A stretch of DNA of 64,000 bases from Vulcanimicrobiota bacterium. GTDB lineage: Bacteria; Vulcanimicrobiota; Xenobia; Xenobiales; JADMJV01. Numbering within the stretch: the stretch's first letter is position 1; each line of letters starts with the position of its first letter. The position numbers were made by a program, and so were the translations under genes. Below, in pieces: positions 1 to 64,000 of this stretch. Under the pieces are notes generated by a model. That model made no database searches and was not told the origin of the DNA. It saw nothing but the letters and a program-made list of their open reading frames with translations. The stretch lies in contig JBFWNU010000007.1 of the NCBI GenBank assembly GCA_050250895.1, positions 369,030 through 433,029 on the forward strand, given 5' to 3'.

Positions 1-1157
1 GGGTCCAGCACCTCGTCTTCCGAGAGGAGCGCGTCGGCCTTGGCCAGGTCGTAGTGCTCGAGAAAGATTCGGTGAGCCTTCTTGAGCAGCATCCCCAGGG
101 ACACCATCGTGCCGCTGGGAAACTCGGTGCGCCCCTCCTGGCCCTGACCGCGAATCTTACTGGGAATGGTCCAGTCTTCGATGGTCTGGGTCAGGTCGGT
201 GCCGTCCGGCAGGGCAATACGGAAAGGTAGATGACCCACCTTGTCCCCCACCTGCCGCAGGAAAGGAATCACGGTGACGTCGGGGATGTTCATCAACATG
301 ATCTCGGCGTCGGTTTCGTTGAGCAAACGAGTGAGCGCCCCCTCGGGACCGTCGAAGGCGTTCTTGAAGCCCTTCATGACATGGGGGGTCTGTCTGATTA
401 CGCGGCTGCCGGTAATAGGATTGGTGGTGGTATACTCCCAAACCCGATCTTCGACCGGGGTAAGGGTGCGGTCGTCCACGGTCATTTGCGAGGCCGATTC
501 GAGGGCGTCGTTGTTGCCGGCCCAGAAGGTGATCAGATCGGGCTTTTGTTCGATGGCCCGATCGATCTCGGACTTGCCCTTCTCGACCTTGCCCCCCTCT
601 TGCAAGATATTTCGCACGTAGGGGGCCATCATGAATAAGGGCCCGGCGGAATTGGCTCCGTCGGTCATTTCCTGCATCAAGTCGTAAACGTTGCTGACAT
701 CGGTCAGATGGCGCAGTTCGAAATTCGGGACAGCCACATTCTGAGTCGGTCCCTCATTCATGAGTTTGCCCATGCCGCCAGCGCTGTAGAGGGGCTCGAG
801 AAGCAGCTCGTGAGGCACGAACCCCGCTCCGATCAGGGCCATGGGCACGGCTACCGCCGCTCCCACCATGGCGTAGCTCCAGAGAGCTTTGGTGATGGCC
901 GCGTCATGTCCCAGGAATACCGCCGGAGGAACGCCACCTTCCGAAAAGAGGGGTTGCTTGAATTCTAACCCGGCCTGTTTGGCGATCAGGCTGCTAAAGT
1001 TGGCTTCTTGGCCGGTGTGAATGAGGGTCGCATCCTGAAAACCGGCGGACAGGCTATCGCCCACCGTAACCAATTTGATCGGCTTGTCCGCTTGCGTCGA
1101 CTCGGCGTTGGAACTGGCCCGCGACGGCGCTGTTATCGGCAACTGTTGGATCCTCAT
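1..1157 (-). CDS. SGNH/GDSL hydrolase family protein, partial (runs off the left edge)
   Basis: Not in the ORF track because it has no stop in the window. Manual translation from ATG 1157 gives MRIQQLPITAPSRASS...KLVTVGDSLSAGFQD (GDSL motif). The same frame reads ALLSEDEVLD at the window edge, matching GMLGEDDVLDPE of the paralog at 44257-45873. Confidence 0.8.
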   Translation of the reverse strand, partial: MRIQQLPITAPSRASSNAESTQADKPIKLVTVGDSLSAGFQDATLIHTGQEANFSSLIAKQAGLEFKQPLFSEGGVPPAVFLGHDAAITKALWSYAMVGAAVAVPMALIGAGFVPHELLLEPLYSAGGMGKLMNEGPTQNVAVPNFELRHLTDVSNVYDLMQEMTDGANSAGPLFMMAPYVRNILQEGGKVEKGKSEIDRAIEQKPDLITFWAGNNDALESASQMTVDDRTLTPVEDRVWEYTTTNPITGSRVIRQTPHVMKGFKNAFDGPEGALTRLLNETDAEIMLMNIPDVTVIPFLRQVGDKVGHLPFRIALPDGTDLTQTIEDWTIPSKIRGQGQEGRTEFPSGTMVSLGMLLKKAHRIFLEHYDLAKADALLSEDEVLD

Positions 1158-1266
1158 TCTCGCAGTATGGCTGGGTGGGCCGAAAAATCGCTTAAAGGAA
1201 ATGTAACAACTTCGTCGCTAGCCTCTCTCAGAGGGTAACGGCCATCGCTGCAAGAAGGCGTCCCTG

Positions 1267-3765
1267 ATGGCCGAGCCAAGGTCTCTCCGTAATCTATCAC
1301 CAGAGGATGTCAGTAGACTTGCGATCCTGTCGGACGTGAGTCGGCTTTTCAACTCGACCTATGCTTTTCACCAGGTCCTCGACCATGTCATGGATTCGGT
1401 GATCCGGACTCTCGACGCCGAGCGGGGCGCCATCATGCTCGACAAAGATAGCGTTCTCGAGATCGTAGCCGCGCGCGATCTCGAAGAATTGCCCAGTTTG
1501 CAGGATTTTCGTTACAGCCAGACCGTGGTCAACCGCGTCAAGGCTGACGAGCAACCCGTTGTCTTGCTCAACGCCCTCGAACACGAACTGCACGGGGCCA
1601 GTCAGTCGATTCAGACCGGCGGCATCCGTTCCATCATGTGCGTGCCGATGATCGGCCGGGAGCGGACGCTCGGGCTGATCTATCTCGACAACCGTCTATC
1701 GGACTCGTTCACCAAGGTTGATCTGGATCTGCTCAAGATTATCGCCGACATGGCTTCTTCGGCCCTGGAACGGGCCATGTTCTTCGACGAGTTGCACACT
1801 CTCAACGAAGAGCTCGAAGGCCGGGTGCGCGACCGCACTCGCGAGGCCGAAGAGGCCCGCGAGGCGGCCGAGGCAGCTACTCAAGCCAAGAGTAACTTTC
1901 TGGCCAACGTCAGCCACGAGATCCGCACCCCGATGAACGGGATCATCGGTCTCACCAGCCTCACCCTCGAGACCGAGCTCAACCCTATTCAGCGCGAATA
2001 CCTCAACGATGTGGCCCGGTCGGCCAATTCGTTGTTGGGCATCCTCAACGATGTGCTCGACTTCTCCAAGATCGAGGCCAATCAGCTCGAGTTGGATCCC
2101 CATCCTTTCGAGATGAGCGAACTGCTCGAGGCGGCCACCAAGACGGTGGCCTACTCGGCTCATTCCAAAGGACTCGAACTGGTGGTGGACGTCGAGCCCG
2201 GAGTGGGCGAGCATTTGATGGCTGACTCGACCCGGCTCCGCCAGGTCTTGATCAACCTGCTGGGCAACGCCATCAAGTTTACCAGTGAAGGCGAGATCGT
2301 CCTGAAGGTTCAGGTCGAAACCGAGTCCAGCGCCGGTCAGGTGCTGCACTTTAGCGTGCGAGACACCGGGGTAGGGATTCCCGACGATAAGCTGGGCACC
2401 ATCTTCGAGGCGTTCAACCAGGCCGATGTCAGCACCACCCGCAAGTACGGCGGCACCGGCCTGGGCCTGAGCATCAGCGGACGCCTGGTCGAACTCATGG
2501 GCGGCCGCCTGTGGGTCGAGAGTCAGGTCGAGAAAGGTTCGGTCTTTCACTTTACCGCACGCTGCGCCAACATGGACGGTCCCCCTGCCGAGGATTTTTC
2601 GGCCCTGGAAGGGGTGCGGGTCTTGCTGGCTGAGGACAACCGCACTAACCGCGAGGTGTTGATGCGGCTGTTGGGTCAGTGGAAGATGTTGCCCACCAGC
2701 GTGACCGACGGTGAGGCCGCTCTCATTCGGCTGAAGAAGGCCCGTAGCGAAGAGACACCGTTCGGGCTGGTCCTCTCCGATGACCAGATGCCTGACCTCG
2801 ACGGCCCCGGCCTGGCGGCTGCCCTGGCCAAACAGCCAGACAATCAGGTGCCGGTGGTGATGATGGTCAGTTCGGCTCGCATCGAAGACAACACCGGCGT
2901 GGCGGGCTGGATCTCCAAGCCCGTCAATCCGGCTTCGCTGCGCAAGTTGCTGGCTCGCCAATTCGCTGATGAGAAGAAGACCGAGGCGCCAGCGGCCAGT
3001 GCCGAAACCGAGCAGCAAGAAAGTCTCAAGATCTTGCTGGCCGAAGACCACGAAATCAATCAGACCGTGGCCCTGGCCGTGTTGGGTCGGTTGGGCCACG
3101 AGGTGACCCTGGCCCACGACGGTCTCGAGGCTCTGGACCATTTTCGTAAAGGCAAGTTCGACGTCGTGTTGATGGACGTGCAGATGCCCAATATGGATGG
3201 CTTGCAAGCCACGGCCGCCATTCGCGAACTCGAAGAGACCGAGGCGCGTCAGCGCACGCCCATCGTGGCCATGACCGCCCACGCCGTGGCTGGCTACCGG
3301 CAACGCTGTCTCGATGCGGGTATGGACAATTACGTCACCAAGCCGATCAATCGGCAGGAGATTATCAGCGTGCTTGGCCAACTGGCGCCCGGGGAAGAGC
3401 CCGAGTCGCAGGTCGAGGAAGAAAAGCCGGACCTCGATCTCTCCAACCTGCTCGACCTGGTAGGCTCGCAAGAAGCGGTCCGAAAGGTGGCTCGCAAGGC
3501 CCTGACCGATTGCGCCGCCCATCTGGTCAGCGTGGACCTGGCTCTGACTCGCAGCGACACCGGGCGGCTGCAGCGGGCGGCCCATTCGCTCAAGGGTACC
3601 TTCGCACTGCTGGGAGCTCAGCGCATGGCCGAGACCGCCGAGCGGCTTTTTTCGTTTGGCGTGAGTGAAGAGCTCGAGCAAGCCAGGGCCGCGGCTGATG
3701 AGTTAAAAAAACAATGGGCTCGGGTTCTGCCCACCTTGCAGTCGGCCTCAGACGAGGCTTCGTGA
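1267..3765 (+). CDS. Hybrid sensor histidine kinase (GAF-HisKA-HATPase-REC-REC-Hpt)
   Basis: FLANVSHEIRTPMNG H-box, NLLGNAIKFT N-box, DTGVGI and GGTGLGL G-boxes, two receivers (LLAEDN, VLMDVQMPNMDG), AHSLKG Hpt motif, N-terminal GAF. Confidence 0.95.
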   Translation: MAEPRSLRNLSPEDVSRLAILSDVSRLFNSTYAFHQVLDHVMDSVIRTLDAERGAIMLDKDSVLEIVAARDLEELPSLQDFRYSQTVVNRVKADEQPVVLLNALEHELHGASQSIQTGGIRSIMCVPMIGRERTLGLIYLDNRLSDSFTKVDLDLLKIIADMASSALERAMFFDELHTLNEELEGRVRDRTREAEEAREAAEAATQAKSNFLANVSHEIRTPMNGIIGLTSLTLETELNPIQREYLNDVARSANSLLGILNDVLDFSKIEANQLELDPHPFEMSELLEAATKTVAYSAHSKGLELVVDVEPGVGEHLMADSTRLRQVLINLLGNAIKFTSEGEIVLKVQVETESSAGQVLHFSVRDTGVGIPDDKLGTIFEAFNQADVSTTRKYGGTGLGLSISGRLVELMGGRLWVESQVEKGSVFHFTARCANMDGPPAEDFSALEGVRVLLAEDNRTNREVLMRLLGQWKMLPTSVTDGEAALIRLKKARSEETPFGLVLSDDQMPDLDGPGLAAALAKQPDNQVPVVMMVSSARIEDNTGVAGWISKPVNPASLRKLLARQFADEKKTEAPAASAETEQQESLKILLAEDHEINQTVALAVLGRLGHEVTLAHDGLEALDHFRKGKFDVVLMDVQMPNMDGLQATAAIRELEETEARQRTPIVAMTAHAVAGYRQRCLDAGMDNYVTKPINRQEIISVLGQLAPGEEPESQVEEEKPDLDLSNLLDLVGSQEAVRKVARKALTDCAAHLVSVDLALTRSDTGRLQRAAHSLKGTFALLGAQRMAETAERLFSFGVSEELEQARAAADELKKQWARVLPTLQSASDEAS

Positions 3766-4430
3766 GGGTCGGGCTGCTGGCCGCCCTGATTTTGCTCGCC
3801 CCGGCCTGGGGCCAAGATTTTCCTGTCGAAGTCGAGATGTTGGGTCCGGCCCGGCCCCTGGCCCGGCCCCTGGCTCGCAGCCTGCGCTGGCAACCACCGC
3901 CGGTGCAGTGTCGGCTGTGCGGCGAAACGACGACACCCGGCCTCTGCAGTTGCCATTTTCGGGTGGATCAGGAGTTTGGCGAGCGGCTCTTGGCTCAGGT
4001 GCGCCAGGATGCCCAGGAGTTGGACCCGCGGCTGGTCTACCGCGGCGGCCTCGAGGTGCGGGTCGTCTCTCAGGCAAGGCTGGACGAACTTGGTGGCGAG
4101 CCCGTCTATGGTCTCTATGAAGAGGGCAGGATCTGGCTCAGCCAGGCCCTCACTCGGCGCGAGGCGTATGCCGTGCTGGCGCACGAATTCGGCCACGCCT
4201 GGCACTTTCAAGAAAACCCGGCCTTTGCCAGCCAGCCAGAGAGGTTGCGTGAAGGCTTTGCCGATTGGGTGGCGCTGCAGTTGGTCCAGGCGCGCCCTGA
4301 CCCGTCAGCTCGGGTCCGTTTGTTGGAACAACGCCAGGAACCCTATCGCTCGGGCCTGGCCACCATGCTCAGGCTTGAAGAACAGGGCGGCCGAGAGGCC
4401 GTGCTGGCCCGGGTGGCGCCCCGATACTAA
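3762..4430 (+). CDS. Exported HExxH zinc metallopeptidase, DA1-like
   Basis: GTG start overlaps the kinase stop (GTGA); signal peptide ending APAWG; CRLC...CSCH motif; LAHEFGHAW and downstream EGFADW third ligand. Confidence 0.7.
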   Translation: MRVGLLAALILLAPAWGQDFPVEVEMLGPARPLARPLARSLRWQPPPVQCRLCGETTTPGLCSCHFRVDQEFGERLLAQVRQDAQELDPRLVYRGGLEVRVVSQARLDELGGEPVYGLYEEGRIWLSQALTRREAYAVLAHEFGHAWHFQENPAFASQPERLREGFADWVALQLVQARPDPSARVRLLEQRQEPYRSGLATMLRLEEQGGREAVLARVAPRY

Positions 4431-4477
4431 AGGTTTAGGCGCCTGGCTGGTCAAAGTAGGCGGCCAGGGGAGGCTGC

Positions 4478-5188
4478 ATGCTAAGTCAGTTGATCGATGG
4501 GCTCAAGGCTATCGTGGTGGGCCACAATGTTGACGAGCGACGGACCACGGCTCGCGCTCGCTGCGAATTGGCTGTTTCGTGTCGCAGTCAAAAAGGGGGG
4601 TTTCCGGCCAACCTGCGCGATCTGAGCATCAGCGGCGTGGGGCTGGGCGCCGATGCATTCATCAGCCGCGGTACCAAGCTCAAGATTGCCTGTCCTCGAG
4701 CCTTTGGCAGTGGGACCGACGCGATGGGCGTGGTACGGTGGTGCCGCCGGGTCGAGGACGCCTGGTATCACCTGGGGGTCGATCTGCAGGGAATGAGTCC
4801 GAAGTGTTGGGTGCCGGCGGCTCTGCGTGAGTTGGGTCTTGACCCTGATGCCCCGCGGCAGCGGCGCAAGTTGATGCGGGTCCCGGCTGCGCTTGGGGTG
4901 GAACTCAAGCTGGCCGACAGTCAGGCGGCCGAGGGGAAGCTGCTCAATCTCAGCGTGGGTGGGGCTTTTATCGAGACGCGCGCCCGATTATCGCGCCATG
5001 CTCAGGTGGTGATGTTGATGGGCCCCTGGGACGGAATTCCCGCGATCACCCTCACCTCCAGTGTGGTTTCGGTAAAGAACGAACAGGGGCTTTGGAGAGC
5101 CAGCCTGCGTTTCACTCATATCGGTTCAGATCAGCGCAAACTGCTCGGGCGCTATCTCACCGGCTTGGTGAAGGCCGCCAAAGCTTGA
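4478..5188 (+). CDS. Tandem PilZ-domain protein
   Basis: Two RxxxR plus D/NxSxxG pairs: RRTTAR/DLSISG and RRKLMR/NLSVGG; GGAGG RBS. Confidence 0.85.
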   Translation: MLSQLIDGLKAIVVGHNVDERRTTARARCELAVSCRSQKGGFPANLRDLSISGVGLGADAFISRGTKLKIACPRAFGSGTDAMGVVRWCRRVEDAWYHLGVDLQGMSPKCWVPAALRELGLDPDAPRQRRKLMRVPAALGVELKLADSQAAEGKLLNLSVGGAFIETRARLSRHAQVVMLMGPWDGIPAITLTSSVVSVKNEQGLWRASLRFTHIGSDQRKLLGRYLTGLVKAAKA

Positions 5189-5234
5189 CCTTCGCGCGCA
5201 GGCGCCGGGGCTCCACCATAGAAGCACACTAGCG

Positions 5235-5963
5235 TTGTTTTTCGAGTTCTGCGCATGGTTTTTCTTGACCACCGCCGTGATGACCACCCACTGGTGGGTG
5301 CTTCGGCGGCGCTTCCGGCGCATCAATCAGCTGCTCACCGATGGGTGTCCGGCCGAATTCATCCTGGCGCTCGACGCCGAGATGCGGCGGGCTCACAGCC
5401 CTGAGGTAAGGGCGCTTTTCACCATCAGCCGCTCGGCCGGGCTATCTTATCTTGGCCGTTGGAGCGAGGCTATCGACGACCTGGAGAATATCGACGCCGA
5501 ATTGATCCGGCAACCCGAGGCCCGCGCGGTCTACTGCAACAACTTGCTTTATAGCCTGCTATTGGCGGGGAGTTTCGAGAAGGCCGCGCGCCTGGTCGAT
5601 ACCGAGACACGCTGGCTGGTTCCCGAGTATCGCCACCGCGACCTGAATCTTAGTCTGCGTGGGACCATGGCCACCTTTTACTATTTTCGAGGACTGACCG
5701 ATGAGGCCCGGCGAGAGTTCGAACTGCTGGAGGCAGAGCTGCGGGGCCCCATGCAAACGGCCACCAGTCTCTATTTTCTGGCTCGTCTGGATCTGGCCGA
5801 GGGCGACACCGAGCGCGGTCTCGAACGACTCCGTCAGGTAGTGCACCTGGCCCCCCGAACGTTTTTCCCCGACGAGGTAAAGGCGCTCAGCCTTGGGCAG
5901 GAGCGGATTGGCCCGCCGGGGGCTGCTCTGGTGGCTTCGGAAACAGATCGTCGCGGCGAATGA
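5235..5963 (+). CDS. Membrane-anchored TPR-like protein
   Basis: N-terminal hydrophobic helix followed by RRRFRR; helical repeats such as YFLARLDLAEGDTERG; start uncertain. Confidence 0.65.
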   Translation: MFFEFCAWFFLTTAVMTTHWWVLRRRFRRINQLLTDGCPAEFILALDAEMRRAHSPEVRALFTISRSAGLSYLGRWSEAIDDLENIDAELIRQPEARAVYCNNLLYSLLLAGSFEKAARLVDTETRWLVPEYRHRDLNLSLRGTMATFYYFRGLTDEARREFELLEAELRGPMQTATSLYFLARLDLAEGDTERGLERLRQVVHLAPRTFFPDEVKALSLGQERIGPPGAALVASETDRRGE

Positions 5964-7170
5964 CCTCGTCCAGGAAAACCATGTTGGCCCGGGCCACTCG
6001 CTGGCGGATGGGGTCGATCTGCTCACGGTCCGGCTGGAAACTCTGCCCGATTTCGAGGGTGTAGCTGAAGATGCCGTTGATATGGTGGATGTCGTGCGAG
6101 CCACCAGTGGTCGGGTAGAGAGAGGAACTCTGCATCAGGCGGTAGCGAGTGTCACCTAGAGCGTCGTTCATCTTGGCGCCCACATCCTGATAGACGGCTG
6201 CATTGTCGACCGGATCGTAAGTGTTGCCCCAGGGGTAAAGGATCATTTGACCGTAGCCGTGATGATCGAGAATTCCCTTGATATTGCCGCGACCGAGTTC
6301 GAGGTCGAGCATCGCCTGCGTCTCCCGCTCGGAGGCTCCAAAGGGCCCGCGATAAGTGTCGTCGTCGGGATTGTCGCTGGTGCGACCGAAGTCGTCGCGC
6401 GTGCTGCAGGGCGTGTCTCCCGGAGGACGATAGACCCACTCGTGAGTGGGCACGTCGTCGGCGTAGTTGCGATTGAGGTCCACGCCCATTCCCGCCTGAG
6501 GGTGCTGATTGTCGCAGAAGGTGTTGCTTACCGGTCGCCGGTTTTTGCGCCACCAGTTGTCCTGGGTGCGGCTGTACTCGTATCCATCGGGGTTGACCAG
6601 GGGCACGACCCAGATTTCGGCTTTGTCGACGCGGTCTTTCATGGCGGGATCGCTGGCGTAGCCCTCGACCAGTCGTTGGGCCACATACAGGGGCGCCTCC
6701 ATCGACATCCATTCGCGGGCGTGATGGCAACCCGTGATGACCACTCCCGGCTTCTGGCGAGTGTCGTCGCTGGCCGCTCCCGAAGAGATCTTCAGGGCCC
6801 AGATTTCGCGACCCTCGTGGCTGGTGCCCAGGCTGACGCGCTGAGCGATGTCGGGATGGGTTTCGGCCAGGCGCGCCAGTTCGGCGGCAACCTCGTCATA
6901 GGTGTGGTAGTTCAGGGCATTAGCCGGCACCTCTTTGAGAAGGTGGGACTTGAACTCTTTGACCACCTTTTCCTGATCGACTACGTGGTAGGTCGGGTCT
7001 TCGAGCGCGTCGGTCTTGATCAGATAGTCCATAATCTCTTGATCGTCGAGAACGCTATCTTCGTTTGCGTCGATCCGGGCAGCTTCGGCCTTGCACTCGC
7101 GGTGAACCTGGAACTCCCGGCCCTCCCGGTGGAATTTGTAAAGGTTGCTTTCAATACTTGTGGTCGCCAT
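5887..7170 (-). CDS. M14 zinc carboxypeptidase (carboxypeptidase T-like)
   Basis: HHAREW, NPDGY, WRKNRR, GVDLNRNY, DHHGYG and YTLEIG motifs. Confidence 0.92.
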   Translation of the reverse strand: MATTSIESNLYKFHREGREFQVHRECKAEAARIDANEDSVLDDQEIMDYLIKTDALEDPTYHVVDQEKVVKEFKSHLLKEVPANALNYHTYDEVAAELARLAETHPDIAQRVSLGTSHEGREIWALKISSGAASDDTRQKPGVVITGCHHAREWMSMEAPLYVAQRLVEGYASDPAMKDRVDKAEIWVVPLVNPDGYEYSRTQDNWWRKNRRPVSNTFCDNQHPQAGMGVDLNRNYADDVPTHEWVYRPPGDTPCSTRDDFGRTSDNPDDDTYRGPFGASERETQAMLDLELGRGNIKGILDHHGYGQMILYPWGNTYDPVDNAAVYQDVGAKMNDALGDTRYRLMQSSSLYPTTGGSHDIHHINGIFSYTLEIGQSFQPDREQIDPIRQRVARANMVFLDEVIRRDDLFPKPPEQPPAGQSAPAQG

Positions 7171-7263
7171 AAAGGCAAGTTATCAGTGCCACCTTGCGCA
7201 GGCGCGATCACCATGTAAACAAACGGTCAGGAAGGGTTGACCTGAGCCGCGATCGTTACTACC

Positions 7264-8919
7264 ATGCGCTGCGTGGTAGGTGCGAAGAAAACGACCACTC
7301 GGATTCGCGTCCCGCGCGGATTTCGTCCCCGCGATTGGGCTCGCGAAGCCTATGCCCTCTATCTCAAGAGCGAGCAGAAGGACTTCTCCGTCAACGCCTG
7401 CCCCGGCGCTGGCAAGACCAAGTTCGCGGTGATGCTGGCGTTCAACGAGCTTCATCGGGGAGCGGTCGATCGCATCGACATCGTGGGCCCCTCGACCCAT
7501 ATTTGCGAGCAATGGATGCGCGAGATGGCTGTTTGGGGGGTTCATCTCGACCCGGAGAACTTTCGCGAATCGCGCGACTGCATCGGCCGGGTCATGACGT
7601 ATCAACGTCTCGGCATGGATCCCAAGGGCTTCCAATTGCTGCCGGGGCGGCGCACCCTGGTCATCCTTGACGAGATCCATCATGCGGGCGATTCCCGCAG
7701 TTGGGGAGAGGGATTGCGTCTGGCCTTCGATGGGGCCACCCGTCGTCTGCTGCTTTCGGGTACACCCTTTCGCAGCGACAACAATAGCATTCCGTTTATT
7801 CGCTACAGCCAGGGACAAAAGGGAACCAGCATCAGCGACTACACCTACGGTTATGGCGAAGCCTTGCGCGACAACTACTGCGCGCCCCTCTATTTCCCGC
7901 ACCACGACGGGGAGTTCGAGTGGGAACGCGACGGCGAGAGCTATCGGGCGGATTTCGAGAAAGCGCTCAGTCGCAGCCGGGCCGCCGATCGAATGCGGAC
8001 CGCCCTGGAGCCGACCGGAGATTACGTGCGGGGAATGCTGATGGAGGCTCATCGCCACCTGCGCGAGATCCGCATCAATCACGAAGAAGCGGCCGGCATT
8101 GTGTTCGGGCGTGATGTCGAGAACGTGAGAGCGCTGGCCGATGTCCTCTACGAGATTTCCGGCGTAGAACCGGTGACCGTAACCGTCGACGACCCCGACG
8201 CCGGTCAGCGCATTCGGGATTTTCGTCGCGGGGTCGCGCCCTGGATCGTCTCGGTCAAGATGGTTTCCGAAGGGGTAGACATTCCCCGTTTGCGGGTGGG
8301 GGTCTTTTTGACCAATGTTCGCACCGAAATGTTCTTTCGGCAGGCGGCCGGCAGACTGGTGCGTCTGGTCGACGGACTCGAAGACCAGTCAGGCTATCTC
8401 TATATTCCTTCGATCCCACGCCTGGTGAGCTTTGCCACCGATCTGCAGCGCGAACGCAACCACTTTATCGAAAACAAGAACAAAGAGGGCCTGGTGAGTC
8501 TGCCGTTGTTGCCCGACGAGAGCGAAGAACGAGAAGAATCGGATTATCGTTTTCTCGGGTCGCGCGGCGAGCGACGCGGGGTCATCGAGTCGGGGCCGCC
8601 TACGGATGCGCGGGGGCAAACCTTCTTTGACTTCGCGGCCGAACTTGTAGAGACCGAGCCCGAGCCACCGCCCCGACCGGCCCCGGTCCCTGACGAACCG
8701 GCTTTGCTGCATGAGCAGAAAGAGTTCGTCAGGCGCAAGGGCGGTCGAATCTCGAGCCTGGTTCGTCAGATCCATCTGGCCCACGAGGTGCCCTACCAGC
8801 AGGTCCATGCCGTGCTCAACCGACGTCAAAAAGTGTCTTCCCAGGCCGAGTGCACCCTGGAACAACTGGTCGAGCGCGAACGCCTGCTCGAGCGCTGGTT
8901 GTCTAAAGGTTCGGCCTAA
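7264..8919 (+). CDS. Superfamily II DEAD/DEAH-box helicase
   Basis: PGAGKT Walker A, DEIHH, SGTPFRSD, MVSEGVDIP, QAAGRLVR. Confidence 0.9.
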   Translation: MRCVVGAKKTTTRIRVPRGFRPRDWAREAYALYLKSEQKDFSVNACPGAGKTKFAVMLAFNELHRGAVDRIDIVGPSTHICEQWMREMAVWGVHLDPENFRESRDCIGRVMTYQRLGMDPKGFQLLPGRRTLVILDEIHHAGDSRSWGEGLRLAFDGATRRLLLSGTPFRSDNNSIPFIRYSQGQKGTSISDYTYGYGEALRDNYCAPLYFPHHDGEFEWERDGESYRADFEKALSRSRAADRMRTALEPTGDYVRGMLMEAHRHLREIRINHEEAAGIVFGRDVENVRALADVLYEISGVEPVTVTVDDPDAGQRIRDFRRGVAPWIVSVKMVSEGVDIPRLRVGVFLTNVRTEMFFRQAAGRLVRLVDGLEDQSGYLYIPSIPRLVSFATDLQRERNHFIENKNKEGLVSLPLLPDESEEREESDYRFLGSRGERRGVIESGPPTDARGQTFFDFAAELVETEPEPPPRPAPVPDEPALLHEQKEFVRRKGGRISSLVRQIHLAHEVPYQQVHAVLNRRQKVSSQAECTLEQLVERERLLERWLSKGSA

Positions 8920-9950
8920 CCTTCTTTGAGGGCTTCACGAGCTCGTTCGTAGTGACGGTGATAGCGTTTACTGCGGGGATCGTGCGGTCCCCATAGGCGA
9001 GTGGCCATCATGAAGGCTTCTCGCTCGGCCTTCTCGGCCTGGGCGTACTCTTGCCAGCCAAAATGAAGCCCGCCCACGTTGTCATACAGCGAGGCGACCT
9101 CTTCGTGATCCGGCATCCCCAGGGATTCCCACATCGCAAAAGCCTCTTGAAACAGCTGCTGGGCCCGTTCCGGAGAGCCCGTGGACAGAGCGGCCTGTCC
9201 CAGGCCGTTGAGGCAGCAGGCCATCTCGGCCGGGTCGGGAATCAGACGCGCTTTTTGGATCTTGAGGGCTGACTCAAACCAGGGCACGGCACTGGCGGCT
9301 TTCTTCTGGCGTAGATGGACCTGGCCCAGTTCGCGCTGGGTGCGCGCCAGCCGGGGGTCGATCTCGCCCCACACCCTGGCGATCTGCATGGCAGCCTTGA
9401 GTTTTTCTTCGGCCGAGTCGAGGTCTTGCTCGGCCAGACAGACCAGACCCTGGCGCCGCAGGCGCAACCAGAAGTCTTGCTTGCTGATCTTGAGGGTGGC
9501 AAAGTCGGCGTCGTCCTGGCTGCTGGCTGTATTGGTTGCTTCTTCCAGTCGCGACTCGAGGGTGAGGGCGATGCCCCGGGCCTGGGTCAGCTGAACCGCC
9601 GAGAAGGCCGAACTCTGACGATGATCTCCATAGAAGAAGCCGATCACCTTGGAGGCCAGGTCGCGAACCGGAACCACCAGGATCGAGACGGCCGTGTCAC
9701 AGGGCTCGTTCAGCTGGGCGTCGGCCTGCTCGATGCGCAGCGGTTCCCCGCTTTGAAGCACACAATCCGTGGCCTCGCGGCTGATGGGGCAGTCCTCGAT
9801 TCTAGCCACCCGGGCCAGGCCATGAAAGGCGCGCGGAACGGGACCTTCACTCGCATCCTCGGCCACACAAACCAGGGCCCGCTCGGCTGCGGTCGTCTCT
9901 ACGAAGCGCTGCAATTCTCTCACGAAAATAGCTTGTTTTGAATCGCTCAC
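8916..9950 (-). CDS. GAF domain plus TPR repeat protein
   Basis: SILVVPVRD...IGFFYGDHRQSSAFS GAF tail; kinesin-light-chain-like TPRs (CLNGLGQ, LYDNVGGL). Confidence 0.75.
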   Translation of the reverse strand: MSDSKQAIFVRELQRFVETTAAERALVCVAEDASEGPVPRAFHGLARVARIEDCPISREATDCVLQSGEPLRIEQADAQLNEPCDTAVSILVVPVRDLASKVIGFFYGDHRQSSAFSAVQLTQARGIALTLESRLEEATNTASSQDDADFATLKISKQDFWLRLRRQGLVCLAEQDLDSAEEKLKAAMQIARVWGEIDPRLARTQRELGQVHLRQKKAASAVPWFESALKIQKARLIPDPAEMACCLNGLGQAALSTGSPERAQQLFQEAFAMWESLGMPDHEEVASLYDNVGGLHFGWQEYAQAEKAEREAFMMATRLWGPHDPRSKRYHRHYERAREALKEG

Positions 9951-10039
9951 CAGGCCGAGCTTTTTTGGGCGCCCGCGGCTTGTTCCTTCACCGAGTGTGG
10001 AGAATTCTTCCGATGCAGTCGAGGCGTAATTGTGTTACG

Positions 10040-10510
10040 ATGTCGTTTGTGAGAAGACTTGGGCGGCGTGGGTTGACCGTGGGCGAGTTAATGGTTGCGA
10101 GCGCCCTGCTGGGGATGATCATGGTGACGATGATGATCATGTTCGGGCAGATGATGGCGACTAGCTCCAAGAACACGATGTTGGCGGCCGGTTCGTATCT
10201 AGCGGACGGTATCCTCGAGAATCAGATCACCAAAGCCAAGGATTCCAACCCGTCCTTCGTCTCGGTGCCGCTCGATTCGAGTCAGTGGGTCAAGACGACC
10301 GACCCCAACAGCCAAACCGAGTTTCTCTATCGCGTCGAGGCCGAGCAGATCGGCGGCACGCCTGGCGGGCAGCCGGGGGAGGTGTGGTATGTCCAGGTCG
10401 AAGTGGCCTGGTGGCAGTCCGGAGGCAACGTCAATAGCCAGGCTTATCGGGCCGGATATGGAAAGCTGAACCTCAAGCGAGGTCGAGTGATCTATGTTCA
10501 GAGAGATTAG
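10040..10510 (+). CDS. Prepilin-like protein (minor pilin/pseudopilin, PilV-like)
   Basis: RRG|LTVGELMV class III signal with Glu at +5 and a hydrophobic helix; ATG 10040 preferred over the track start. Confidence 0.75.
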   Translation: MSFVRRLGRRGLTVGELMVASALLGMIMVTMMIMFGQMMATSSKNTMLAAGSYLADGILENQITKAKDSNPSFVSVPLDSSQWVKTTDPNSQTEFLYRVEAEQIGGTPGGQPGEVWYVQVEVAWWQSGGNVNSQAYRAGYGKLNLKRGRVIYVQRD

Positions 10511-11210
10511 GCGCGGCTTTTCGCTACTTGAACTGATGTTCGCGGTAGCTCTCTTCTCTCTGCTCATGATCATGGTATTCGCCTTCTTTCAGTACGCCAC
10601 GCGTTCGTTTCAGCTGGCCAGCGTACGCCAGGGGATTCAGTCCGACGGCCTTCGAGTCATGAATAGCCTCCAGTCAGACCTTCGCCGTACCGCCGAGTCG
10701 ACCATCACGCTCGATCCGCGCCTGGCTACTGTTACCGTAAACGGCACCACTCCTCGTCGCGACGCGATATCGCTGGGCGGCCTCTACAACTGGACCGACG
10801 CCAGTAATACCGACAATTTCGATCCGGGGACCGGTCAGCCTCGCTGGAATCGTTACATCGTCTACTATGCTACCCGCAACGAAGAGGGCGCTCACCTCTA
10901 CAAACTGGTGCTAGAGCCGGCCCCTCCGCCGATCGCGCCCATCGCCTTGCCCCTGGTCGACCTGCAAGACGCCTCCCGAGACGACCCTTCGACCAACGTC
11001 TTTCAGGGCAGCAGTCCGGCTTTCGTCTTGCTGGCCAAGAATGTCCAGGAATTTTCGCTGGAAAACAAGGCTGGCACCATCCAGGTCAACGTGACGTTGC
11101 GGGAGCGGCGGGGTGCCAGACCCAACAGCGGGCAAGGGTCGGGCGAAGAAGTGTTCGAGTTGATGACGGGCGTTCGTCCCGAGAACACCTATCCCAGCAC
11201 AAAGTTTTAG
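10494..11210 (+). CDS. Prepilin-type N-terminal cleavage/methylation protein (PilW-like)
   Basis: RRG|FSLLELMFAVALF. Confidence 0.85.
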   Translation: MFREIRRGFSLLELMFAVALFSLLMIMVFAFFQYATRSFQLASVRQGIQSDGLRVMNSLQSDLRRTAESTITLDPRLATVTVNGTTPRRDAISLGGLYNWTDASNTDNFDPGTGQPRWNRYIVYYATRNEEGAHLYKLVLEPAPPPIAPIALPLVDLQDASRDDPSTNVFQGSSPAFVLLAKNVQEFSLENKAGTIQVNVTLRERRGARPNSGQGSGEEVFELMTGVRPENTYPSTKF

Positions 11211-11261
11211 AAAAAGCCAATCGGGCTGGAATCCAGGCCGAAAAATTGTTAAACTTCTGGT

Positions 11262-13541
11262 ATGGGTAGAGTCGGGGTTAGCAAACGAGGTATCGCCCTC
11301 ATATCGGTTCTGATGTTGTGCGCTCTTCTATTGACGCTCATCGGAGCCTTCGTCACCGTAAATCAGGCCTCTTCCAGGCTGACAGGCAACACTTTGACAC
11401 GCAATCGGGCTCAGGATGCCTGCATGGCAGCGGTGGATCTTGCCTGGTACGAGCTTGAGCTCGACAAAGATTGGGGCACAGGGGCAAGCCTGGGTTATCC
11501 CGGGGTAAAGCTGGTGCCGACCGCCGATCCCCATCTACAACTCCAGGAGAAGAGCGACGCCGATGGGCTGTACCTCGAGGGCTCTCTCAGTGAGAATGGC
11601 GACTTCGACGCGCCCAACGCAGCTCGCTTCGAATTGCGAATCTACAATAACCTGAATTCTCGCTACCCCCTGGCTGGCGATTATCCGGTTCAGCCCCGGA
11701 GCGTCCGCTTGCGGGTCAAAGCCAGGTGTGGTTTGACCACCCGCACGGTCGACACCTTGCTACGGCAGGTGCCTTTCTCGCACGAGTCGATGGCCGCCAA
11801 TGGTCGTGCCTCTGTGAATGGCGACCTGGCTCGCTTCGAAAGTCACGACCCCTACGTCAATCGCCTTAAAGCCGATGAGATGGTGCTGCCGTCGGCCGCC
11901 AACACTCGCTTTGTGGAACGCGGCGAGGCCACCGTGGCCAGCGGCAATCCCCTCTACCTGGGCGGCAGCAACCTGGCCAGTCCCGGCTATGATAAAGCGT
12001 CTGACGAGAAGAAGACGGGCGGACAGTTCACTCTCGATGGGGCGAGCCCGAACGTGCCCGATCTCGACTCGAGCAAGTTGAAATTGCCGAGCACTACCGT
12101 CGAACTCGACGGCGGCACTTACGAGTTCGGCAATCTCGACCGCATCGAGTGGGTCAACCACACGATCGGATATAGCGTTCCCGACCCGATGGGTGGCAGC
12201 CATACCGAGTACTGCACCCGTTTTCAGAAAAAGACCACGACCTATACTTCGCTCAACGGCCCCAACGGCAAAGCCTGGGTGTCCGACAACGCAACGGCTA
12301 CGGCCTTTGACCCTCCCTACGATCCTGGTTACGGTGACACCGGCTACGGATACGGGAGTGCGGGCGTGTCGTCTCCCCCCCTGGGTATGCAGCAAGACGT
12401 ATGGACCATCGCTGGCACCGAAGGGGCCGGAGTGACGGTTAACCTGGCTACGGGACAGATGACGGTATCCTCGGGTGTGACCGTGCACGCCGATGGCGAC
12501 TTCTTCCTGATCGCCGATGGCGACACCGCGCCCCAGCTTCTGTTTGGATATGACATCGATAGCGGCGGAGTGCCGATGCAGCAATCGCTCAAAGACGGTC
12601 TTCAAGCCGCTCAGGATAATCCTAAGCAGTATATGGCGGCCATGACCACTGACGGCGATTTCAAGGTCAGCGGCGACGCCGCCGGCTACGGCTCGATCCT
12701 GGCCAACGGAGCCCTCACTTTGCAGGCATCCTCCGGCTTTCGCTCGGCCCCGGAGTTGGGTGTGGTCATCAAAGGCGAGACCGTCACTATCAACCCGGCC
12801 AAGGATCCCGAACCCTCTTTTCCTGGCGAACCGACCTCGGTGGATTACTCGGTCTTCCGCGACGCAATCAACACCTATGCCGGTGGTGACTGGACTAGCT
12901 TCGACCAGTGGCTCGACCTGACCGGAACTCAGCGAGACGCCATCGTGGGCACGGCACCCGGGGCCGATTTGCGCTCTACCCAGTTGCCTCAGAATGCAGA
13001 TTACTACTACAACCAACTCAAGGCCGAGATGGGCTTGACCTTGCCTCCGCCTAACTTCGTAGCCGAGTTTGGCTCCGAGTGGGGCGGCTCGAGCATCTCG
13101 CTCGAACAGTATGCCCGCATGAAAGAATGGATGCAGACGGTCGCCAGCGGTTTCAAGAAAGGCAACGGCGACGACTCCTGGATGCATATGGACCAGCGGA
13201 TCAACGAAGTGGGGACACGTCTGGAGAATCAGCTCTCCTCTCACGCTAGCTGGGCCAAGAGTTATAAAGTCGATCTTCAGACCTATCTGGCCAATCCCGA
13301 CCAGGTCGTGCCCGACATGTTCTATCAGGGTCTGCTCTACGCCGGCAGCGGCGGGTTGTCCGTGAACGCAACCGGCAAGTCGGTTCGGCTGGAAGGTTCG
13401 ATGATGAGCAAGGGCGACATTCAGGTCGACGGCGCAAAGGTCGAAATCGTTTATGACCGCGACCTTCTCGACGACCTGTTCCAGTCGACCCTCGGAGCCA
13501 ACGGTCTTCGGCTTGAGCGCGTTTTCTTCAATCTCAACTAG
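11262..13541 (+). CDS. Large PilX/GspK-like minor pilin
   Basis: KRG|IALISVLML lacking Glu+5 (PilX hallmark), followed by NRAQDACMAAV; long beta-rich C-terminal region. Confidence 0.65.
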   Translation: MGRVGVSKRGIALISVLMLCALLLTLIGAFVTVNQASSRLTGNTLTRNRAQDACMAAVDLAWYELELDKDWGTGASLGYPGVKLVPTADPHLQLQEKSDADGLYLEGSLSENGDFDAPNAARFELRIYNNLNSRYPLAGDYPVQPRSVRLRVKARCGLTTRTVDTLLRQVPFSHESMAANGRASVNGDLARFESHDPYVNRLKADEMVLPSAANTRFVERGEATVASGNPLYLGGSNLASPGYDKASDEKKTGGQFTLDGASPNVPDLDSSKLKLPSTTVELDGGTYEFGNLDRIEWVNHTIGYSVPDPMGGSHTEYCTRFQKKTTTYTSLNGPNGKAWVSDNATATAFDPPYDPGYGDTGYGYGSAGVSSPPLGMQQDVWTIAGTEGAGVTVNLATGQMTVSSGVTVHADGDFFLIADGDTAPQLLFGYDIDSGGVPMQQSLKDGLQAAQDNPKQYMAAMTTDGDFKVSGDAAGYGSILANGALTLQASSGFRSAPELGVVIKGETVTINPAKDPEPSFPGEPTSVDYSVFRDAINTYAGGDWTSFDQWLDLTGTQRDAIVGTAPGADLRSTQLPQNADYYYNQLKAEMGLTLPPPNFVAEFGSEWGGSSISLEQYARMKEWMQTVASGFKKGNGDDSWMHMDQRINEVGTRLENQLSSHASWAKSYKVDLQTYLANPDQVVPDMFYQGLLYAGSGGLSVNATGKSVRLEGSMMSKGDIQVDGAKVEIVYDRDLLDDLFQSTLGANGLRLERVFFNLN

Positions 13542-13599
13542 GTCACCGCGGCCCTGGTGGCAAAGCCTCGGGGGAAAGAGGTAGAGCCACACCCCCGCA

Positions 13600-14577
13600 A
13601 TGAAAAGCTCGGTCATAGCCCTGCTAAAAGAAGCCTGCAAGTTTCTACAGAGCTTCTCCAATTGTCAGGGGGCCGTCGTTTTCTTGCGCGATGATCTCCA
13701 TAAGCCCCTGGTGGCTCGGCTGACGCGTGGCATCGAGCCCACGGATTTGCGGGCTTACTGTCCTCGCGACGTGCTCGAAGAGGTTCAGCGAACCCGCAAG
13801 AGTGTGCTGGTCATGGACTCCAAGAAAGACTCGCGATTTCGAGACCAGAAGGCTCCTTTCCGGTCGGCTTTCTACGTGCCGATTCTCGATGCCCAGCATC
13901 GTTCGATCGGCTTGTTCTACGCCATGAATTCCACCAAACCCGTCGCCTTCTCGCTGGCTCACCTGGCTCAGGTTGAAGACTATGCTCGAAGCTTGGGCGA
14001 GAAGCTGGTCGAGTTGCGCTGGACCGAGGCCGAGGCGCCGCCCCCTCCACCTCCGCCACGGCTGGCCAGGCTACCCTCGCTGCCCCCCCTGAGTGAAGTT
14101 CCGTCCAAGCTGAAGTGGCTGGTGCCTCTGGCCCTGGTCCTACTGTTGCTGACCGGCTTCGGAGTGTGGCGCTGGAAGGGCCGCCAGAGCCAGGCCGGAG
14201 GCGCTCCGCCGGTGGTTTCGGCCACGGCCACACCCAACCAACCCACCGGTCCTTTGCAAGGCTACATCGTGCTCGAAGGCACCTTGCTCCAAAGACCCGA
14301 CTTCAGGCCGATGGCTTCGTCGGCGGTGGCTCGGGGAACTCTGCTCCTCACTCTGGGTGACGAGCATTTGAGCGCGTCAGGGTCAGACCTCAAGCTGGCC
14401 TGGGGAGGAGCTTTCTCGGCCAGTTGCCGGACTACCCTCTCCGACCCTAAGGGTCGAGCCAAGGTTCGCCTGACGGTGCCTGGCTATAAGCCGGTCGCCC
14501 TCACGGTGCAAGTCAACTCGGGTAAAGCTTCGCTGGGGAGGGTCATCTTCGCCCCGGCTCAAGGCTTCAAGAAATAG
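13600..14577 (+). CDS. GAF-domain single-pass membrane protein
   Basis: SAFYVPILD...IGLFYA GAF; Pro-rich linker; TM helix WLVPLALVLLLLTGFGVW; beta-rich C-terminus. Confidence 0.7.
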   Translation: MKSSVIALLKEACKFLQSFSNCQGAVVFLRDDLHKPLVARLTRGIEPTDLRAYCPRDVLEEVQRTRKSVLVMDSKKDSRFRDQKAPFRSAFYVPILDAQHRSIGLFYAMNSTKPVAFSLAHLAQVEDYARSLGEKLVELRWTEAEAPPPPPPPRLARLPSLPPLSEVPSKLKWLVPLALVLLLLTGFGVWRWKGRQSQAGGAPPVVSATATPNQPTGPLQGYIVLEGTLLQRPDFRPMASSAVARGTLLLTLGDEHLSASGSDLKLAWGGAFSASCRTTLSDPKGRAKVRLTVPGYKPVALTVQVNSGKASLGRVIFAPAQGFKK

Positions 14578-15106
14578 TGGTGAGAAGGCCTTCGCCGGCT
14601 CCCACAGCGACGCCCTCGAGATACACTTCGGTCAGCAGGCTGCGAAACTGTTCGACATTTTCCACCTCGGCCAATCTCTGGCAAGTTCCTTGCAGGCTTT
14701 GGTGGTGCAATTCCAGATAACTCTCGAGGCCATCTCGGCCTTCTAACGAGGCGACTTTCTCGGCTTCTCGCAGGACCGTGTCGGTGGGCGGGTTCAGGTC
14801 GTCGAGGGAGCGCAGGGCGTGGCTGGCCAGGGACTCGAAGACGCCCGTCACCAAGCCGCCTTCGAGAAAGGTGAGGGTGGTTTCGAGGGCCTGTTCGGGG
14901 GAGGGGAGGGTGGTGACCTCGGCTAGCGCCAGATTGGCGCCATTGCGGGTTTCGACGATCACGTCCTTGAAGACGGGACCCCAACGTTCGGGCTCTTCGG
15001 CCAGCATTTCGCGTAGACCCGGCGCAGATTGACGCGCTTCAGACAGCAGGGAACGTAGGCCTGGGGAACAGGCGGGTGGCGTGTTCAACTTCATGATCAC
15101 CAGCAT
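14567..15106 (-). CDS. Hypothetical helical protein
   Basis: Protein-like composition; fills the gap between convergent genes; no motif recognised. Confidence 0.55.
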   Translation of the reverse strand: MLVIMKLNTPPACSPGLRSLLSEARQSAPGLREMLAEEPERWGPVFKDVIVETRNGANLALAEVTTLPSPEQALETTLTFLEGGLVTGVFESLASHALRSLDDLNPPTDTVLREAEKVASLEGRDGLESYLELHHQSLQGTCQRLAEVENVEQFRSLLTEVYLEGVAVGAGEGLLTTIS

Positions 15107-15151
15107 GACCAGGGAGTTTGACTCAGGGGTTGCCCAAAGATGAAAACTTCG

Positions 15152-15991
15152 TCAGGGTGCCTGGAGCTGGCGCTCTTCCAGGGCGGCGGCTTTCTTGGTG
15201 GCCTTCTTCAGGGTGTCGGGGTCCAGGCCGGGGCGATCGAGGACTTGCTGCAGAGTGGCTCGAGCCTCGGGCAACTGGCCGCTTCGCTCCTGGACTTCGG
15301 CTTTGGCCAATAACAGCTGGGGATTCTCTGGCTCCAGCTGTTGAGCGTCAGAGATATCCTGGCGAGCCAGTTCGAGTTTGTCCAGGCCGAGGCGGGCCAG
15401 GGCGCGCCCCCCCCGGGCGAGGATGTCCTCGTGATCGATTTCCAGAGCCTTTCCGAAGGCCAGCTCGCTTTCAGCGTAGTGTTTCAGGTCCAGCAGCGAT
15501 TCACCCCGCAGTCGGTGAAGGGCCCCGACCCGGGGAAGCTTTTTCAGGCCCCTCTCGGCGGTGCGCAGGGCTGCCTCTGGTCGCTCCAGTCTCAATTGCA
15601 AGTCGACCAGGCGCTGCCAGCCCTCGACCCATTCGGGGGCCAGCCGCGTGGCTTTGAGCAGATCGCGCTGCGCCTGCTCCGTCTGGTTTGATCTCTCATA
15701 AGCCTCGGCCCGAGCGACCAGCACTCTGGGATTGGTAGGATCCTGGTGGGCGGCCTCGTCAAGAGCGGCCAGAGCCGGTTCGAGTTGACCCAGGGCCAGG
15801 TAAGAACGGCCCAGGTTGTAACTCGCGTTGGGCCAGTTGGGATTGAGGGCCAGGACCCGCTGGTATCCGTCCACGGCCTGCTGGTAGCGCCCGTGGTCGA
15901 AGGCCTGGTAGGCTCGGTAGGCCAGACGAGAGGTCTGCTCACATCCGGTCAACATCAAGGTGACGACGATTGCCAGGCAGGTGCGGCGCAT
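15152..15991 (-). CDS. TPR repeat lipoprotein
   Basis: MRRTCLAIVVTLMLTG|C lipobox; repeated TPRs (ASYNLGRSYLALGQ, ALEIDHED). Confidence 0.85.
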   Translation of the reverse strand: MRRTCLAIVVTLMLTGCEQTSRLAYRAYQAFDHGRYQQAVDGYQRVLALNPNWPNASYNLGRSYLALGQLEPALAALDEAAHQDPTNPRVLVARAEAYERSNQTEQAQRDLLKATRLAPEWVEGWQRLVDLQLRLERPEAALRTAERGLKKLPRVGALHRLRGESLLDLKHYAESELAFGKALEIDHEDILARGGRALARLGLDKLELARQDISDAQQLEPENPQLLLAKAEVQERSGQLPEARATLQQVLDRPGLDPDTLKKATKKAAALEERQLQAP

Positions 15992-16095
15992 GAGACCACA
16001 ATTCTGGGGGCTTTCGAACCTACCTGGGGAATTCAAGAAACTTTCAGGCGTCCCGGCTATGCTATTACCACAGCACGCGAAAGGATTCCAACCCA

Positions 16096-16368
16096 ATGAT
16101 CACCTCCAATCTTCGTCTTCCCATCTACGGTCAGGTTCCCAGTCACTCGGCTTGCGGCGGCAATTGCTCCTGCGGCGGGTGCGGCAAGGCCGGCAAGACC
16201 GAGGGGGTGGCTAGCTCCTCGAAGCGGGTCGAGGGCCCGAAAACGGACGCTGGAGTGAAATCTACCTGCGGTAGCGGTTGCAGCGGCGACTGCTCTAGCT
16301 GCGGCGTAAAGACCTTGAGGATGCCTCCCCAGGGGCTCGCCGAGATTCGCCCCCCGGTCAAGTGGTAA
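16096..16368 (+). CDS. Small Cys-rich protein with two Cys clusters
   Basis: CGGNCSCGGC and CGSGCSGDCSSC; 8 Cys in 90 aa; lies in an otherwise empty intergenic space. Confidence 0.6.
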   Translation: MITSNLRLPIYGQVPSHSACGGNCSCGGCGKAGKTEGVASSSKRVEGPKTDAGVKSTCGSGCSGDCSSCGVKTLRMPPQGLAEIRPPVKW

Positions 16369-16402
16369 TAAATCTTTAACAGACCCATCGCCGCCTCTGC
16401 CT

Positions 16403-17425
16403 ATGGTGGAGGCGATGTTGTGTACCGCACCCAGAGCATCGGACCCGATCCAGAGGTTGCATCCGGTCGCTCGCCAGTTGTTCGAGCAGGCCGATGAGGC
16501 TTACGCCGAGGCCACCGGTGGTGAGCACCTGCATATCAACAGCGGACTTCGCGACGTTTATCGTCAGGCGGAGCTATACCAGTGCTGGCGCCGGGGCGAC
16601 AACGACTGTAACCCGGCCAACATTCCCGGGGCTTCCATCCACAACTATGGGCTGGCCATCGACATCGGCCGGTCCTGGGAACCTCAGGTCATCGCGTCGA
16701 TGAAAGAGGCTGGTTTCGAGCAAACCGTGATGCCGCGTGAGCCCTGGCATTTCGAGCCGGTCGGCCGACCCGAGCACGACCAGGCTTTGGCCCGCCAGCG
16801 CGAGATGAAGGCTCCCGGCTCCATCGCCCGCCAGTGGCAGAGCGAATGGGAGACCTCTCGCGAGAAAGATGATCAGCGCCATCAGCTAGAGCGAGATTTC
16901 GTAGGCGGCGTGGCCGACTGGAACCAGCGCCGCCAACAGCTTCAGGCCGAGCAAAGCGCCTATGGCCGAGAGCGTGCCACCTATAAAGAGGAGGACAGCG
17001 ACTGGGTGGGTGAGTGGAAAGGCTACCAGCAGAACCGCTCCCAGTTGGCCCACGAGTGGACCGACCTGGACGCCTTGAGGCGCCGCATCGAACAGTTGCC
17101 GTCCGGCCCCGAGCGGGACCGCCTGGTGGCCGAGCACCAGCAGCGCAGCGCGGCCGCACGCCAGCGTCAACAGCAACTCGACGCCCGCCAGCTGGAACTC
17201 GAGGCGGCGCGGGCCAATCTTGATGCTGTGCGTCAAGAACTCGATCTGCGCCGGAGCGAACTGCTAAGCCGCTCTTCCCGCCTTCACCACGAGTTGGCGG
17301 GCCTGCAGCAAGAGCGGCAGACGTTTCATCGGTTGGAAAACGAAGTCGCTCAGCACCAGGCCCGAGCCGGCGAATTGCTCGACCGAATCGCTGAACTGGT
17401 GCAGCCGGTTCCGGTCTACGGGTAG
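16403..17425 (+). CDS. M15 family (VanY-like D,D-carboxypeptidase) domain plus long coiled coil
   Basis: SGLR..RQAELY, PGASIHNYGLAIDI (SxHxxGxAxD), EPWHFE; C-terminal heptad-rich Q/E/R region. Confidence 0.85.
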   Translation: MVEAMLCTAPRASDPIQRLHPVARQLFEQADEAYAEATGGEHLHINSGLRDVYRQAELYQCWRRGDNDCNPANIPGASIHNYGLAIDIGRSWEPQVIASMKEAGFEQTVMPREPWHFEPVGRPEHDQALARQREMKAPGSIARQWQSEWETSREKDDQRHQLERDFVGGVADWNQRRQQLQAEQSAYGRERATYKEEDSDWVGEWKGYQQNRSQLAHEWTDLDALRRRIEQLPSGPERDRLVAEHQQRSAAARQRQQQLDARQLELEAARANLDAVRQELDLRRSELLSRSSRLHHELAGLQQERQTFHRLENEVAQHQARAGELLDRIAELVQPVPVYG

Positions 17426-17796
17426 CGGAAGACTTTCGAACTCGTCTTCTTGGCCGCCGATACGGCCTCTACGCGAAGCTCGAATTTGCCCTTTTCGAAG
17501 GCGTCGTGCTGATGACCCTGCAGCACGCTATCGAACTGGCGGGTCTCGTGGCGATGGGGAGCCATGTCGCGAAAGTCTTTCCAGATGGCCAGCTGGCGCC
17601 ACACCTTTTCCTCTGGGCCTTTCACGAACAGCTTGACGGTGATGGGCTGACGGGCCGTGTCACCCGCCGGGTTATGAACGGTCACATCGATCAGAAAGCG
17701 ACCTTCGTTCTTGGCTGTGACCACAGCCGATTTGGGCTCGACATCGGCCAGGACCGCGGACGAAAGCAAAAAAAACAGCAAAAACCAGGCTCTCAT
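17416..17796 (-). CDS. Secreted hypothetical protein
   Basis: Sec signal MRAWFLLFFLLSSAVLA; ATGA overlap with the pth stop. Confidence 0.7.
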   Translation of the reverse strand: MRAWFLLFFLLSSAVLADVEPKSAVVTAKNEGRFLIDVTVHNPAGDTARQPITVKLFVKGPEEKVWRQLAIWKDFRDMAPHRHETRQFDSVLQGHQHDAFEKGKFELRVEAVSAAKKTSSKVFRYP

Positions 17797-18449
17797 GACA
17801 GATCATGATTGCTAGTTCCGCCGGTCTCTCCTGCCGGTGGGGTTGGGGGGGCGCCGTTGAAGCCGCTCATGGCTGTCTCGATTCCCTGTCTTAGCCAGAC
17901 TTCCAGGCAATCGCAGGCCCGGCTCAGCATGGTGGCCACCAGGTCATGTTCTGGTGCGGTAAAGTTCTCGAGCACGAAGTCGGCCGGATCTTGCCCATCG
18001 GGAACCGGGCCGATTCCCATGCGGAGGCGCGGATAGTCGGTGGTGCCGAGTCTGGCGTTAATGTCCTTGAGGCCGTTGTGTCCTCCCGAACTGCCGCCAG
18101 CGCGGACCCGCAGCCGACCCAGCGGCAGCGAAAAGTCGTCAAGCACCACCATGATCTGCGCGGGGGCGAGGTTGCGCGTGGTAGCCAGCCAGTGGACCGC
18201 CTCGCCCGAGAGATTCATATAGGTCCGCGGCTTGAGCAGGAAGAGTTCCCGCTCGTCAAAGCGGGCTCGGTGTAGCAAGGCCAGGGGGTGGCCTTTGCGA
18301 TCGCTGGACGGCAGCCGGGCGACGAACTCTCGTACAACCATGAAACCCAGGTTGTGCCGCGTTGCCGCATAGCGTTCTCCTGGGTTTCCTAGACCGACGA
18401 TGGCGGCCGACGAGTTATTCGGCCGCAGCGGGCTCGGCGTTATCTCCAT
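17793..18449 (-). CDS. pth: Peptidyl-tRNA hydrolase
   Basis: IVGLGNPGERYAATRHNLGF, KPRTYMNLSG, GGSSGGHNGLK; ATG 18449 preceded by AAGGAG. Confidence 0.97.
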   Translation of the reverse strand: MEITPSPLRPNNSSAAIVGLGNPGERYAATRHNLGFMVVREFVARLPSSDRKGHPLALLHRARFDERELFLLKPRTYMNLSGEAVHWLATTRNLAPAQIMVVLDDFSLPLGRLRVRAGGSSGGHNGLKDINARLGTTDYPRLRMGIGPVPDGQDPADFVLENFTAPEHDLVATMLSRACDCLEVWLRQGIETAMSGFNGAPPTPPAGETGGTSNHDLS

Positions 18450-19044
18450 CTTCTCCTTCATCCTCGGTCTCGAGGCCAGCGCCGGCCAGGCCTCTAGGAG
18501 CGAGGATGTTGACGATCCGCTTGTTGGGGTCGTGGAGTAGCTCGACCTCTTTTTCGAACTCGAGCTCGTTGAGCCGTTTGTTCTGGCCGGGCTTCATCTT
18601 CGAGATGTCGAGCAGGTAGCTCTTGGGGATATCGGCCGGGAGGGCACGGATATTGAGTTCGCGGAGATAGAGCTGGGCCATGCCACCACGGGTCCTGACC
18701 TCGGCCTCGCCGGTCATACGCACGGGCACCTTGGCCTGGACTTTTTCGTCAAGCTTGATGCGCTTGAAGTCGACGTGGGTGAGAAATCGCTGAAAAACGT
18801 CGCGCTGATAGTCCGCCAGCATGCAGGTATGGGTGTCTCCACCTTCGACAGCGAGTTCGACGATGAGGTTGAGACCATGCTCCTTCATCAACCCGGCCAG
18901 GTTCTTCTCGTCGAGCTCGACCAGCACCGGCTCCTCGTTTCTGCCATAGAGCACGCCGGGGATGCGTCCCTGCGCACGAATCTTGCGGGCAACACCTTTG
19001 CCGGTGCCTTCACGTTGTTTACAATCTACCTTTACCTGGGCCAC
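18415..19044 (-). CDS. rplY: 50S ribosomal protein L25/Ctc
   Basis: GKGVARKIRAQGRIPGVLYG, HVDF; adjacent to pth; AAGGAGG RBS with GTG start. Confidence 0.95.
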   Translation of the reverse strand: MAQVKVDCKQREGTGKGVARKIRAQGRIPGVLYGRNEEPVLVELDEKNLAGLMKEHGLNLIVELAVEGGDTHTCMLADYQRDVFQRFLTHVDFKRIKLDEKVQAKVPVRMTGEAEVRTRGGMAQLYLRELNIRALPADIPKSYLLDISKMKPGQNKRLNELEFEKEVELLHDPNKRIVNILAPRGLAGAGLETEDEGEDGDNAEPAAAE

Positions 19045-19082
19045 GGGGCTCCTCCTTGTTATATGGGCGAAGAACTTTGGGG

Positions 19083-19112
19083 ATTCTAAGGCGACAGGCG
19101 ATCTCCTGTCAA
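19083..19112 (-). promoter_or_regulatory. Sigma70-type promoter for rplY-pth
   Basis: Minus strand TTGACA-N18-TAGAAT upstream of the rplY RBS. Confidence 0.6.
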
Positions 19113-19169
19113 GTCCGACAGGATTTGACAGGACCCAGGAGGGTTGGCGGGTGGGTAGAACAGGGGCGG

Positions 19170-20297
19170 ATGCCTAGCCAGGTTCGCCTGCTGGTGGCCC
19201 GATTGGACCGGCTGATGGAACGTATTGTCGTCTACCGTCCAACTGGGCGTCGGGCCAGGCCATGGAAGCTGCTGACTGCCCTTTTGCTGGCGGGCGCTTT
19301 TCTCATGCAGGTCTGGCGTCCCACTCAGCCGGTGGTCGATCTCTTTGTCTTTCCTGTGCTGGTAGCCTGTTTCTTTTTGCGCCGGGACGGCCTGAAGGCC
19401 ATCCCGGCGGCCCTGGTTCTCTATCACGTGGGGGCCATGATCGAAGGCCGGCTCAGCTGGCGAGTGCTCCTGCTCAACGATGCTATCCACCTGCTGGAGT
19501 GGGGATTGCTGAGCATGTTCGTGCTGGTCACGCTCGAAAAGTATGTGGCCGTGCGTCAACTCGAAGCCAACATCCGCCAGGATTTGCAACTGGCCAAGAC
19601 GCTCCAGACGGCGCTGGTGGTGCGCGAGTATGAGTTGGGCAAAGTTCGCATCGATGGCACGATCCACCAGTGCAACGATGTGGGGGGAGACTTCTTCTAC
19701 TTTAGACCCTTTCAGGAGAAATACGTCACCTTCTGCCTGGGGGACGTGATGGGCAAGGGGATCTCGGCGTCGTTGCTCATGTCGATGGTAATGAGCTTCA
19801 TGTTCGAGTGGGGCAAGAAGAGCCCATCTCCGAGTTTCGTGCTCAAGAAGCTCAATCATCGGCTGATGCGTCTGTGGGCCAGTCACTCCGACTTCTTTCT
19901 GGCCATGGTCTATGCCGTCTATAACGAACAGGACCAGCAGTTGACTTTCGCCGGTGGGGGCCATCAGGGTGGCCTGATCCTGCGGCGCGACGGCAGTATC
20001 GAACCGGCGACCACGGAGGGCCTTCCCCTGGGTGTGCTCGAAGAGGCCGAATACCCCGAGAAAACCGTCACCATGCAGGCCGGCGACCGGATGGTCCTGT
20101 GTACCGACGGTGTCACCGAGGCCCGCAGCCCCGGCGGAGACCTGTTTGGCGGCGAGCGGCTCGCCCAGGTCTTGCGCCGCGGAGTCGACCTGAGTGGCCG
20201 CGAGTTGGTCGAACAGCTCGAGGCGGCGGTGCTGCGCCATACGGGCGGAAACTACACCGACGACCTGGCCATTCTCGTCTTTAGCGTAAAACCCTGA
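19170..20297 (+). CDS. Membrane PP2C/SpoIIE (RsbU-like) Ser/Thr phosphatase
   Basis: VGGDFF, GDVMGKG, CTDGVTEA, DDLAIL; N-terminal TM helices; start uncertain. Confidence 0.9.
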   Translation: MPSQVRLLVARLDRLMERIVVYRPTGRRARPWKLLTALLLAGAFLMQVWRPTQPVVDLFVFPVLVACFFLRRDGLKAIPAALVLYHVGAMIEGRLSWRVLLLNDAIHLLEWGLLSMFVLVTLEKYVAVRQLEANIRQDLQLAKTLQTALVVREYELGKVRIDGTIHQCNDVGGDFFYFRPFQEKYVTFCLGDVMGKGISASLLMSMVMSFMFEWGKKSPSPSFVLKKLNHRLMRLWASHSDFFLAMVYAVYNEQDQQLTFAGGGHQGGLILRRDGSIEPATTEGLPLGVLEEAEYPEKTVTMQAGDRMVLCTDGVTEARSPGGDLFGGERLAQVLRRGVDLSGRELVEQLEAAVLRHTGGNYTDDLAILVFSVKP

Positions 20298-20354
20298 TTT
20301 TGCCTTCACTTGCGGTCTCTCGCGTGCTATACTCGAGGGTAGGAGAGTGATACC

Positions 20355-21275
20355 GTGAGAAAAAGGATGAGTGGGCTAGCCGTGGGCTGCACCTTGACTC
20401 TCCTTTTTTTACTTGCAGGAGCAGTCAGCGCCGAAGACTCGCGGGTGGTTGACCTGCTCTGGTCCCCGCGGGGCGACCGAGTGGCCGCCATCGTGGCCTC
20501 CCCCGGCTATCAGCTGGCGGTGGTCGGTCGCGATGGCAAGCCGTTCTATCAGAGTTTCTCGGCTCGCAATCTCCGGCTCTTCGGCTGGACGCCTGACGGC
20601 CAGGGAGTCGTGCTCGACCGAGGGCGGGACGGCCTGCTGGTGGTCTTTCCCGACGCGGGCCGCAGTCAACCTATCCCGCTCGAGGCCGGCAGCGTCCCCC
20701 TGGCCTGCGACGGAACCACGGTCTACTATCTCAGCCGCGGCCGCAGTCACTTGATGGCTCAGACGGGCAACGAGCAACGGGTGGTCGCCGTGTTACCCAG
20801 CGAGACCCGCCCGGCCGCCAGCCTCTCTCCCGACGGCAAACACCTGGCCTTGCGACGCTCGGTGCGCACGGCCGCCGGCTACGACACGGAAGTTTGGGTG
20901 CTCAGCGAAGGGGTCTATCGCCGCCTGGCTCGCGTGCCCGGCTCGTTCGTCCACCTGTGCTGGCATCCCACCAAGCCTGGCCTATTGATGAACGTCCCCA
21001 TCGAAAGCCGCCACTGGGATGCGTACGTCGCCTGGCTCAGCTCGCCAGAACCTCCCCAGCTTCACCCCGGCTTGCCTTCGCCGGCCCAATGGGATCGCGA
21101 AGGGCGAGCCTATTACGCCTCCGGGGCCGGTCTGTTCGAACTCGCCTCGGGTCGAGCCGTGGTCCAGTGGGGGGAAAGCCCGTCGGTTTGGGCCGTTTCT
21201 CCCGACGGTACCAGCGTGGTGACCTCGGTTTCCGCCGGCCGTTTGCCGGTGACCTTGAGCGCGCTGGCACGCTGA
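20355..21275 (+). CDS. Secreted beta-propeller (TolB/PD40-like) protein
   Basis: Signal peptide ending AVSA; WSPRG, WTPDG, LSPDG, VSPDG blade motifs; upstream TTCACT-N17-TATACT. Confidence 0.7.
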   Translation: MRKRMSGLAVGCTLTLLFLLAGAVSAEDSRVVDLLWSPRGDRVAAIVASPGYQLAVVGRDGKPFYQSFSARNLRLFGWTPDGQGVVLDRGRDGLLVVFPDAGRSQPIPLEAGSVPLACDGTTVYYLSRGRSHLMAQTGNEQRVVAVLPSETRPAASLSPDGKHLALRRSVRTAAGYDTEVWVLSEGVYRRLARVPGSFVHLCWHPTKPGLLMNVPIESRHWDAYVAWLSSPEPPQLHPGLPSPAQWDREGRAYYASGAGLFELASGRAVVQWGESPSVWAVSPDGTSVVTSVSAGRLPVTLSALAR

Positions 21276-21383
21276 CGGTCGCAGGAACTGTAAGCCTCTA
21301 AGGGGAAGCTCGGCGCCATCCGGCGGCCCGGCTGCGCATCACCTGGGTTGAAGGGATTCCGCTCCAAGCGCTGAGAGGAGACA

Positions 21384-23390
21384 GTGGTGGCAACCAACCT
21401 GCAAAGTATCGAAACCCAATGCATCAACGTGATTCGAGGCCTGGCCATGGACGGTCCTCAGAAGGCCGACAGCGGCCATCCCGGCACGGCCATGGCCTGC
21501 GCTCCCATCGGTTGGAGCCTTTATGGCAAGCTGATGCGGCACAATCCGGCCAACCCCGACTGGGTCAACCGTGACCGCTTCGTCCTCTCCTGCGGTCACG
21601 CGTGCATCTTGCAGTATAGCCTGCTCCATCTCACCGGTTACGCGCTGACTCGCGATGACCTGATCCACTTCCGCCAATGGGAGAGCAAGACTCCCGGACA
21701 TCCCGAGAACTTCCTCACTCCCGGCGTCGAGACCACCACCGGGCCGTTGGGTCAAGGCTTTGCTCACGCGGTGGGCATGGCGCTAGCCGAACGCTTTCTG
21801 GCCAGTCACTTCAATCGTCCCGACCATCAGGTGGTGGACCACTACACCTACGTGCTCGCTTCCGATGGCGACCTGATGGAGGGTGTTAGCGCCGAGGCCT
21901 CGTCGATCGCGGGTCACCTTCAGCTGGGCAAACTGGTGGTGCTGTGGGATGACAACCATATCACCATCGAGGGGGACACCGAGCTGGCCTTCAGCGAGAA
22001 CGTCGACGACCGCTACCGAGCCTACGGATGGCACGTCCAGCGGGTGGACGACGTCAACGACCTCGAGGCTTTGAACAAAGCTCTCGAGAACGCCAAATCC
22101 GACCCGCGCCCCTCTTTCATCGCCGTGCGAACCCACATCGCCTATCCGGCCCCCACGGCCCAGGATACAGCCGAGGCCCACGGTTCGCCCCTGGGCGACG
22201 AAGAGATCGCCGCCACCAAGAAGTTGCTGGGACTGCCTCCCGATCAGACTTTCTATATCCCCGACGAGGTCAGCAAATACGCCTCGCGGGTCGAGCAAGG
22301 TCAACAGTGGGAAAAAGAGTGGAGGGCTGCTTTCGAGGCCTATCGCTCAGCCCATCCCGAGCTGGCCGCCCAGTTCGAACAATGGATGGAAGGACGCCTG
22401 CCCGAGGGGTGGGACGCTGACCTGCCGACCTTCAAAGCCGGCGAATCGGTGGCCACCCGCAACTCGTCGGGCAAGGTGATCAACGCCCTGGCGCCCAAGC
22501 TGGGCAATCTGATCGGTGGTTCGGCCGACCTGGCCGGTTCGACCAAGACCCTGATGAGTTGCACCCAATCGCAGAGCGCCGCCAAACCGGCCGGTCGCAA
22601 CATGCATTTCGGCATCCGCGAGCATGCCATGGCTGCCATGGTGAACGGAATGTCTCTCCATGGCGGGCTCATCCCGTATGGAGCGACCTTTTTCGTCTTC
22701 ACCGACTACATGCGTCCGTCGCTGCGTCTGGCCGCGCTCATGGGTGTGCCGGCCATTCACGTGCTGACCCATGACAGCATCGGACTGGGTGAGGATGGAC
22801 CGACCCATCAGCCAATCGAACATCTGGCCGCCATGCGGGCCATTCCCAATTTCACCATCATTCGCCCGGCCGACGCCAACGAGGTTCGCGAGGCCTGGAG
22901 GGTTGCTATCACCAAGAAAGACGGCCCGGTAGGGCTGGTGCTGACTCGTCAAAACGTCCCCACTTTTGACCGTTCGGTCTGTGGGGCCGCCGAGGGTTTG
23001 GCACAAGGCGCCTACGTGCTGGCCGAAGCCGAAGGGGGAGAGCCCAGGGTGGTGCTGATCGGCACGGGTTCTGAGGTCTCGGTGTGCATGGATGCCCGGG
23101 AGTTGCTCCAGCAAGACGGCATCCCCACGCGGGTCGTCAGCATGCCTTCGTGGGAACTGTTCGAGGCTCAAGAACAGCGTTACCGCGACAGTGTGCTTCC
23201 CCCCTCGGTCACGGCCCGGGTGGCCGTCGAGGCCGGTTGCAGCTTTGGCTGGCAGCGCTATGTCGGCAGCCGGGGCGCTTGCGTCTGCATCGACCACTTC
23301 GGGGCCTCGGCGCCCTGGCAAACCAATATGGAGAAGTTCGGTTTCACCAAAGAGAACGTGGCCGCTACGGCCCGAAAAGTTCTCGAATAA
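21384..23390 (+). CDS. tkt: Transketolase
   Basis: [48 protein letters not shown]. Confidence 0.98.
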
Positions 23391-23407
23391 ATCTCAGGAG
23401 GTCCATC

Positions 23408-24523
23408 ATGGCAAATCCCTTATCTCAACTTCATTCGGCCGGCGTTAGCGTTTGGCTCGACTTTCTCAGTCGCGACATGCTCACTTCGGGCGAGTTGGTG
23501 AAGCGCATCGAGCGTGACTCGTTGCGTGGTCAGACCTCGAATCCGACGATTTTCGAACAGGTCATCTCCGAGGGGGATGCTTATGACGACGACATTCGCG
23601 CCGGTGTCAAAGCCGGCAAGTCAGCCGAGGACATCTGTTGGGAGTTGATGGCCAGTGACGTGCAGGACGCCTGCGATGTCTTTCGCCCTCTCTACGAAGA
23701 ATCAGGCGGCGAAGACGGCTATGTCAGCCTGGAACTCAATCCCGAGAAGGCGCACGACACCGCTTACAGCATTTCTCAGGCCGAGGAGCTGTGGGGTCGG
23801 GTCGATCGTCCCAATCTGATGCTGAAGGTTCCGGGAACCAAAGAAGGATTGCCGGTGATCGAAGAACTGATCTGGCAGGGTATGAACGTCAACGTCACGC
23901 TGCTGTTTGCGGTCGAGCGCTACGAAGAGGTGATGGACGCCTTCATGAAGGGGCTCGAGCGACGCCTCGAGGCGGGCAAGTCGGTCAAAGGTATCGCCTC
24001 GGTCGCCAGCTTCTTCATTAGCCGGGTCGAAAGCGAAGTCGACAAGCGGCTGTCCAAGCTCGACGGAGGCAAAGCCCTGCAAGGCCAGACGGCGGTAGCC
24101 AACGCTCGCATGGCCTACAAGGCTTTTCAGGAGAGGTTTGCCTCCCCCCGTTGGAAGAAGCTCGAGGCGGCCGGAGCCTCGCTGCAGCGTCCGCTGTGGG
24201 CCAGCACCAGCACCAAGAATCCCGACTACAAAGACACGATGTACGTCGACGAACTGATCGGCCCCCACTGCGTCAACACGATGCCCGACGCGACCATCGA
24301 GGCATTCGCCGATCACGGCACGGTCGAGCGCACCCTGACGGCCGAGACCATAGCCCAGGCAGCCGAGGTGCTCAAGAAGGTCTCGGCCGCCGGTGTCGAT
24401 CTTGAGGACGTTACCCTGAACACGCTGGTGGTAGAAGGGGTTCGCAAGTTCGCTGACTCGTACAAGTCGTTGTTGTCGACTCTCGAAGATTCGATGAAAC
24501 AGCTCGAACGGGTCGCGTCCTGA
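23408..24523 (+). CDS. tal: Transaldolase
   Basis: VWLDFLSR, TSNPTIF, LMLKVPGT, VNVTLLF, RPLWASTSTK; AGGAGG RBS before ATG 23408. Confidence 0.96.
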   Translation: MANPLSQLHSAGVSVWLDFLSRDMLTSGELVKRIERDSLRGQTSNPTIFEQVISEGDAYDDDIRAGVKAGKSAEDICWELMASDVQDACDVFRPLYEESGGEDGYVSLELNPEKAHDTAYSISQAEELWGRVDRPNLMLKVPGTKEGLPVIEELIWQGMNVNVTLLFAVERYEEVMDAFMKGLERRLEAGKSVKGIASVASFFISRVESEVDKRLSKLDGGKALQGQTAVANARMAYKAFQERFASPRWKKLEAAGASLQRPLWASTSTKNPDYKDTMYVDELIGPHCVNTMPDATIEAFADHGTVERTLTAETIAQAAEVLKKVSAAGVDLEDVTLNTLVVEGVRKFADSYKSLLSTLEDSMKQLERVAS

Positions 24524-24527
24524 CTGA

Positions 24528-26042
24528 ATGAGCACGCAAATGGCAACCAACCCCCTGCGCGAGGGTCTCTCCCGGGTCAAGACGCCGCAGCCCTGCGTGA
24601 TGGTGATCTTTGGGGCTTCCGGTGATCTCACCCAGGGCAAACTCGTGCCCGCGTTGTTTGCGCTCAAGCAGCAAGGCTTGTTGCCGCGGGAGTTTTCGGT
24701 GGTCGGAATCTCGCGCCGCCCGCTGTCTCATGAGGAGTTTCGCGAACAGGTCAAGCCCGACGACTGCAAGGACGAGGCCGCCTGGAGCGAATTCTCTCAG
24801 AGCCTCTTCTACATGTCGGGCGATTACAACCAGGATCAATGCTACGAGGATTTGACCCGGCGTCTGGGGGAGGTTGACCAGGAGCGTGGCACCGGGGGTA
24901 ACCGGTTGTTCTATCTCAGCGTGGCGCCGTCGGCCTTTCCGGTGATCGTGTCCAAGCTCGGCCAGCACGGCATGGCAGACGACAACGACAACGGCTGGGT
25001 GCGGGTCATTCTCGAGAAGCCCTTCGGAACCGACCTCGAGTCAGCTCTTTCTCTCAATCGCGAGGTCCATCGCACCTTCAACGAGCAGCAGATCTATCGT
25101 ATCGACCACTATCTGGGCAAAGAGACCGTCCAGAACATTCTGGCCTTTCGCTTCGCCAACGGCATCTTCGAGCCTATCTGGAATCGCCGCTATATCGACC
25201 ATATTCAGGTGACGGCGGCCGAGACTGTGGGCGTGGGTCAGCGCGCGGGTTACTACGACAAGTCGGGAGCCCTGCGGGACATGGTGCAAAACCACTTGAT
25301 GCAGTTGCTGGCCCTGGTTGCCATGGAGCCTCCCACCAGCTTTGACGCCGACGCCGTGCGCGACGAAAAGGTCAAAGTGATGCGGGCTATCCGCACCTAT
25401 GCGCCCGACGAAGTGCCCGACAACGCCATCCGAGGCCAGTACGACGCGGGTTTCATCGACGGCAAGCCGGTCCAAGGCTACCGCGAGGCCGAGGGTGTGG
25501 CCCCTGACTCTCAGAACGAGACCTATGCGGCCGTTCGCTTTCGGCTCGACAATTGGCGTTGGCAGGGAGTCCCGTTCTATTTGCGCACGGGTAAGTGCCT
25601 GGCTCGCAAGGTGACCGAGGTGGCGATCGTCTTTAAACCGGTGCCTCACAGTCTGTTTGGCGCCCTCGACGAGGGGCTGGCTCCCAACGTGCTCGTCATC
25701 AAGATTGGGCCCGAAGAGGGCATCGCTCTTCGCTTTGCCACCAAGTTGCCGGGAATGACCACCCGTATTCGCTGGGTGAACATGGACTTCGACTACGGCG
25801 AGTCCTTTGCGACTCCCTCGCCGACCGCCTACCAGCGCTTGCTTCACGACTGTATGATCGGCGACGCCACCCTCTACACTCGGGCCGACGGCATCGAAGC
25901 TGCCTGGGTGGTCTGCCAACCCATCCTGGACTATTGGGCCGCTGATCCCCAGCCAATCCCTCGCTATGAGGCTGGCAGTTGGGGTCCGCGCGAGGCCGAG
26001 ACCTGGATGGAAGACGAAGGCCGCTACTGGAGAAAGTTGTGA
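24528..26042 (+). CDS. zwf: Glucose-6-phosphate 1-dehydrogenase
   Basis: IFGASGDL, EKPFG, RIDHYLGKE, RWQGVPFYLRTGK. Confidence 0.98.
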   Translation: MSTQMATNPLREGLSRVKTPQPCVMVIFGASGDLTQGKLVPALFALKQQGLLPREFSVVGISRRPLSHEEFREQVKPDDCKDEAAWSEFSQSLFYMSGDYNQDQCYEDLTRRLGEVDQERGTGGNRLFYLSVAPSAFPVIVSKLGQHGMADDNDNGWVRVILEKPFGTDLESALSLNREVHRTFNEQQIYRIDHYLGKETVQNILAFRFANGIFEPIWNRRYIDHIQVTAAETVGVGQRAGYYDKSGALRDMVQNHLMQLLALVAMEPPTSFDADAVRDEKVKVMRAIRTYAPDEVPDNAIRGQYDAGFIDGKPVQGYREAEGVAPDSQNETYAAVRFRLDNWRWQGVPFYLRTGKCLARKVTEVAIVFKPVPHSLFGALDEGLAPNVLVIKIGPEEGIALRFATKLPGMTTRIRWVNMDFDYGESFATPSPTAYQRLLHDCMIGDATLYTRADGIEAAWVVCQPILDYWAADPQPIPRYEAGSWGPREAETWMEDEGRYWRKL

Positions 26043-27079
26043 TCGAGCTAGCCAATCTAGCTCGTAAAGTGGCTGGTGCCGGGGCGATTCGGTTGGATTC
26101 GACCGATCTCCGGGCCGCCTTGCATAGTCACTGGGAATCGCTCAAGAAAGAGGCTGAGCCTCAGACTCGGGTGGCCACCATGAATCTGCTATTGGGAGTG
26201 TCGCACCCGGAGGACTGCCTGGGACTGGCCGAACTGCTCGATCCACTTTCTCACTCTCACCCTGGACGAATGGTGGTTTTCGTCTTTGATAGCGAGACCC
26301 ACGAAGCTTCCATCGAGGGCTGGTTCAACTCGACTTGCATGCAGCAACATCCCGAGCGTATCTGCTCTGAGCGCATCGTCATCTACTGTCCCGGCTCTCC
26401 CGCCCGGGTGCCCAGCCTGGTGCTCCCCTTGACCGTGCCGGGCCTGCCCGTCTTTCACTGGTGGCGCGGAGAACCACCGTTCGGCTCGGACCTGCTCGAG
26501 CGATTGGTGGAGGCGAGCGACCGCGTGATCTTTGACTCGAATCGTTTTTCTCTCGCTAGCGGCATGAGCCGCATGAGTCGACTGATCAACGATCCCTACC
26601 ACACCGAGCAGGCTTTCTCGGATTTATCCTGGGGAAGGGCCCAGTTGGCTCGGGAAAAGGTGGCCGCCCTATTCGACGGTCAGGCCGGTTTGGCCGCTCT
26701 GGATACCATCGCCGAGGTGACCATCGCCGGACCCGGGGAACGTCCTGGCCCGTCTGGTTTGCTACTGGCCGGCTGGCTGGCCAGCCGTCTCGGCTGGAAG
26801 GTGGTCAACCCCTTGCGGGCCGAGGGTCGGACCTGGATGGGCGATCTGATCCACCAGGGACGAGGCATCAGGCTCCGCCTGGCGGGGGGACGAGACAGCG
26901 GCTGGCAGGTGGCCTTCGGCCCCGGTCTGGTCACCGAGGCTCCGCCTTTGAAGGGAGCTGAGTTGATGGGTCGAGAGTTCGACATTCAGGGTCGAGACCG
27001 GGTCTTTGAAGAGGCTCTGGAGTCAGCTCTGGTCATTACTGGTGAGAAGGAGGCCCGAACCAATGGCAGCTCGCGTTGA
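26039..27079 (+). CDS. opcA: G6PDH assembly protein OpcA
   Basis: GTG overlaps the zwf stop; HPGR, ICSERI, LPVFHWWRG, DLSW, LLAGWLASRLGW. Confidence 0.88.
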   Translation: MIELANLARKVAGAGAIRLDSTDLRAALHSHWESLKKEAEPQTRVATMNLLLGVSHPEDCLGLAELLDPLSHSHPGRMVVFVFDSETHEASIEGWFNSTCMQQHPERICSERIVIYCPGSPARVPSLVLPLTVPGLPVFHWWRGEPPFGSDLLERLVEASDRVIFDSNRFSLASGMSRMSRLINDPYHTEQAFSDLSWGRAQLAREKVAALFDGQAGLAALDTIAEVTIAGPGERPGPSGLLLAGWLASRLGWKVVNPLRAEGRTWMGDLIHQGRGIRLRLAGGRDSGWQVAFGPGLVTEAPPLKGAELMGREFDIQGRDRVFEEALESALVITGEKEARTNGSSR

Positions 27080-27758
27080 GGTTCTTGACGACCTGGAGGC
27101 TATCTCGCAGTTCGCCCTGCGGCGCCTGCAGCAAGCGCTGGCGGCAGCCGATGGCGACTTTCACCTGGCTCTGGCCGGCGGCAGCACCCCCAAGCATCTT
27201 TACGGCCTGATGAGCGGCCAGGATTTGCCATGGCACAGGATCCATCTCTGGTGGGGGGATGAGCGCCACGTGCCCCACGACCACCAGGATAGTAACTTTC
27301 GTATGGTCAAAGAGGCGTTGCTCGACAAAATTGGACTCTCATCGGATCAGATCCACCCCTGGCCTTACCATGATGACCCGAGCCGCACGGCCGAGGCCTA
27401 CGAGCAGGAACTACGAGCCCGTTTCGGTGACGAGGCCACGTTCGACCTGACTTTTTTGGGAATGGGCGACGACGGCCACACGGCGTCGCTCTTTCCAGGT
27501 ACCTCGGCGCTGCAGGTCCAGGATCGCCTGGCGGTAGCCAATCGCGTCGAGCAACTCGATACCTGGCGCCTCACCCTGACCTATCCGGCCCTGGCCCGTT
27601 CGAGCGAGGTGCTGTTCCTGGTGGCTGGCGCCGGCAAAGCCGAAGCCCTGGAACAGGTGCTCGAAGAGGGACGATTGCCGTCTGCCCAGGTGCGCGCTCG
27701 TGAGCAGCTGGTGTTCGCGGTCGATAAAGCGGCGGCCCGGCACCTGGCCGCCAAATAA
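27063..27758 (+). CDS. pgl: 6-phosphogluconolactonase
   Basis: LAGGSTP, WGDERHVP, SNFRM, GMGDDGHTASLFP. Confidence 0.96.
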   Translation: MAARVEVLDDLEAISQFALRRLQQALAAADGDFHLALAGGSTPKHLYGLMSGQDLPWHRIHLWWGDERHVPHDHQDSNFRMVKEALLDKIGLSSDQIHPWPYHDDPSRTAEAYEQELRARFGDEATFDLTFLGMGDDGHTASLFPGTSALQVQDRLAVANRVEQLDTWRLTLTYPALARSSEVLFLVAGAGKAEALEQVLEEGRLPSAQVRAREQLVFAVDKAAARHLAAK

Positions 27759-27781
27759 AAAAGCCCTCCGTCGGGGAGGGC
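27757..27781 (-). terminator. Rho-independent terminator between convergent pgl and XRE genes
   Basis: GCCCTCC/GGAGGGC stem followed by a T6 run on the minus strand. Confidence 0.7.
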
Positions 27782-27800
27782 CTTCAGGGCACGATATCGA

Positions 27801-28232
27801 TCAGGCTTTGGCCGAGCTCTTGCGGGTGCGTCGGACTTTGCCTTTCTGATCTCGGATCGTCTTGACGTAAGCGTCCAACATTTCCGCTACTTTTTTCTGC
27901 TGGCCCGGAGTCAGGTTAAAAAGCTCGCGGATTGCCACCCGGAGTTCTTTCTCCAGCATTTTGTCGGCTTTGTAGCTCTCGATCTTCTCTAGCAGATCCT
28001 TCACAGGGATCTTTTCCGGGGCGTATCCGGCCACCAATAGAGTCCGGTCGACATCGGCCTGAATCGCCTTGGCGATCTCCAGAACCTTGTCTTTCCGGGG
28101 GACATAGCCGTCCCGTTCAATCAAAGTGACGTAACTAGGGTCGATTTTCGCCAATTCGGCTAATTTGCGACGGGTAAGTTGGCGAGCTTTTCTTCTATCT
28201 CTGACGTAGTTCGCCCAAGCCTGGTTCCTCAT
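27801..28232 (-). CDS. XRE-family HTH transcriptional regulator
   Basis: LTRRKLAELAKIDPSYVTLIERDGYVP helix-turn-helix; GAAGGAGG RBS. Confidence 0.9.
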   Translation of the reverse strand: MRNQAWANYVRDRRKARQLTRRKLAELAKIDPSYVTLIERDGYVPRKDKVLEIAKAIQADVDRTLLVAGYAPEKIPVKDLLEKIESYKADKMLEKELRVAIRELFNLTPGQQKKVAEMLDAYVKTIRDQKGKVRRTRKSSAKA

Positions 28233-28615
28233 GCTGACAACGCGCCCTCCTTCGCGGATATGCTCTCAGATTATATCAAATAATCGAATGAATTACAATC
28301 ATTCTTGGAGAAAGATTCATTCCCTGCCAGTCTCTCGAAAACCCTTTCGAGAAAAGGCGTCAAAGCTATATTTGAAGCCGATTCAATCTTCAAAAAAATG
28401 AATCTTCTTCTGCCTATTTTCCCCTCCGCGAGAGGCCAGGTCAAGCCCCGAAAATGGCTTGCTTCCAGTACCCGGCGAGCCGCTGGCTCAGCGCTCGCCG
28501 GCTTGAAGGCGCAGAGACGCCGAGGGGCAGGCTCTAGCGGCACTGGCGACAACGTCCCCAGCCGGTAACTGGCCAAGGCGTGTAACGTTTCCTCCCCGAA
28601 TCGGTCCCAGCTAGC

Positions 28616-29437
28616 ATGGCACGAATCAAGAACTGCACTCTTTGCCTCACTCTGGTGGCCATACTCTGCGTGCTGGCCTGGGCTCAGGCACGCTACGAGG
28701 TGGCCACCGACCAGGCTGCGGTGATCCAGGTCAGCGGTACCGTCGAGGGACGGCCTGCCGGCCAATCCAGCTGGAGGCCTCTGGTCGAATCCAGCCTGCT
28801 GCGGGCCGGAGATAGAATCCGGACTCGTTCCGGTTCAGGAGCGGCCATTCTGCTGAGTGACCAGACCATCATGAAGTTGGCCGAGAACACCGAGTTGCTG
28901 TTGGTCGATCTTCGCCTGAGCGAGAATGGCAATTGGATCCGGCGTTTCCAGTTGCAGGTGGGGCGCGTCTGGTCGGATGTCACGCCGATGGAACGGTCGG
29001 ATTCCATTTTCGAGGTCAGGGGTCCCGATGCCATGGCCGCTGTCAAAGGGACAGCCTTCGAAGTCGAGGTCGATGCCGAGGCAACCGAGGTCCGGGTTTG
29101 GGAGGGGTCGGTGCTGGCTACCCGGGAGGACGGTCAAGCCTCGGATCTGGTGGGGGCCGACCCCCGCTTTGCTCACAATCGTTTCCGGGTAGCCCGGGGC
29201 GGTGCCGTCAGCCGCTCTCGCTTTTCGTCCAGCCAGGCCGACCCCTGGCAGAAATGGAACCTCGAGAACCGGAGAGCGCTGCTCAAACTGCGCCAGTCCA
29301 AGCATCTCGATTCCGCCCAACTCAAAGCCATTCGGCAGCGGTTCAAGCAGTCGCCGCTACCCGCTCGCCAGCGCCTGCGACGCGGAGGAGCCGAGCGGCC
29401 CGGGCCAAGCCCCCTCAGGCCTCGAACTCGGCGATGA
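28616..29437 (+). CDS. FecR-domain periplasmic protein
   Basis: Signal peptide; GDRIRT, AAVKGTAFEV, VRVWEGSV. Confidence 0.85.
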   Translation: MARIKNCTLCLTLVAILCVLAWAQARYEVATDQAAVIQVSGTVEGRPAGQSSWRPLVESSLLRAGDRIRTRSGSGAAILLSDQTIMKLAENTELLLVDLRLSENGNWIRRFQLQVGRVWSDVTPMERSDSIFEVRGPDAMAAVKGTAFEVEVDAEATEVRVWEGSVLATREDGQASDLVGADPRFAHNRFRVARGGAVSRSRFSSSQADPWQKWNLENRRALLKLRQSKHLDSAQLKAIRQRFKQSPLPARQRLRRGGAERPGPSPLRPRTRR

Positions 29438-31248
29438 AGCGGTCTGGACTGATCTGGCTTGCGGTAGTCGCCCTCGGCTGGCTGTTGGCGGGAGCCCGCG
29501 CCATCGAGTTTGCCGATCTCCGGTGTTACGATCTGGTGCTTGCCGGGCGACCGCGACAGCCGCTCGATGAGCGCATTCAACTCGTGGTCGTGGATTCTAA
29601 CTCGCAAGAACAGTTCGGACGCTGGCCCTTTCCTCGTGAACTGCACGCCGACCTGATCGAGCGCCTCCAGCAGGCAGGCGCCGCCTTGATTGCCTTTGAT
29701 GTCTCCTTTGCCCACGCCACGGCTCAGGACGAAGTTCTGGCTGCCGCGATGCGCTCGTCGGGGAGAGTCTGGCTGGTGCGAACCTACGAGCGGGATGCCC
29801 AGGGAAACCTGAAAGAGGACCGGTTGGCCCAGCCTCTGGTCGAAGCGGCAGCCGGAATTGCCAGCCCGCGCGTGGTGCGTGACGCCGATCACAAGGTGCG
29901 TCGGGTCAGCCTGGTCGACGACCCGCCACCTCTGGCCAGGCAGGTGGTAGAGGCTTTTACCGGGCAGACTTTCGTGCCCGGCGTGCCGGCCCTGGCCACC
30001 GAGGCTCACCTGGGCGACGAAGCGATTCCCACCTTCGGACCGCGCAATCAGTTGCTGCTGGATTTTGCCAGCGATATCACGCCCAACCTGAATTCCTACG
30101 CCTGGGTGCTGCAGGCCCCACCCGAAGAACTCCAGAGACGTTTCGCGGGCCGAATCGTGCTGGTGGGATCGGGGACCGACTTCAACGACTTTCTCACCGT
30201 GCCCGTGGCCGTCAAGACCCACCCTGACGGCGGCGGGCTTGAGGGCGAGAGGGGAGGGGTCGCCGGTTTCGTGGTCCACGCCCTGGCTATCGATACCCTG
30301 CTTGACCCGGACCCGGTGCGCTGGCAGCCACTCTGGCTCGACCTGCGGCGCCGCCACGACGTGTGGGCCGGGGGATTCACGGTGGGCGCCATTCTCTGCG
30401 GTTTCTTGGGACTGGGGGACCGCGTCTGGTCCAATCATCGGAGCGGACGGCGGGCCCTGATGGTGGCTTGCATTTTTCCGCTGATGACGGCCGGTGCGTT
30501 CCTGGTGACGGGAGTCTTTTGGTTTAGCGCCCTGCCTGTCACGATGGTGGCTGTCTATGGGGCTATCTCAGCTGCTTTTGATAGCCTGCGCGTGCGCGGG
30601 TTGCTCAAGAATTTCATGCCGGCCGAGGATATCGAGGCGATGCTGGCCACCCCCGAGCGGCTTCAAGAGGAACAGCGCTTACAAGAGGTGACGGTGATGT
30701 TCGTGGACCTGCGAGACTTCACGACTTTGAGCGAGAAGGTCGATCCGGCCACCTTGCGGGCGGTGGTGTCAGATTTTCACGATGTGGTGGGACGGGTTTG
30801 TCAGGTCTATGGCGGCTATATTACCGATTTCCAGGGCGATGCTCAGATGATGGTCTTTGGCCTGAGCGAGGCTTCGGCCGACCACGCTCGCTGCGGCCTC
30901 CAGGCCGCGCTGGAACTAAAGCCCCGGCTGGAACAACTCAACGCCCGCCTCGACCCCAGGGTGGCTGCTGCCCACGGCCGCCTGGGCTGGGGCGCAGGCC
31001 TGGCCACCGGCCAGGTTTCGGTGGGCTATCTACGGGGCGGCGGTCATCTCCAGTACACGGTACTGGGCGACGCTTGCAACACGGCCGCTCGCCTCCAAGG
31101 CGTGGCTCGCGATCTGGACACCCTGGTGGTGGTCAGCTACACCACGGCCAGCAATTGCTCAGGTTTCGACCTGCGCGAGCAGGGTCAGGTGCCACTCAAG
31201 GGCAAAGCTGAGCAGCACAGAATCTATTCGCTGACGCACCCTTCTTGA
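29434..31248 (+). CDS. CHASE2-domain class III nucleotide cyclase
   Basis: ATGA overlap with FecR stop; GRWPFPRELHA and IAFDV CHASE2; TM helices; MFVDLRDFT, GDAQM, LGDACNTAARL. Confidence 0.9.
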   Translation: MKRSGLIWLAVVALGWLLAGARAIEFADLRCYDLVLAGRPRQPLDERIQLVVVDSNSQEQFGRWPFPRELHADLIERLQQAGAALIAFDVSFAHATAQDEVLAAAMRSSGRVWLVRTYERDAQGNLKEDRLAQPLVEAAAGIASPRVVRDADHKVRRVSLVDDPPPLARQVVEAFTGQTFVPGVPALATEAHLGDEAIPTFGPRNQLLLDFASDITPNLNSYAWVLQAPPEELQRRFAGRIVLVGSGTDFNDFLTVPVAVKTHPDGGGLEGERGGVAGFVVHALAIDTLLDPDPVRWQPLWLDLRRRHDVWAGGFTVGAILCGFLGLGDRVWSNHRSGRRALMVACIFPLMTAGAFLVTGVFWFSALPVTMVAVYGAISAAFDSLRVRGLLKNFMPAEDIEAMLATPERLQEEQRLQEVTVMFVDLRDFTTLSEKVDPATLRAVVSDFHDVVGRVCQVYGGYITDFQGDAQMMVFGLSEASADHARCGLQAALELKPRLEQLNARLDPRVAAAHGRLGWGAGLATGQVSVGYLRGGGHLQYTVLGDACNTAARLQGVARDLDTLVVVSYTTASNCSGFDLREQGQVPLKGKAEQHRIYSLTHPS

Positions 31249-32243
31249 TGCCGCTCGTTTCCTTTCTTCTGCCTGTTCGCAACGCTTTGTCCACTCTCGA
31301 GGCCGCCATCGCCAGCCTGCGGTGGCAGACTTTCACCGATTGGGAGGCGGTGGTGGTGGACGACGGGTCGAGCGATGGCAGTTCGCAACGGTTGGCCGAG
31401 TTGGCTTCACTCGATGCTCGCTTGCGCGTCTTTTCTCGCCCCCCGGCCGGACTGGTGGCCAGTTTGAACTTTGGCCTGGCCCAATGCACGGGTCGTTTCG
31501 TGGCTCGCATGGATGCTGACGACATCTGTCACCCCCGCCGCCTCGAACGGCAACTAAGCTGGCTCGAAGACTTCGAGGTGGTCGGTTGCGGCACCCGGAT
31601 CTTCCCCATGACCGAGGTTCGGTGCGGCTTTCGGCGCTATCAAGATTGGCTCAACTCGCTGCTCACTCCCGAACAACATCGGCGCGATCTGCTGGTAGAA
31701 AGTCCCCTGGTGCATCCTTCGGTCACACTGCATCGCGAGTGGCTCGAAGCGGTAGGTGGCTATCGCGACCAGGGCTGGGCTGAGGACTACGATCTCTGGC
31801 TGAGATTGACCGAGAGGGGTGCCCGCCTGGTGAAAACCCCCGAGATCCTGTTCTTCTGGCGCGACCGACCCACGCGGATGACACGCACCGATCAAGCTTA
31901 TAGCGCCGAACGCTTGCGGGCTTTGAAGGTGAACTTCTTACTGCGCAACCACCTCGATGCTCAGCGCCAGGCCGTCATCTGGGGGGCCGGGCGTAACGGC
32001 AAGCGATTGGCCCGCGAGGTAGTCCGGCAAGGTGGACGGGTGGCCGCCTTTGCTGACCTTCACCCCGGCCGCATTCATCAACGCATCGACGACATCCCGG
32101 TCTTGCATCCCCAGGCGGTGAGCAGGGCTCCCGAGTTGCTGCACCTGTCGGCTGTCGGTCAGGACGGCGGTCGAGCCCAGGTGCGGCTGGAGGCACGCCG
32201 GCTGGGGCTCGAAGAGGGGAAAGACTTTCTATGTCTGGCCTGA
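31245..32243 (+). CDS. Glycosyltransferase family 2
   Basis: LLPVRN, VDDGSSD, ARMDADD, AEDYDLW; C-terminal IWGAG Rossmann-like extension. Confidence 0.9.
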   Translation: MMPLVSFLLPVRNALSTLEAAIASLRWQTFTDWEAVVVDDGSSDGSSQRLAELASLDARLRVFSRPPAGLVASLNFGLAQCTGRFVARMDADDICHPRRLERQLSWLEDFEVVGCGTRIFPMTEVRCGFRRYQDWLNSLLTPEQHRRDLLVESPLVHPSVTLHREWLEAVGGYRDQGWAEDYDLWLRLTERGARLVKTPEILFFWRDRPTRMTRTDQAYSAERLRALKVNFLLRNHLDAQRQAVIWGAGRNGKRLAREVVRQGGRVAAFADLHPGRIHQRIDDIPVLHPQAVSRAPELLHLSAVGQDGGRAQVRLEARRLGLEEGKDFLCLA

Positions 32244-32305
32244 ACAGCGCAAATGGTGCCCCCGCCAAGCGGGCGAGAGGGGTGAAAAAAAAATCCGCGA
32301 ACTTG

Positions 32306-32331
32306 GGAACCCAGTTCAGGGATCTTGCGTT
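32306..32331 (+). promoter_or_regulatory. Putative ECF sigma promoter of the MNIO precursor
   Basis: GGAAC (32306-32310)-N17-CGTT (32328-32331), 40 nt upstream of the ATG; AGGAGG RBS follows. Confidence 0.5.
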
Positions 32332-32371
32332 AGGATACCCGTAAAGTTCCGAACCATTAGAGGAGGGTTAG

Positions 32372-32896
32372 ATGAATCGAAGAGATTTTACCAAGATGAT
32401 GGCCGCAGCGGTAGCCGGAATGGTTGCCGGAGCCAAGGTGCTGCCTGCCCAGGCGAGCGAAGGCTGGATGTCTGACAAAGACGGCTGTGAAGGCAAAGAC
32501 GGCTGCAAAGGCAAGGACGGCTGCGAAGGTAAGGACGGCTGTAAGGGCAAGGACGGCTGTAAGGGCAAGGACGGCTGCGAAGGCAAGGACGGCTGTAAGG
32601 GCAAGGACGGCTGCGAAGGCAAAGACCACTGCAAGGGCAAGGACCACTGCAAGGGCAAAGACGGCTGTGAGGGCAAAGACGGCTGTAAGGGCAAAGACGG
32701 CTGTAAGGGCAAAGACGGCTGTAAGGGCAAGGACGGCTGCGAAGGCAAGGACGGCTGTAAAGGCAAGGACGGCTGTAAGGGCAAGGACGGCTGTGAAGGT
32801 AAAGACGGCTGCAAGGGTAAGGACGGTTGCGAGGGCAAAGACAAAGCCAAGGATGGCTGCAAAGGCAAAGACGGCTGCGGCGCGACTCGCAGTTAG
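32372..32896 (+). CDS. Tat-exported Cys-rich repetitive MNIO RiPP precursor (bufferin/oxazolin-like)
   Basis: MNRRDFTK twin-Arg motif, AQA cleavage site, then 22 Cys mostly in C[KE]GKD[GH] hexapeptides; immediately upstream of DUF692. Confidence 0.85.
   Translation: MNRRDFTKMMAAAVAGMVAGAKVLPAQASEGWMSDKDGCEGKDGCKGKDGCEGKDGCKGKDGCKGKDGCEGKDGCKGKDGCEGKDHCKGKDHCKGKDGCEGKDGCKGKDGCKGKDGCKGKDGCEGKDGCKGKDGCKGKDGCEGKDGCKGKDGCEGKDKAKDGCKGKDGCGATRS
32477..32882 (+). repeat. 18-bp coding tandem repeat (about 22 units)
   Basis: aargacggctgyrarggy units, varying mainly at wobble positions, encoding KDGC[KE]G. Confidence 0.95.
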
Positions 32897-32940
32897 TCAA
32901 CCCTTAGCAGGCTCAATGGTCATCTGACCAAGCCTACCCG

Positions 32941-32967
32941 AGAAGGCCACGCCAGTGGCCTTCTTTC
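32941..32967 (+). terminator. Hairpin between precursor and DUF692 (leaky terminator or mRNA stabiliser)
   Basis: Perfect 10-bp stem AGAAGGCCAC/GTGGCCTTCT with GCCA loop and a short T tail. Confidence 0.6.
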
Positions 32968-33023
32968 ACGAGCGGCCGGGTTTATGCGGGCCGCGAAACG
33001 TGCATGAGAGCAAAGGAGGCAAG

Positions 33024-33893
33024 ATGGTAGCCAACCGCTGGAATATCCCCGACTATGGGCTCGGCATGGGACTGCGCACGGTGCATTACGAGCATATCTT
33101 GACCCACAAGCCCCAGGTCGATTTCTTCGAGATTATCTCGGAGAACTTTCTCTCGACCCAGGGCCGGCCCTTGCACCTGCTCGATGAAATCGCATCGAAG
33201 TATCGCATTTTGATGCACGGTGTCTCGATGTCGGTGGGCAGCACCGACCCTCTCGACTTCGATTATCTAGGCAAGCTGAAAGCTCTGGCCAACCGCCTGA
33301 AGGTCCCGTTCGTGTCCGACCACCTTTGCTGGACAGGAGTATTGGGGCGTAACACCCACGACCTGTTGCCTGTTCCCCTGACCGAGGATTCGCTCCGCCA
33401 TGTCGCCGGCCGAGTGCGGGTGATCCAGGACTTTCTCGAGCTGCCGGTGGCCCTCGAAAACCCCTCCAACTATCTTGAGTTCAGCGTGTCTCAGATGGGT
33501 GAGGCCGAGTACATGGCCCGCCTGACCGAAGAGGCCGACTGCGGCTTGCTCCTCGATGTCAACAATGTCTACGTCAGCGCCTTCAATCATGGCTTTGATC
33601 CCGACGAGTATATTCAGGCCGTGCCGGTCGAGCGCATCCTCTATCACCACGTTGCCGGTCACACCCACAAGGGGACGCACATCGTCGATACCCACTCCGA
33701 CCATGTAGTCGAGAAAGTGTGGGAGATGTACGAGGCGATGCACATGCGCACGGGTGGACGCAGCACGATGGTCGAGTGGGATGATGACATTCCGGCCTTC
33801 GAGATCGTCCATCAAGAGGTTCTCAAAGCTCAGGTGTACCGCGACCGGGCCGAGGCACGACTGACCGAGAAAGAGGCTGTCGGTGGCCACTGA
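33024..33893 (+). CDS. DUF692 multinuclear non-heme iron oxidase (MNIO; BufB/HvfB-like)
   Basis: GLGMGLR, FFEIISENF, HGVSMSVG, VSDHLCW, HDLLPVP, ALENPS, LLLDVNNVYV, HVAGH, VDTH, VEWD; AAGGAGG RBS. Confidence 0.95.
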   Translation: MVANRWNIPDYGLGMGLRTVHYEHILTHKPQVDFFEIISENFLSTQGRPLHLLDEIASKYRILMHGVSMSVGSTDPLDFDYLGKLKALANRLKVPFVSDHLCWTGVLGRNTHDLLPVPLTEDSLRHVAGRVRVIQDFLELPVALENPSNYLEFSVSQMGEAEYMARLTEEADCGLLLDVNNVYVSAFNHGFDPDEYIQAVPVERILYHHVAGHTHKGTHIVDTHSDHVVEKVWEMYEAMHMRTGGRSTMVEWDDDIPAFEIVHQEVLKAQVYRDRAEARLTEKEAVGGH

Positions 33894-34722
33894 TCAAATC
33901 GATCTACGCGAACTTCAGACCTGGCTGCAGACTTTCATCGTCACCCCTGGCGGCAGCCGCGACGCTATCGAGGCCGCCGAACGGGCCGCCGGCCTCGAGC
34001 AGGGCTCGGTCGAGAGAATGGTTCTGCCCTCGAAAACCCTCTCCCCGCTGCAACGCCTCGAGATCTATCGCGGGATGTATCTGCTGCGGATGGAAGAGGC
34101 GCTCGGCATCGACTACCCGGCCGTGCGTCATCTGGTAGGGGCCAAGGCCTTCTTTTCTATGGTGGCTGAGTACGTAGAGGTCCACCCCTCGAGGTCTTAC
34201 ACTCTGGACCACGTAGGGCGCCATTTCGCCGAGTTTCTGGCTCGGAGCGGCCATCCGCAGGCCGGTTTGCTGGGAGATCTGGCCCGACTGGAGTTCGCCA
34301 TGAATGAGGTCTTCCACGAGCCCGAGACATCGGTGTTGAGCCCTCTCGACCTGGCCGCCATCCCCCCCGATGACTGGGAGTGGGCCCGGCTTGAACCCAT
34401 CGCCGCTCTGCGTTTGCTAGAAACCGATTATCCGGCCAACGAGTATTTCACCGCTTACAACAACGACCGCCGGCCGCCCGCGGATCTTGGTCCCCGGGCC
34501 AACCGGGTGGTGGTGTGGCGTCAGCAGTTCAAAGTCTGGCGCATGCCTCTCGAACCGGCCGCTTTGCAATTGTTGCAGTTGTTGACCTCGGGATTGCCGT
34601 TGGGGCAGGCGCTCGCCGCCACGGCGGCCGAGAGTCCCCTGGTCGAAGACCAGCTCTTTGATTGGTTTAGCTCATGGGTGGGTGAAGGCATGTTCAGCCG
34701 CATCACCACCATCAGGCAGTGA
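33883..34722 (+). CDS. DUF2063 MNIO partner protein (BufC/HvfC-like)
   Basis: RLEIYRGMY..R..EAL..DYPAV..LVG..F, HPSRSYTL, DLARLE, VVWR; overlaps the DUF692 stop. Confidence 0.9.
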   Translation: MATDQIDLRELQTWLQTFIVTPGGSRDAIEAAERAAGLEQGSVERMVLPSKTLSPLQRLEIYRGMYLLRMEEALGIDYPAVRHLVGAKAFFSMVAEYVEVHPSRSYTLDHVGRHFAEFLARSGHPQAGLLGDLARLEFAMNEVFHEPETSVLSPLDLAAIPPDDWEWARLEPIAALRLLETDYPANEYFTAYNNDRRPPADLGPRANRVVVWRQQFKVWRMPLEPAALQLLQLLTSGLPLGQALAATAAESPLVEDQLFDWFSSWVGEGMFSRITTIRQ

Positions 34723-35780
34723 GGGCCGCTTTCGCGCTCTGGCTGGCGATCCTGATGGGGGCGCCGGCCTGGGCCCAGAACCAGGTTGTGGAGAGTTTGG
34801 ACCTCGAGCTGGGCAACTACACCTGGCGGGCCCTGGTGTCGGCCCCCGTCGAGGGGCGCCTGGAAGTCAGTTTTCTGACTGGCCAACGTCTTTTCGCGGT
34901 GGGTCCCGAGCCCCGTTGGGTGGCCATGACCTGCCCCTGGGCGCCCGAGTGGGGAGCGGCTCGACTGGCCTGGCGGGGGCCCGAGGGAGTCAGGCTCGAG
35001 CGCTCGCAAGTCATCCCCATCAAGTTCGCCGTCGATCCTACCGTCGAGGCCGGCGACGACGGCCAGCCTCTGGTTCGATTTGGCTTTCTGGGCACTCCTC
35101 CCGAAGAGGCCAAGCTGCAGGTGCCCCAGGAAGCAGTCCCGCCAGGTGATCCGATTCGCTGGCGGGTCGACGATGCCGAGGGTGTTCCCCTCCACGGCGG
35201 CGGCGAGGTGGTCGCTCGGCTGGCCGAAGTTCGGGCCTATCGGCCTGAGCTGGTGCTCTCCCTCGAGCAGCGGCCGCAGCAGAGCTTTCCCTTAGAGTTG
35301 ACCGACCGGATCGTGCTCGAGATTCCCGACCAGCTGCCGGTAGCGGCGGTGGCCGACTGGATCGACCGGGCGCACCGGCTGGCTCCGCCCCAGGGGGTCT
35401 ACCTGCGGGCTCGCGGACCCCAGGTAGAGCGCCAGGTCTGGCTCGCTTTGCACCATCGGGCCGAGGGGGTGTGGCTGGACGCGATGCCCGAACGCCTGCG
35501 TGACGAAATGGCCCGGGTGGCCGATTATCTCAAGGACGGGCCGGTGGCCGTGCCCGGGGCGGCCGCTCTGTCGATCAGGGTCTGGCGCGGCGACGGGGCC
35601 AGCCTGCTTTCGGTGGTCAATCTTAGCCAGCAAGCTCAAGAAGGCCGGCTGCGCCTGGGGCCTGAGGTGGGCAGGGTTTTTGGGCTTCCCGACGGAGCTC
35701 CAATCGAGCCCGTCGAGGGGGAGTTGATGTTGCGACTTTCGGCCGGAGGAGTCGCTCTCTATATCCTGGAGGCGCGCTGA
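34719..35780 (+). CDS. Secreted hypothetical protein
   Basis: Signal peptide ending APAWA; GTGA coupling to DUF2063. Confidence 0.65.
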   Translation: MRAAFALWLAILMGAPAWAQNQVVESLDLELGNYTWRALVSAPVEGRLEVSFLTGQRLFAVGPEPRWVAMTCPWAPEWGAARLAWRGPEGVRLERSQVIPIKFAVDPTVEAGDDGQPLVRFGFLGTPPEEAKLQVPQEAVPPGDPIRWRVDDAEGVPLHGGGEVVARLAEVRAYRPELVLSLEQRPQQSFPLELTDRIVLEIPDQLPVAAVADWIDRAHRLAPPQGVYLRARGPQVERQVWLALHHRAEGVWLDAMPERLRDEMARVADYLKDGPVAVPGAAALSIRVWRGDGASLLSVVNLSQQAQEGRLRLGPEVGRVFGLPDGAPIEPVEGELMLRLSAGGVALYILEAR

Positions 35781-37636
35781 TGGGTTGGGCCCTGCTGGTA
35801 TGGGGACTTTTGCCTCTGGCCGCCTGCGCCTACAAACCTCGCTTTGGCTACTGGGCCGTGGCCGTCTGGTTGCTGCTGGCTCCCACTGGCAAGGGCCTGT
35901 GGTTGTTGCATGAGCTGGGAATTACTCCGAAAGCTGGTGCCTGGGAGTATCTCTGGGAAGTGAGCAATGGACTGGCGCTGGTGGGTTTCTCTCTGTTGGT
36001 GTGGCCGCGCCTGGCTCCGCTGATCATGGTCGTGCTAGCCGGTTTACTCTCGGTCCTGGCCCTGGGAGACCTGCTCTACTATCGTTATCTGCAAGATTTC
36101 GTGAGCTGCGATCTCTACAGCGGGGCTCCCCAGTTGGTCAGCATCACCGACAGTATCCGCGCCCTGCTCGAGCCGGGCGACGGCTGGCTTTTTGCTGACC
36201 TGGTGCCGGTGGCCATGGCGGCTGGTTGGGCGATCAGGCGAGCCGATGACAAGGTGGAGTGGCGACGTCTGGGTGCCATGGCTCTGGCCGGGTGGCTGAT
36301 GGTCAGCGGCCTCTATGTCGCTCGCATGCCGAGCAGTCAGAACACCTTGCTGGTAAAACGCTTTCGCAACTCCGCCATCCTTAAAGAGTTGGGCCTGCTC
36401 AACTATCACGTCTACGATGTCTATCAAGCCCTCGAGCGCCACAGCGGTGCGCTTGGAGCCTACGAAAAGGATCCTCGGCGGATCGCCGAGGCGCTGCAGC
36501 AAGCGAGGCAGGCCAACCACCGACCCACCGCTCTGCAGGGTGTGTTGCGGCACAAGAACGTCATCATGGTGCAGATGGAGTCCTTTCAGGACTTCGTACT
36601 CGGGCTCGAGGTCGATGGTCAGGAGGTCACACCTTTTCTCAACCGGATGGCCGGCCAGTCGCTACGATTTGATCTGTTCGATCAGTCCCACTATGGACGC
36701 TCGTCTGACGGCGAGTTCGTGATGCTCAACTCGCTCCACCCCCCTCCTACCCGCCCCCTGTGTTACGCCTTTCCGTCCAACCACTATTACGGCTTGCCGG
36801 CCGCCCTCACTTCGGCCGGCTATCGCACCCTGTATGTGGTTCCGTATCTTGGCTCCTTCTGGAACGCGCGCAGGATGAGTTCGGCTTACGGCTTCGCGAG
36901 CGCCAGGTTCCGAGACGACTTGCCGCCGGCCGACTCGGACGAAAGCCTGGGCTGGGGGATGACCGACAAAGCTCTGTTCCGGCGCGTGGTGCGTGAAGTG
37001 TCGGCGGGGGATGAACCGTTCTTTGCTTACGTCGTGACACTCGGGGGACACCATCCCTACGATGAACTCTCGCCCAGCCAGCGCGAACTTCGATTGCCCG
37101 CTGAGCTCGAGGGTTCTCTGTTGGGTGACTACCTTCAGTGCTGCCGTTTTCGCGACCACGCGATCGAGAGCCTGATGGGGCAACTCGAACAGACCGGTCT
37201 GGCCCCGGACACGGTGGTGGTGCTGGTGGGTGACCACGATGCCGGGATTCCGGCCGACCAGTTGGAGAAGATCGGGGTCGAGAAGTTTCCCTGGAGCGAC
37301 CAGATTCCGGCCATCATTTGGGCGCCGGCGGAACTCCAACCCCAACACAGCCATCAACTCGCCGGCCAGATCGACCTGGCCCCAACCCTGGCTCACCTGT
37401 TGGGTGTCTCAGACCCCCGGCTGGTCTTTCTGGGACGCAACCTTCTGGGTGAACCTCGGCAGTGGCTGGTCTCGCGACCCGGGTATCTGGTCGATGGCCA
37501 ACACCGCTGGTTTAGTCTGGAAGACGCGAGCGAGCAGCAGGGCGCCGAACTCATCGAGGCCGGCCGTCGCGAACTCGACATTTCTCAGGCCATCCTACAG
37601 GGGGACCAGATCCCGATGCTAAAGGAGAGGTCATGA
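35780..37636 (+). CDS. LTA synthase family / sulfatase-like membrane protein
   Basis: About 5 TM helices, then NVIMVQMESFQ, GRSSDGEF, FWNAR, HHPY, VGDH, QIDLAPT. Confidence 0.88.
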   Translation: MGWALLVWGLLPLAACAYKPRFGYWAVAVWLLLAPTGKGLWLLHELGITPKAGAWEYLWEVSNGLALVGFSLLVWPRLAPLIMVVLAGLLSVLALGDLLYYRYLQDFVSCDLYSGAPQLVSITDSIRALLEPGDGWLFADLVPVAMAAGWAIRRADDKVEWRRLGAMALAGWLMVSGLYVARMPSSQNTLLVKRFRNSAILKELGLLNYHVYDVYQALERHSGALGAYEKDPRRIAEALQQARQANHRPTALQGVLRHKNVIMVQMESFQDFVLGLEVDGQEVTPFLNRMAGQSLRFDLFDQSHYGRSSDGEFVMLNSLHPPPTRPLCYAFPSNHYYGLPAALTSAGYRTLYVVPYLGSFWNARRMSSAYGFASARFRDDLPPADSDESLGWGMTDKALFRRVVREVSAGDEPFFAYVVTLGGHHPYDELSPSQRELRLPAELEGSLLGDYLQCCRFRDHAIESLMGQLEQTGLAPDTVVVLVGDHDAGIPADQLEKIGVEKFPWSDQIPAIIWAPAELQPQHSHQLAGQIDLAPTLAHLLGVSDPRLVFLGRNLLGEPRQWLVSRPGYLVDGQHRWFSLEDASEQQGAELIEAGRRELDISQAILQGDQIPMLKERS

Positions 37637-38295
37637 CTGTAGATCATCTTTTGAAGACGACCCGCGCGGTCCGAAAACGTCTGGACCTGGAGCGCGAGGT
37701 TCCCGACCAGGTTCTCTATGATTGCCTGCAATTGGCCATTCAGGCCCCCACCGGTTCAAACCAGCAAGGCTGGCGTTTTCTGGTGGTGCGCGAGCCCGAG
37801 CGCCGCCAGGCTTTGGCCGACCTGTATCGCGAGGCCTTTGGCATCTATTCCAAGCAACAGGCCTCGGCGGGAGGCTCCTATAGCGGAGACGATCCTCGGG
37901 CCAAACGCTTGATGCCGGTCATCAAGTCGGCGGTGCATCTGGCCGAGAACATGCATCGAGTCCCGGTGCTGTTGATTGGCTGCGTCCAGGGGAGGGTAGA
38001 GGATCAGGGCCTGTTGGCCCAGGCCTCGCTCTACGGTTCGATCCTACCGGCTATGTGGTCGCTCCAGCTAGCCCTGCGCTCGCGCGGATTGGGCTCGGCC
38101 TGGACCACCCTTCACCTGATGTTCGAAGAGAAAGCCCGCGACTTGCTGGGGATTCCCGACGATTATACCCAGGCTTGTCTGTTGCCGATTGCCTATTACA
38201 AAGGCGAGGATTTCAAGCCGGCCAGCCGACTGCCGGTGGAGAAGGTGACCTTTTTGGACCGCTGGGATCAGCCCTTCCCAGGCCAGGGGAGTTAG
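37633..38295 (+). CDS. Nitroreductase family protein
   Basis: TTRAVRK, APTGSNQQGWRFLVV, LALRSRGLGSAWT. Confidence 0.92.
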   Translation: MTVDHLLKTTRAVRKRLDLEREVPDQVLYDCLQLAIQAPTGSNQQGWRFLVVREPERRQALADLYREAFGIYSKQQASAGGSYSGDDPRAKRLMPVIKSAVHLAENMHRVPVLLIGCVQGRVEDQGLLAQASLYGSILPAMWSLQLALRSRGLGSAWTTLHLMFEEKARDLLGIPDDYTQACLLPIAYYKGEDFKPASRLPVEKVTFLDRWDQPFPGQGS

Positions 38296-38346
38296 ACAGG
38301 AGCGCTCCGCCGGCTCGCCGAACGCGCGGAGCCGGGAGTTTATGCT

Positions 38347-39654
38347 ATGAAACGAATTCTTTGCCTGGTTTTTCTTATGGCCGGAGTGGCCTGGGCCTCG
38401 CCCCTCGAGGTGGTTGAACTCGATTGGGGAGGGGATGCGACCCTGGGTGCCACGGTCGAAATCAAAGCTGTCGTTCAGAATCGTTCCGATGAGGTCATCA
38501 ATGGCGCTGTGGTGGTGGTCCGGTCGGGCGGTCAAGAGCTGGGTCAACTCAGCGACCGCACCCGCATTCCACCAGGTCAGAAGAGCGTGTTGAAGGCCAG
38601 CTTCACGGTTCCGACTCCACTTGTCGGCCAATCGACCGAGCGGCTCGAGGCCAGGGCGCGGAAGTATTTTCTCCCCGACTTGAGTATCGAACGGGTCAGT
38701 CTGCCGGCCTATCTGGTGGCCGGTCAACGTTCCGAGATCGTCGTATGGGTGAAGAATGACGGCGATGACGAGGCCCTGGCCCCGACCGTTGGCCTGCGCT
38801 CTAACGGAAAGCCTGTGGCCAATCAAACAGCCGCCCAGTCGGTCGGACCCAAGCGAAGCATGCCCTATACCCTTCATTGGGTTCCTAAAGAAACGGGCAA
38901 TCTTGAACTCGACATCATGGCCGACCCGGCCGACCGCCTCGAAGAACTCGACGAGTCCAACAACGGACAACACGCCAGTATCGAGGTCAAAGCCGACGAG
39001 GGCGACCCGCTGCTGGTCACCTCGGTTTCCCTCAATCCGTCTCCGCTGCGAGTGGCTTCTCCGGCCACGGCTCAGGTGACGGTCAAGAACCGAGGAACGT
39101 TGCCTCTGGCCAGAATTCCGCTACGCATCTATGCCAACGGAGAAATGCTCAAGGAGTATATCGGACGCGAACGACTCGAGCCTGAAGAGTCGCGCACCTT
39201 TCTCATTCGGTGGGTGCCCAAGCGAGCCGGCGAGCAGACCGTCGTGGTCGACATCGACGGGCAGCCCGATCCCAAGGACGGCCGCAACCGCAAATTGGTC
39301 GAGGTGGTGGATCGTCCGGCCCAGGATCTGCAGGTGACGGCGATTGATCTGGGCTCGACGGTGATGGTGGGCAAACGCTATAAGTTGCTGGTGGACGTGG
39401 CCAATCTCGGAGAACTCGATGCCACCACCTGTCGGGTCAAGCTTCTCGAAGACGGCGCCCAGCGCGAAGACGCTGTTTCGCAGGCGTTTGACCTGGCCGC
39501 GGGCAAGACCGCTCGCGTGCCCGTCGATTGGATTCCCCAGCGTCGCGGAAAGCGCAATTTGAGGGTGGTCATCTTTTCCGAAGGTGTCAGCCAGGAGCGC
39601 CAGGTCGAAAACAATGAACTCGTGCACGAACTCGAGGTGACCGGCCACAAGTGA
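38347..39654 (+). CDS. Secreted CARDB (Ig-like) repeat protein
   Basis: Signal peptide; PDLSI, VKNDG, DPADRLEELDESNN, ENNE motifs. Confidence 0.85.
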   Translation: MKRILCLVFLMAGVAWASPLEVVELDWGGDATLGATVEIKAVVQNRSDEVINGAVVVVRSGGQELGQLSDRTRIPPGQKSVLKASFTVPTPLVGQSTERLEARARKYFLPDLSIERVSLPAYLVAGQRSEIVVWVKNDGDDEALAPTVGLRSNGKPVANQTAAQSVGPKRSMPYTLHWVPKETGNLELDIMADPADRLEELDESNNGQHASIEVKADEGDPLLVTSVSLNPSPLRVASPATAQVTVKNRGTLPLARIPLRIYANGEMLKEYIGRERLEPEESRTFLIRWVPKRAGEQTVVVDIDGQPDPKDGRNRKLVEVVDRPAQDLQVTAIDLGSTVMVGKRYKLLVDVANLGELDATTCRVKLLEDGAQREDAVSQAFDLAAGKTARVPVDWIPQRRGKRNLRVVIFSEGVSQERQVENNELVHELEVTGHK

Positions 39655-40376
39655 GTGGCCCCTTCCAGCTGTTTGGGCCATCCCACGTGGGCGCCCTGCT
39701 GCTGACAGGAGTGGGCTGCGCTATAGCCTTTCAGGCGAGTCGGGGAGAGCAGGCCGAGGCGGTGCGCAAGGCGAGCGGCATCGGCTTTTTTCTCTTTCTG
39801 GCGGTCATCTATGGAGAGCGGTTCTGGTCGGGGTTCCAGCCAGGTTTGGATCTGCCTCTGCAGGTTTGCGATGTGGTCTTTCTGGTCTGTTTGGTCGGGT
39901 TTTGGCGGGCCTGGCCGGGGAGCCTTGATCTGGTCTATTTCTGGGGACTGGCGGGAACGATGCAGGCCTTGCTCACGCCGGATGTTCCCCACGGCTTTCC
40001 CTCGCGGGAGTTTTGTCTGTTCTTCGCGGGACACGGCCTGATCTTGCTGGGCTTGACGGTCCTTCTGACCAGTCGCGGTTACCGAGCCGAACGGGCCGGG
40101 CCCTGGCGGGCCTGGTTGGCTCTGGTGGGGTATACGGTCCTGGTGGGTAGCCTGGATTTGGCCACCGGTTGGAACTATGGCTACCTACTGCGTAAGCCCC
40201 AGCAAGCCACTTTGCTCGACCATTTGGGCGGGTGGCCGTTTTATGTGGTGGTGGGTTTGCTAGTTGCCCTGATGCTGTTTCTTTTGTTATATTTGCCGTG
40301 GGTGGTGTTCGGCAGGACCCCCAACGTCTCGCCAGAACTGACCCCGACGCCGTCTCACCACAAAAAGCGCAGTTAG
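39651..40376 (+). CDS. YwaF/TIGR02206-like integral membrane protein
   Basis: FGPSH, LPLQVCD, GTMQALLTPD, FFAGH, NYGYLLRKP, LLDHLGGWPFY. Confidence 0.85.
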   Translation: MSGPFQLFGPSHVGALLLTGVGCAIAFQASRGEQAEAVRKASGIGFFLFLAVIYGERFWSGFQPGLDLPLQVCDVVFLVCLVGFWRAWPGSLDLVYFWGLAGTMQALLTPDVPHGFPSREFCLFFAGHGLILLGLTVLLTSRGYRAERAGPWRAWLALVGYTVLVGSLDLATGWNYGYLLRKPQQATLLDHLGGWPFYVVVGLLVALMLFLLLYLPWVVFGRTPNVSPELTPTPSHHKKRS

Positions 40377-40379
40377 AGG

Positions 40380-40958
40380 ATGTCCATGCAAACGATTGAA
40401 AGATTTTTAAGCGATCTCGACGGAAAACTCTGTGGGGTGTGCGATTGCCAGCGGGCGGTAGAACAGACCGCTAGCATTTTAGAGCGCTACACCGCCGAGC
40501 ATTTTCCGCTGCCTGATCGCCTGACCACACTGGGCAGCAGCAAATACGCTCGTCATCTCGTCTATCACAGCCCCGACTGTGGTTGTTGCGTGGTGGCTAT
40601 GGTGTGGGGTCCGGGGCAGGGCACGCCCGTGCACGACCACGCCGGTACGTGGTGCGTGGAAGGCTGCGTCCAGGGACGGTTGCGGATCACCAACTATCGG
40701 CTCGACGAAGAATTGGCCAACGACCGGGTGCGCATGACCCGCCAGGAGAGTATCGAAGTGCGTCCTGGAGCGGTGGGTAGTCTGATCCCGCCTTTCGAAC
40801 ACCACACCATCGAAAACCCCTTTGATGAACCCGCCATCACCCTGCATGTCTACGGCAAGGAACTTGACGTCTGCACCCGCTTCGTGGAAGAAGAGCCGGG
40901 CATTTATCGGGTAGAGCGGGTCAACATGGCCTACTGCTCGGTGCCCGCTTCAGCCTGA
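40380..40958 (+). CDS. Cysteine dioxygenase type I family protein
   Basis: YARHL, WGPGQGTPVHDH, HTIEN, ITLHVY cupin 3-His motif. Confidence 0.9.
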   Translation: MSMQTIERFLSDLDGKLCGVCDCQRAVEQTASILERYTAEHFPLPDRLTTLGSSKYARHLVYHSPDCGCCVVAMVWGPGQGTPVHDHAGTWCVEGCVQGRLRITNYRLDEELANDRVRMTRQESIEVRPGAVGSLIPPFEHHTIENPFDEPAITLHVYGKELDVCTRFVEEEPGIYRVERVNMAYCSVPASA

Positions 40959-42193
40959 GAACGCTCGAGTTCTTGGGTTACTGAAGGCACCACATCTTCC
41001 AGTTTCTGGGTGAGGCTCTTCTTGTCGGGAGTCTTCTTGCCCATCTTCTTGAGCGCATCGAAAATCTTCGACTGTGCCTCTTTGGTATAGGAGCGCAAGT
41101 CTTTTCGGCTGGGTTTCTTGCCGGTCTCGAACCAGCGCATGCAGGCGTAGCCAATGGCCAGCGTAGCCGAGCCGGCCACGCTGGCCGACACCAGCCAGCC
41201 GGGTGCTCCGGCCACCTTGGAGAGCTCTTGAAAAGCCAATCGGGCCAACCAGCCGGCCCCGAAGGTGGTCACTAACTCGAAGGCGCGAGAGGCGTTGAGA
41301 GGCCTTCCGTAGATACGGGCCAGGGTCACGACCATGGAAACCTGGACCCCGGTCAAAGGCACGATGTCCATCAGCGGGATCGGCGTGAGAGCCACCACCG
41401 TGGCCGCCACTACCGAACGGCGCACGCATTGCCAGCCGAGCTTTCGGCGTAGCGGGGTCATCAACTCTCCGAGTTGACCCAGCAAGCGTGGCTCGGCGGC
41501 GGCGATTTCGAGCACCAACCGCTCGGTTCCCCGACCTTTATGGGCCGAAGCCGGAATGACCGACTCGGGGGTCAAGCCCAGCACGCGGGCGGCCGCTTCT
41601 CGGACTCGGTCACGATCCTTGGGGCCGACGAGATCGATCTTGTTGAGCACTACCAGGTGCGGCTTCTTGAGGGCCGCCAGTTCGAGATACAGAGCCCGAT
41701 CGGAAGCGGTCACACTGCGGGCGGCGTCGAAAACGATGACCAAAAAGTCGGCTTCCTCGGCCGCCTCGAGGGCTAGATTTCGTTCGTGGGCGCCCTCTTC
41801 GCTGCCGTGATCGGCGCCCGGGGTGTCCACCAGCGAGAACAAGCCCAGGTCGGCCACCTGGTTCTGGCGGGTGGTCCCGGCTACCGGCGAGACCTCTGCC
41901 TTGGACTCTTCCAGAGTGACCAGGCTGTTGTAGAGTGTCGACTTTCCCACGTTGACCGGACCAACCACGGCGACCTTGGACAGGGGTGCCACGGCCGGAC
42001 CCGCCATGCGCTGCATCACGGTCAACAACTCGTTGGAGCTGGCCGGACTCTTGCCCACCAACTTCGAGAACAGGCCTAAGGTAAGCTCCAGTTCGCGGCG
42101 CACATCGGGGGGCACACCGCCCCAGATGGAACGAACCAGTTCGCGCGACTCGGGAGGAAACACCTCAAGCAGAGTTTCGAGTTGACTACTCAT
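40931..42193 (-). CDS. GTPase (MMR_HSR1) plus DUF697 domain protein
   Basis: GPVNVGKS, DTPG, NKID, SA motifs; C-terminal TPIPLMDIVPL...Q..MV..LARIYG. Confidence 0.85.
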   Translation of the reverse strand: MSSQLETLLEVFPPESRELVRSIWGGVPPDVRRELELTLGLFSKLVGKSPASSNELLTVMQRMAGPAVAPLSKVAVVGPVNVGKSTLYNSLVTLEESKAEVSPVAGTTRQNQVADLGLFSLVDTPGADHGSEEGAHERNLALEAAEEADFLVIVFDAARSVTASDRALYLELAALKKPHLVVLNKIDLVGPKDRDRVREAAARVLGLTPESVIPASAHKGRGTERLVLEIAAAEPRLLGQLGELMTPLRRKLGWQCVRRSVVAATVVALTPIPLMDIVPLTGVQVSMVVTLARIYGRPLNASRAFELVTTFGAGWLARLAFQELSKVAGAPGWLVSASVAGSATLAIGYACMRWFETGKKPSRKDLRSYTKEAQSKIFDALKKMGKKTPDKKSLTQKLEDVVPSVTQELERSQAEAGTEQ

Positions 42194-42744
42194 CTCCCAT
42201 CGTTTTCGGGAACGGGGGGAGCGAGCCTGCCCCATTGGCGCAAGATCTCGAAAAGGATGACGCCGTACGCGGTAGCCACGTTGATGGTCCGTTTATAGCC
42301 CAGCACCGGGATGGATACCTGGTGATGGCACAACTGTAACACCTGGGGATCGATCCCCTCGACTTCATGACCGAGCACCAGGGCGACCGGAGTGGGCCAA
42401 GCAAACTCGGTATACACTACGGCGTCGTTGGTATTCTCGACAGCCACGATGGGAATGCCCTGGCCGCGTAGGGATTCTAAGGCTTCGGCGGTGGTGTGAT
42501 GATAGGTCCAGTCGACGTAATCGAAGGCACCCAGGGCCGTCTTCTCAAGCTTGGGGTTGGGTGGGTGCGCGCACAGCCCGCATAAATAAAGGTGTTCGAC
42601 CGCCCCGGCGTCGGAGGTTCGAAATGCCGACCCCACATTGAAGGCACTGCGAAAGTTGTCGAGAACGACGTGAATAGGATTTCTTTCAATACTCGGCAAC
42701 TGGTCGGGGGGGATGCCGGCGTAGTGCGGCTCAAGAATCGACAC
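42190..42744 (-). CDS. TrmH/SpoU family RNA methyltransferase
   Basis: LDNFRSAFNVGSAFRTSD, LGHEVEGI, INVATA. Confidence 0.92.
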   Translation of the reverse strand: MSILEPHYAGIPPDQLPSIERNPIHVVLDNFRSAFNVGSAFRTSDAGAVEHLYLCGLCAHPPNPKLEKTALGAFDYVDWTYHHTTAEALESLRGQGIPIVAVENTNDAVVYTEFAWPTPVALVLGHEVEGIDPQVLQLCHHQVSIPVLGYKRTINVATAYGVILFEILRQWGRLAPPVPENDGR

Positions 42745-42843
42745 CGCTCGGCTTCTACGCTGTCCCGCCGTTGCCCTCTGGAGGAATCGATTCTAAATCC
42801 GAGAAGTTAAAGCCGGCTTATAGGAAGTGTCGAGGTCCCTATC

Positions 42844-43650
42844 ATGTTTGGTTGGTTCAGGAAGTCCGAGGTTGTCCAATTCGTGAAAATCGAAGGACGA
42901 GCTCTCACCTTCAAGTCCGAACGCGGTTATAAACTCAAGGCGCAGCCCACGATTCAAATCGACATCCCCATCGCCAGCGGGGGCTCGCAGCGCTTCAAGT
43001 TACCGGTCACCATACGGCAGGTTCGCGAGGTCGCCAAGAAGCAGTACATTTGCACGGGCGAAGTCCCGGGTGCGGCCCAGTCGGTCGAGCAGTTGCGTCA
43101 ACTTCTCATCGGGCTCGATCCGATGGCGGCCGGCGCCAGCGGCGACGATGAAGACGACTTCGCCAACATGCGGCGCAGCCCCCGCTACCCCTGGAGCCTG
43201 CGCGTGCTCTCCAAGGATCTGGTCGGTTTTCAGGGCGTCTCCATCGACTTCAACAAGCTGGGCGTGAAGATCGCCACCGAGGGGCCGGCTGAATTGGGCA
43301 GTATCATCACCATGATGCTCGAGATCGAAACGGCCAAGACCAGAGAATTGCTCTGTCAGGGCGAAGTTCGCTGGTCCAACGAGATCGCTCGCCGACGGTG
43401 GGAGGTCGGCATCGAGTTTCGCGACCTCGAGCCCGAGGTGGCTAAAGAACTCGAACAGTTCGAGAAGTTCCTTGAATCCCGTCAGACCGACAACATCTCC
43501 AAGCGGACCATCATCGACTCTACCCTGTATGTCGACGACGCTTTCGGCCCCGGGGTGGACGGTCTTGAAGAAGAGCCGAGCGAGTCAAACGACGACGCCG
43601 AGCAAGAAACTGTCGAAGCTCCCGAAGAAGAAACCTCAACCTCAAGCTGA
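42844..43650 (+). CDS. PilZ-domain protein with acidic tail
   Basis: RRSPR...DFNKLG, GEVRW, GIEF. Confidence 0.75.
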   Translation: MFGWFRKSEVVQFVKIEGRALTFKSERGYKLKAQPTIQIDIPIASGGSQRFKLPVTIRQVREVAKKQYICTGEVPGAAQSVEQLRQLLIGLDPMAAGASGDDEDDFANMRRSPRYPWSLRVLSKDLVGFQGVSIDFNKLGVKIATEGPAELGSIITMMLEIETAKTRELLCQGEVRWSNEIARRRWEVGIEFRDLEPEVAKELEQFEKFLESRQTDNISKRTIIDSTLYVDDAFGPGVDGLEEEPSESNDDAEQETVEAPEEETSTSS

Positions 43651-44200
43651 GAATCCGGCCGCCTTCCTGGCTCTGGCCTGTGAGCGAGCCCTGGCGCAGC
43701 AGATCTACGCCGTAGAGTTCGCCGTTCTCTTTTCTCATCTCGAGCGCCATGTGCAGGCCCAGCAGTCCTTTCTGGCCGACTTTGCAACCGAGCCCTCGGT
43801 CTTGCAGAAGGCTCGAGAATCGTGGCATCGACTGGGCGAGGTTCTCGACCTGATCCGCAGTTTCGCCGAGACGGCCGATCTGGCCGCACTGGATCGTGGC
43901 CTGGGGCTGTGTCGCAACCTGGTTTTCGACTTCGACGAACTGTTCGCCAGGGCCCGTCTGGTTGGGGCGGGCGAGTTGGAAGAACGTCTTTCGGTGCCCG
44001 CGCTCGAGCGCGAATGGCAGGAGAAGTGGCAGGCCAGAGTGGCCCGCCAGCATGGTCAAACACGAGCCGAATTCCATTGCAAAACCTGCGGTTGGACCTT
44101 TGCCTATACCTGCGAGGTGGGCGTTCACGAGGAGCTAGAGCTACCCTTTGAAGAGTTTGACTGCCCTGTCTGTGAAGTCGAGCCTGGAGTTAACAGCTAG
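43529..44200 (+). CDS. Hypothetical helical protein with C-terminal zinc ribbon
   Basis: FHCKTCG...FDCPVC; the true start is unclear because candidates overlap the upstream gene. Confidence 0.55.
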   Translation: MSTTLSAPGWTVLKKSRASQTTTPSKKLSKLPKKKPQPQAENPAAFLALACERALAQQIYAVEFAVLFSHLERHVQAQQSFLADFATEPSVLQKARESWHRLGEVLDLIRSFAETADLAALDRGLGLCRNLVFDFDELFARARLVGAGELEERLSVPALEREWQEKWQARVARQHGQTRAEFHCKTCGWTFAYTCEVGVHEELELPFEEFDCPVCEVEPGVNS

Positions 44201-44256
44201 TTTACTTCGTGGTCTGCCTGGTCGGGTATTTTCGCAGCGAAGGAATAGTTACTGCT

Positions 44257-45873
44257 TTGCGGATTTCCCCCCTGATACCGCTAGCCCGGTCCGCGGTCGC
44301 GCCCAAGCCGCACGGTGACCATCCACCCGTGATGGTTGCCCTTGGCGATAGCCTGACGGCCGGCACCCAGGACGGCGTGACCCGGCTCGAGCGCCAGCGC
44401 ATGGTGTATACCCGGCAACTGGCCCAGGCTGCAGGCATCGAGTTCAACATGCCCGAGATCACCTCGCCCGGGATCCCCTTCGAGATTTTCGGAGAGCCAG
44501 GCGTGCAGTTGGGGCCCTTCGGCCGTTTGAAGAAGACGATGCTGACGGCGCTGGCGCCGCTGGCGGCGTGGGCCTACTATCTGGGCGCACCGCCCTTCCT
44601 CTATCCCTCGGTGGTCAGCATCCTGGGTGGGGGAGAACGCACCGTGGAAAGCCGCGACAAGACCCAGCACAGCTTTGCCATCGCTGGCTTCGAGGCGCGC
44701 CATCTGGCCGAGGTGGCCAACCCTCGCGATTTCATGGAGCTGATCCACAATCGCACGGAGACCGTCAATGGGCTGGCCCAGCAGGTGCCGCTCATCAAAG
44801 CCACTCTCCAGAAGGGGGGCGGCCGCACCATCGGCACCGAACTCGAGCAGGCCATCGAGGCCCGTCCCGATCTGGCCGTACTCTGGGCCGGCTCCAACGA
44901 CGCGCTCGAGGCGGCCTTCGCCGGCCGCATCGACGATCGCACGCTGACCCCCATCGAAGACGGTCCCTGGAGCTTTCGCGACCCCGGCCTGATTCGAGAC
45001 GGGGCCTGGATGACCACCGATAAAGCCTTGCCGGGCTTCCGCTCGACGATGGTGGGGGAGAAGGGCCTGATCACTCGCCTGCTCAACGAGACCGAGGCCG
45101 AGGTGATGCTACTCAATGTGCCTGACCCCAGCGTCATTCCCAACCTGATCAAGGTGGGGGGTACGGTCGGTCGGCTTCCTTATCGGCTGGTGCTGCCAGA
45201 TGGAACCGACGTGACCCGCGAGCTTGAGGAGATGGTCATTCCCCGGCGCATTCGAGGCGAGGGAAACGGCGGTCGACGCTTTTTTCCGCCGGGCTCGAAG
45301 GTGCCGGTGCTCAACCTGCTGGGCAGCCTCATGGATCAGGGCTCGTTCACCAGTCGCGAGGCCCTCCATCGCTCGCTGTTCAAAGTGCAGACCGAGGGCA
45401 TGCTGGGCGAGGATGACGTGCTCGACCCGGAGGAGTCGGCGCGCGTCCAGACCAGAGTCGGGGAGTATAACCAGATTCTACGTCGGGCGGCCGAGCAGAA
45501 TCCCCGAGTGCATCTGGTCGATGTCAACCGGGTGCTAAGCTCTGCCGACCGTGACGGCCGAGACCTGCGAGGCGCAGGTGCCGATCAGCGCATCACCACC
45601 ACCTATACCGGCATCGCCGACGGTCGCGGTTACGGGGGCATGTTCAGTTTCGACGGAGTCCACCCCAGCGACACCGGCCACGCGGTGGTGGCCAACGTGC
45701 TGCTCGATACCATCAAGAGCGAACTGGCCGGCGATCCTCGCTTTGCGGCCTTCATGGCGGCCGAACCCATTGACGAGAAGGCGGTCTACGCCAACGATCC
45801 TCACCAGGATTCACGCCAGGTGCTGGTGCTCGAACGTTCGGCCCTCGATAGTCTCTCTGAAAGCCTGGGCTAG
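44257..45873 (+). CDS. SGNH/GDSL hydrolase family protein
   Basis: VALGDSLTAG, WAGSND, DGVHPS catalytic blocks; TTG 44257 gives MRISP..., like the paralog start MRIQQ. Confidence 0.85.
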   Translation: MRISPLIPLARSAVAPKPHGDHPPVMVALGDSLTAGTQDGVTRLERQRMVYTRQLAQAAGIEFNMPEITSPGIPFEIFGEPGVQLGPFGRLKKTMLTALAPLAAWAYYLGAPPFLYPSVVSILGGGERTVESRDKTQHSFAIAGFEARHLAEVANPRDFMELIHNRTETVNGLAQQVPLIKATLQKGGGRTIGTELEQAIEARPDLAVLWAGSNDALEAAFAGRIDDRTLTPIEDGPWSFRDPGLIRDGAWMTTDKALPGFRSTMVGEKGLITRLLNETEAEVMLLNVPDPSVIPNLIKVGGTVGRLPYRLVLPDGTDVTRELEEMVIPRRIRGEGNGGRRFFPPGSKVPVLNLLGSLMDQGSFTSREALHRSLFKVQTEGMLGEDDVLDPEESARVQTRVGEYNQILRRAAEQNPRVHLVDVNRVLSSADRDGRDLRGAGADQRITTTYTGIADGRGYGGMFSFDGVHPSDTGHAVVANVLLDTIKSELAGDPRFAAFMAAEPIDEKAVYANDPHQDSRQVLVLERSALDSLSESLG

Positions 45874-46880
45874 AGGTTCATGATGGGGGCCATGATGGCT
45901 TTCATCTGGCCGATGACGATGACCCCCACCACGGCGCCCACGAGCAAGAGCAGCAGGATTGGCAGCAAGGTCATCAGGCGGTGGACCTGAGCCTTGAAGT
46001 CGCCCTCGAGATGTTCGGCCGCCTTTGATAGCAGGGGCGAGACGTTGCCCGATTCTTCGCCGCTGACCACCAGCGTGGTCACCATGGGTGGGAAAAGGGC
46101 TCCAAAACCCAACGTAGCCGAGACCGGTTGCCCGATGCCCACGGCCCGGTGGGCCGCCTCGATACGATCGCCGATGGCTCGATTGCCGCAGGCGCGGGCG
46201 GCCAGCGGGATGGCCTGATCGACCTTGAAGCCGGCCTCGTTGAGCTTGGCCATAGCATCTAGAAAGCGGGCCCGGGCCATCGTGCGGAAGGGGGTGCCCA
46301 ACACCGGCAGGGCGCAAATGAAGCCGTCAAAGAACTTGCGAAGACCCGAGTTCTGACTGGCCAGCCGATAGACCGTAAAGACGAACGCGGCCACGAGGTA
46401 GACCGGAATGAGAATCCCCAGAGTCACGGTGAGATAGGCTTCAAGGCCCTTGGTGATCAGCAAGAAGATGGGTGGAATAAAGACCGCGCAGTGCAGGATC
46501 AACAGCGGATAGACCAGCTTCGAGACGATCTGGGTCTTGAGCTGCCAGGAACGCTCGAGGCTCTCGGCCAGGTCGGACAACTGACCGTCGAGATTGCCGG
46601 AGGTCTCGCCGGAGTCGACCATGTGGACTTCGTAGGGGCTGAAGTAGAAGGGGTAGCGCCCCAGCACCTCGGACAGTCGATGGCCCCTGGAGATAAAGTC
46701 TGACATCTCGTTGGCGAGCTTGGGGCAGGTTTGGATGCCAGCCGTCTTGACGGCGCTGTTGATGGGAACGGCCGAGTGCACCAGCGTTGCCAGCTGGCGG
46801 TAGAAGATCGACTTCTGGTTGAGGGGAAAGCCCACCATCACGTCGACGGGAGTGGGAACGGCTTGAGGGAGCTTGGTCAC
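45870..46880 (-). CDS. Type II secretion/type IV pilus platform protein (GspF/PilC family)
   Basis: FYRQLATLVHS, GETSGNLD, LVYP, SGEESGNV duplicated T2SSF domains. Confidence 0.9.
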   Translation of the reverse strand: MTKLPQAVPTPVDVMVGFPLNQKSIFYRQLATLVHSAVPINSAVKTAGIQTCPKLANEMSDFISRGHRLSEVLGRYPFYFSPYEVHMVDSGETSGNLDGQLSDLAESLERSWQLKTQIVSKLVYPLLILHCAVFIPPIFLLITKGLEAYLTVTLGILIPVYLVAAFVFTVYRLASQNSGLRKFFDGFICALPVLGTPFRTMARARFLDAMAKLNEAGFKVDQAIPLAARACGNRAIGDRIEAAHRAVGIGQPVSATLGFGALFPPMVTTLVVSGEESGNVSPLLSKAAEHLEGDFKAQVHRLMTLLPILLLLLVGAVVGVIVIGQMKAIMAPIMNL

Positions 46881-46901
46881 TCCTTTTATTTCGCCCCGCG
46901 G

Positions 46902-49538
46902 CTAGGGATTCCCGCCGCCGGCTTCGGCCTTGAGAGTGACCGTCACCAGCTGCTCGGGGTCGAGCCGTTTCTTGGCGGTTTCGAGCAACTCCTTGGGGCC
47001 AAGGCGCCGGTAGATGCCCGAAAAGCCCTCGGTGTAACTGTCGGCCAGGCGGTGGAATTCCAGGTTCGCCAGCAATTCAGCCCGGCCGGCAGCGGTGCCC
47101 TGAGAGACCTGTAGTTTGCCCTCGAGCGAGCGCACAGCCTGTTCGATTTCGGAGGGGCTGGGCGCCTGCCGGCGCAGCGTGTCGATCTCTTGGCGCACGG
47201 CCTGATCGGCGGCCGCTTCCTGACCTGGCTTAAGACGAAGCGTGATGGCCCAGGGGGCAGGCCCTGAGGACGAGACCAGGCGGCTGGTAACCTGAGCGGC
47301 CAACTGGTCTCGATCCCGAAGTCGAAGAGCAAGCCTGGAAGTGATGGGATTTCCCCCGAGGATCTGGTTGAGCAGATTGAAGGCGTAAAAGTCTGAATCC
47401 CGGCGGGAGGGGCCCAGCTGGCCCATCACCATCAGCGAGTTGGCCCGCTCGGTCTTGAACTCGACCGCCTGGGGCTGGGGGGTCGGGACCGGCGGAACGG
47501 TAATCAGGGGGGCAGTCTGTTGCACATACCAGGCTGTGAGGTCGGGGCGCAGCAATCGCAGCACGGTCTCGTTAGAGACATCGCCCGAGAAGACCAGCAC
47601 CAGGCGGTCGGGACGGGTGATGCGGCGCATGTGAGCCAGCACCTCGGCTCGGCTGGCGGTGGACACCACGGTGGGATTGCCGGTCAGCGATTGGCCGAAC
47701 GGATGGCCCGCTGGAAAGAGGCGGGACCGAAGTTCGATAGCCGCCCGCGAGACGGGATTGGCTAACTCTCGATTGTGCTCGGCCAGAGCCCGCAGACGCA
47801 CCCGTGCGATCGCCTCCTCGTCGGGGGCGGCCCGCCGAAGAGCATCGGTCAACATCGCCATGAAGGCCGGAAAGTTAGCCGACATGGTCCAGCCTTTGAT
47901 GGCGATCACCTCTTGATCGGGTTCAAAGGTCAGCTCGGCTCCCAGGTCTTGAAGGTCCCAGGCAAAAGACTCTCCCGGGCGCTCGCTCGTCCCCTCGCCC
48001 AGTAAGGATCCGGCCAGATAGGTAAGCCCGGGGCGATCGAGGGGGTCGAGCAGCGTGCCGCCCTTGAGATAGCCCCGCACCGTGACGGTGGGCAGGTCCG
48101 AGACGGTCTGGACCAGCACGGTCATTCCGTTCTCGAGTTCGTGGCGGGTGAAGGCAGGCGGGGGTGGAGCCGGCTGTTCGTCGACCTTCCACTCGCTCGC
48201 CTGGGCCACCGGTCCGGGCCCAAGCTCGGTGCGGGCTTCGTCGTCTGGGGCCGGGGCGGGAGTCGAAGTAGGAGCGCTGCCCGTCAGGCGTCCGATGGCG
48301 GCTTCGGGAAACTTGAGCACGGCCCTGGCCGTCTCGAGCAGCTGTTTTCCGGTCACCTTCTTGAGCTCTTCGGGCATGTGGACCATCTGGTCGAGCCGGC
48401 CTTCGGCCTGGCGCACGGCCAGCAGGCTGGCGCGACGGCCCGGGCTCTCGAGTTCACGATAGAAGCTGGCCAGGGCGCGATCGCGGGCGGTCTGCAGTTG
48501 ATCGGGCAGCAACTCGGTGCCGGTGAGCCGATGGACTTCGCTGGCGACGTGTTCTTCGACCTGGGCTACCGTTTCTCGCGCGTTGGGATTTAGTCGTAAG
48601 CGATAGAAGGTCAGCTCGGGCGAGAACTGGCTGGTCAAGGTGCGGCCGGAGTGGGCCAACTGGCCTCCCGAACCGCCGGTCAAGGCTGCATCGAGCAAGT
48701 ACAGCTCGGCTAGAGAGGGAGGGGTGTCGGGTAAGGGAAAGAGCATCTCCAGCGTGGGGGGACCCAGTTCGTCGACCTGCAGGCCAGTGCGTTTGGGGGC
48801 GGGGCGCGGCGTCGTCTTGACCGGCGTCGTGGCCTCGACCGGGGCCGGGAACAGGGTGCGCAACTTGCGTCGGACCAGCCGGGGCGAGAAGCCTCCGACC
48901 ACCACCAGCACGGCATTCTCGGGAGCAATGCTGGCGGCGTAGCGACTTTGAAGCTGGGCCAGGGTGATGTCGCGCAGTTCGGTGGGACGGCCGGGCGAGG
49001 GCCCCAGGGTCGGCCACAACCCCTCGGTCAGCCGTCGCAACACGCGGGATTCTTGCGATTCGTCGGCGGCCATCTCCCACAGGGCCAGTGACTTCTCGCG
49101 AGCCAGATCATTTTCGTCGGCATACAGTTCGTGCAAACGGTCGGCTTGCGTCTTGAGGGAAAAATCCAGATACTGAGCGGGCAGCGTCTCCCAGAAGAGG
49201 ATATAGTCGGGCGAAGTCCGGGCTCCGGCCCGCGCCCCGATCTGTTCGAGATTGACCAGCAGCTGGCCGTTAGGGTAGGTCCGGGTGGCGCGAAAAAGCA
49301 GATGCTCGAGCAGGTGGGCTTCGCCCGAACGTCCTTCGCCGTCGTGACGCGATCCTGCCGGCACCACCAGCGCCACCGACACCGACGGCAGGTCGGGAAG
49401 GGCCTGCAAGAGCACGGTGGGCGCGCCGGGCTGCTGGATCCGTTCGACCAGGCCTCCGGGCAACTCGAGCAGGTCGTCGGCCAGAGCCGCGCAACTCAAG
49501 GCGGCCAGCCCGATCATCAGGAGCAACACTCTTCTCAT
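46902..49538 (-). CDS. M16 (pitrilysin-like) zinc peptidase, two-domain, exported
   Basis: Signal peptide; AHLLEHLLF inverted HxxEH; second half begins HELENGMTV; upstream TTGACA-N16-TATAGT. Confidence 0.9.
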   Translation of the reverse strand: MRRVLLLMIGLAALSCAALADDLLELPGGLVERIQQPGAPTVLLQALPDLPSVSVALVVPAGSRHDGEGRSGEAHLLEHLLFRATRTYPNGQLLVNLEQIGARAGARTSPDYILFWETLPAQYLDFSLKTQADRLHELYADENDLAREKSLALWEMAADESQESRVLRRLTEGLWPTLGPSPGRPTELRDITLAQLQSRYAASIAPENAVLVVVGGFSPRLVRRKLRTLFPAPVEATTPVKTTPRPAPKRTGLQVDELGPPTLEMLFPLPDTPPSLAELYLLDAALTGGSGGQLAHSGRTLTSQFSPELTFYRLRLNPNARETVAQVEEHVASEVHRLTGTELLPDQLQTARDRALASFYRELESPGRRASLLAVRQAEGRLDQMVHMPEELKKVTGKQLLETARAVLKFPEAAIGRLTGSAPTSTPAPAPDDEARTELGPGPVAQASEWKVDEQPAPPPPAFTRHELENGMTVLVQTVSDLPTVTVRGYLKGGTLLDPLDRPGLTYLAGSLLGEGTSERPGESFAWDLQDLGAELTFEPDQEVIAIKGWTMSANFPAFMAMLTDALRRAAPDEEAIARVRLRALAEHNRELANPVSRAAIELRSRLFPAGHPFGQSLTGNPTVVSTASRAEVLAHMRRITRPDRLVLVFSGDVSNETVLRLLRPDLTAWYVQQTAPLITVPPVPTPQPQAVEFKTERANSLMVMGQLGPSRRDSDFYAFNLLNQILGGNPITSRLALRLRDRDQLAAQVTSRLVSSSGPAPWAITLRLKPGQEAAADQAVRQEIDTLRRQAPSPSEIEQAVRSLEGKLQVSQGTAAGRAELLANLEFHRLADSYTEGFSGIYRRLGPKELLETAKKRLDPEQLVTVTLKAEAGGGNP

Positions 49539-49619
49539 AGGCGTCTACTATATAGGTTGCAGCCCGCCTGTCAACTCGCGGAGGGGTTTCTGCTTCGGCA
49601 CCCGAAGGGGGTTCGCCCT

Positions 49620-51284
49620 ATGTCGGCCGGTTCTGAATCAGCCATACCAGAATCACCGTTTCCAACCTGGGGACCCAACGGGATCGCCGCCAGCGATCAC
49701 CGGCTGGCTTCTCAGGCCGCTTGCGAGGTGATGTCTGAGGGGGGGAACGCGGTAGACGCCGCCATCACGCTGTCGCTTACGCTGGGAGTGCTTTGCCCTC
49801 ACTACACCGGCGTCGGCGGGGGTGGCTTCTGTCTCTTTTGGCTGCCGGGTTTTGAACGACCCAGGGTGCTCGACTATCGCGAGACGGCCCCGGCCGCCTC
49901 CAAGCCCGGGATGTTCAGCGACACCCGCCGGGCCAGTACCCGAGGGGCCCTGGCCCCGGGCACCCCGGGCACGGTAGCCGGGTTGGCCGAACTGCTCGAG
50001 CAACACGGCACCATCTCCTGGGAGCGAGCCCTGGCTCCGGGCCTGGAGCTGGCCGAGAAGGGTTTTCCGACTTATCCCAATCTGCGCCGGGTCATTCTGG
50101 GACGGCTCAAAATGCTGTCGGAGTATAGCGAGACGGCCCGAATCTTCGTCACCGAGACGGGCCAGGGGCCCCTGCCCGGTCAACTGCTGCGCCAGCCCGA
50201 CCTGGCTGCCACCTATCGGCGGTTGGCCGAACACGGGCCGCGTGAGTTCTATGAAGGCGAGACGGCCGAACGGATCATCGCGGAACTCGACCGCGGCGGG
50301 GGAGTCATGACCCGCCAGGATCTGGTGGACTATAAGCCTGTCTGGCGCGAGCCGATTTCGGCCCTTTATCGGGGTCGCGAGGTCTTCACCATCGGACCTC
50401 CCTCGGGAGGTGGGATCCAGCTGCTCCAGATGCTGCAGATGCTCGAACCGTTCGATTTTCCACCGGCCAAGCTGGGTTCGGCAAGAACCTATCACCTTCA
50501 GTGCGAGGCGATGAGGATCTCCTTTGCCGACCGCTCTTCCTGGATCGCCGATCCGGCCTTTTTCGAAGTGCCCGTCGAGGCCATGCTCGACCCGGGCCGG
50601 ATCGCCGATCTGCACTTGCTCATCGACCCGCGACGGGCCAACGAGCTCGTCGAGATGCCTCCCCTGGAGGGTTATCTAGCGGCCGGTCAGAGCCTGCCTG
50701 GTCAGGGGGGGACGGCTTCGTTTTGCACGGCCGACAGTCAGGGCGGCTTCGTGGTGGCCACCGAGTCGGTCAATCTCTGGTTTGGCTCGATGGTCATCGC
50801 CCCGGGCACCGGGGTCGTGCTCAACGACATCATGGACGACTTCAGCCAGCGCCCTGGCACACCCGACGCCTTCGGCCTGGTGTCTTCGCGTATCAACCAG
50901 GTCGAGGCCAACAAGCGACCGGCTTCGAGCAGCACACCGGCGCTGGTTTTCGAGGACGGCAGGCCGATCATCGGCTCCGGCTCGGCCGGTGGCCCACGCA
51001 TTGCCACCTCGGTCTTCCAGATTCTGACCCACTTGCTGGACCATCGTCTCAACGTGCGCCAGGCCATGGACGCGCCCAGGATACACCATCAGTGGCTACC
51101 CAACGAACTGGTGGTGGAGCGTTTCGTGCCTGAGGACGTGCGCAAAGGACTGCGAGCTCTTGGGCATCGAGTCGCCGAAGGTCCGGCCCGCAGCCACGGC
51201 TGCGCCATCGCCTGGCACGAGGAAGACGGCCTCTACTACGGAGCCGGCGACTTCAGGTCCGGCGGAGCCGCGGCCGGCTGCTGA
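49620..51284 (+). CDS. ggt: Gamma-glutamyltransferase
   Basis: GGNAVDAA, GVGGGGF, LDYRETAP, GTASF (Thr nucleophile), LNDIMDDFS, PRIHHQWLP. Confidence 0.95.
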   Translation: MSAGSESAIPESPFPTWGPNGIAASDHRLASQAACEVMSEGGNAVDAAITLSLTLGVLCPHYTGVGGGGFCLFWLPGFERPRVLDYRETAPAASKPGMFSDTRRASTRGALAPGTPGTVAGLAELLEQHGTISWERALAPGLELAEKGFPTYPNLRRVILGRLKMLSEYSETARIFVTETGQGPLPGQLLRQPDLAATYRRLAEHGPREFYEGETAERIIAELDRGGGVMTRQDLVDYKPVWREPISALYRGREVFTIGPPSGGGIQLLQMLQMLEPFDFPPAKLGSARTYHLQCEAMRISFADRSSWIADPAFFEVPVEAMLDPGRIADLHLLIDPRRANELVEMPPLEGYLAAGQSLPGQGGTASFCTADSQGGFVVATESVNLWFGSMVIAPGTGVVLNDIMDDFSQRPGTPDAFGLVSSRINQVEANKRPASSSTPALVFEDGRPIIGSGSAGGPRIATSVFQILTHLLDHRLNVRQAMDAPRIHHQWLPNELVVERFVPEDVRKGLRALGHRVAEGPARSHGCAIAWHEEDGLYYGAGDFRSGGAAAGC

Positions 51285-51778
51285 GCGAGCACCAGCGTCA
51301 AAGCCGGCAACAGACCCTCGAGAGGAACGCTCTGGCCACTGCCGGCCAGATGAAGCTCGTAGCAGCCGTAGCCGGGCACAGTGACGGTACCGTTTAGCTC
51401 CTGACCTTGCTCCCCGGCCGTAATATCGGCGCTCAGCGACGCCATCCCAATGGTGCCCTCGAAGTGATCGTCAGAATGGATCACGTTTACGGGTTGGCCA
51501 GCGACCTCGCCGGTGAGTTGGCGAGTGTTGGGGTCGCAGGGCGAACCGGGCACCGAATAGAGCGCGACCGGCCAGTTGCAACCAGCCGACTCGAGATAAC
51601 CCAGAGTAGAGTCGTAGCCTGGACCGGGACGTTGTTGGAGGTCGAGATGGACGATGCCGACGTCTCCCCTGATGGTGACGCGGTCTTCGTTTTCTCGCAC
51701 GGTGAGAGAAGCATTGTTTCGTCCGATTTCGCCCTCAAAGCGAGCGCGCGAACGAGGCGTGGAGGATGTGATGACCAT
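51236..51778 (-). CDS. Hypothetical beta-rich protein
   Basis: Repeated GEIG/GDVG/GEVAG/GTIG strands; no family recognised. Confidence 0.55.
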   Translation of the reverse strand: MVITSSTPRSRARFEGEIGRNNASLTVRENEDRVTIRGDVGIVHLDLQQRPGPGYDSTLGYLESAGCNWPVALYSVPGSPCDPNTRQLTGEVAGQPVNVIHSDDHFEGTIGMASLSADITAGEQGQELNGTVTVPGYGCYELHLAGSGQSVPLEGLLPALTLVLAQQPAAAPPDLKSPAP

Positions 51779-51965
51779 GTGTTCGTTCTAGAACAACGAC
51801 CTTGCCCTGGTCTTTCCGGGTTGTTGCACTTCTGTCAAAGCTGTAATTTTCGAACCAGTCTAGCAACATTGTGGAAACGATGTTAACTCCTGGTAAACTA
51901 ATGGACTTTTTAACATGTGACCTATATAATTCAAAGAAATCCCATCCCCCACCGGAGGTCAACTC

Positions 51966-54950
51966 ATGAGCGGAACCGTCAGCGGATACGGCCAGAACAC
52001 CCATCTCAACGCCCACGTGAACTTTGTTTCTCCGAACGAGCACGGCGAAGTCACCGCTTACGCAGAGGCGGGCGAAGGGCAATCGAACCTGGTGGTCAAC
52101 ATCGCTGGCGAAGCCGAAAGCCTCGAGGGCTTCAACTTCTCTGAAGACCTCGGCTCGTGGCTCGACAATATCCTCAACAGCTCCGACTTCACCGTGGCCG
52201 TCGCCTATGCCGCCAACGGCTCGTCGAGCAGCGCCAAAGCCAGCAACGGCTCGCACGCCACCGCTTCGGCCACCGACGGCTCCAAGGCCCACGCTCACGC
52301 CCAGGATCAGTCCAACGCCACCGCCACCGCCGATGACGGCTCCAAAGCTAACGCCCACGCCGACGACGGTTCCACCGCCAACGCCAGCGCCGACGACTAC
52401 TCGTCGGCCTCGGCCGATGCCGACGACGCGGCCACGGCCACTGCCAAAGCAGACTTCTTCTCGGATTCGACCTCGGTAGCCAACGCCCAGTCTCAGGCCA
52501 AGTCCGAAGCCAAGGGCGTCTCGGACGCCACCGCCGCCGCCAGCGACGGCTCGTCGGCCGACGCTTTCGCCAAAGACTGGTCGACCTCGGTCGCCAGCGC
52601 CGCCACCGGCTCGGCCGCCACCGCTTCCTCGGCTGACGGTTCGGTAGCCGGCTCTACTGCCAGTGATGGCTCCTCGGCCCAATCCGCGGCCGCCAAACAC
52701 TCGGCCGCTCAGGCCGACGCCAGCGACCTTTCCAGCGCCACTTCGACGGCCGCCAACCATTCCGCCGCCAGCTCCGAAGCCGCCAACAGTTCCGATGCGG
52801 CCTCCACCGCCCGGGGTGGCTCGGTGGCCGATTCCTTCGCCCAAGACGGCTCGGCCGCCACGGCCGACGCCAGCAAGTTCGGCTCGGCTACCGCCAGCGC
52901 CGGCGGCTCGTCGGCTGCCGACGCTACCGCTCACAGCGACTCGGTCGCCCAGGCTGCGGCCGCTCACGGCTCGGCCGCCCAGGCCGACGCCAGCAATGTT
53001 TCTAACGCCACCGCCACGGCGGCCCACGGTTCGGCCTCTGCAGCCACCGCCAGCGACTACTCTGACGCGGCCGGCACGGCCGTCGGTCACTCCAACTCTG
53101 ACGCTTTTGCCACCGACCACTCCAACGCCGTCGCCGACGCCAGCAAGTTCGGCTCGGCTACGGCCACGGCCGGTGACGACTCGGCCGCCAGCGCCACCGC
53201 TCGCGGCGACTCGACCGCCCAGGCCGCGGCCGTCCACAGTTCGGCTGCCGAGGCCGACGCCAGCCGCGTTTCTAACGCTACCTCGACGGCCGCCAACGAC
53301 TCGGCCGCCTCCTCGACCGCGAAAGGCTTCTCCGACGCCTCGGCCACGGCTTTCGACAGCTCGGTAGCCGACGCTTTCGGCAAGAACCACTCCCAGGCAA
53401 CCGCCGATGCCAGCAACCAGGCTTCCTCCACGGCCACGGCCGGTGGCCACTCGGCTGCCACTTCCAGCGCCAGCGACCTGTCCACGGCTCAGTCGGCCGC
53501 TCTTCACGGCTCGGCTGCTGAAGCCGACGCCAGCAACGTTTCCAACGCCACCTCGACGGCTGCCAACCACTCGGCCTCGACGTCGCAAGCCAGCGACTAC
53601 TCCGACGCTTCGGCTACGGCCACCGGCCGCTCGGTCTCGGACGCTTTCGCCGCCGATCACTCCGACGCCGTCGCCGACGCCAGTCACCTGTCCTCGTCGC
53701 GAGCCTCGGCCGGTGGCGACTCGACCGCTGCCTCGACCGCCAGCGACCTGTCGACGGCCCGCTCGGCCGCCGCTCACGGCTCGGCCGCCGAAGCTGACGC
53801 CAGCAACGTTTCCAACGCCACCTCGACGGCTGCCAATCACTCGGCCTCGACGTCGCAAGCCAGTGACTACTCTGACGCTTCGGCCACGGCTCGCGGCCGC
53901 TCGGTCTCGGACGCTTTCGCCGCCGATCACTCCGACGCCGTCGCCGACGCCAGTCACCTGTCCTCGTCGCGGGCCTCGGCCGGTGGCGACTCCACCGCTG
54001 CCTCGACCGCCAGCGACCTGTCGACGGCCCGTTCGGCCGCCGCCCACGGCTCGGCCGCCGAAGCCGACGCCAGCAACGTTTCGAACGCCACCTCGACGGC
54101 CGCCCACGCTTCGGCCTCGTCGTCTGAGGCAACCAACTACTCCGACGCTTCGGCCACGGCCGTGGGGCACTCCAACTCTGACGCTTTCGCCGCCGACCAC
54201 TCCGACGCCGTAGCCGACGCCAGCCACCTGGCCTCGTCGCGAGCCTCGGCTGGTGACAACTCGGCCGCTTCGGCGACCGCCAGCGATGCTTCCACCTCGC
54301 GGGCCGCGGCCGCTCACGACTCGGCTGCCGAAGCCGACGCGACCCTGGGCAGCAACGCAACCTCGACGGCCAACGTCGGTTCGGCCGCCAGTTCTCGCGC
54401 TCGCCTGGGTTCGGACGCCTTCGCCACGGCTGCCTATCAGTCGGTGGCCGATTCGGTGGCCGCCCGCCATTCGACCGCCAGCGCCGACGCTTCGTTCACC
54501 TCGGCTGCCGACGCGGTCGCTCGCAACCGCTCGACCGCTTCGGCCGACGCTGACCACCTGTCCACGGCCAACGCCCGGGCGCGCTTTGGCGCGGCCGCGT
54601 CGGCCGACGCGAGCTTCGTCTCTGACGCCCGCTCGAACGCCTTCAACCACTCGGCTTCGCAGTCGCGCTCGAGCTGGTATTCGCTGGCCCAGTCGTGGTC
54701 GGCCAACCTCTCCAACGCCCAGAGCGAAGCCCGCAACCACTCCCAGGCTCAGGCCGGCGCCGACGACATCTCCGAGGCCGCCAGCCAGGCCGTTGACCAC
54801 TCGCGCGCCAACGCCCGCGCCCTCAACGACTCGATCGCTCTGGCCCAGGCCCTGCGCGGATCGGGCGCCTACGCCCTGTCGACCCACGGCGGAGCCGGTG
54901 CGGCCGTAGCAGCCGACCACAGCCACGCCCAGAGCCGTTCCAACGGCTAG
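51966..54950 (+). CDS. Ala/Ser/Asp-rich decapeptide-repeat protein (predicted beta-solenoid)
   Basis: GGAGG RBS; residues 86-994 parse into 91 consecutive S-x-A-x-[AS]-x-A-x-x-x units; GC-biased codon usage in this frame. Confidence 0.85.
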   Translation: MSGTVSGYGQNTHLNAHVNFVSPNEHGEVTAYAEAGEGQSNLVVNIAGEAESLEGFNFSEDLGSWLDNILNSSDFTVAVAYAANGSSSSAKASNGSHATASATDGSKAHAHAQDQSNATATADDGSKANAHADDGSTANASADDYSSASADADDAATATAKADFFSDSTSVANAQSQAKSEAKGVSDATAAASDGSSADAFAKDWSTSVASAATGSAATASSADGSVAGSTASDGSSAQSAAAKHSAAQADASDLSSATSTAANHSAASSEAANSSDAASTARGGSVADSFAQDGSAATADASKFGSATASAGGSSAADATAHSDSVAQAAAAHGSAAQADASNVSNATATAAHGSASAATASDYSDAAGTAVGHSNSDAFATDHSNAVADASKFGSATATAGDDSAASATARGDSTAQAAAVHSSAAEADASRVSNATSTAANDSAASSTAKGFSDASATAFDSSVADAFGKNHSQATADASNQASSTATAGGHSAATSSASDLSTAQSAALHGSAAEADASNVSNATSTAANHSASTSQASDYSDASATATGRSVSDAFAADHSDAVADASHLSSSRASAGGDSTAASTASDLSTARSAAAHGSAAEADASNVSNATSTAANHSASTSQASDYSDASATARGRSVSDAFAADHSDAVADASHLSSSRASAGGDSTAASTASDLSTARSAAAHGSAAEADASNVSNATSTAAHASASSSEATNYSDASATAVGHSNSDAFAADHSDAVADASHLASSRASAGDNSAASATASDASTSRAAAAHDSAAEADATLGSNATSTANVGSAASSRARLGSDAFATAAYQSVADSVAARHSTASADASFTSAADAVARNRSTASADADHLSTANARARFGAAASADASFVSDARSNAFNHSASQSRSSWYSLAQSWSANLSNAQSEARNHSQAQAGADDISEAASQAVDHSRANARALNDSIALAQALRGSGAYALSTHGGAGAAVAADHSHAQSRSNG
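53511..54050 (+). repeat. Two near-identical 270-bp tandem units within the solenoid gene
   Basis: 53511-53780 and 53781-54050 encode 90-aa blocks differing at one residue (ATATGR vs ATARGR); more diverged copies flank them. Confidence 0.9.
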
Positions 54951-54975
54951 TTTCCACCCTCTAAGAATCGACCGA

Positions 54976-54999
54976 CTTGAGACGCCGCGGCGTCTCAAG
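54976..54999. terminator. Perfect 24-bp palindrome after the solenoid gene
   Basis: CTTGAGACGCCGCGGCGTCTCAAG followed by a weak T tract. Confidence 0.55.
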
Positions 55000-55037
55000 C
55001 TATTTCTGGCAGGTTCCACCCACGAAAGGCCAAATAC

Positions 55038-55436
55038 ATGACCATGGAAGTTTCCAACAGCCCTTATTTCGCTCTGGCCGAACTGGTTCATCAGTTTCAA
55101 CAGGGGCATGTCCAGGTCGAGCACTACCATAACGCGCTCGACACGGCTACCCAGTTTCTCGATCGCTGGGCCCAGGCTTTGTCACAGATGAAGGTTCCAG
55201 CCTCGTACCCCGACGGTGAAGTGTTAGTCGAGGCCGGTAGGACAGGTCTCGAGCACCTCTACGCCGCCGTCGAGATGCTGCGCCGGTTGCCCGACGAACC
55301 TCAGGTGGCCGAAGAAGCACTAGTCGAGGCCGAGGCCGGCCACGACTTGCTGGTCAAGCTCATGGAAGTCAATCAAGAGAAACGCGAAGAGTTCGCCGAG
55401 GCCGTCCAAGAGGCTCGCTACTACGGCGACGAATAG
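55038..55436 (+). CDS. Small acidic helical hypothetical protein
   Basis: GAAAGG RBS; amphipathic helices; no motif recognised. Confidence 0.7.
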   Translation: MTMEVSNSPYFALAELVHQFQQGHVQVEHYHNALDTATQFLDRWAQALSQMKVPASYPDGEVLVEAGRTGLEHLYAAVEMLRRLPDEPQVAEEALVEAEAGHDLLVKLMEVNQEKREEFAEAVQEARYYGDE

Positions 55437-55969
55437 TCGGCGGGCGTATCGATATCGCGCAGGCACTCGGGGGTGGGCCACTCCACCAGAGTAGCCTCGT
55501 TCATCAGGTGACGGGCTCCGCGGTCGCCATCAAGCCTCGCCAACTCGGCAAAGAAGCTCCGCTCGAAAAGCACCGGATGGCCTCGCCGACCCTGGTAGAC
55601 CGGGCAGGCGTTGGGGGCATTGACGGCCAGCATAGCTTGCACCAGGCCGGGACCGATCTCCGGCATATCGCCCAGCCCCACCAATAGCCGCTCCACCTCG
55701 GGTGCCAGGGTCTTCACCCCGGCCGCTAACGACGACCCCATCCCTCGCGACCACTCGGAATGCACCAGGATTTGCACAGGGAGAGCCTCCAGCCGAGGAG
55801 CGATGCGGTGGTACTCGTAGCCGAGCACCACTACCACCGGTAGTCCAACCTCAAGATAGGGCGCCAGGCTGCACTCCAAAATCGTCTGGCCGCGCCAGGG
55901 CAACAGTTGCTTGAGCTCTCCCATGCGAGCAGACCGACCGGCCGCCAGCACAATGACCGACGTATTCAC
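55421..55969 (-). CDS. MobA/MocA-like nucleotidyltransferase (NTP_transf_3)
   Basis: VLAAGRSARMGELKQLL, GMGSSL, LGDMP, GHPVLF, GDRGAR, DIDTPADY; the track's longer N-terminus is antisense to RNA genes. Confidence 0.9.
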   Translation of the reverse strand: MNTSVIVLAAGRSARMGELKQLLPWRGQTILECSLAPYLEVGLPVVVVLGYEYHRIAPRLEALPVQILVHSEWSRGMGSSLAAGVKTLAPEVERLLVGLGDMPEIGPGLVQAMLAVNAPNACPVYQGRRGHPVLFERSFFAELARLDGDRGARHLMNEATLVEWPTPECLRDIDTPADYSSP

Positions 55970-55990
55970 ATCGAAAGGCTTCGGTTTGAC

Positions 55991-56019
55991 TTGCGTCGAT
56001 ACCCCCGATGCGGTATAAC
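55991..56019 (+). promoter_or_regulatory. Putative sigma70 promoter for the tRNA-like RNA
   Basis: TTGCGT-N17-TATAAC about 10 nt before the acceptor-like stem. Confidence 0.45.
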
Positions 56020-56029
56020 AGACGGTGGT

Positions 56030-56128
56030 GGTCAGGTAGCTTAGTGGTAGAGCACTGTCTCCTCTCGATCCTACGACACCAGGACGAGCAAGAGACGGAC
56101 GGCGATGGGTTCGATTCCCTCCCTGGCA
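56030..56128 (+). ncRNA. tRNA-like RNA with extended anticodon arm
   Basis: Acceptor GTCAGG/CCTGGC, TA-GCTT-AGTGGTA-GAGC D arm, GGG-TTCGATT-CCC T arm; anticodon arm replaced by a 44-nt stacked stem; no CCA. Confidence 0.6.
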
Positions 56129-56213
56129 AAAGCGGTAAGAGCCGAGGTGTCGTCGACTTTTATCTTCACGACCGCCCCCGCGGAGGCGGGATATGAAGTC
56201 TCCGCGTAACCTC

Positions 56214-56242
56214 TTGACCTTCGGGTCATAAGAGGCTACTAT
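56214..56242 (+). promoter_or_regulatory. Sigma70 promoter for tRNA-Gln
   Basis: TTGACC-N17-TACTAT, 21 nt upstream of the tRNA. Confidence 0.7.
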
Positions 56243-56263
56243 GACTAACGTCATTACTGCCGG

Positions 56264-56337
56264 TGGGCAGTGGCCAAGCGGCAAGGCAGGGGCCTTTGGA
56301 GCCCCGATCCCTGGTTCGAATCCAGGCTGCCCAGCCA
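56264..56337 (+). tRNA. tRNA-Gln (TTG)
   Basis: TGGGCAG/CTGCCCA acceptor, GGGGC-CTTTGGA-GCCCC anticodon arm, CCTGG-TTCGAAT-CCAGG T arm, encoded CCA. Confidence 0.97.
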
Positions 56338-56339
56338 CG

Positions 56340-56370
56340 GGCCCGGTTTTCTAACCGGGCCTGTTTTCTT
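56340..56370 (+). terminator. Rho-independent terminator after tRNA-Gln
   Basis: GGCCCGGTT-ttct-AACCGGGCC followed by TGTTTTCTT. Confidence 0.75.
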
Positions 56371-56392
56371 ACCCGACCTTTTTGGGAGGCCC

Positions 56393-57139
56393 GTGTCGAG
56401 AACCGTCCTGCTGGTTCCCTGCTACAACGAGCAGCGCCGATTGGTACCCGGCGCCTTTCTCGAATTCGTTTGTGCTCACGCCGACATCGAGTTACTCTTC
56501 GTCGACGACGGCAGCCAGGATGACACCCCCACGATTCTGGCCGGCCTCTGCCAGCAGCACAAAAGCCTATCCTGTCTGCGTTTGGGCCGTAACCAGGGCA
56601 AAGCCGAAGCGGTGCGTCAGGGCTTTCTCAAAGCCCTCGAAAGGCAACCCGACTATATCGGATACTGGGACGCCGATCTGGCCACCCCGCTTGAGGTTGC
56701 GGTCGACTTTCGCGACTTTCTCGACCTGCATCCCCAGGTGGAACTTTTGCTGGGCTCGCGGGTCAAGTTGCTGGGCAAGTCGATCGAACGCCATCTCTCG
56801 CGCCATTACCTGGGCCGCATCTTCGCCACAGCCGTCTCGGTGCTGATGAACCTGCCGGTCTACGACACCCAGTGCGGCAACAAGCTGATGCGCACCACGC
56901 CCACCGTGAAAGAGGCCATGGCCCGACCGTTCGTCACCAATTGGATCTTCGATGTCGAACTCATCGCCCGCCTGCTGCGCTGCTACCGGGCCCAGCAGCG
57001 GCCCGAACTCGAGCTACTCTACGAATATCCCGTTCCTCGTTGGAAGGATGTCGAGGGTTCCAAAGTGCGACCGCTCGATTTCGTTCGTGCCCCCCTCGAA
57101 CTTTGGAAGCTCTACTGGGCCGAGTTGCGCTACCTATAA
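56393..57139 (+). CDS. GT2 polyprenol-phosphate glycosyltransferase-like protein
   Basis: VPCYNE, VDDGSQD, NQGKAEAVRQG, DADLATP, DTQCGNK, WIFDVE; GGAGG RBS with GTG start. Confidence 0.92.
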   Translation: MSRTVLLVPCYNEQRRLVPGAFLEFVCAHADIELLFVDDGSQDDTPTILAGLCQQHKSLSCLRLGRNQGKAEAVRQGFLKALERQPDYIGYWDADLATPLEVAVDFRDFLDLHPQVELLLGSRVKLLGKSIERHLSRHYLGRIFATAVSVLMNLPVYDTQCGNKLMRTTPTVKEAMARPFVTNWIFDVELIARLLRCYRAQQRPELELLYEYPVPRWKDVEGSKVRPLDFVRAPLELWKLYWAELRYL

Positions 57140-57777
57140 GCCAGAGCGGCCAGCATGGCCGTGCGATGAAGGGGCCACAAGGCCGAACCTTCCCCTTCGG
57201 GCAATTCCAGGGTGATGGTTGGTATCGAACGCTCTCGTCCCGCATACCCCCCGAACGACCCCGGAGTCGGATAGCCGATGTCGGGGGCCAGGTCGTAGCC
57301 GTTATGACGGGCCATGGCTTGAGCCAGCGCCAGGGCCGGTCCGTCGTAATTGATGTTGTGCAGGTCAGAGTGGATGGTCACGATGCGCCGTGGTTGTTCG
57401 GTTTCTAGCAAAGCCATCAAAGCGCGGGTTTCGGGCTCGCTGGCCGGCTGGCTGCCCCCAAAATAGCGGTCGCCCGCGACGCCCTCGCTCCAGTCCTGGG
57501 TGGGAAAGTTGCGATTGAGATCGACCCCGCGGGCGTTCTGGCGACTGGCCATCAGCAACCCGTCAGGATTGACCACCGGGCAAACCAGGAGAGTCTCGGA
57601 CCCGAGCAGTTGCGGAGCCCGTTGCACTTCTTCGAGCAACTGGTGGCAGAAGTACTCGCCGGCCGGCTCGTCGCCGTGCATTACGCCCAGCACCAGCAGG
57701 CCTACCGGCCCGGTTCCTATCCGAAACCGTTCGAGCGGACGCTGTTGGCACGAAGTCCCCCAGACTTCGCGGATCAA
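57130..57777 (-). CDS. Murein peptide amidase MpaA-like M14 peptidase
   Basis: MHGDE, NPDG, RQNARGVDLNRNFP, SEPET, IHS, YPTPGSFG, ITLELP. Confidence 0.85.
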   Translation of the reverse strand: MIREVWGTSCQQRPLERFRIGTGPVGLLVLGVMHGDEPAGEYFCHQLLEEVQRAPQLLGSETLLVCPVVNPDGLLMASRQNARGVDLNRNFPTQDWSEGVAGDRYFGGSQPASEPETRALMALLETEQPRRIVTIHSDLHNINYDGPALALAQAMARHNGYDLAPDIGYPTPGSFGGYAGRERSIPTITLELPEGEGSALWPLHRTAMLAALAYR

Positions 57778-58799
57778 GGAATCTCTACCAGCACCTTCAG
57801 CGAATCGGCCGCGCGGGCGGTCAGACGACAGGCTTCCAGCGTCTGCTCGAGGCCAAAACGATGGGTGACCAGTTGCTCGGCTGACAGCACGCCTTCGGCC
57901 AAAAGGTCCAGCGTTTGGCGGGTGTCATCAGGGCCGCAAGAATAGCTCGACACCAGGCTGATCTCGTTAAAGAAGAGCTGATTGGGATTGATCTGCATGG
58001 ATACGTCTGGCGGCGGCGCCATGAAGAACAGGACCGTGGAGCCCTTGCCGGCGCAGTCGATGCCGGCTTGCATGACGGCCGGCTTGGAAGGCCCCACCAT
58101 CACCACGTCGGCTCCGTTGCCGTCGGTCATTTCGAGCACGACTTCGCGGAAGTCTTCGGTGCGCACATCGACCACCCGGTCGGCGCCGAACTCGCGAGCT
58201 TTCTCGAGGCGGTAGTCGACCATATCCGAGGCGATGACCATTTCGGCTCCGTAATGGCGGGCCAGGCTCACCATCACCTGACCGATGAAGCCAAGCCCGA
58301 TGATGGCCACCCGATCGCCAGGCTTGAGGCCCGAACGACGGATTGCTTTGACCACACAGGCCACCGGTTCGACCAGGGCGCCGTCGGCCCAGCTTAGATG
58401 GTCGGGCAGACGCAAAGTGTCGGTATCGAGATTGACCTTGGGCACTACCAGGTATTCGGCCATGCCACCTGGATTGAGGCTCGAGGCGCGCCAGGTGGGA
58501 CACATCGAATAGTTGCCCCGTTGGCAATGCCGGCAGCGCAGGCAAGGGGCGTGATGGTGAACGAAGACGCGGTCGCCCACCGAAAATCCGCTGACGGTGT
58601 CGCCCACTTCGACGACCTCGCCCGCCGGTTCGTGGCCCAGCACGATGGGACACTTCTTGCGGATATACCAGGGCGTGACATCACCCGTGCAGACCCCGCA
58701 AGCCTTGACCCGCACCAGCACGTCGCCGGGGCCCGGCCGGGGCACTTCCATCTCTTCGATCCGGACATCGTCATAGTCGTGGGCAACGGCCGCTCTCAT
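57774..58799 (-). CDS. Zinc-dependent MDR alcohol/polyol dehydrogenase
   Basis: CGVCTGD, LGHEPAG, CLRCRHC..C structural Zn site, GLGFIG; start MRAAV at 58799. Confidence 0.93.
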   Translation of the reverse strand: MRAAVAHDYDDVRIEEMEVPRPGPGDVLVRVKACGVCTGDVTPWYIRKKCPIVLGHEPAGEVVEVGDTVSGFSVGDRVFVHHHAPCLRCRHCQRGNYSMCPTWRASSLNPGGMAEYLVVPKVNLDTDTLRLPDHLSWADGALVEPVACVVKAIRRSGLKPGDRVAIIGLGFIGQVMVSLARHYGAEMVIASDMVDYRLEKAREFGADRVVDVRTEDFREVVLEMTDGNGADVVMVGPSKPAVMQAGIDCAGKGSTVLFFMAPPPDVSMQINPNQLFFNEISLVSSYSCGPDDTRQTLDLLAEGVLSAEQLVTHRFGLEQTLEACRLTARAADSLKVLVEIP

Positions 58800-58810
58800 T
58801 CGCTCAGGAA

Positions 58811-59698
58811 TCAATTGAGGTCTCCTTCGTTGGTTACCAGGTAGGCCACCCCCTCGCCCGCTTGCATCCGGGCAAACAGTTCCGGCAAACGCTGCAGCGG
58901 ATGTTTGCCCGAAAGCATGCGATCGGGAAGCTCGCCTAATCGCTGTTCGGCCAGGGTCAGATCGGCGGCCGCCAACGGCCCCGTCCCGCGCAGCGTCAGC
59001 TGGTCGTAGTGCAGCCGAGTGCAATCGAAACGGGTCAGGCCGGCCCCGGGACCCGCAAACAGAACCGTCCCGCCACGGGCCACCAGCCGGGTGGACAGTT
59101 GTCGGATGGTGTCGTTGCCACTGGCCTCTAAGAGCAGTTCGATGGGATGGCTGCGAAAGTTTTCGGCCGTCATCGGTCCGTCGAGTTCCATGGATTGGCT
59201 GGCCCCGAGCTCGACCGAGAGTTCGAGCGCGGTCGGCAAGCTGCCCACCACCCAGGGAGTGGTATCTTCCATCAAGGCCACCAGGCAAAGCCCCATAAAG
59301 CCCGCTCCCATCACCGCCGTCGCATCGGGAAGCTCGCCCACTTCGCGCAACACCCGCAGGGCCAGGGCGATGGGGCAGAGCATGGCATCGGGCCCGAACA
59401 GTTGCGCCCGCGGGATCAAACGCTCGGCCGGCAAGATGAGATATTCGGCCAGGGGGCCGCTGTAGTAAGCCACCACCGGCTGGCCTCGACGCCAGCCGAT
59501 CACGTTGGCCCCGATCTGCAGCACCTCTCCGGCGATGGGAACCGCGGCCCGAAAGGTGCCAGATTGAAAGTCGCGCAGGTGGTTCTCGTCGACCACCGCC
59601 GAGGTGAAGCGAACGGCCATCTGCCCCGGCTCGGGGGCGGGAGCGTCAGACTCGACCATGGTGGCCTGACCCGGTCCATCTGCTCGGCAGAACAGCAT
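58811..59698 (-). CDS. Degenerate MDR-superfamily protein lacking zinc ligands
   Basis: GroES-like start (PEPGQMAVR, GEVLQIG), GAGFMG, LEASG, RLHYDQLTLRG; catalytic Cys/GHE and Zn lobe absent. Confidence 0.7.
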   Translation of the reverse strand: MLFCRADGPGQATMVESDAPAPEPGQMAVRFTSAVVDENHLRDFQSGTFRAAVPIAGEVLQIGANVIGWRRGQPVVAYYSGPLAEYLILPAERLIPRAQLFGPDAMLCPIALALRVLREVGELPDATAVMGAGFMGLCLVALMEDTTPWVVGSLPTALELSVELGASQSMELDGPMTAENFRSHPIELLLEASGNDTIRQLSTRLVARGGTVLFAGPGAGLTRFDCTRLHYDQLTLRGTGPLAAADLTLAEQRLGELPDRMLSGKHPLQRLPELFARMQAGEGVAYLVTNEGDLN

Positions 59699-59817
59699 TG
59701 GCGCTACTTTCGCGGAGGCTGGCGGTGTCCTGCCGAGAAATCATGAACTTGGCTGTAACACTCGCCAGGGTCGGCGGTCTAAGCCCATGTCAGACACGAG
59801 AGCGGAGGAGTTCGAAG

Positions 59818-60543
59818 ATGCTACGCAACATGATGATCGGATTGGGCCTGGCGGCCCTGCTCGTCACCACTACGCCGGTTACCGCCCAGGAAGGCGGCAG
59901 TCCCCAGCGACCCGAGTGGTTTCAGGGCCAGGGTAACGGACCGCGCGAGGGCCGTGGTCGCGGGCAAGGCGCTCACCGCGGCGAGCGCCGCCAGAAGATG
60001 ATGCAGCGTTTTGACGCTGATGGCGACGGAAAGCTGTCTGACAGCGAGCGCCAGGCCGCTCGCGAAGCCTGGAAAGAACACGGCGGCGGCAAGCGCGCCG
60101 AGATGATGAAGCGCTTTGATACCGACGGCGACGGACAGCTGTCGGACAGCGAGCGCCAGGCCGCTCGCGAAGCCTGGAAAGAACATGGCGGCGGCAAGCG
60201 CGCCGAGATGATGAAGCGCTTTGATACCGACGGCGACGGAGAGCTGTCGGACAGCGAACGACAGGCCGCTCGCGAGGCCTGGAAAGAGCATGGCGGCGAC
60301 AAGCGCGCCGAGATGATGAAGCGCTTTGACACCGACGGCGATGGACAGCTGTCGGACGGCGAGCGCCAGGCCGCTCGCCAAGCTTGGAAGCAGGAGCACC
60401 CGGAGCAGGCCCGCAAGATGATGGAGCGCTTCGATACCGATGGCGACGGACAGCTCTCTGACGGTGAACGCAAAGCAGCCCGCGAGGCTCGGCGCCAACG
60501 CGGCGGCAAAGGTCCTCGGGGCCAGCGGGGCGGCCAGAACTAA
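59818..60543 (+). CDS. Secreted EF-hand repeat protein
   Basis: GGAGG RBS; signal peptide; five D[AT]DGDG[KQE]LSD[SG]E loops in about 35-aa (105-bp) repeats. Confidence 0.9.
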   Translation: MLRNMMIGLGLAALLVTTTPVTAQEGGSPQRPEWFQGQGNGPREGRGRGQGAHRGERRQKMMQRFDADGDGKLSDSERQAAREAWKEHGGGKRAEMMKRFDTDGDGQLSDSERQAAREAWKEHGGGKRAEMMKRFDTDGDGELSDSERQAAREAWKEHGGDKRAEMMKRFDTDGDGQLSDGERQAARQAWKQEHPEQARKMMERFDTDGDGQLSDGERKAAREARRQRGGKGPRGQRGGQN

Positions 60544-60636
60544 GTTGGGTGGATGGGGGCCGCGTCAATTGGCGCGGGTTCTTCTTGGTCGCGGCGGGCT
60601 TGCTGGGCACAGGTGCCTGCCCGGCCAGCTCGCGCA

Positions 60637-60709
60637 ACGGCCACGACGGCCGCCCTTCACCGACAATTTGAAAGGCCCAAGCCCCGGCTAAGCCGAGTCT
60701 TGGGCCTGG
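60637..60709 (+). repeat. 73-bp palindromic dispersed repeat, copy 1
   Basis: 68/73 identical to 63803-63875; contains an AGGCCCAAG...CTTGGGCCT inverted repeat. Confidence 0.85.
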
Positions 60710-60883
60710 GTCTTGGCGCTGCCGTCTCGCGCGCAGTTCTATCAGGTTCGACGTGGTCTGAGAACTGCGCCCGCGCGCCTTTCAGCGACGCTCACGCCCT
60801 TCTCCGTTGCAGTCCTTGCTCACGTCCCGCGGCGCTGGCGAGCGCCCTTTGGGCAAAGAGCGCGCCAGCGCCCCGGCTGCGTT

Positions 60884-61573
60884 TCAGTCAAGTTGTTCGG
60901 ACCTGGCTCGCTCCAGCAGACCCCTTATTCTTGGATTGTCTTTGGCCATCTCGAGGGGGGGGCGGTTCAACCCACAAGTCAAATCGACGCTGGCCCCAGC
61001 ATTGAGCAACTCTCGAACCATGAGTTCGTCGTCCTCTTCGATGGCAAACTGCAGAGGAGTTGGTGAACCGGTCACATTGTCGTAGCCGTCGACGCATGCT
61101 CCGTGACGAAGTAATAGTCGGACCACTTCGATGGACCCGTTCGCTGTGGCGTGAGCGAGTGGAGTCATCCCTCGATCATCAACTTGCTCAAGAACGGCCT
61201 GGCCGTTCGCCATTTCTAGGATGGCCTTCACTCGATCTGTTGCGCCTACCATGCACGCGATGCTAAGGGAAGTCCATCCGTCTACTGGAAGTTCGAACTC
61301 AGCAGAAGCTCCATGTTTAGCCAGTAGCTTCACTAGATGAATCTCGGTGGCCCACGTCAACGCCGTCGAGCCATTCAGATTGCACCCATTCGGATCTGCC
61401 CCTGCTCGTAGAAGTTTGTCGATGCTGATCTCGTCTCCGAGAAGAACAGCCAACGTTAACGGTGTGTTTTCCCCGATTAGCTGATTTGGTGTTTCAAGTT
61501 CTTCCAAAACCAGACGAAGCAACACCGGATCATTTTTCCAGAGCGCTTCGTTGGCTATTTTGACCTTGTTCAT
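60884..61573 (-). CDS. Ankyrin repeat protein (putative immunity protein)
   Basis: TPLTLAV, GSTALTWA, GMTPLAHA, TPLQFA, GADPN; visibly lower GC; starts immediately after the Rhs-CT stop. Confidence 0.9.
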   Translation of the reverse strand: MNKVKIANEALWKNDPVLLRLVLEELETPNQLIGENTPLTLAVLLGDEISIDKLLRAGADPNGCNLNGSTALTWATEIHLVKLLAKHGASAEFELPVDGWTSLSIACMVGATDRVKAILEMANGQAVLEQVDDRGMTPLAHATANGSIEVVRLLLRHGACVDGYDNVTGSPTPLQFAIEEDDELMVRELLNAGASVDLTCGLNRPPLEMAKDNPRIRGLLERARSEQLD

Positions 61574-62300
61574 CTATAGGACAGGCACTAGATTGCGGAG
61601 AGGAAACAGGCGAGAACCCTCGCTGATGATTACATATGCTGCAGTCGTCACTATAATCCACCACGCTGCGTCCTCTGGAGACAGGGGCTTTGGTTTCAGA
61701 TCCCGGATACTGAACGGTCGAGATGGAATGGATACTGGCTCCGGTACATAGACGGGAAGCGGGTCGAAGATGACCGGAGGCGGTGGTCCAAACTTATCCG
61801 AGCAGAAGAGCAGATATTCTGCCACCGCCCAGAAATACTGCCAATGCTCTTTCAGCAGCAGCCACTCATGTCCCCGAACGCTTTCACCGGGGCAATTGAA
61901 GTCATTTAATGTCCAGTAGGGAAGAGCATTTAGGGGATCCAGGAGATTTTCGTTGAGTTGCTTGGTTCGTCGTAGGATCTGCTTGTGGCCACTTTGGATT
62001 GCTTCACGGAGAGAATCGCACTCACCCTTGCGATAGAGCTTCCTCCGGGGAAACTTTATATTCCAAGGATTCTCGCCTGACGGATCAATCCAGGTGAGCG
62101 GATTGTTTCCAGAGTATCTATAGAGATTTGCGCCACCTGCACTGCCAATCGGGTCTTGATTCAGGAACCTTCCCAGACTGGCGTCATGGTAAAGCAAGCC
62201 GATGTCGGCGGTGTCGTCGTGGACGCCCAACACAGGTCATCGGACTCCCCACAGAACCCAGGGCTGTCGAACACGTCATGCTCGTAGTATGCCACTTTCG
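61574..62300 (-). pseudogene. Orphan/degenerate Rhs core end with C-terminal toxin-like domain
   Basis: LGRFLNQDPIGSAGGANLYRYSGNNPLTWIDPSG Rhs signature; the usual RYYDP segment is eroded (GLLYHDASLG); upstream YYEHDVFD fragment lies in a different frame. Confidence 0.75.
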
Positions 62301-62312
62301 GCCCCAAGCTGT

Positions 62313-63431
62313 CTAACGCTCGAATTCGCGTCCCTTGCGATCTCGGAAGGTCAAGCCGTCGGGAGCCGTTCCTTCGATGAACAGAAAGCCGTCGTGAACA
62401 TTGCGATGGCAGCCCGTGCACAGGAAGATCAGGTTAGCCGGCACGGTCAGGCCGCCCAGGGCGAAGAAGCGGATGTGGTGCGATTGGAGCCAAATATGGT
62501 TCGGGCAGTCGGGAGTCTGGCAGCAGTAACAGTCGCGTATCTTGAGGGCCTCGGTCTGGGCGGGTGTTAGCCCGCGCGCGTTGGGGTTGAAGCTGAGCCG
62601 CCAGTGGGGTTTGGCTCGACGGGCGAGCCCGACCTCGGGGTTGCCCGGGCACTCTTCCCTGTCAACCGCGGTGGTAGCCATGAAAAGCTCGTCCCCCGGG
62701 GGACGAAGTCCCAGCTCTTGAGCCAACTCGTGCGCCCTCTGAATTGGGCCGGCCAGTTTGCGCTGCTGCGAGGCCGCCACCGCAGCCGCTGGGGCGCGCA
62801 TCGCTTCGAGGTCCTTTTCCTTGACCGGAGCGGCCTGCAGACGCTGGGCCAGCAAATAGGCCAGGGCCTCTTTTAGCTCGACCTTTCGACCCAGCTCGAG
62901 CGAGAGAGAATGCAAGACTAGCTTGAGTAGCTCGCTCGTCTCGGGGTCGAGGTGCAAAGTGATCTCTTCACTCTCGATCTTGGTGGGCGGCAACTCCCCC
63001 GGCAAGCCTCCTTTCGGAGTGGCTGCCACCAGCCGGCGAATGACCGAGGCGGAGTAGCACGAGGCCAGTTCGAGCCAGAGTTGCTCGTTCTCGGCAGTGG
63101 CTTTGCTGGCAATTTCGCGCAGCTTGGCCCAGCCGATCGTTCCCGCCTCGGCGGCGGCTGTGAGCTGGGGCAGTCCTTCGAGCTGGCGGGCCACCCGGCG
63201 ACAGGCGTTGGCCTCTTTCTTGGTCACTCCGAGCAGGCGGATGGCGTAGTGGATGGGGCCGCTGCAACCGAAGTCTTGGTAGCGACCGGTGGCCTGCAGA
63301 GCCAGCAGGCAACGTCCGAGCAAGATACGGTGGATGACCAGGCCGAGGGAAGCGCGGCGGGCCATGTGATGGAGAGCCTCGGGCTCGAGATGGATGAGGG
63401 CTTCGCGGGTGTATTCTTGAAGAGGTTTCAT
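62313..63431 (-). CDS. HNH endonuclease with DUF222-like N-terminal region
   Basis: RDCYCCQTPDC, SHHIRFFALGGLT..NLIFLCTGCHRNVH; N-terminal VARQLEGLPQL...GTIGWAKLREIA. Confidence 0.88.
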   Translation of the reverse strand: MKPLQEYTREALIHLEPEALHHMARRASLGLVIHRILLGRCLLALQATGRYQDFGCSGPIHYAIRLLGVTKKEANACRRVARQLEGLPQLTAAAEAGTIGWAKLREIASKATAENEQLWLELASCYSASVIRRLVAATPKGGLPGELPPTKIESEEITLHLDPETSELLKLVLHSLSLELGRKVELKEALAYLLAQRLQAAPVKEKDLEAMRAPAAAVAASQQRKLAGPIQRAHELAQELGLRPPGDELFMATTAVDREECPGNPEVGLARRAKPHWRLSFNPNARGLTPAQTEALKIRDCYCCQTPDCPNHIWLQSHHIRFFALGGLTVPANLIFLCTGCHRNVHDGFLFIEGTAPDGLTFRDRKGREFER

Positions 63432-63802
63432 ACACCTATTCTACCGAGGCGAGGGCTGTTCGAGCAAAAGAACGAACAGTAACAAACGGCGTGGTTATAG
63501 GATTTTTTGAATGTCCAAATGATGATCTCCGGGCTTTGAAAGAGGCTCGATGAAGCGAAAGCCAGAAATCTTGAGAAAAGCCGGCTCCGGAGCCCTCACC
63601 GGGCTCTGAGGGGAAGTTTGTTGCCGATGTCGCGAGATGGGTGTTTTTCGCTGCTCGCAATTTTTTTCGGTCCCCTGGGGAACGGGGCGTCCCTGGCCAG
63701 CTTGGCCGCGGCCAACCACATTGTCTGACAAGAGATGGGGGCTGTGCCTTCGCTTCTGGCCACGAGGCGCAGCCTCTTTGAGCCGCCGGCCCCAGCCCGC
63801 CC

Positions 63803-63875
63803 ACGGCCACGACGGCCGCCCTTCATCGAGCATTTGAAAGGCCCAGGCCTCGGCTAAGCCGAGTCTTGGGCCTGG
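63803..63875 (+). repeat. 73-bp palindromic dispersed repeat, copy 2
   Basis: Direct repeat of 60637-60709; inner CTCGGC-TAA-GCCGAG hairpin. Confidence 0.85.
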
Positions 63876-64000
63876 TGATGTGCGACAATTATAAGTACCG
63901 GCGGAACGACAACTAGAATCACCCACCGCTGTTCCTTTTCAAGTAGCGAGCGCTTGATTGCCGTCGGATGAAGTCCCCATGGTTTCAGATCGACAGTTCA

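Follow-up and report, generated by a model that had tools for sequence, protein, structure and literature searches.

The window, the whole 64,000-nt stretch of DNA analysed here, carries a three-gene locus that in our estimation (probability roughly 0.7) is a RiPP cluster of the bufferin/captophorin type from a diderm, Vulcanimicrobiota/Xenobia-like host, in which the Cys residues of an exported precursor would be converted to 5-thiooxazoles by a BufB-type MNIO and its DUF2063-RRE partner, yielding a periplasmic copper buffer. The genes follow one another in tightly spaced A-B-C order (Table 1), with the Cys-rich, signal-bearing precursor encoded 5′ of a BufB-group MNIO that conserves the metal-ligand positions. 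Assignment to this type of module follows from (i) passage of the BufB equivalog cut-off by the MNIO, and (ii) the resemblance of the partner fold to NGO1945 (3DEE). The locus is thus seen as a conserved variant of the bufferin/captophorin cluster, unusual in its repeat array and twin-arginine precursor. Both BamA and LpxC were found in the genome.

Table 1. Features of the locus, in coordinates of the window.
Feature	Position	Strand	Remarks
Candidate ECF-sigma-type promoter, GGGAAC-N16-GCGTT	32305..32331	+	41 nt upstream of start codon; weak
Ribosome-binding site, GAGGAGG	32360..32366	+	5 nt before ATG; read from sequence
Precursor peptide gene	32372..32896	+	174 aa, 22 Cys; ORF translation
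Signal peptide	32372..32455	+	Residues 1-28; NRRDFTK, Ala/Gly-rich h-region, AQA/S
Hexapeptide array	32486..32875	+	20 units 32486..32845, KAKDG break, CKGKDG 32858..32875
Hairpin, 11-bp stem	32940..32965	+	Between precursor and MNIO genes
MNIO (DUF692), BufB-type	33024..33893	+	289 aa from ATG 33024; open frame back to GTG 32955
MNIO partner (PME type 1: DUF2063 + RRE-like C-terminal domain)	33883..34722	+	Overlaps MNIO stop by 11 nt

Retranslation and Tandem Repeats Finder reproduced exactly the precursor composition given in a preliminary description of this DNA, in which 174 residues with 22 Cys include 20 contiguous C[KE]GKD[GHK] hexapeptides (residues 39-158), followed by AKDG, CKGKDG (residues 163-168) and CGATRS, the last of these holding the final Cys, 3′ of the array. 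Successive Cys are spaced by 6 throughout, with a single exception of 10, and at the nucleotide level the repeat has a period of 18 (32476..32842; 20.4 copies, 85% matches, score 440). The 20 units comprise 14 distinct DNA strings encoding only 5 distinct peptides, with variation located at third codon positions and a K/E switch, and pairwise codon differences among the units are synonymous in 294 cases versus non-synonymous in 149; these patterns indicate that the repeat is maintained as a peptide sequence in this frame. Such selection on the peptide argues against mere low-complexity DNA, which, together with a bacterial collagen-like Gly-X-Y domain, forms a very improbable alternative to a RiPP core. 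Points of resemblance to collagen are that each hexapeptide equals two G-X-Y triplets (longest unbroken run, 21 triplets), that the Pfam Collagen model (PF01391) scores 60.5 bits against a cut-off of 27.2, and that genuine collagen-like proteins account for every longer "homologue" retrieved. The latter, five matches of at least 306 aa, lack Cys arrays and were rejected as homologues; a failure of this search to retrieve longer array proteins is itself weak evidence. However, three relatives (L003, L005 and L006) are Cys-rich with G-X-Y runs of just 3-6 triplets and adjacent MNIOs that are 75-76% identical, profile searches revealed no trimerisation or anchoring domain in the precursor, and the linkage of array precursor to MNIO and PME type 1 partner is strict in 8/8 genomes.

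An AlphaFold2 model of the precursor from a nine-sequence alignment reached a pLDDT of 39.9, with secondary structure limited to the signal helix, and the array is predicted to be disordered. A left-handed β-helix with three hexapeptides per turn and Cys inside was considered and is unsupported by this model, which is itself too weak to serve as counter-evidence. Signal cleavage would leave a mature product of ~14.7 kDa. In public sequencing runs, word shares were at most 0.09, and the assembled pieces were short, with none spanning the array; these pieces are 90-99% alike and come from relatives in bioreactor or wastewater runs, two of which are RNA libraries. Protein Atlas searches with the precursor and with a 353-aa protein encoded downstream gave no match of at least 0.9, and yielded leads only.

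For the MNIO, the ATG rather than the GTG in Table 1 is most likely the start: AGGAGG lies 5 nt upstream of the ATG, and homologues align only from there onward. The protein matches PF05114 (338.7 bits) and exceeds the equivalog cut-off of NF050167 MNIO_BufB (330.9 bits against 310), and it falls below the cut-offs of the HvfB (NF003818; 251.1 bits against 360), ApyH, ChrH and MbnB models. The nearest solved structure is 3BWW (E 1.1e-52). Ten positions (H, H, E, D, N, H, D, H, E and D) align with MbnB (7DZ9) and are invariant in 22 homologues; following the MbnB literature, we take these to include the iron ligands and the catalytic Asp. The E-W-D motif is likewise invariant, and the residue after its Asp is D, E, A or G in homologues, never Phe, with D in the window MNIO. 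Absence of Phe after the catalytic Asp is reported for Cys-Lys-type MNIOs (PMC13097082).

The partner matches PF09836 (66.8 bits), with NGO1945_C (23.8 bits) under its cut-off of 27 and NF050145 HvfC at 47 bits against 142. Its AlphaFold model (pLDDT 92.3) gave best fold matches to 3DEE/NGO1945 (E 4.9e-6, TM 0.71 by target) and to TglI (8HI7_A); PDB searches with the single sequence or a profile returned nothing relevant, missing both 3DEE and TglI. The domain matches thus bear out the earlier observation that DUF692 and DUF2063 genes directly follow the precursor gene, and, taken with the signal and the partner fold, they uphold the proposal of a MNIO-DUF2063 RiPP module acting on an exported Cys-rich precursor.

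It is improbable, in our view, that the MNIO performs some other reaction, such as oxazolone-thioamide formation or carbon excision, with a product that serves another metal or a redox role rather than copper buffering. Such a reading draws on the many reactions that MNIOs are known to catalyse, on a precursor that falls outside every curated precursor model, and on the absence of a nearby copper gene. The 64-kb window as a whole is devoid of genes for copper homeostasis, of sigma factors and of DoxX. The alternative reaction is opposed by the position of the MNIO above the BufB equivalog cut-off and among BufA2-associated MNIOs, and by the report that non-isofunctional MNIOs form separate clusters, mostly lacking PME type 1 partners (PMC13097082).

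The arrangement is conserved among relatives. All seven related genomes with an MNIO at least 70% identical encode an RR signal and a CxGKDG array (12-19 Cys) upstream of it, and the eight MNIOs, including that of the window, group together (SH-aLRT 99) amid BufA2-associated MNIOs in a midpoint-rooted tree. More broadly, RR-signal Cys-rich precursors in the genome-contig collection are followed directly by an MNIO in 32/41 cases, with DUF2063 also present in 31. Where such precursors lack hexapeptides, they match the BufA2 model NF050166 without exception (30/30, 12 at or above the cut-off); among the hexapeptide-type relatives, nine of ten gave no match and one scored 23.3 bits. The window precursor scores 25.4 bits against the cut-off of 60, the match covering only the signal peptide and first repeats. 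This signal peptide is homologous to those of true BufA2 precursors, among them P0003, which reaches 75.6 bits on NF050166. The array probably arose from a BufA2-type core through homogenisation of its C-K-G-K-x-x-C module and tandem duplication within a single Xenobia lineage, a direction of descent that is inferred, given the midpoint root of the tree. The hexapeptide register, earlier called distinct, is on these comparisons the BufA2 submotif CKGKxxC in homogenised form, and KDGCK repeats (at most 5) already occur in the captophorin dataset. The locus would show the replacement of a core through tandem expansion of a sub-motif, with the signal peptide, enzyme and partner remaining in place, and it extends the family into Vulcanimicrobiota/Xenobia.

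The precursor N-terminus (MNRRDFTK...AQA/S) provides an opportunity to consider the route of export. The twin-arginine leader and AQA site noted earlier were both recovered, with a TIGR01409 score of 18.2 bits (cut-off 16.7) and a TatC in the genome (213.9 bits); Pfam TAT_signal was not reported for the precursor at E ≤ 0.01. Together, a motif resembling S/T-R-R-x-F-L-K, a weakly hydrophobic h-region (maximum 1.86 versus a non-RR mean of 2.05) and the TatC of the genome are features of a Tat substrate, and the signal points to Tat as the most likely exit for the modified peptide. RR signals and their non-RR relatives differ little in h-region hydrophobicity (1.91 versus 2.05), and the sequences compared are related.

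Sec export as in the described bufferins, with an incidental RR pair, appears somewhat unlikely, notwithstanding several points in its favour. Published bufferin and oxazolin precursors are all described as Sec substrates, the BufA1 signal exported a reporter (PMC11626156), the Tat model score given above is marginal, and similar cores carry non-RR signals in the sister genus g2 and in Verrucomicrobia-like relatives. However, across 22 precursors of various phyla, from loci that were collected by an RR pattern, M1, R3, R4, F6, M10 and G16 never vary and K8 hardly does, and just 7 ORFs of the 9.5-Mb genome combine strict RRxF[LIVMT]K with a hydrophobic stretch, the others including cofactor enzymes (two molybdopterin enzymes and a flavin amine oxidase) and a DUF1501 protein; the presence of TatC adds to these arguments for the Tat route.

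The preliminary description held Tat rather than Sec export to distinguish this system from known ones; the motif is genuine, but RR-type signals are also common to BufA2-type precursors of Acidobacteriota, Pseudomonadota, Myxococcota and Planctomycetota and occur in the published dataset and in all three published precursor groups. The terms Tat and twin-arginine are absent from the main texts of key bufferin/captophorin papers and from the results of our literature searches, and the locus draws attention to twin-arginine signals that recur on these precursors in several phyla. Since the conservation of the signal across phyla is unusually strong, we also raise the speculative and rather unlikely notion that it performs a double duty, as RiPP leader for the DUF2063-RRE partner and as Tat-targeting sequence, such that Tat receives the peptide only once it is fully modified and let go by the partner, perhaps with copper already bound. 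If so, this precursor and its RR-bearing counterparts of BufA2, DUF2282 and EGKCG type in other phyla would be the first Tat-exported RiPPs, and carriage of copper out of the cytoplasm, beyond periplasmic buffering, would become conceivable.

Upstream of the precursor gene, no sigma-70-like site was found. The GGGAAC/GCGTT motif recurs at a similar distance in a genome of the same genus, G001 (-60 versus -66), with the rest of the spacer differing. An ECF-type regulon was rejected: GGGAAC-N16/17-GCGTT has only 7 matches genome-wide, about the number expected by chance on a rough estimate, with no regulon visible and none of the matches upstream of a sigma factor, and a search of the genome for NrsF found none. 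The spacer between precursor and MNIO genes has a folding energy of -55.4 kcal/mol (z -3.43), equalled by 0/200 shuffles. A GC-rich hairpin is present in all seven orthologous spacers, mostly followed by a T-run, even as the sequences differ; a simple terminator scan missed the window hairpin because its T-run is short. The element may act as an attenuator, a leaky terminator or an mRNA-stabilising structure. Beyond the partner, genes overlapping by 4 bp encode the 353-aa secreted protein, an LtaS-like sulfatase and a nitroreductase; an extended operon was rejected, as other relatives show no synteny between these genes and the cluster, and only the 353-aa gene recurs, in G001.

The conserved hairpin 3′ of its gene suggests that more precursor is produced than MNIO and partner. 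Cys of the disordered array would be oxidised to 5-thiooxazoles by the MNIO-partner complex while still in the cytoplasm, with loss of 4 H per Cys, as by characterised BufB, HvfB and FonB enzymes. The modified peptide would then be exported post-translationally, most likely by Tat, and the signal cut at the AQA/S site, to release a product whose thiol-bearing heterocycles, up to 22 at a fixed 6-residue spacing, could bind periplasmic copper as a high-capacity buffer. Precedent in the family makes a polyvalent copper binder of the periplasm the most plausible product (PMC11626156, PMC13097082). An MNIO and PME type 1 partner are reported to be required, and to suffice, for forming thiooxazoles on BufA1, and bufferins to guard against copper with DoxX dispensable (PMC11626156); every MNIO-PME1 cluster tested is reported to install 5-thiooxazole, the structure that now replaces oxazolone/thioamide as the described product, and to bind Cu (PMC13097082).

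The number of modified sites is given as "up to" 22 because 8/22 Cys are followed by Glu, and the Lys-Cys-type FonBC is reported not to process substrates in which a charged residue follows Cys (PMC13097082). It is accordingly conceivable, if quite unlikely, that the same cluster modifies only a subset of Cys, for example the 13 Cys-Lys sites, leaving the other thiols to form disulfides or to coordinate metal as thiolates in a mixed thiooxazole/metallothionein-like product. The outer Cys of Buf1 and Buf2 do remain unmodified and form a disulfide (PMC11626156), residues flanking Cys gate FonB turnover (PMC13097082), and the residue after Cys varies, being K in 13 cases, E in 8 and G in 1 in the window precursor and K in 67, E in 14, P in 14 and others in 27 across the 8 orthologues. 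However, the EGKCG repeats of fontiphorin and oxazolin are all reported to be modified (PMC13097082), and the array has neither a distinct "outer" Cys pair nor a folded core. With 21 near-identical hexapeptides, 22 Cys, fixed spacing and no folded core, the precursor is the most regular natural substrate among those found, and therefore a clean test case for many-site processing by one MNIO-partner complex and for gating by K versus E after Cys. The wider class is described as one of the most widespread RiPP systems, with a role in copper stress established for model members.

Among known systems, copper storage proteins (Csp1) and metallothioneins also bring many Cys to high-capacity Cu(I) binding, in unmodified form; Csp1 has been reported with a Tat signal, and Csp folds into a bundle of four helices. 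Long tandem Cys repeats served by an MNIO and PME type 1 partner are shared with the oxazolins, fontiphorins and gonophorins (HvfA, FonA; Buf_EGKCG), in which 5-thiooxazole at every repeat and copper binding are reported (PMC13097082). The Buf_EGKCG unit is the pentapeptide EGKCG with Lys before Cys, often within 17-residue super-repeats predicted as β-helix (PMC13097082), whereas that of the window is a hexapeptide with K or E after Cys; their MNIOs are of HvfB type with Phe after the catalytic Asp (PMC13097082), where the window MNIO has D. No EGKCG occurs in the window precursor, and its MNIO lies below the HvfB cut-off. The very high copy number noted at the outset holds for this motif, but not in general, insofar as Buf_EGKCG precursors reach 58 Cys.

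Closer are the "Cys-Lys" captophorin precursors (Gadgil et al. 2026, PMC13097082, Dataset S2), also encoded in MNIO-PME1 clusters, some of them with KDGCK/SCKGK repeats (for example rows 14136, 14137 and 14234). As listed in that dataset, these have repeat frequencies of at most 5 and non-RR signals, several being BufA2-core hybrids, whereas the window precursor combines 21 units with an RR signal and lacks a BufA2 core; their MNIOs form a clade distant from the window MNIO (branch length 1.3). In metagenomes, comparable precursors of Sec type, each with 4-7 CKGKDG units, adjoin MNIO and DUF2063 genes, and Table S2 of Antoine 2025 (small ORFs, 1-18 Cys) may contain further relatives. The closest characterised counterpart is bufferin 2 of Caulobacter vibrioides (BufA2-BufB2-BufC2; Buf_6/12Cys, NF050166/NF050167), which has the same A-B-C order and likewise no DoxX (PMC11626156), so that the lack of DoxX in the window, once listed as a difference, is correct as an observation but does not set the locus apart. 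The two differ in the core, which in BufA2 has the consensus CKGxNxCKGxGGC..GDxGCxGKNSCKGKGGC and a 6/12-Cys unit, and in the window is a predicted disordered series of 21 hexapeptides with 22 Cys in a precursor below the NF050166 cut-off, and in the twin-arginine motif of the window signal. They share a BufB-equivalog MNIO, a PME type 1 partner, an exported Cys-Lys-rich precursor built of C-K-G-K-x-x-C modules, and a signal peptide that has its homologues in genuine BufA2 proteins such as P0003.

The ORF following the precursor gene encodes an MNIO (DUF692 enzyme), which scored 338.7 bits against PF05114 and 330.9 bits against the NCBIfam model MNIO_BufB (equivalog cut-off 310), and fell under the respective cut-offs of the HvfB, ApyH, ChrH and MbnB models. 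Translation probably starts at the ATG at 33024, given an upstream AGGAGG and homologue alignments that begin there. The His, Asp, Glu and Asn positions aligned with MbnB, together with an E-W-D motif, are invariant across 22 homologues. The residue after the Asp of this motif is Asp in the window's MNIO and D, E, A or G among relatives, never Phe; Gadgil et al. (PMC13097082) give Phe at this position for Lys-Cys (EGKCG) MNIOs and Asp for Cys-Lys MNIOs. The third ORF, overlapping the MNIO stop by 11 nt, matches DUF2063 (66.8 bits), and, by the definition of Antoine et al., is a type 1 partner (PME1). Its sequence matched none of the solved structures searched; its AlphaFold model (pLDDT 92.3) was closest to NGO1945 (3DEE; E 4.9e-6), followed by TglI, which partners the MNIO TglH. 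The MNIO, the DUF2063 protein and the family scores bear out the preliminary description of an MNIO system, of which the listed differences from known systems proved only partly distinctive.

Features of the cluster and its surroundings
Feature	Position	Strand	Remark
FecR-domain protein, then large membrane protein (C-terminus putatively nucleotide cyclase); putative signalling pair	28616..31248	+	upstream
Family 2 glycosyltransferase	31245..32243		after putative cyclase; ends 128 nt 5' of precursor
Precursor ORF	32372..32896	+	174 aa
353-aa secreted protein, family unassigned	34719..35780	+	after partner gene
LtaS-like sulfatase-family membrane protein	35780..37636	+	after 353-aa gene
Nitroreductase	37633..38295	+	after sulfatase gene
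Type I cysteine dioxygenase	40380..40955	+	
Gamma-glutamyltranspeptidase	49131..51281	+	
281-aa multi-EF-hand protein	59698..60540	+	

The precursor anatomy proposed at the outset was reproduced exactly by ORF translation. GAGGAGG lies 5 nt upstream of the ATG, and the signal-like N-terminus (MNRRDFTKMMAAAVAGMVAGAKVLPAQA, with S next) precedes 20 contiguous C[KE]GKD[GHK] hexapeptides that span residues 39-158; after a KAKDG break come one further CKGKDG and a final Cys within CGATRS. The 22 Cys are spaced by six residues throughout, with a single gap of 10. Tandem Repeats Finder assigned the array DNA an 18-bp period with 20.4 copies and 85% matches, and the 20 units comprise 14 DNA strings versus 5 peptides. 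Because the units differ mostly at third codon positions, besides a K/E switch, the repeat has been kept as a peptide in this frame; long ORFs in the other frames are repeat by-products. The mature peptide (146 aa, ~14.7 kDa, pI 8.3) consists almost entirely of G, K, D, C and E, and the array is predicted to be disordered (AlphaFold pLDDT 39.9). Glu follows eight of the Cys, which may limit how many residues are modified.

A genome search found MNIOs at least 70% identical in seven genomes belonging either to the genus of the window or to a sister genus, all seven with an upstream M[NK]RR[DEQ]F[TN][KR]xMAAAVAG... signal followed by CxGKDG-type arrays of 12-19 Cys. In a third genus of the family (MNIO 59-63% identical), four of six loci carry BufA2-type (bufferin-family) precursors with non-RR signals, and no precursor was found at the other two. 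Scanning one genome per species for the signal-peptide pattern yielded 41 loci, with an MNIO directly 3' in 32 and DUF2063 also in 31; among the other nine, one is truncated by a contig end and eight are apparent orphans. Ten loci are of the hexapeptide type: six are labelled Vulcanimicrobiota or Candidatus Xenobia, and two of the remaining four (L029, L035) are contigs that the genome search assigned to the window's genus and family. The 31 non-hexapeptide loci have BufA2-like cores and come from Acidobacteriota, Pseudomonadota, Myxococcota, Planctomycetota and Armatimonadota. Excluding L043, whose frame continues into the MNIO, all 30 non-hexapeptide precursors matched the NCBIfam BufA2 model (12 reaching its 60-bit cut-off), as did one of the ten hexapeptide precursors (23.3 bits); the window's precursor scored 25.4 bits and fails both curated precursor families. 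The metagenomic peptide P0003 has a signal peptide near-identical to that of the window's precursor and, at 75.6 bits, belongs clearly to BufA2. The MNIO tree unites the eight hexapeptide-associated enzymes (SH-aLRT 99) within a set otherwise tied to BufA2-type precursors; since the tree is midpoint-rooted and its rows are kin, we only infer the direction of change.

The orphan RR-signal, Cys-rich precursors (Xenobia-type L030, L038, L045 and L051; Vicinamibacteria L046, L047, L048 and L052) lack an MNIO in the flanking stretch examined and look like second copies; variant repeats, CSGKDGCNGK or CSGKCSGKDQ for example, occur in some of them. No second copy was found in the window's genome, where the family is represented by a single MNIO and the precursor type by a single gene. 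At L043:6001-6972 (Acidobacteriota), a 323-aa ORF joins a BufA2-type precursor to an MNIO region matched in three pieces, and the locus looks frameshifted or misassembled.

Requiring three perfect CKGKDG units, a metagenome scan returned 12 loci. Three are RR-type, the largest with 20 Cys, and four have no MNIO within the sequence examined. The other five carry 4-7 units behind MNKSTR-type non-RR signals, in some cases joined to a BufA2 core, and each lies beside a DUF2063 gene and an MNIO with 48-51% identity. These MNIOs form a distant clade; the hexapeptide therefore expanded in at least two lineages. The non-exhaustive genome, metagenome and protein searches returned no array longer than the window's. 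The protein P0120 (228 aa) has precomputed DoxX domains (PF07681/PF07291) and, at its C-terminus, a second hydrophobic stretch and then DKDGCKAKDGCKGKEGCGGKDGCGGKKKE; it reads as a DoxX-CxGKDGC peptide fusion, which connects the motif with the gene that stands fourth in bufferin clusters.

Relatives share no flanking genes, and conservation covers precursor, MNIO and partner only. The 127-nt precursor-MNIO spacer contains an 11-bp hairpin (z -3.43), and strong hairpins, mostly with a T-run, occur in all seven orthologous spacers despite unrelated sequences; they may act as a leaky terminator, or as a stabiliser, raising the precursor-to-enzyme ratio. GGGAAC-N16-GCGTT upstream of the precursor is common to the same-genus genome, and a genome-wide scan gave it no support. 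No copper gene lies within the 64-kb window, and none of the genome's six DoxX genes does. Each of the three genes after the partner overlaps its predecessor by 1 or 4 bp (stop/start). Of these, only the 353-aa gene recurs: the same-genus genome has it next to the cluster (45% over 178 aa). Atlas leads for the 353-aa protein are glycoside-hydrolase-accessory-like only, all <0.9. The cysteine dioxygenase, gamma-glutamyltranspeptidase and multi-EF-hand genes lie 6-27 kb downstream; EF-hand_5 domains fused to EGKCG precursors are described in the literature.

For the export signal, NRRDFTK matches the Tat consensus, and TIGR01409 is barely above its cut-off. The pattern [STNKDGE]RRxF[LIVMT]K coincides with a hydrophobic stretch in only seven ORFs of the 9.5-Mb genome; among the six besides the precursor are two molybdopterin enzymes, a flavin amine oxidase and a DUF1501 protein. 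The genome encodes TatC, and BamA and LpxC imply a periplasm. Mean h-region hydrophobicity was 1.91 for RR-type signals versus 2.05 for non-RR relatives, a difference that the test overstates through kinship of the sequences.

Anatomy, family assignments and conservation were established here, as was the presence of the Tat and outer-membrane machinery. According to PMC11626156, Cys conversion to 5-thiooxazole requires no more than an MNIO and PME1, and bufferins protect against copper; PMC13097082 describes copper binding by the products and revises the oxazolin product to 5-thiooxazole. BufA1 modification needs neither DoxX (PMC11626156) nor a signal peptide. The disordered array would be modified in the cytoplasm, probably iteratively, exported post-translationally by Tat and cut between AQA and S, and the product would buffer copper in the periplasm through as many as 22 sites.

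As for the proposed distinctions, Dataset S2 of Gadgil et al. 2026 (PMC13097082) already contains 'CK-style' precursors whose repeats are KDGCK or SCKGK (frequency <=5). Tat rather than Sec export is favoured by the motif, TIGR01409 and TatC. Other loci have RR signals too, on BufA2-type precursors in several phyla. Dataset S2 likewise has twin-arginine-type N-termini on DUF2282-, EGKCG- and CK-type precursors (e.g. rows 14356, 7356 and 14468; the first has TRRDFLK and 10 EGKCG repeats), with string counts of 65 for RRDF, 31 RRSF, 14 RRNF, 9 RRTF, 2 RRQF and 1 RREF. Neither 'Tat' nor 'twin-arginine' appears in the main text of Leprevost 2024, Antoine 2025 or Gadgil 2026, and literature searches on twin-arginine with MNIO and bufferin with Tat returned nothing relevant. 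This recurrent, undiscussed signal on bufferin/captophorin-type precursors is the most useful lead. Overall, the cluster is real and conserved and belongs to a known class, to which its precursor adds a new variant.

Follow-up and report, generated by a model that had tools for sequence, protein, structure and literature searches.

A family-less decapeptide-repeat protein of an uncultured Eremiobacterota bacterium and its small candidate partner: a predicted curli-like beta-solenoid rod

Genes and features of the locus

The window, i.e., the whole 64,000-nucleotide stretch of DNA that was analyzed, comes from an uncultured Eremiobacterota bacterium and contains a real gene for a giant repeat protein of 994 amino acids. 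Just downstream lies a gene for a small acidic protein. The features of the locus are the following.

51902..51930, forward strand: promoter-like sequence TGGACT-17-TATAAT in the AT-rich intergenic region upstream of the gene (10 of 12 positions match; a consensus match only)
51954..51958, forward strand: Shine-Dalgarno sequence GGAGG, read from the sequence 7 nt ahead of the ATG
51966..54950, forward strand: gene of the giant protein
51966..52091, forward strand: polar N-terminal stretch (residues 1-42) with no Sec-type signal in a hydropathy scan
52092..52220, forward strand: conserved N-terminal cap (residues 43-85), which carries the motif LGSWLDNILNSSDFTVAVAYAANG in alignments of relatives
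52221..54947, forward strand: array of 91 decapeptides S-x-A-x-A/S-x-A-x-[DNGH]-[GHLDVY], predicted to form 45.5 coils of 20 residues
52959..54340, forward strand: best-conserved 270-nt super-repeats (90 amino acids, nine decapeptides; 5.1 copies), found with Tandem Repeats Finder
54381..54947, forward strand: C-terminal section (repeats 73-91), near-neutral and rich in Arg, aromatic residues and Leu/Ile
54976..54999, forward strand: 10-bp GC-rich hairpin between the two genes, terminator- or attenuator-like, with a weak T tract
55038..55436, forward strand: gene of a 132-aa acidic protein of no known family, a candidate partner or chaperone

The coding status of the repeat gene is supported by several observations. 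GC3 is 0.83 in this frame versus 0.60 in an overlapping minus-strand ORF of 1131 amino acids, and its codon log-likelihood is the best of the six frames (0.317 versus at most 0.153, with a reference of seven genes, one of them out of frame). The 270-nt units differ mostly by synonymous changes (423 synonymous versus 178 non-synonymous single-change codons); the identity of unit 6 to unit 7 is 93% for DNA and 97% for protein. Thus purifying selection acts on the repeat units. In lower-GC orthologues the same frame is open for 1311-1328 codons, while the opposite-strand ORFs are all shorter than 300 amino acids. On the codon statistics and the orthologues we rejected the minus-strand ORF (51735-55130) as a GC-rich shadow frame. 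Another minus-strand ORF (51236-51778, 180 amino acids, no family) was not counted in the system; there is no room for it in one orthologous locus (G013), where 115 nt separate the upstream gamma-glutamyltranspeptidase gene from the repeat gene. Promoter-like sites in the region number two against 0.2 expected from shuffles. The search for sequencing runs listed no RNA run and six DNA runs with small shares.

Anatomy of the repeats

A preliminary description, made from the sequence of this locus, reported that from residue 86 (nt 52221) onwards 91 decapeptides keep the same register, with no insertion and no Pro or Cys. Counting confirmed all of this: 90 full decapeptides and a terminal 9-mer follow each other in a single register, the array has neither residue, and the entire protein has one Pro, located in the N-terminal cap, and no Cys. 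Over the 91 repeats, position 1 is occupied by S 84, A 4 and G 3 times, position 3 by A 73, S 17 and G 1, position 5 by A 59, S 31 and G 1, and position 7 by A 85, S 5 and G 1. The small residues described at these positions are therefore borne out (S/A/G in 360 of the 360 inward cells of the full repeats), but in the structural model the Ser of position 1 belongs to an arc and the strand comprises positions 2-8. Positions 9-10 are turn-like, as had been proposed, with DG (7), NH, HG and DH (6 each) as the commonest pairs, followed by DY, DL, NV and HL (4 each).

Tandem Repeats Finder detected periods of 30, 60 and 270 nt. Alternate repeats are more alike than neighbors at position 2 (0.24 versus 0.04) and at position 8 (0.26 versus 0.09), which fits a coil made of two repeats. 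The repeats are not perfect copies but have diverged: at the variable positions 2, 4, 6, 8, 9 and 10 identity is 0.09-0.17 at most lags. The 270-nt super-repeats have 79% matches and 1% indels, and identity at lag 90 reaches 0.458. A structural meaning of the nine-decapeptide super-repeat was rejected, since it occurs here and in G013 (as 18 repeats) and is absent from two other orthologues (G009 and G018).

The net charge of the giant protein is about -67. Its C-terminal section differs from the rest, with block charges of 0, -2 and +1 versus -5 to -9 in the other blocks; in a four-orthologue alignment it contains the conserved motifs SW.S.A.SWS and ARALN[DN].IAL.QALRGS. The absence of a signal peptide, also noted before, was confirmed: upstream of the ATG the frame stays open for only 12 codons, and in a hydropathy scan all 11 N-termini of the family have neither a hydrophobic core nor a basic n-region. 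The same N-termini consist of polar, uncharged stretches with abundant Ser/Asn/Thr/Gln, a composition that recalls flagellar axial proteins.

Relatives and related loci

No Pfam (E <= 1) or NCBIfam family matched the giant protein. We found 16 relatives among 1.84 billion representative sequences. The homologue search with the cap, suggested in the preliminary description, yielded only 4 matches among 5.8 billion proteins. Related loci were not found with the single giant protein as a query; with a three-orthologue alignment as a query, two genome and three metagenome loci were obtained (L021 and L022 being the additional ones). Three orthologues have about 123, 121 and 44 repeats, each array in a single register, with S/A/G in 486 of 492, 480 of 484 and 168 of 176 inward cells, and their arrays are all free of Pro and Cys. 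Alignments of relatives show that the N-terminal cap is conserved.

Comparison of an alignment of the family (A1) with P0011, of the Planctomycete type, by hhalign gave a probability of 96.4%, cap included. Large Planctomycete-type surface proteins contain a homologous cap-plus-array module. The surface proteins that host the module carry RTX, Ig-like, cadherin-like, Calx-beta and dockerin domains; RTX repeats (PF00353) co-occur with it in P0002 and P0009, and the Planctomycete extracellular motif gave a weak, sub-threshold match. The partner gene, the cap, the surface-protein module and the 90-aa super-repeat all go beyond the preliminary description. No description of the decapeptide repeat was found in the literature searched, which leaves out most subscription journals, and the literature search returned no paper on amyloid in Eremiobacterota.

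Structure prediction

The preliminary description proposed a thin two-sided beta-solenoid of about 45 coils and suggested AlphaFold and Foldseek as a check. AlphaFold2 predicts such a solenoid with a 42-row alignment (mean pLDDT 87.7, pTM 0.80, repeats 98-99); 30 of these rows come from a handful of genes as repeat-shifted windows, which idealises the profile. With no alignment the whole protein acquires no fold (pLDDT 30.4). The model has a regular 7+3 secondary structure in the array. Its cap consists of a strand (43-47), two helices (50-53 and 58-70) and a strand (77-82), and pLDDT falls below 50 at residues 1-31 and 34-42. The model from the ESM Atlas has a pLDDT of 0.67, its nearest folds being solenoids, LRR and SufD, and ESMFold2, as part of a complex job, gave 73-75 for the terminal fragments.

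The best structural match of the AlphaFold2 model is curli CsgA. Foldseek against the PDB, in turn, gave no match at E <= 0.001, only weak left-handed beta-helix matches with TM <= 0.28. A profile search of PDB sequences returned low-complexity matches only (QA repeats, eL29, circumsporozoite protein), and 8c50 was absent from them. A triangular coil of 30 residues (90 = 3 x 30) was rejected because similarity at lag 2 exceeds that at lags 1 and 3 and the model is two-sided; in addition, Ala would be unable to fill such a core. Taken together, the giant protein most likely folds as a very thin, curli-shaped rod of roughly 22 nm.

The downstream protein

No Pfam match of the small protein has an E-value below 0.02, and every match is under its cut-off. 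Its homologues form 31 clusters, most of them unnamed and none named beyond "hypothetical protein"; the only organism-labelled cluster is assigned to Eremiobacteraeota. Of the 13 loci that could be assessed, 10 have the partner gene beside the decapeptide gene, and they span paralogous subfamilies. In one bacterial family (f1) both genes occur in the identical 8 of 16 genomes, that of our bacterium included, and the other 8 yielded neither. In another family (f2) the partner was not found, although all five genomes have decapeptide genes. Paralogues of the partner exist elsewhere in the genome of our bacterium, not beside decapeptide genes.

The predicted complex of the two proteins has an ipSAE of 0.64, the best control being 0.00. 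In the calibration of the tool, 116 of 157 solved complexes attain this mark, as do 2 of 215 mismatched pairs; for custom alignments and a job of three chains this calibration is only approximate. At least 78% of contacts recur between runs, and the pLDDT of the partner is at least 79. The predicted interface on the giant protein comprises residues 48-79, i.e., the cap helix, and the contact residues of the partner group in three segments. The predicted chaperone site lies directly behind the polar N-terminal stretch. A likeness of the partner to FliS was rejected (hhalign against the FliS of the same genome, probability 0.2%), and FlgN was not found in the genome.

Resemblance to curli and other repeat proteins

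The giant protein is not a member of the curli family. Curlin_rpt (PF07012) has no match in it or anywhere in the genome, whereas the E. coli control was positive; nor did this genome, 99.64% complete, yield any CsgG (PF03783). The predicted architecture, a strand-arc-strand two-sheet beta-solenoid, is nevertheless like that of CsgA of the centrosymmetric class (Pontibacter korlensis R15.5, PDB 8c50), with 12% identity in the structural alignment. The curli core has an N-psi-psi-Q pattern with Gln/Asn ladders (N-x-psi-x-psi-x-Q in a passage of PMC10192328), whereas the core of the giant protein is Ser/Ala/Gly only. Its arcs have three residues versus typically four in curli, it has no Sec signal or N22 segment, and it has conserved terminal caps and a different partner protein.

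Three other groups of repeat proteins were compared. Rhagium antifreeze proteins have about 140 residues and a flat TxTxTxT ice-binding face. The giant protein is seven times longer than those of R. mordax (6xnr) and R. inquisitor (4dt5) and has a charged surface with no regular Thr face. Bacterial ice-nucleation proteins have no classical signal peptide, as here. With InaZ and PbINP the giant protein shares a large in-register array of short repeats with a higher-order repeat, a predicted beta-solenoid and C-terminal coils more basic than the rest, features described for ice-nucleation proteins in passages of PMC9418140 and PMC10418271. These proteins, however, have 16-residue coils with water-organising TxT and SxL ladders, while the giant protein has a 10-residue period and no comparable ladders. 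RTX beta-rolls and type I secreted repeat adhesins are, like the giant protein, acidic, free of Cys and devoid of an N-terminal signal, and their coils too consist of two short half-repeats with Asp-rich turns. The giant protein differs from them in the absence of the GGxGxD nonapeptide and of a HemolysinCabind match, PF00353 being detectable in P0002 and P0009. The ABC, HlyD and TolC families are absent from Pfam scans of the larger ORFs of the window.

Alternative explanations

It is conceivable that the array is a disordered, low-complexity Ala/Ser-rich sequence and that the solenoid is an AlphaFold2 artefact of repeats and of a shifted alignment. This would agree with the failure of the single-sequence run, with the lack of a significant Foldseek match and with the documented solenoid bias of AlphaFold2, which gave confident false beta-solenoids for 32 of 78 random perfect repeats according to PMC11795689. 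Our repeats, however, are diverged, and the implausible features enumerated in the abstract of that paper are all absent from the model; buried charges are impossible in it because all inward cells are S/A/G. Disorder would also leave unexplained why 91 to about 123 repeats keep an exact register of 10 residues in three orthologues, why 360 of 360 alternate residues are small, why the array has no Pro and why the repeat units are under purifying selection; and the two further predictors are moderately confident. We regard this explanation as quite unlikely. Still less probable is a rod that never leaves the cell, i.e., a scaffold or cytoskeleton-like element with the small protein as a docking adaptor. 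The absence of a signal peptide from both proteins and of secretion genes beside the pair is in its favor, yet the homologous module is found in proteins with RTX, cadherin-like and dockerin domains, which are clearly extracellular sets. Like many exported repeat proteins, the giant protein is also acidic and lacks Cys.

A ribbon that binds or nucleates ice or templates mineral, or a metal-binding ladder protein, is very improbable. The outward positions are irregular and, unlike known ice-binding faces, 24% charged; at lag 2 their stacking identity is 0.12-0.26, no more than 2 Thr stack in a row, and TxT at positions 4/6 occurs in 10 of 90 repeats. The ice templating put forward in the preliminary description is thus not upheld. 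Neither are the Asp/His ladders: the arc positions are rich in these residues (67 of 180) and form no regular ladder. The protein has no Pfam match at all, hence none to ice-nucleation or RTX repeats. The most serious competitor, although an unlikely one, is a true functional amyloid whose subunits stack or template like CsgA into long extracellular fibres, the partner being a cytoplasmic anti-aggregation chaperone. Beta-solenoid caps usually block end-to-end growth, and the distinct conserved N- and C-terminal sections resemble caps; a single subunit already has 45.5 coils; searches revealed neither CsgG nor a CsgB-like nucleator nor a Sec signal; and the net charge disfavors self-association without counter-ions. 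On the other side are the CsgA match itself, the equivalence of the half-repeats, which resembles the centrosymmetric class, the 90-aa duplication unit of 4.5 coils, which requires the same half-coil symmetry, and the predicted position of the partner on the nucleating end, which would suit polymerisation control. An AlphaFold model of centrosymmetric CsgA stacks head-to-tail with a 180-degree turn, as stated in a passage of PMC10192328. A capped monomeric rod is favored over such stacking because the N-terminal cap is conserved.

Discussion

What the sequences show directly is the anatomy of the repeats, the coding status of the gene, the family, its synteny and its co-occurrence with the partner; the fold and the partner contact are predictions. 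The best explanation, and one we consider slightly more probable than not, is a stand-alone capped curli-like beta-solenoid rod with a partner-bound cap and a structural role. A pair of decapeptides would form one 20-residue coil with two 7-residue strands (positions 2-8) and 3-residue arcs (positions 9, 10 and 1). Ala/Ser at positions 3, 5 and 7 would point inward and interdigitate with the opposite strand, making a minimal alanine steric zipper, and Ser would sit at the arc corners of each coil. At 4.8 Å per coil, assumed as in curli, 45.5 coils would give a very thin and strongly acidic rod of about 22 nm. The conserved helix-strand cap would start the solenoid, and the distinct conserved Arg/aromatic-rich section would end it.

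The giant protein would be synthesised without a Sec signal, and the small downstream protein would bind the cap helix (residues ~48-79). The latter may be a dedicated chaperone or adaptor that occupies the nucleating end until the rod is at its destination. There, after export by a non-classical route, the rod may act outside the cell as a rigid spacer, a fibre or a component of the matrix. We infer the chaperone role, the export and the structural function of the pair; the extracellular structural role is suggested by the presence of the cap-plus-array module in large Planctomycete-type surface proteins. No export machinery linked to the gene was found, and the extracellular location is indicated by the homologous module only.

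It is possible, though doubtful, that the two proteins form a hitherto undescribed system, independent of Csg, for the biogenesis of a curli-analogous rod or fibre, in which an alanine-zipper solenoid convergent with curli is clamped by the partner at its nucleating cap helix and folds or assembles only after Sec-independent export. A bolder version, export through a flagellar-type secretion gate, is a speculation with no direct support. It would draw on the flagellar-like composition of the N-termini, on the chaperone site predicted behind them and on the two full-length FlhA genes of the genome and its eight paralogues with the FlhA C-domain only; the partner, however, does not resemble FliS.

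Conclusions

If the model is true, the giant protein has the thinnest kind of beta-solenoid core, made of alanine only and lacking both Gln/Asn ladders and bulky hydrophobic residues, and this alanine core is exact over 45 coils in a natural protein. A phylum of which very few members have been cultured would then have given rise to a curli-like architecture with neither the sequence motif of curli nor its secretion system. Several questions become testable: what minimum side-chain can hold a steric zipper, how cells prevent misassembly before export, for which the predicted cap-helix-clamping partner is a concrete candidate, and how repeat arrays expand in half-coil-compatible units. As a 22-nm rod with freely variable outward residues, the protein would also be an appealing design scaffold. 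Finally, the module annotates a family-less stretch in large Planctomycete-type surface proteins.

Repeat array and reading frame

The giant gene is preceded by a ribosome-binding site and, within an AT-rich spacer, by a promoter-like site.

51966-54950 (+), giant open reading frame (ORF), encoding 994 residues
7 nt 5' of the giant-gene ATG (+), ribosome-binding site GGAGG

From residue 86 to its end the protein is made of 91 contiguous decapeptides in a single register, and the array has neither Pro nor Cys; a recount confirmed the array as it had been given in the preliminary description. Position 1 is Ser in 84 of the 91 decapeptides. Positions 3, 5 and 7 are each Ala or Ser in 90 of 91, the lone exception being Gly each time, and the inward cells (positions 1, 3, 5 and 7) of the 90 full repeats hold Ser, Ala or Gly without exception (360/360). 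Positions 2, 4, 6 and 8 carry mainly Thr, Ser, Ala, Asp, Gln, Arg and Asn (24% charged), and positions 9-10 are turn-like pairs, e.g., DG, NH, HG and DH. The protein is strongly acidic (pI 4.5, net charge about -67). Its last 19 repeats differ: they are near-neutral and richer in Arg, aromatic and Leu/Ile residues.

The ORF is a real gene in the plus-strand frame. Its GC3 is 0.83, versus 0.60 for an overlapping ORF on the minus strand, and its frame has the top codon score among the six, calculated with a reference-gene set that contained one out-of-frame gene. Single-change codons between the 270-nt super-repeats are synonymous in 423 cases and non-synonymous in 178, and super-repeat units 6 and 7 are 97% identical in protein versus 93% in DNA. 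In orthologues from lower-GC genomes the frame is open over 1311-1328 codons, and these have no opposite-strand ORF of 300 aa or longer. We therefore rejected the antisense ORF (51735-55130 (-), 1131 aa, Gly/Arg/Val-rich) as a shadow frame of the GC-rich repeats. It could be wrongly chosen by gene callers.

The array consists of ten nine-decapeptide units plus one decapeptide. Identity at variable positions is 0.458 at a lag of 90 aa versus 0.09-0.17 at other lags, and Tandem Repeats Finder reports a 270-nt period with 5.1 copies. Lags of 90 and 180 are present in the orthologue from the related genome G013, but neither is seen in the arrays of G009 and G018, so the nine-decapeptide block is a unit of duplication rather than of structure. 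Alternate repeats are more alike than neighbours at position 2 (0.24 vs 0.04) and at position 8 (0.26 vs 0.09), which agrees with two decapeptides forming one structural unit.

Predicted fold

The giant protein matches no Pfam or NCBIfam family, and PDB sequence searches gave no meaningful match. AlphaFold2 without an alignment produced no fold (pLDDT 30.4). An alignment of 42 rows with checked register was then supplied, including 11 cap-bearing N-terminal rows of relatives and 30 repeat windows of four genes. With this alignment, residues 1-355 were modelled with a mean pLDDT of 87.7 and a pTM of 0.80 (the five models scored 87.7, 86.4, 74.9, 72.6 and 72.4), and pLDDT was 98-99 across all repeats. 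Each modelled repeat has a 7-residue strand (positions 2-8) and a 3-residue arc (positions 9, 10 and 1). The preceding cap contains a strand (43-47), two helices (50-53 and 58-70) and a second strand (77-82).

Structural matches of the giant-protein model (score; A / aligned length)
8c50_A, curli CsgA of Pontibacter korlensis: 28.1; 2.3 A / 284
7o23_A, head domain of a trimeric autotransporter (BpaC): 16.8; 4.1 A / 207
6xnr, Rhagium mordax antifreeze protein: 9.4; 2.9 A / 110

The structure prediction thus supports the thin two-sided beta-solenoid proposed earlier. As an analogue, curli (28.1) is better than the Rhagium antifreeze protein named earlier (9.4).

One caveat is that the solenoid may be an artefact, and the repeat-shifted alignment rows make the profile idealised. 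Several observations count against an artefact. The repeats are diverged rather than perfect, a buried charge is impossible in the modelled solenoid, and the register and the small-residue rule are kept in orthologues and are subject to purifying selection. Other predictors do not indicate disorder: the ESM Atlas model has a pLDDT of 0.67 with solenoids as neighbours, and ESMFold2 gave a pLDDT of 73-75 for terminal fragments. We consider the solenoid fold likely to be correct.

Curli repeats are reported to be 23 +/- 5 residues long, 4-62 in number and with a rise of 4.8 A, and a centrosymmetric class has equivalent half-repeats (PMC10192328). Together with the 8c50_A match, the model would make one 20-residue coil equivalent to one curlin repeat, and the 45.5 coils would form a rod about 22 nm long. 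Nevertheless, the giant protein is not a member of the curli family. Neither it nor any other part of its genome matches Curlin_rpt, CsgG was not found in this genome (99.64% complete), and the core consists of Ser/Ala, whereas that of curli has Asn/Gln plus hydrophobic residues. A Sec signal, too, is missing from 11 of 11 family N-termini, in agreement with the signal peptide having been reported absent.

Relatives and distribution

Relatives are rare: 11 weak matches among 7,995 scored candidates from a collection of 5.8 billion proteins, and 16 among 1.84 billion representatives. A whole-genome search matched the giant protein in 9 of 41 related genomes, its own included. Of 301 genomes from the phylum, 16 matched a cap-plus-repeat profile, mainly in two families with large genomes (f1, to which the present genome belongs, 7/15; f2, 5/5); elsewhere the counts are 1/1 in f8, 2/207 in f15 and 0/19 in f3.

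The true orthologues, in G013 and G009, are 47-57% identical across the first 200 residues and have the same gene order (T2SSF, M16 peptidase, gamma-glutamyltranspeptidase, giant gene, small gene). They have about 123 and 121 repeats, respectively, again in one register, with Ser, Ala or Gly in 486/492 and 480/484 inward cells. Shorter paralogues (336-590 aa) with the same cap also exist, one of them in the present genome (G000), and their arrays are split into blocks by short Pro-containing inserts.

G000:C4:592029-593300 (-) (L018:6294-7301), short decapeptide paralogue of about 330 aa, same cap
G000:C4:600087-600437 (-), paralogue of the partner gene, 7 kb from the short paralogue

A recurring insert, DDR..LP.IDS, breaks the register in the short paralogues at loci L009, L010, L012, L017 and L030 (genomes G001, G004, G006, G014 and G009). 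It is their sole Pro-containing element, leaves uninterrupted runs of about 4 to about 19 decapeptides and may form kinks or junctions between solenoid segments.

The weak database matches fall in large proteins that also bear RTX, bacterial Ig, cadherin-like, Calx-beta or dockerin domains, one carrying the name Planctomycetaceae, in which arrays of roughly 5-25 decapeptides lie between globular parts. The homology includes the cap ahead of the array (profile comparison: probability 96.4%, E 1.4e-9), and cap-plus-array is thus a mobile domain with extracellular use elsewhere.

Partner gene

The partner is an acidic protein of 132 aa of no known family. Its gene starts 88 nt 3' of the giant gene, beyond a 10-bp hairpin; in G013 the small-gene ATG immediately follows the giant-gene stop codon. 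A small-family HMM placed a member no more than about 0.4 kb from the decapeptide gene at 10 of 13 assessable loci, paralogous short forms included, and 7 kb off at one more; no member was found at two G018 loci. Within the phylum, 8 of 301 genomes were found to have the partner, and one homologue is labelled Candidatus Eremiobacteraeota. In f1, with the present genome counted, both genes occur in the same 8 genomes and neither was found in the remaining 8, a co-occurrence that involves related genomes and hence is not a statistical test. The shared absence is unlikely to reflect assembly failure because the partner is non-repetitive. The partner was not detected in f2 (0/5), though the decapeptide gene is in 5/5.

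A complex was predicted from three chains (giant residues 1-185, giant residues 816-994 and the partner). The best control gave an ipSAE of 0.00 and the partner-giant pair 0.64, a mark attained for 116 of 157 solved complexes, with mismatched pairs at 2 of 215, although this calibration is only roughly valid for custom alignments and a three-chain job. Runs agreed on 78% or more of the contacts, and the partner pLDDT was 79 or higher. On the giant-protein side every confident contact lies in residues 48-79, the conserved cap helix, and many partner contact residues occupy invariant or near-invariant columns, e.g., L48, P54, G60, L105 and F119.

Other genes in the window

At 32928-34719 (+), a gene for an MbnB/TglH/ChrH-type RiPP-modifying enzyme (E 2.9e-101) precedes a DUF2063 gene, and such a pair is typical of methanobactin-like or TglHI-like systems for peptide modification. 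Several EF-hand calcium-binding motifs occur in a 281-aa protein (59698-60543 (+)) that adjoins an ankyrin-repeat protein (60884-61573 (-)); neither kind is common among bacteria. The presence of two PilZ-domain proteins (4460-5185 (+), 42844-43650 (+)), together with a GAF-histidine kinase hybrid and a CHASE2-cyclase, suggests dense cyclic-nucleotide signalling around the locus.

Possible function

Templating of ice or mineral, as suggested earlier, is unsupported. The outward positions form no ladders (lag-2 identity 0.12-0.26, longest Thr stack 2, TxT in 10 of 90 repeats), and one quarter of them are charged. Metal binding by Asp/His ladders fared no better: the arcs are rich in Asp/His (67/180), but the pattern is irregular. 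As the first repeats bear conserved DDG/DDY arcs, the protein may bind cations, though without a regular pattern.

Pfam scans of the window's larger ORFs found no ABC, HlyD or TolC families. Flagellar genes are present in the genome: flagellin, FliS, two FlhA genes and eight FlhA C-domain-only paralogues. The partner does not resemble FliS, so flagellar-type export is a purely speculative option. The two full-length FlhA (FHIPEP) genes belong to the set on contigs C1, C6, C7 and C8 (loci L032-L039). The eight further matches, in open frames of 379-1024 aa, cover the profile partly, mostly its C-terminal cytoplasmic domain; seven begin at profile positions 322-457 and one covers 259-587. Such an expansion of the flagellar export gate's docking domain is unusual.

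The locus would represent a curli-type solenoid, as predicted, from a new sequence family and in a two-gene arrangement that is also new. Beyond the preliminary description, the analysis chiefly adds the cap, a conserved partner gene whose product has a predicted cap-helix interface, and the module shared with large surface proteins. After synthesis in the cytoplasm, where the dedicated small protein would hold its nucleating cap, the giant protein would leave the cell by a Sec-independent route as a capped, rigid, acidic rod and may act as a spacer or fibre at the surface or in the matrix.
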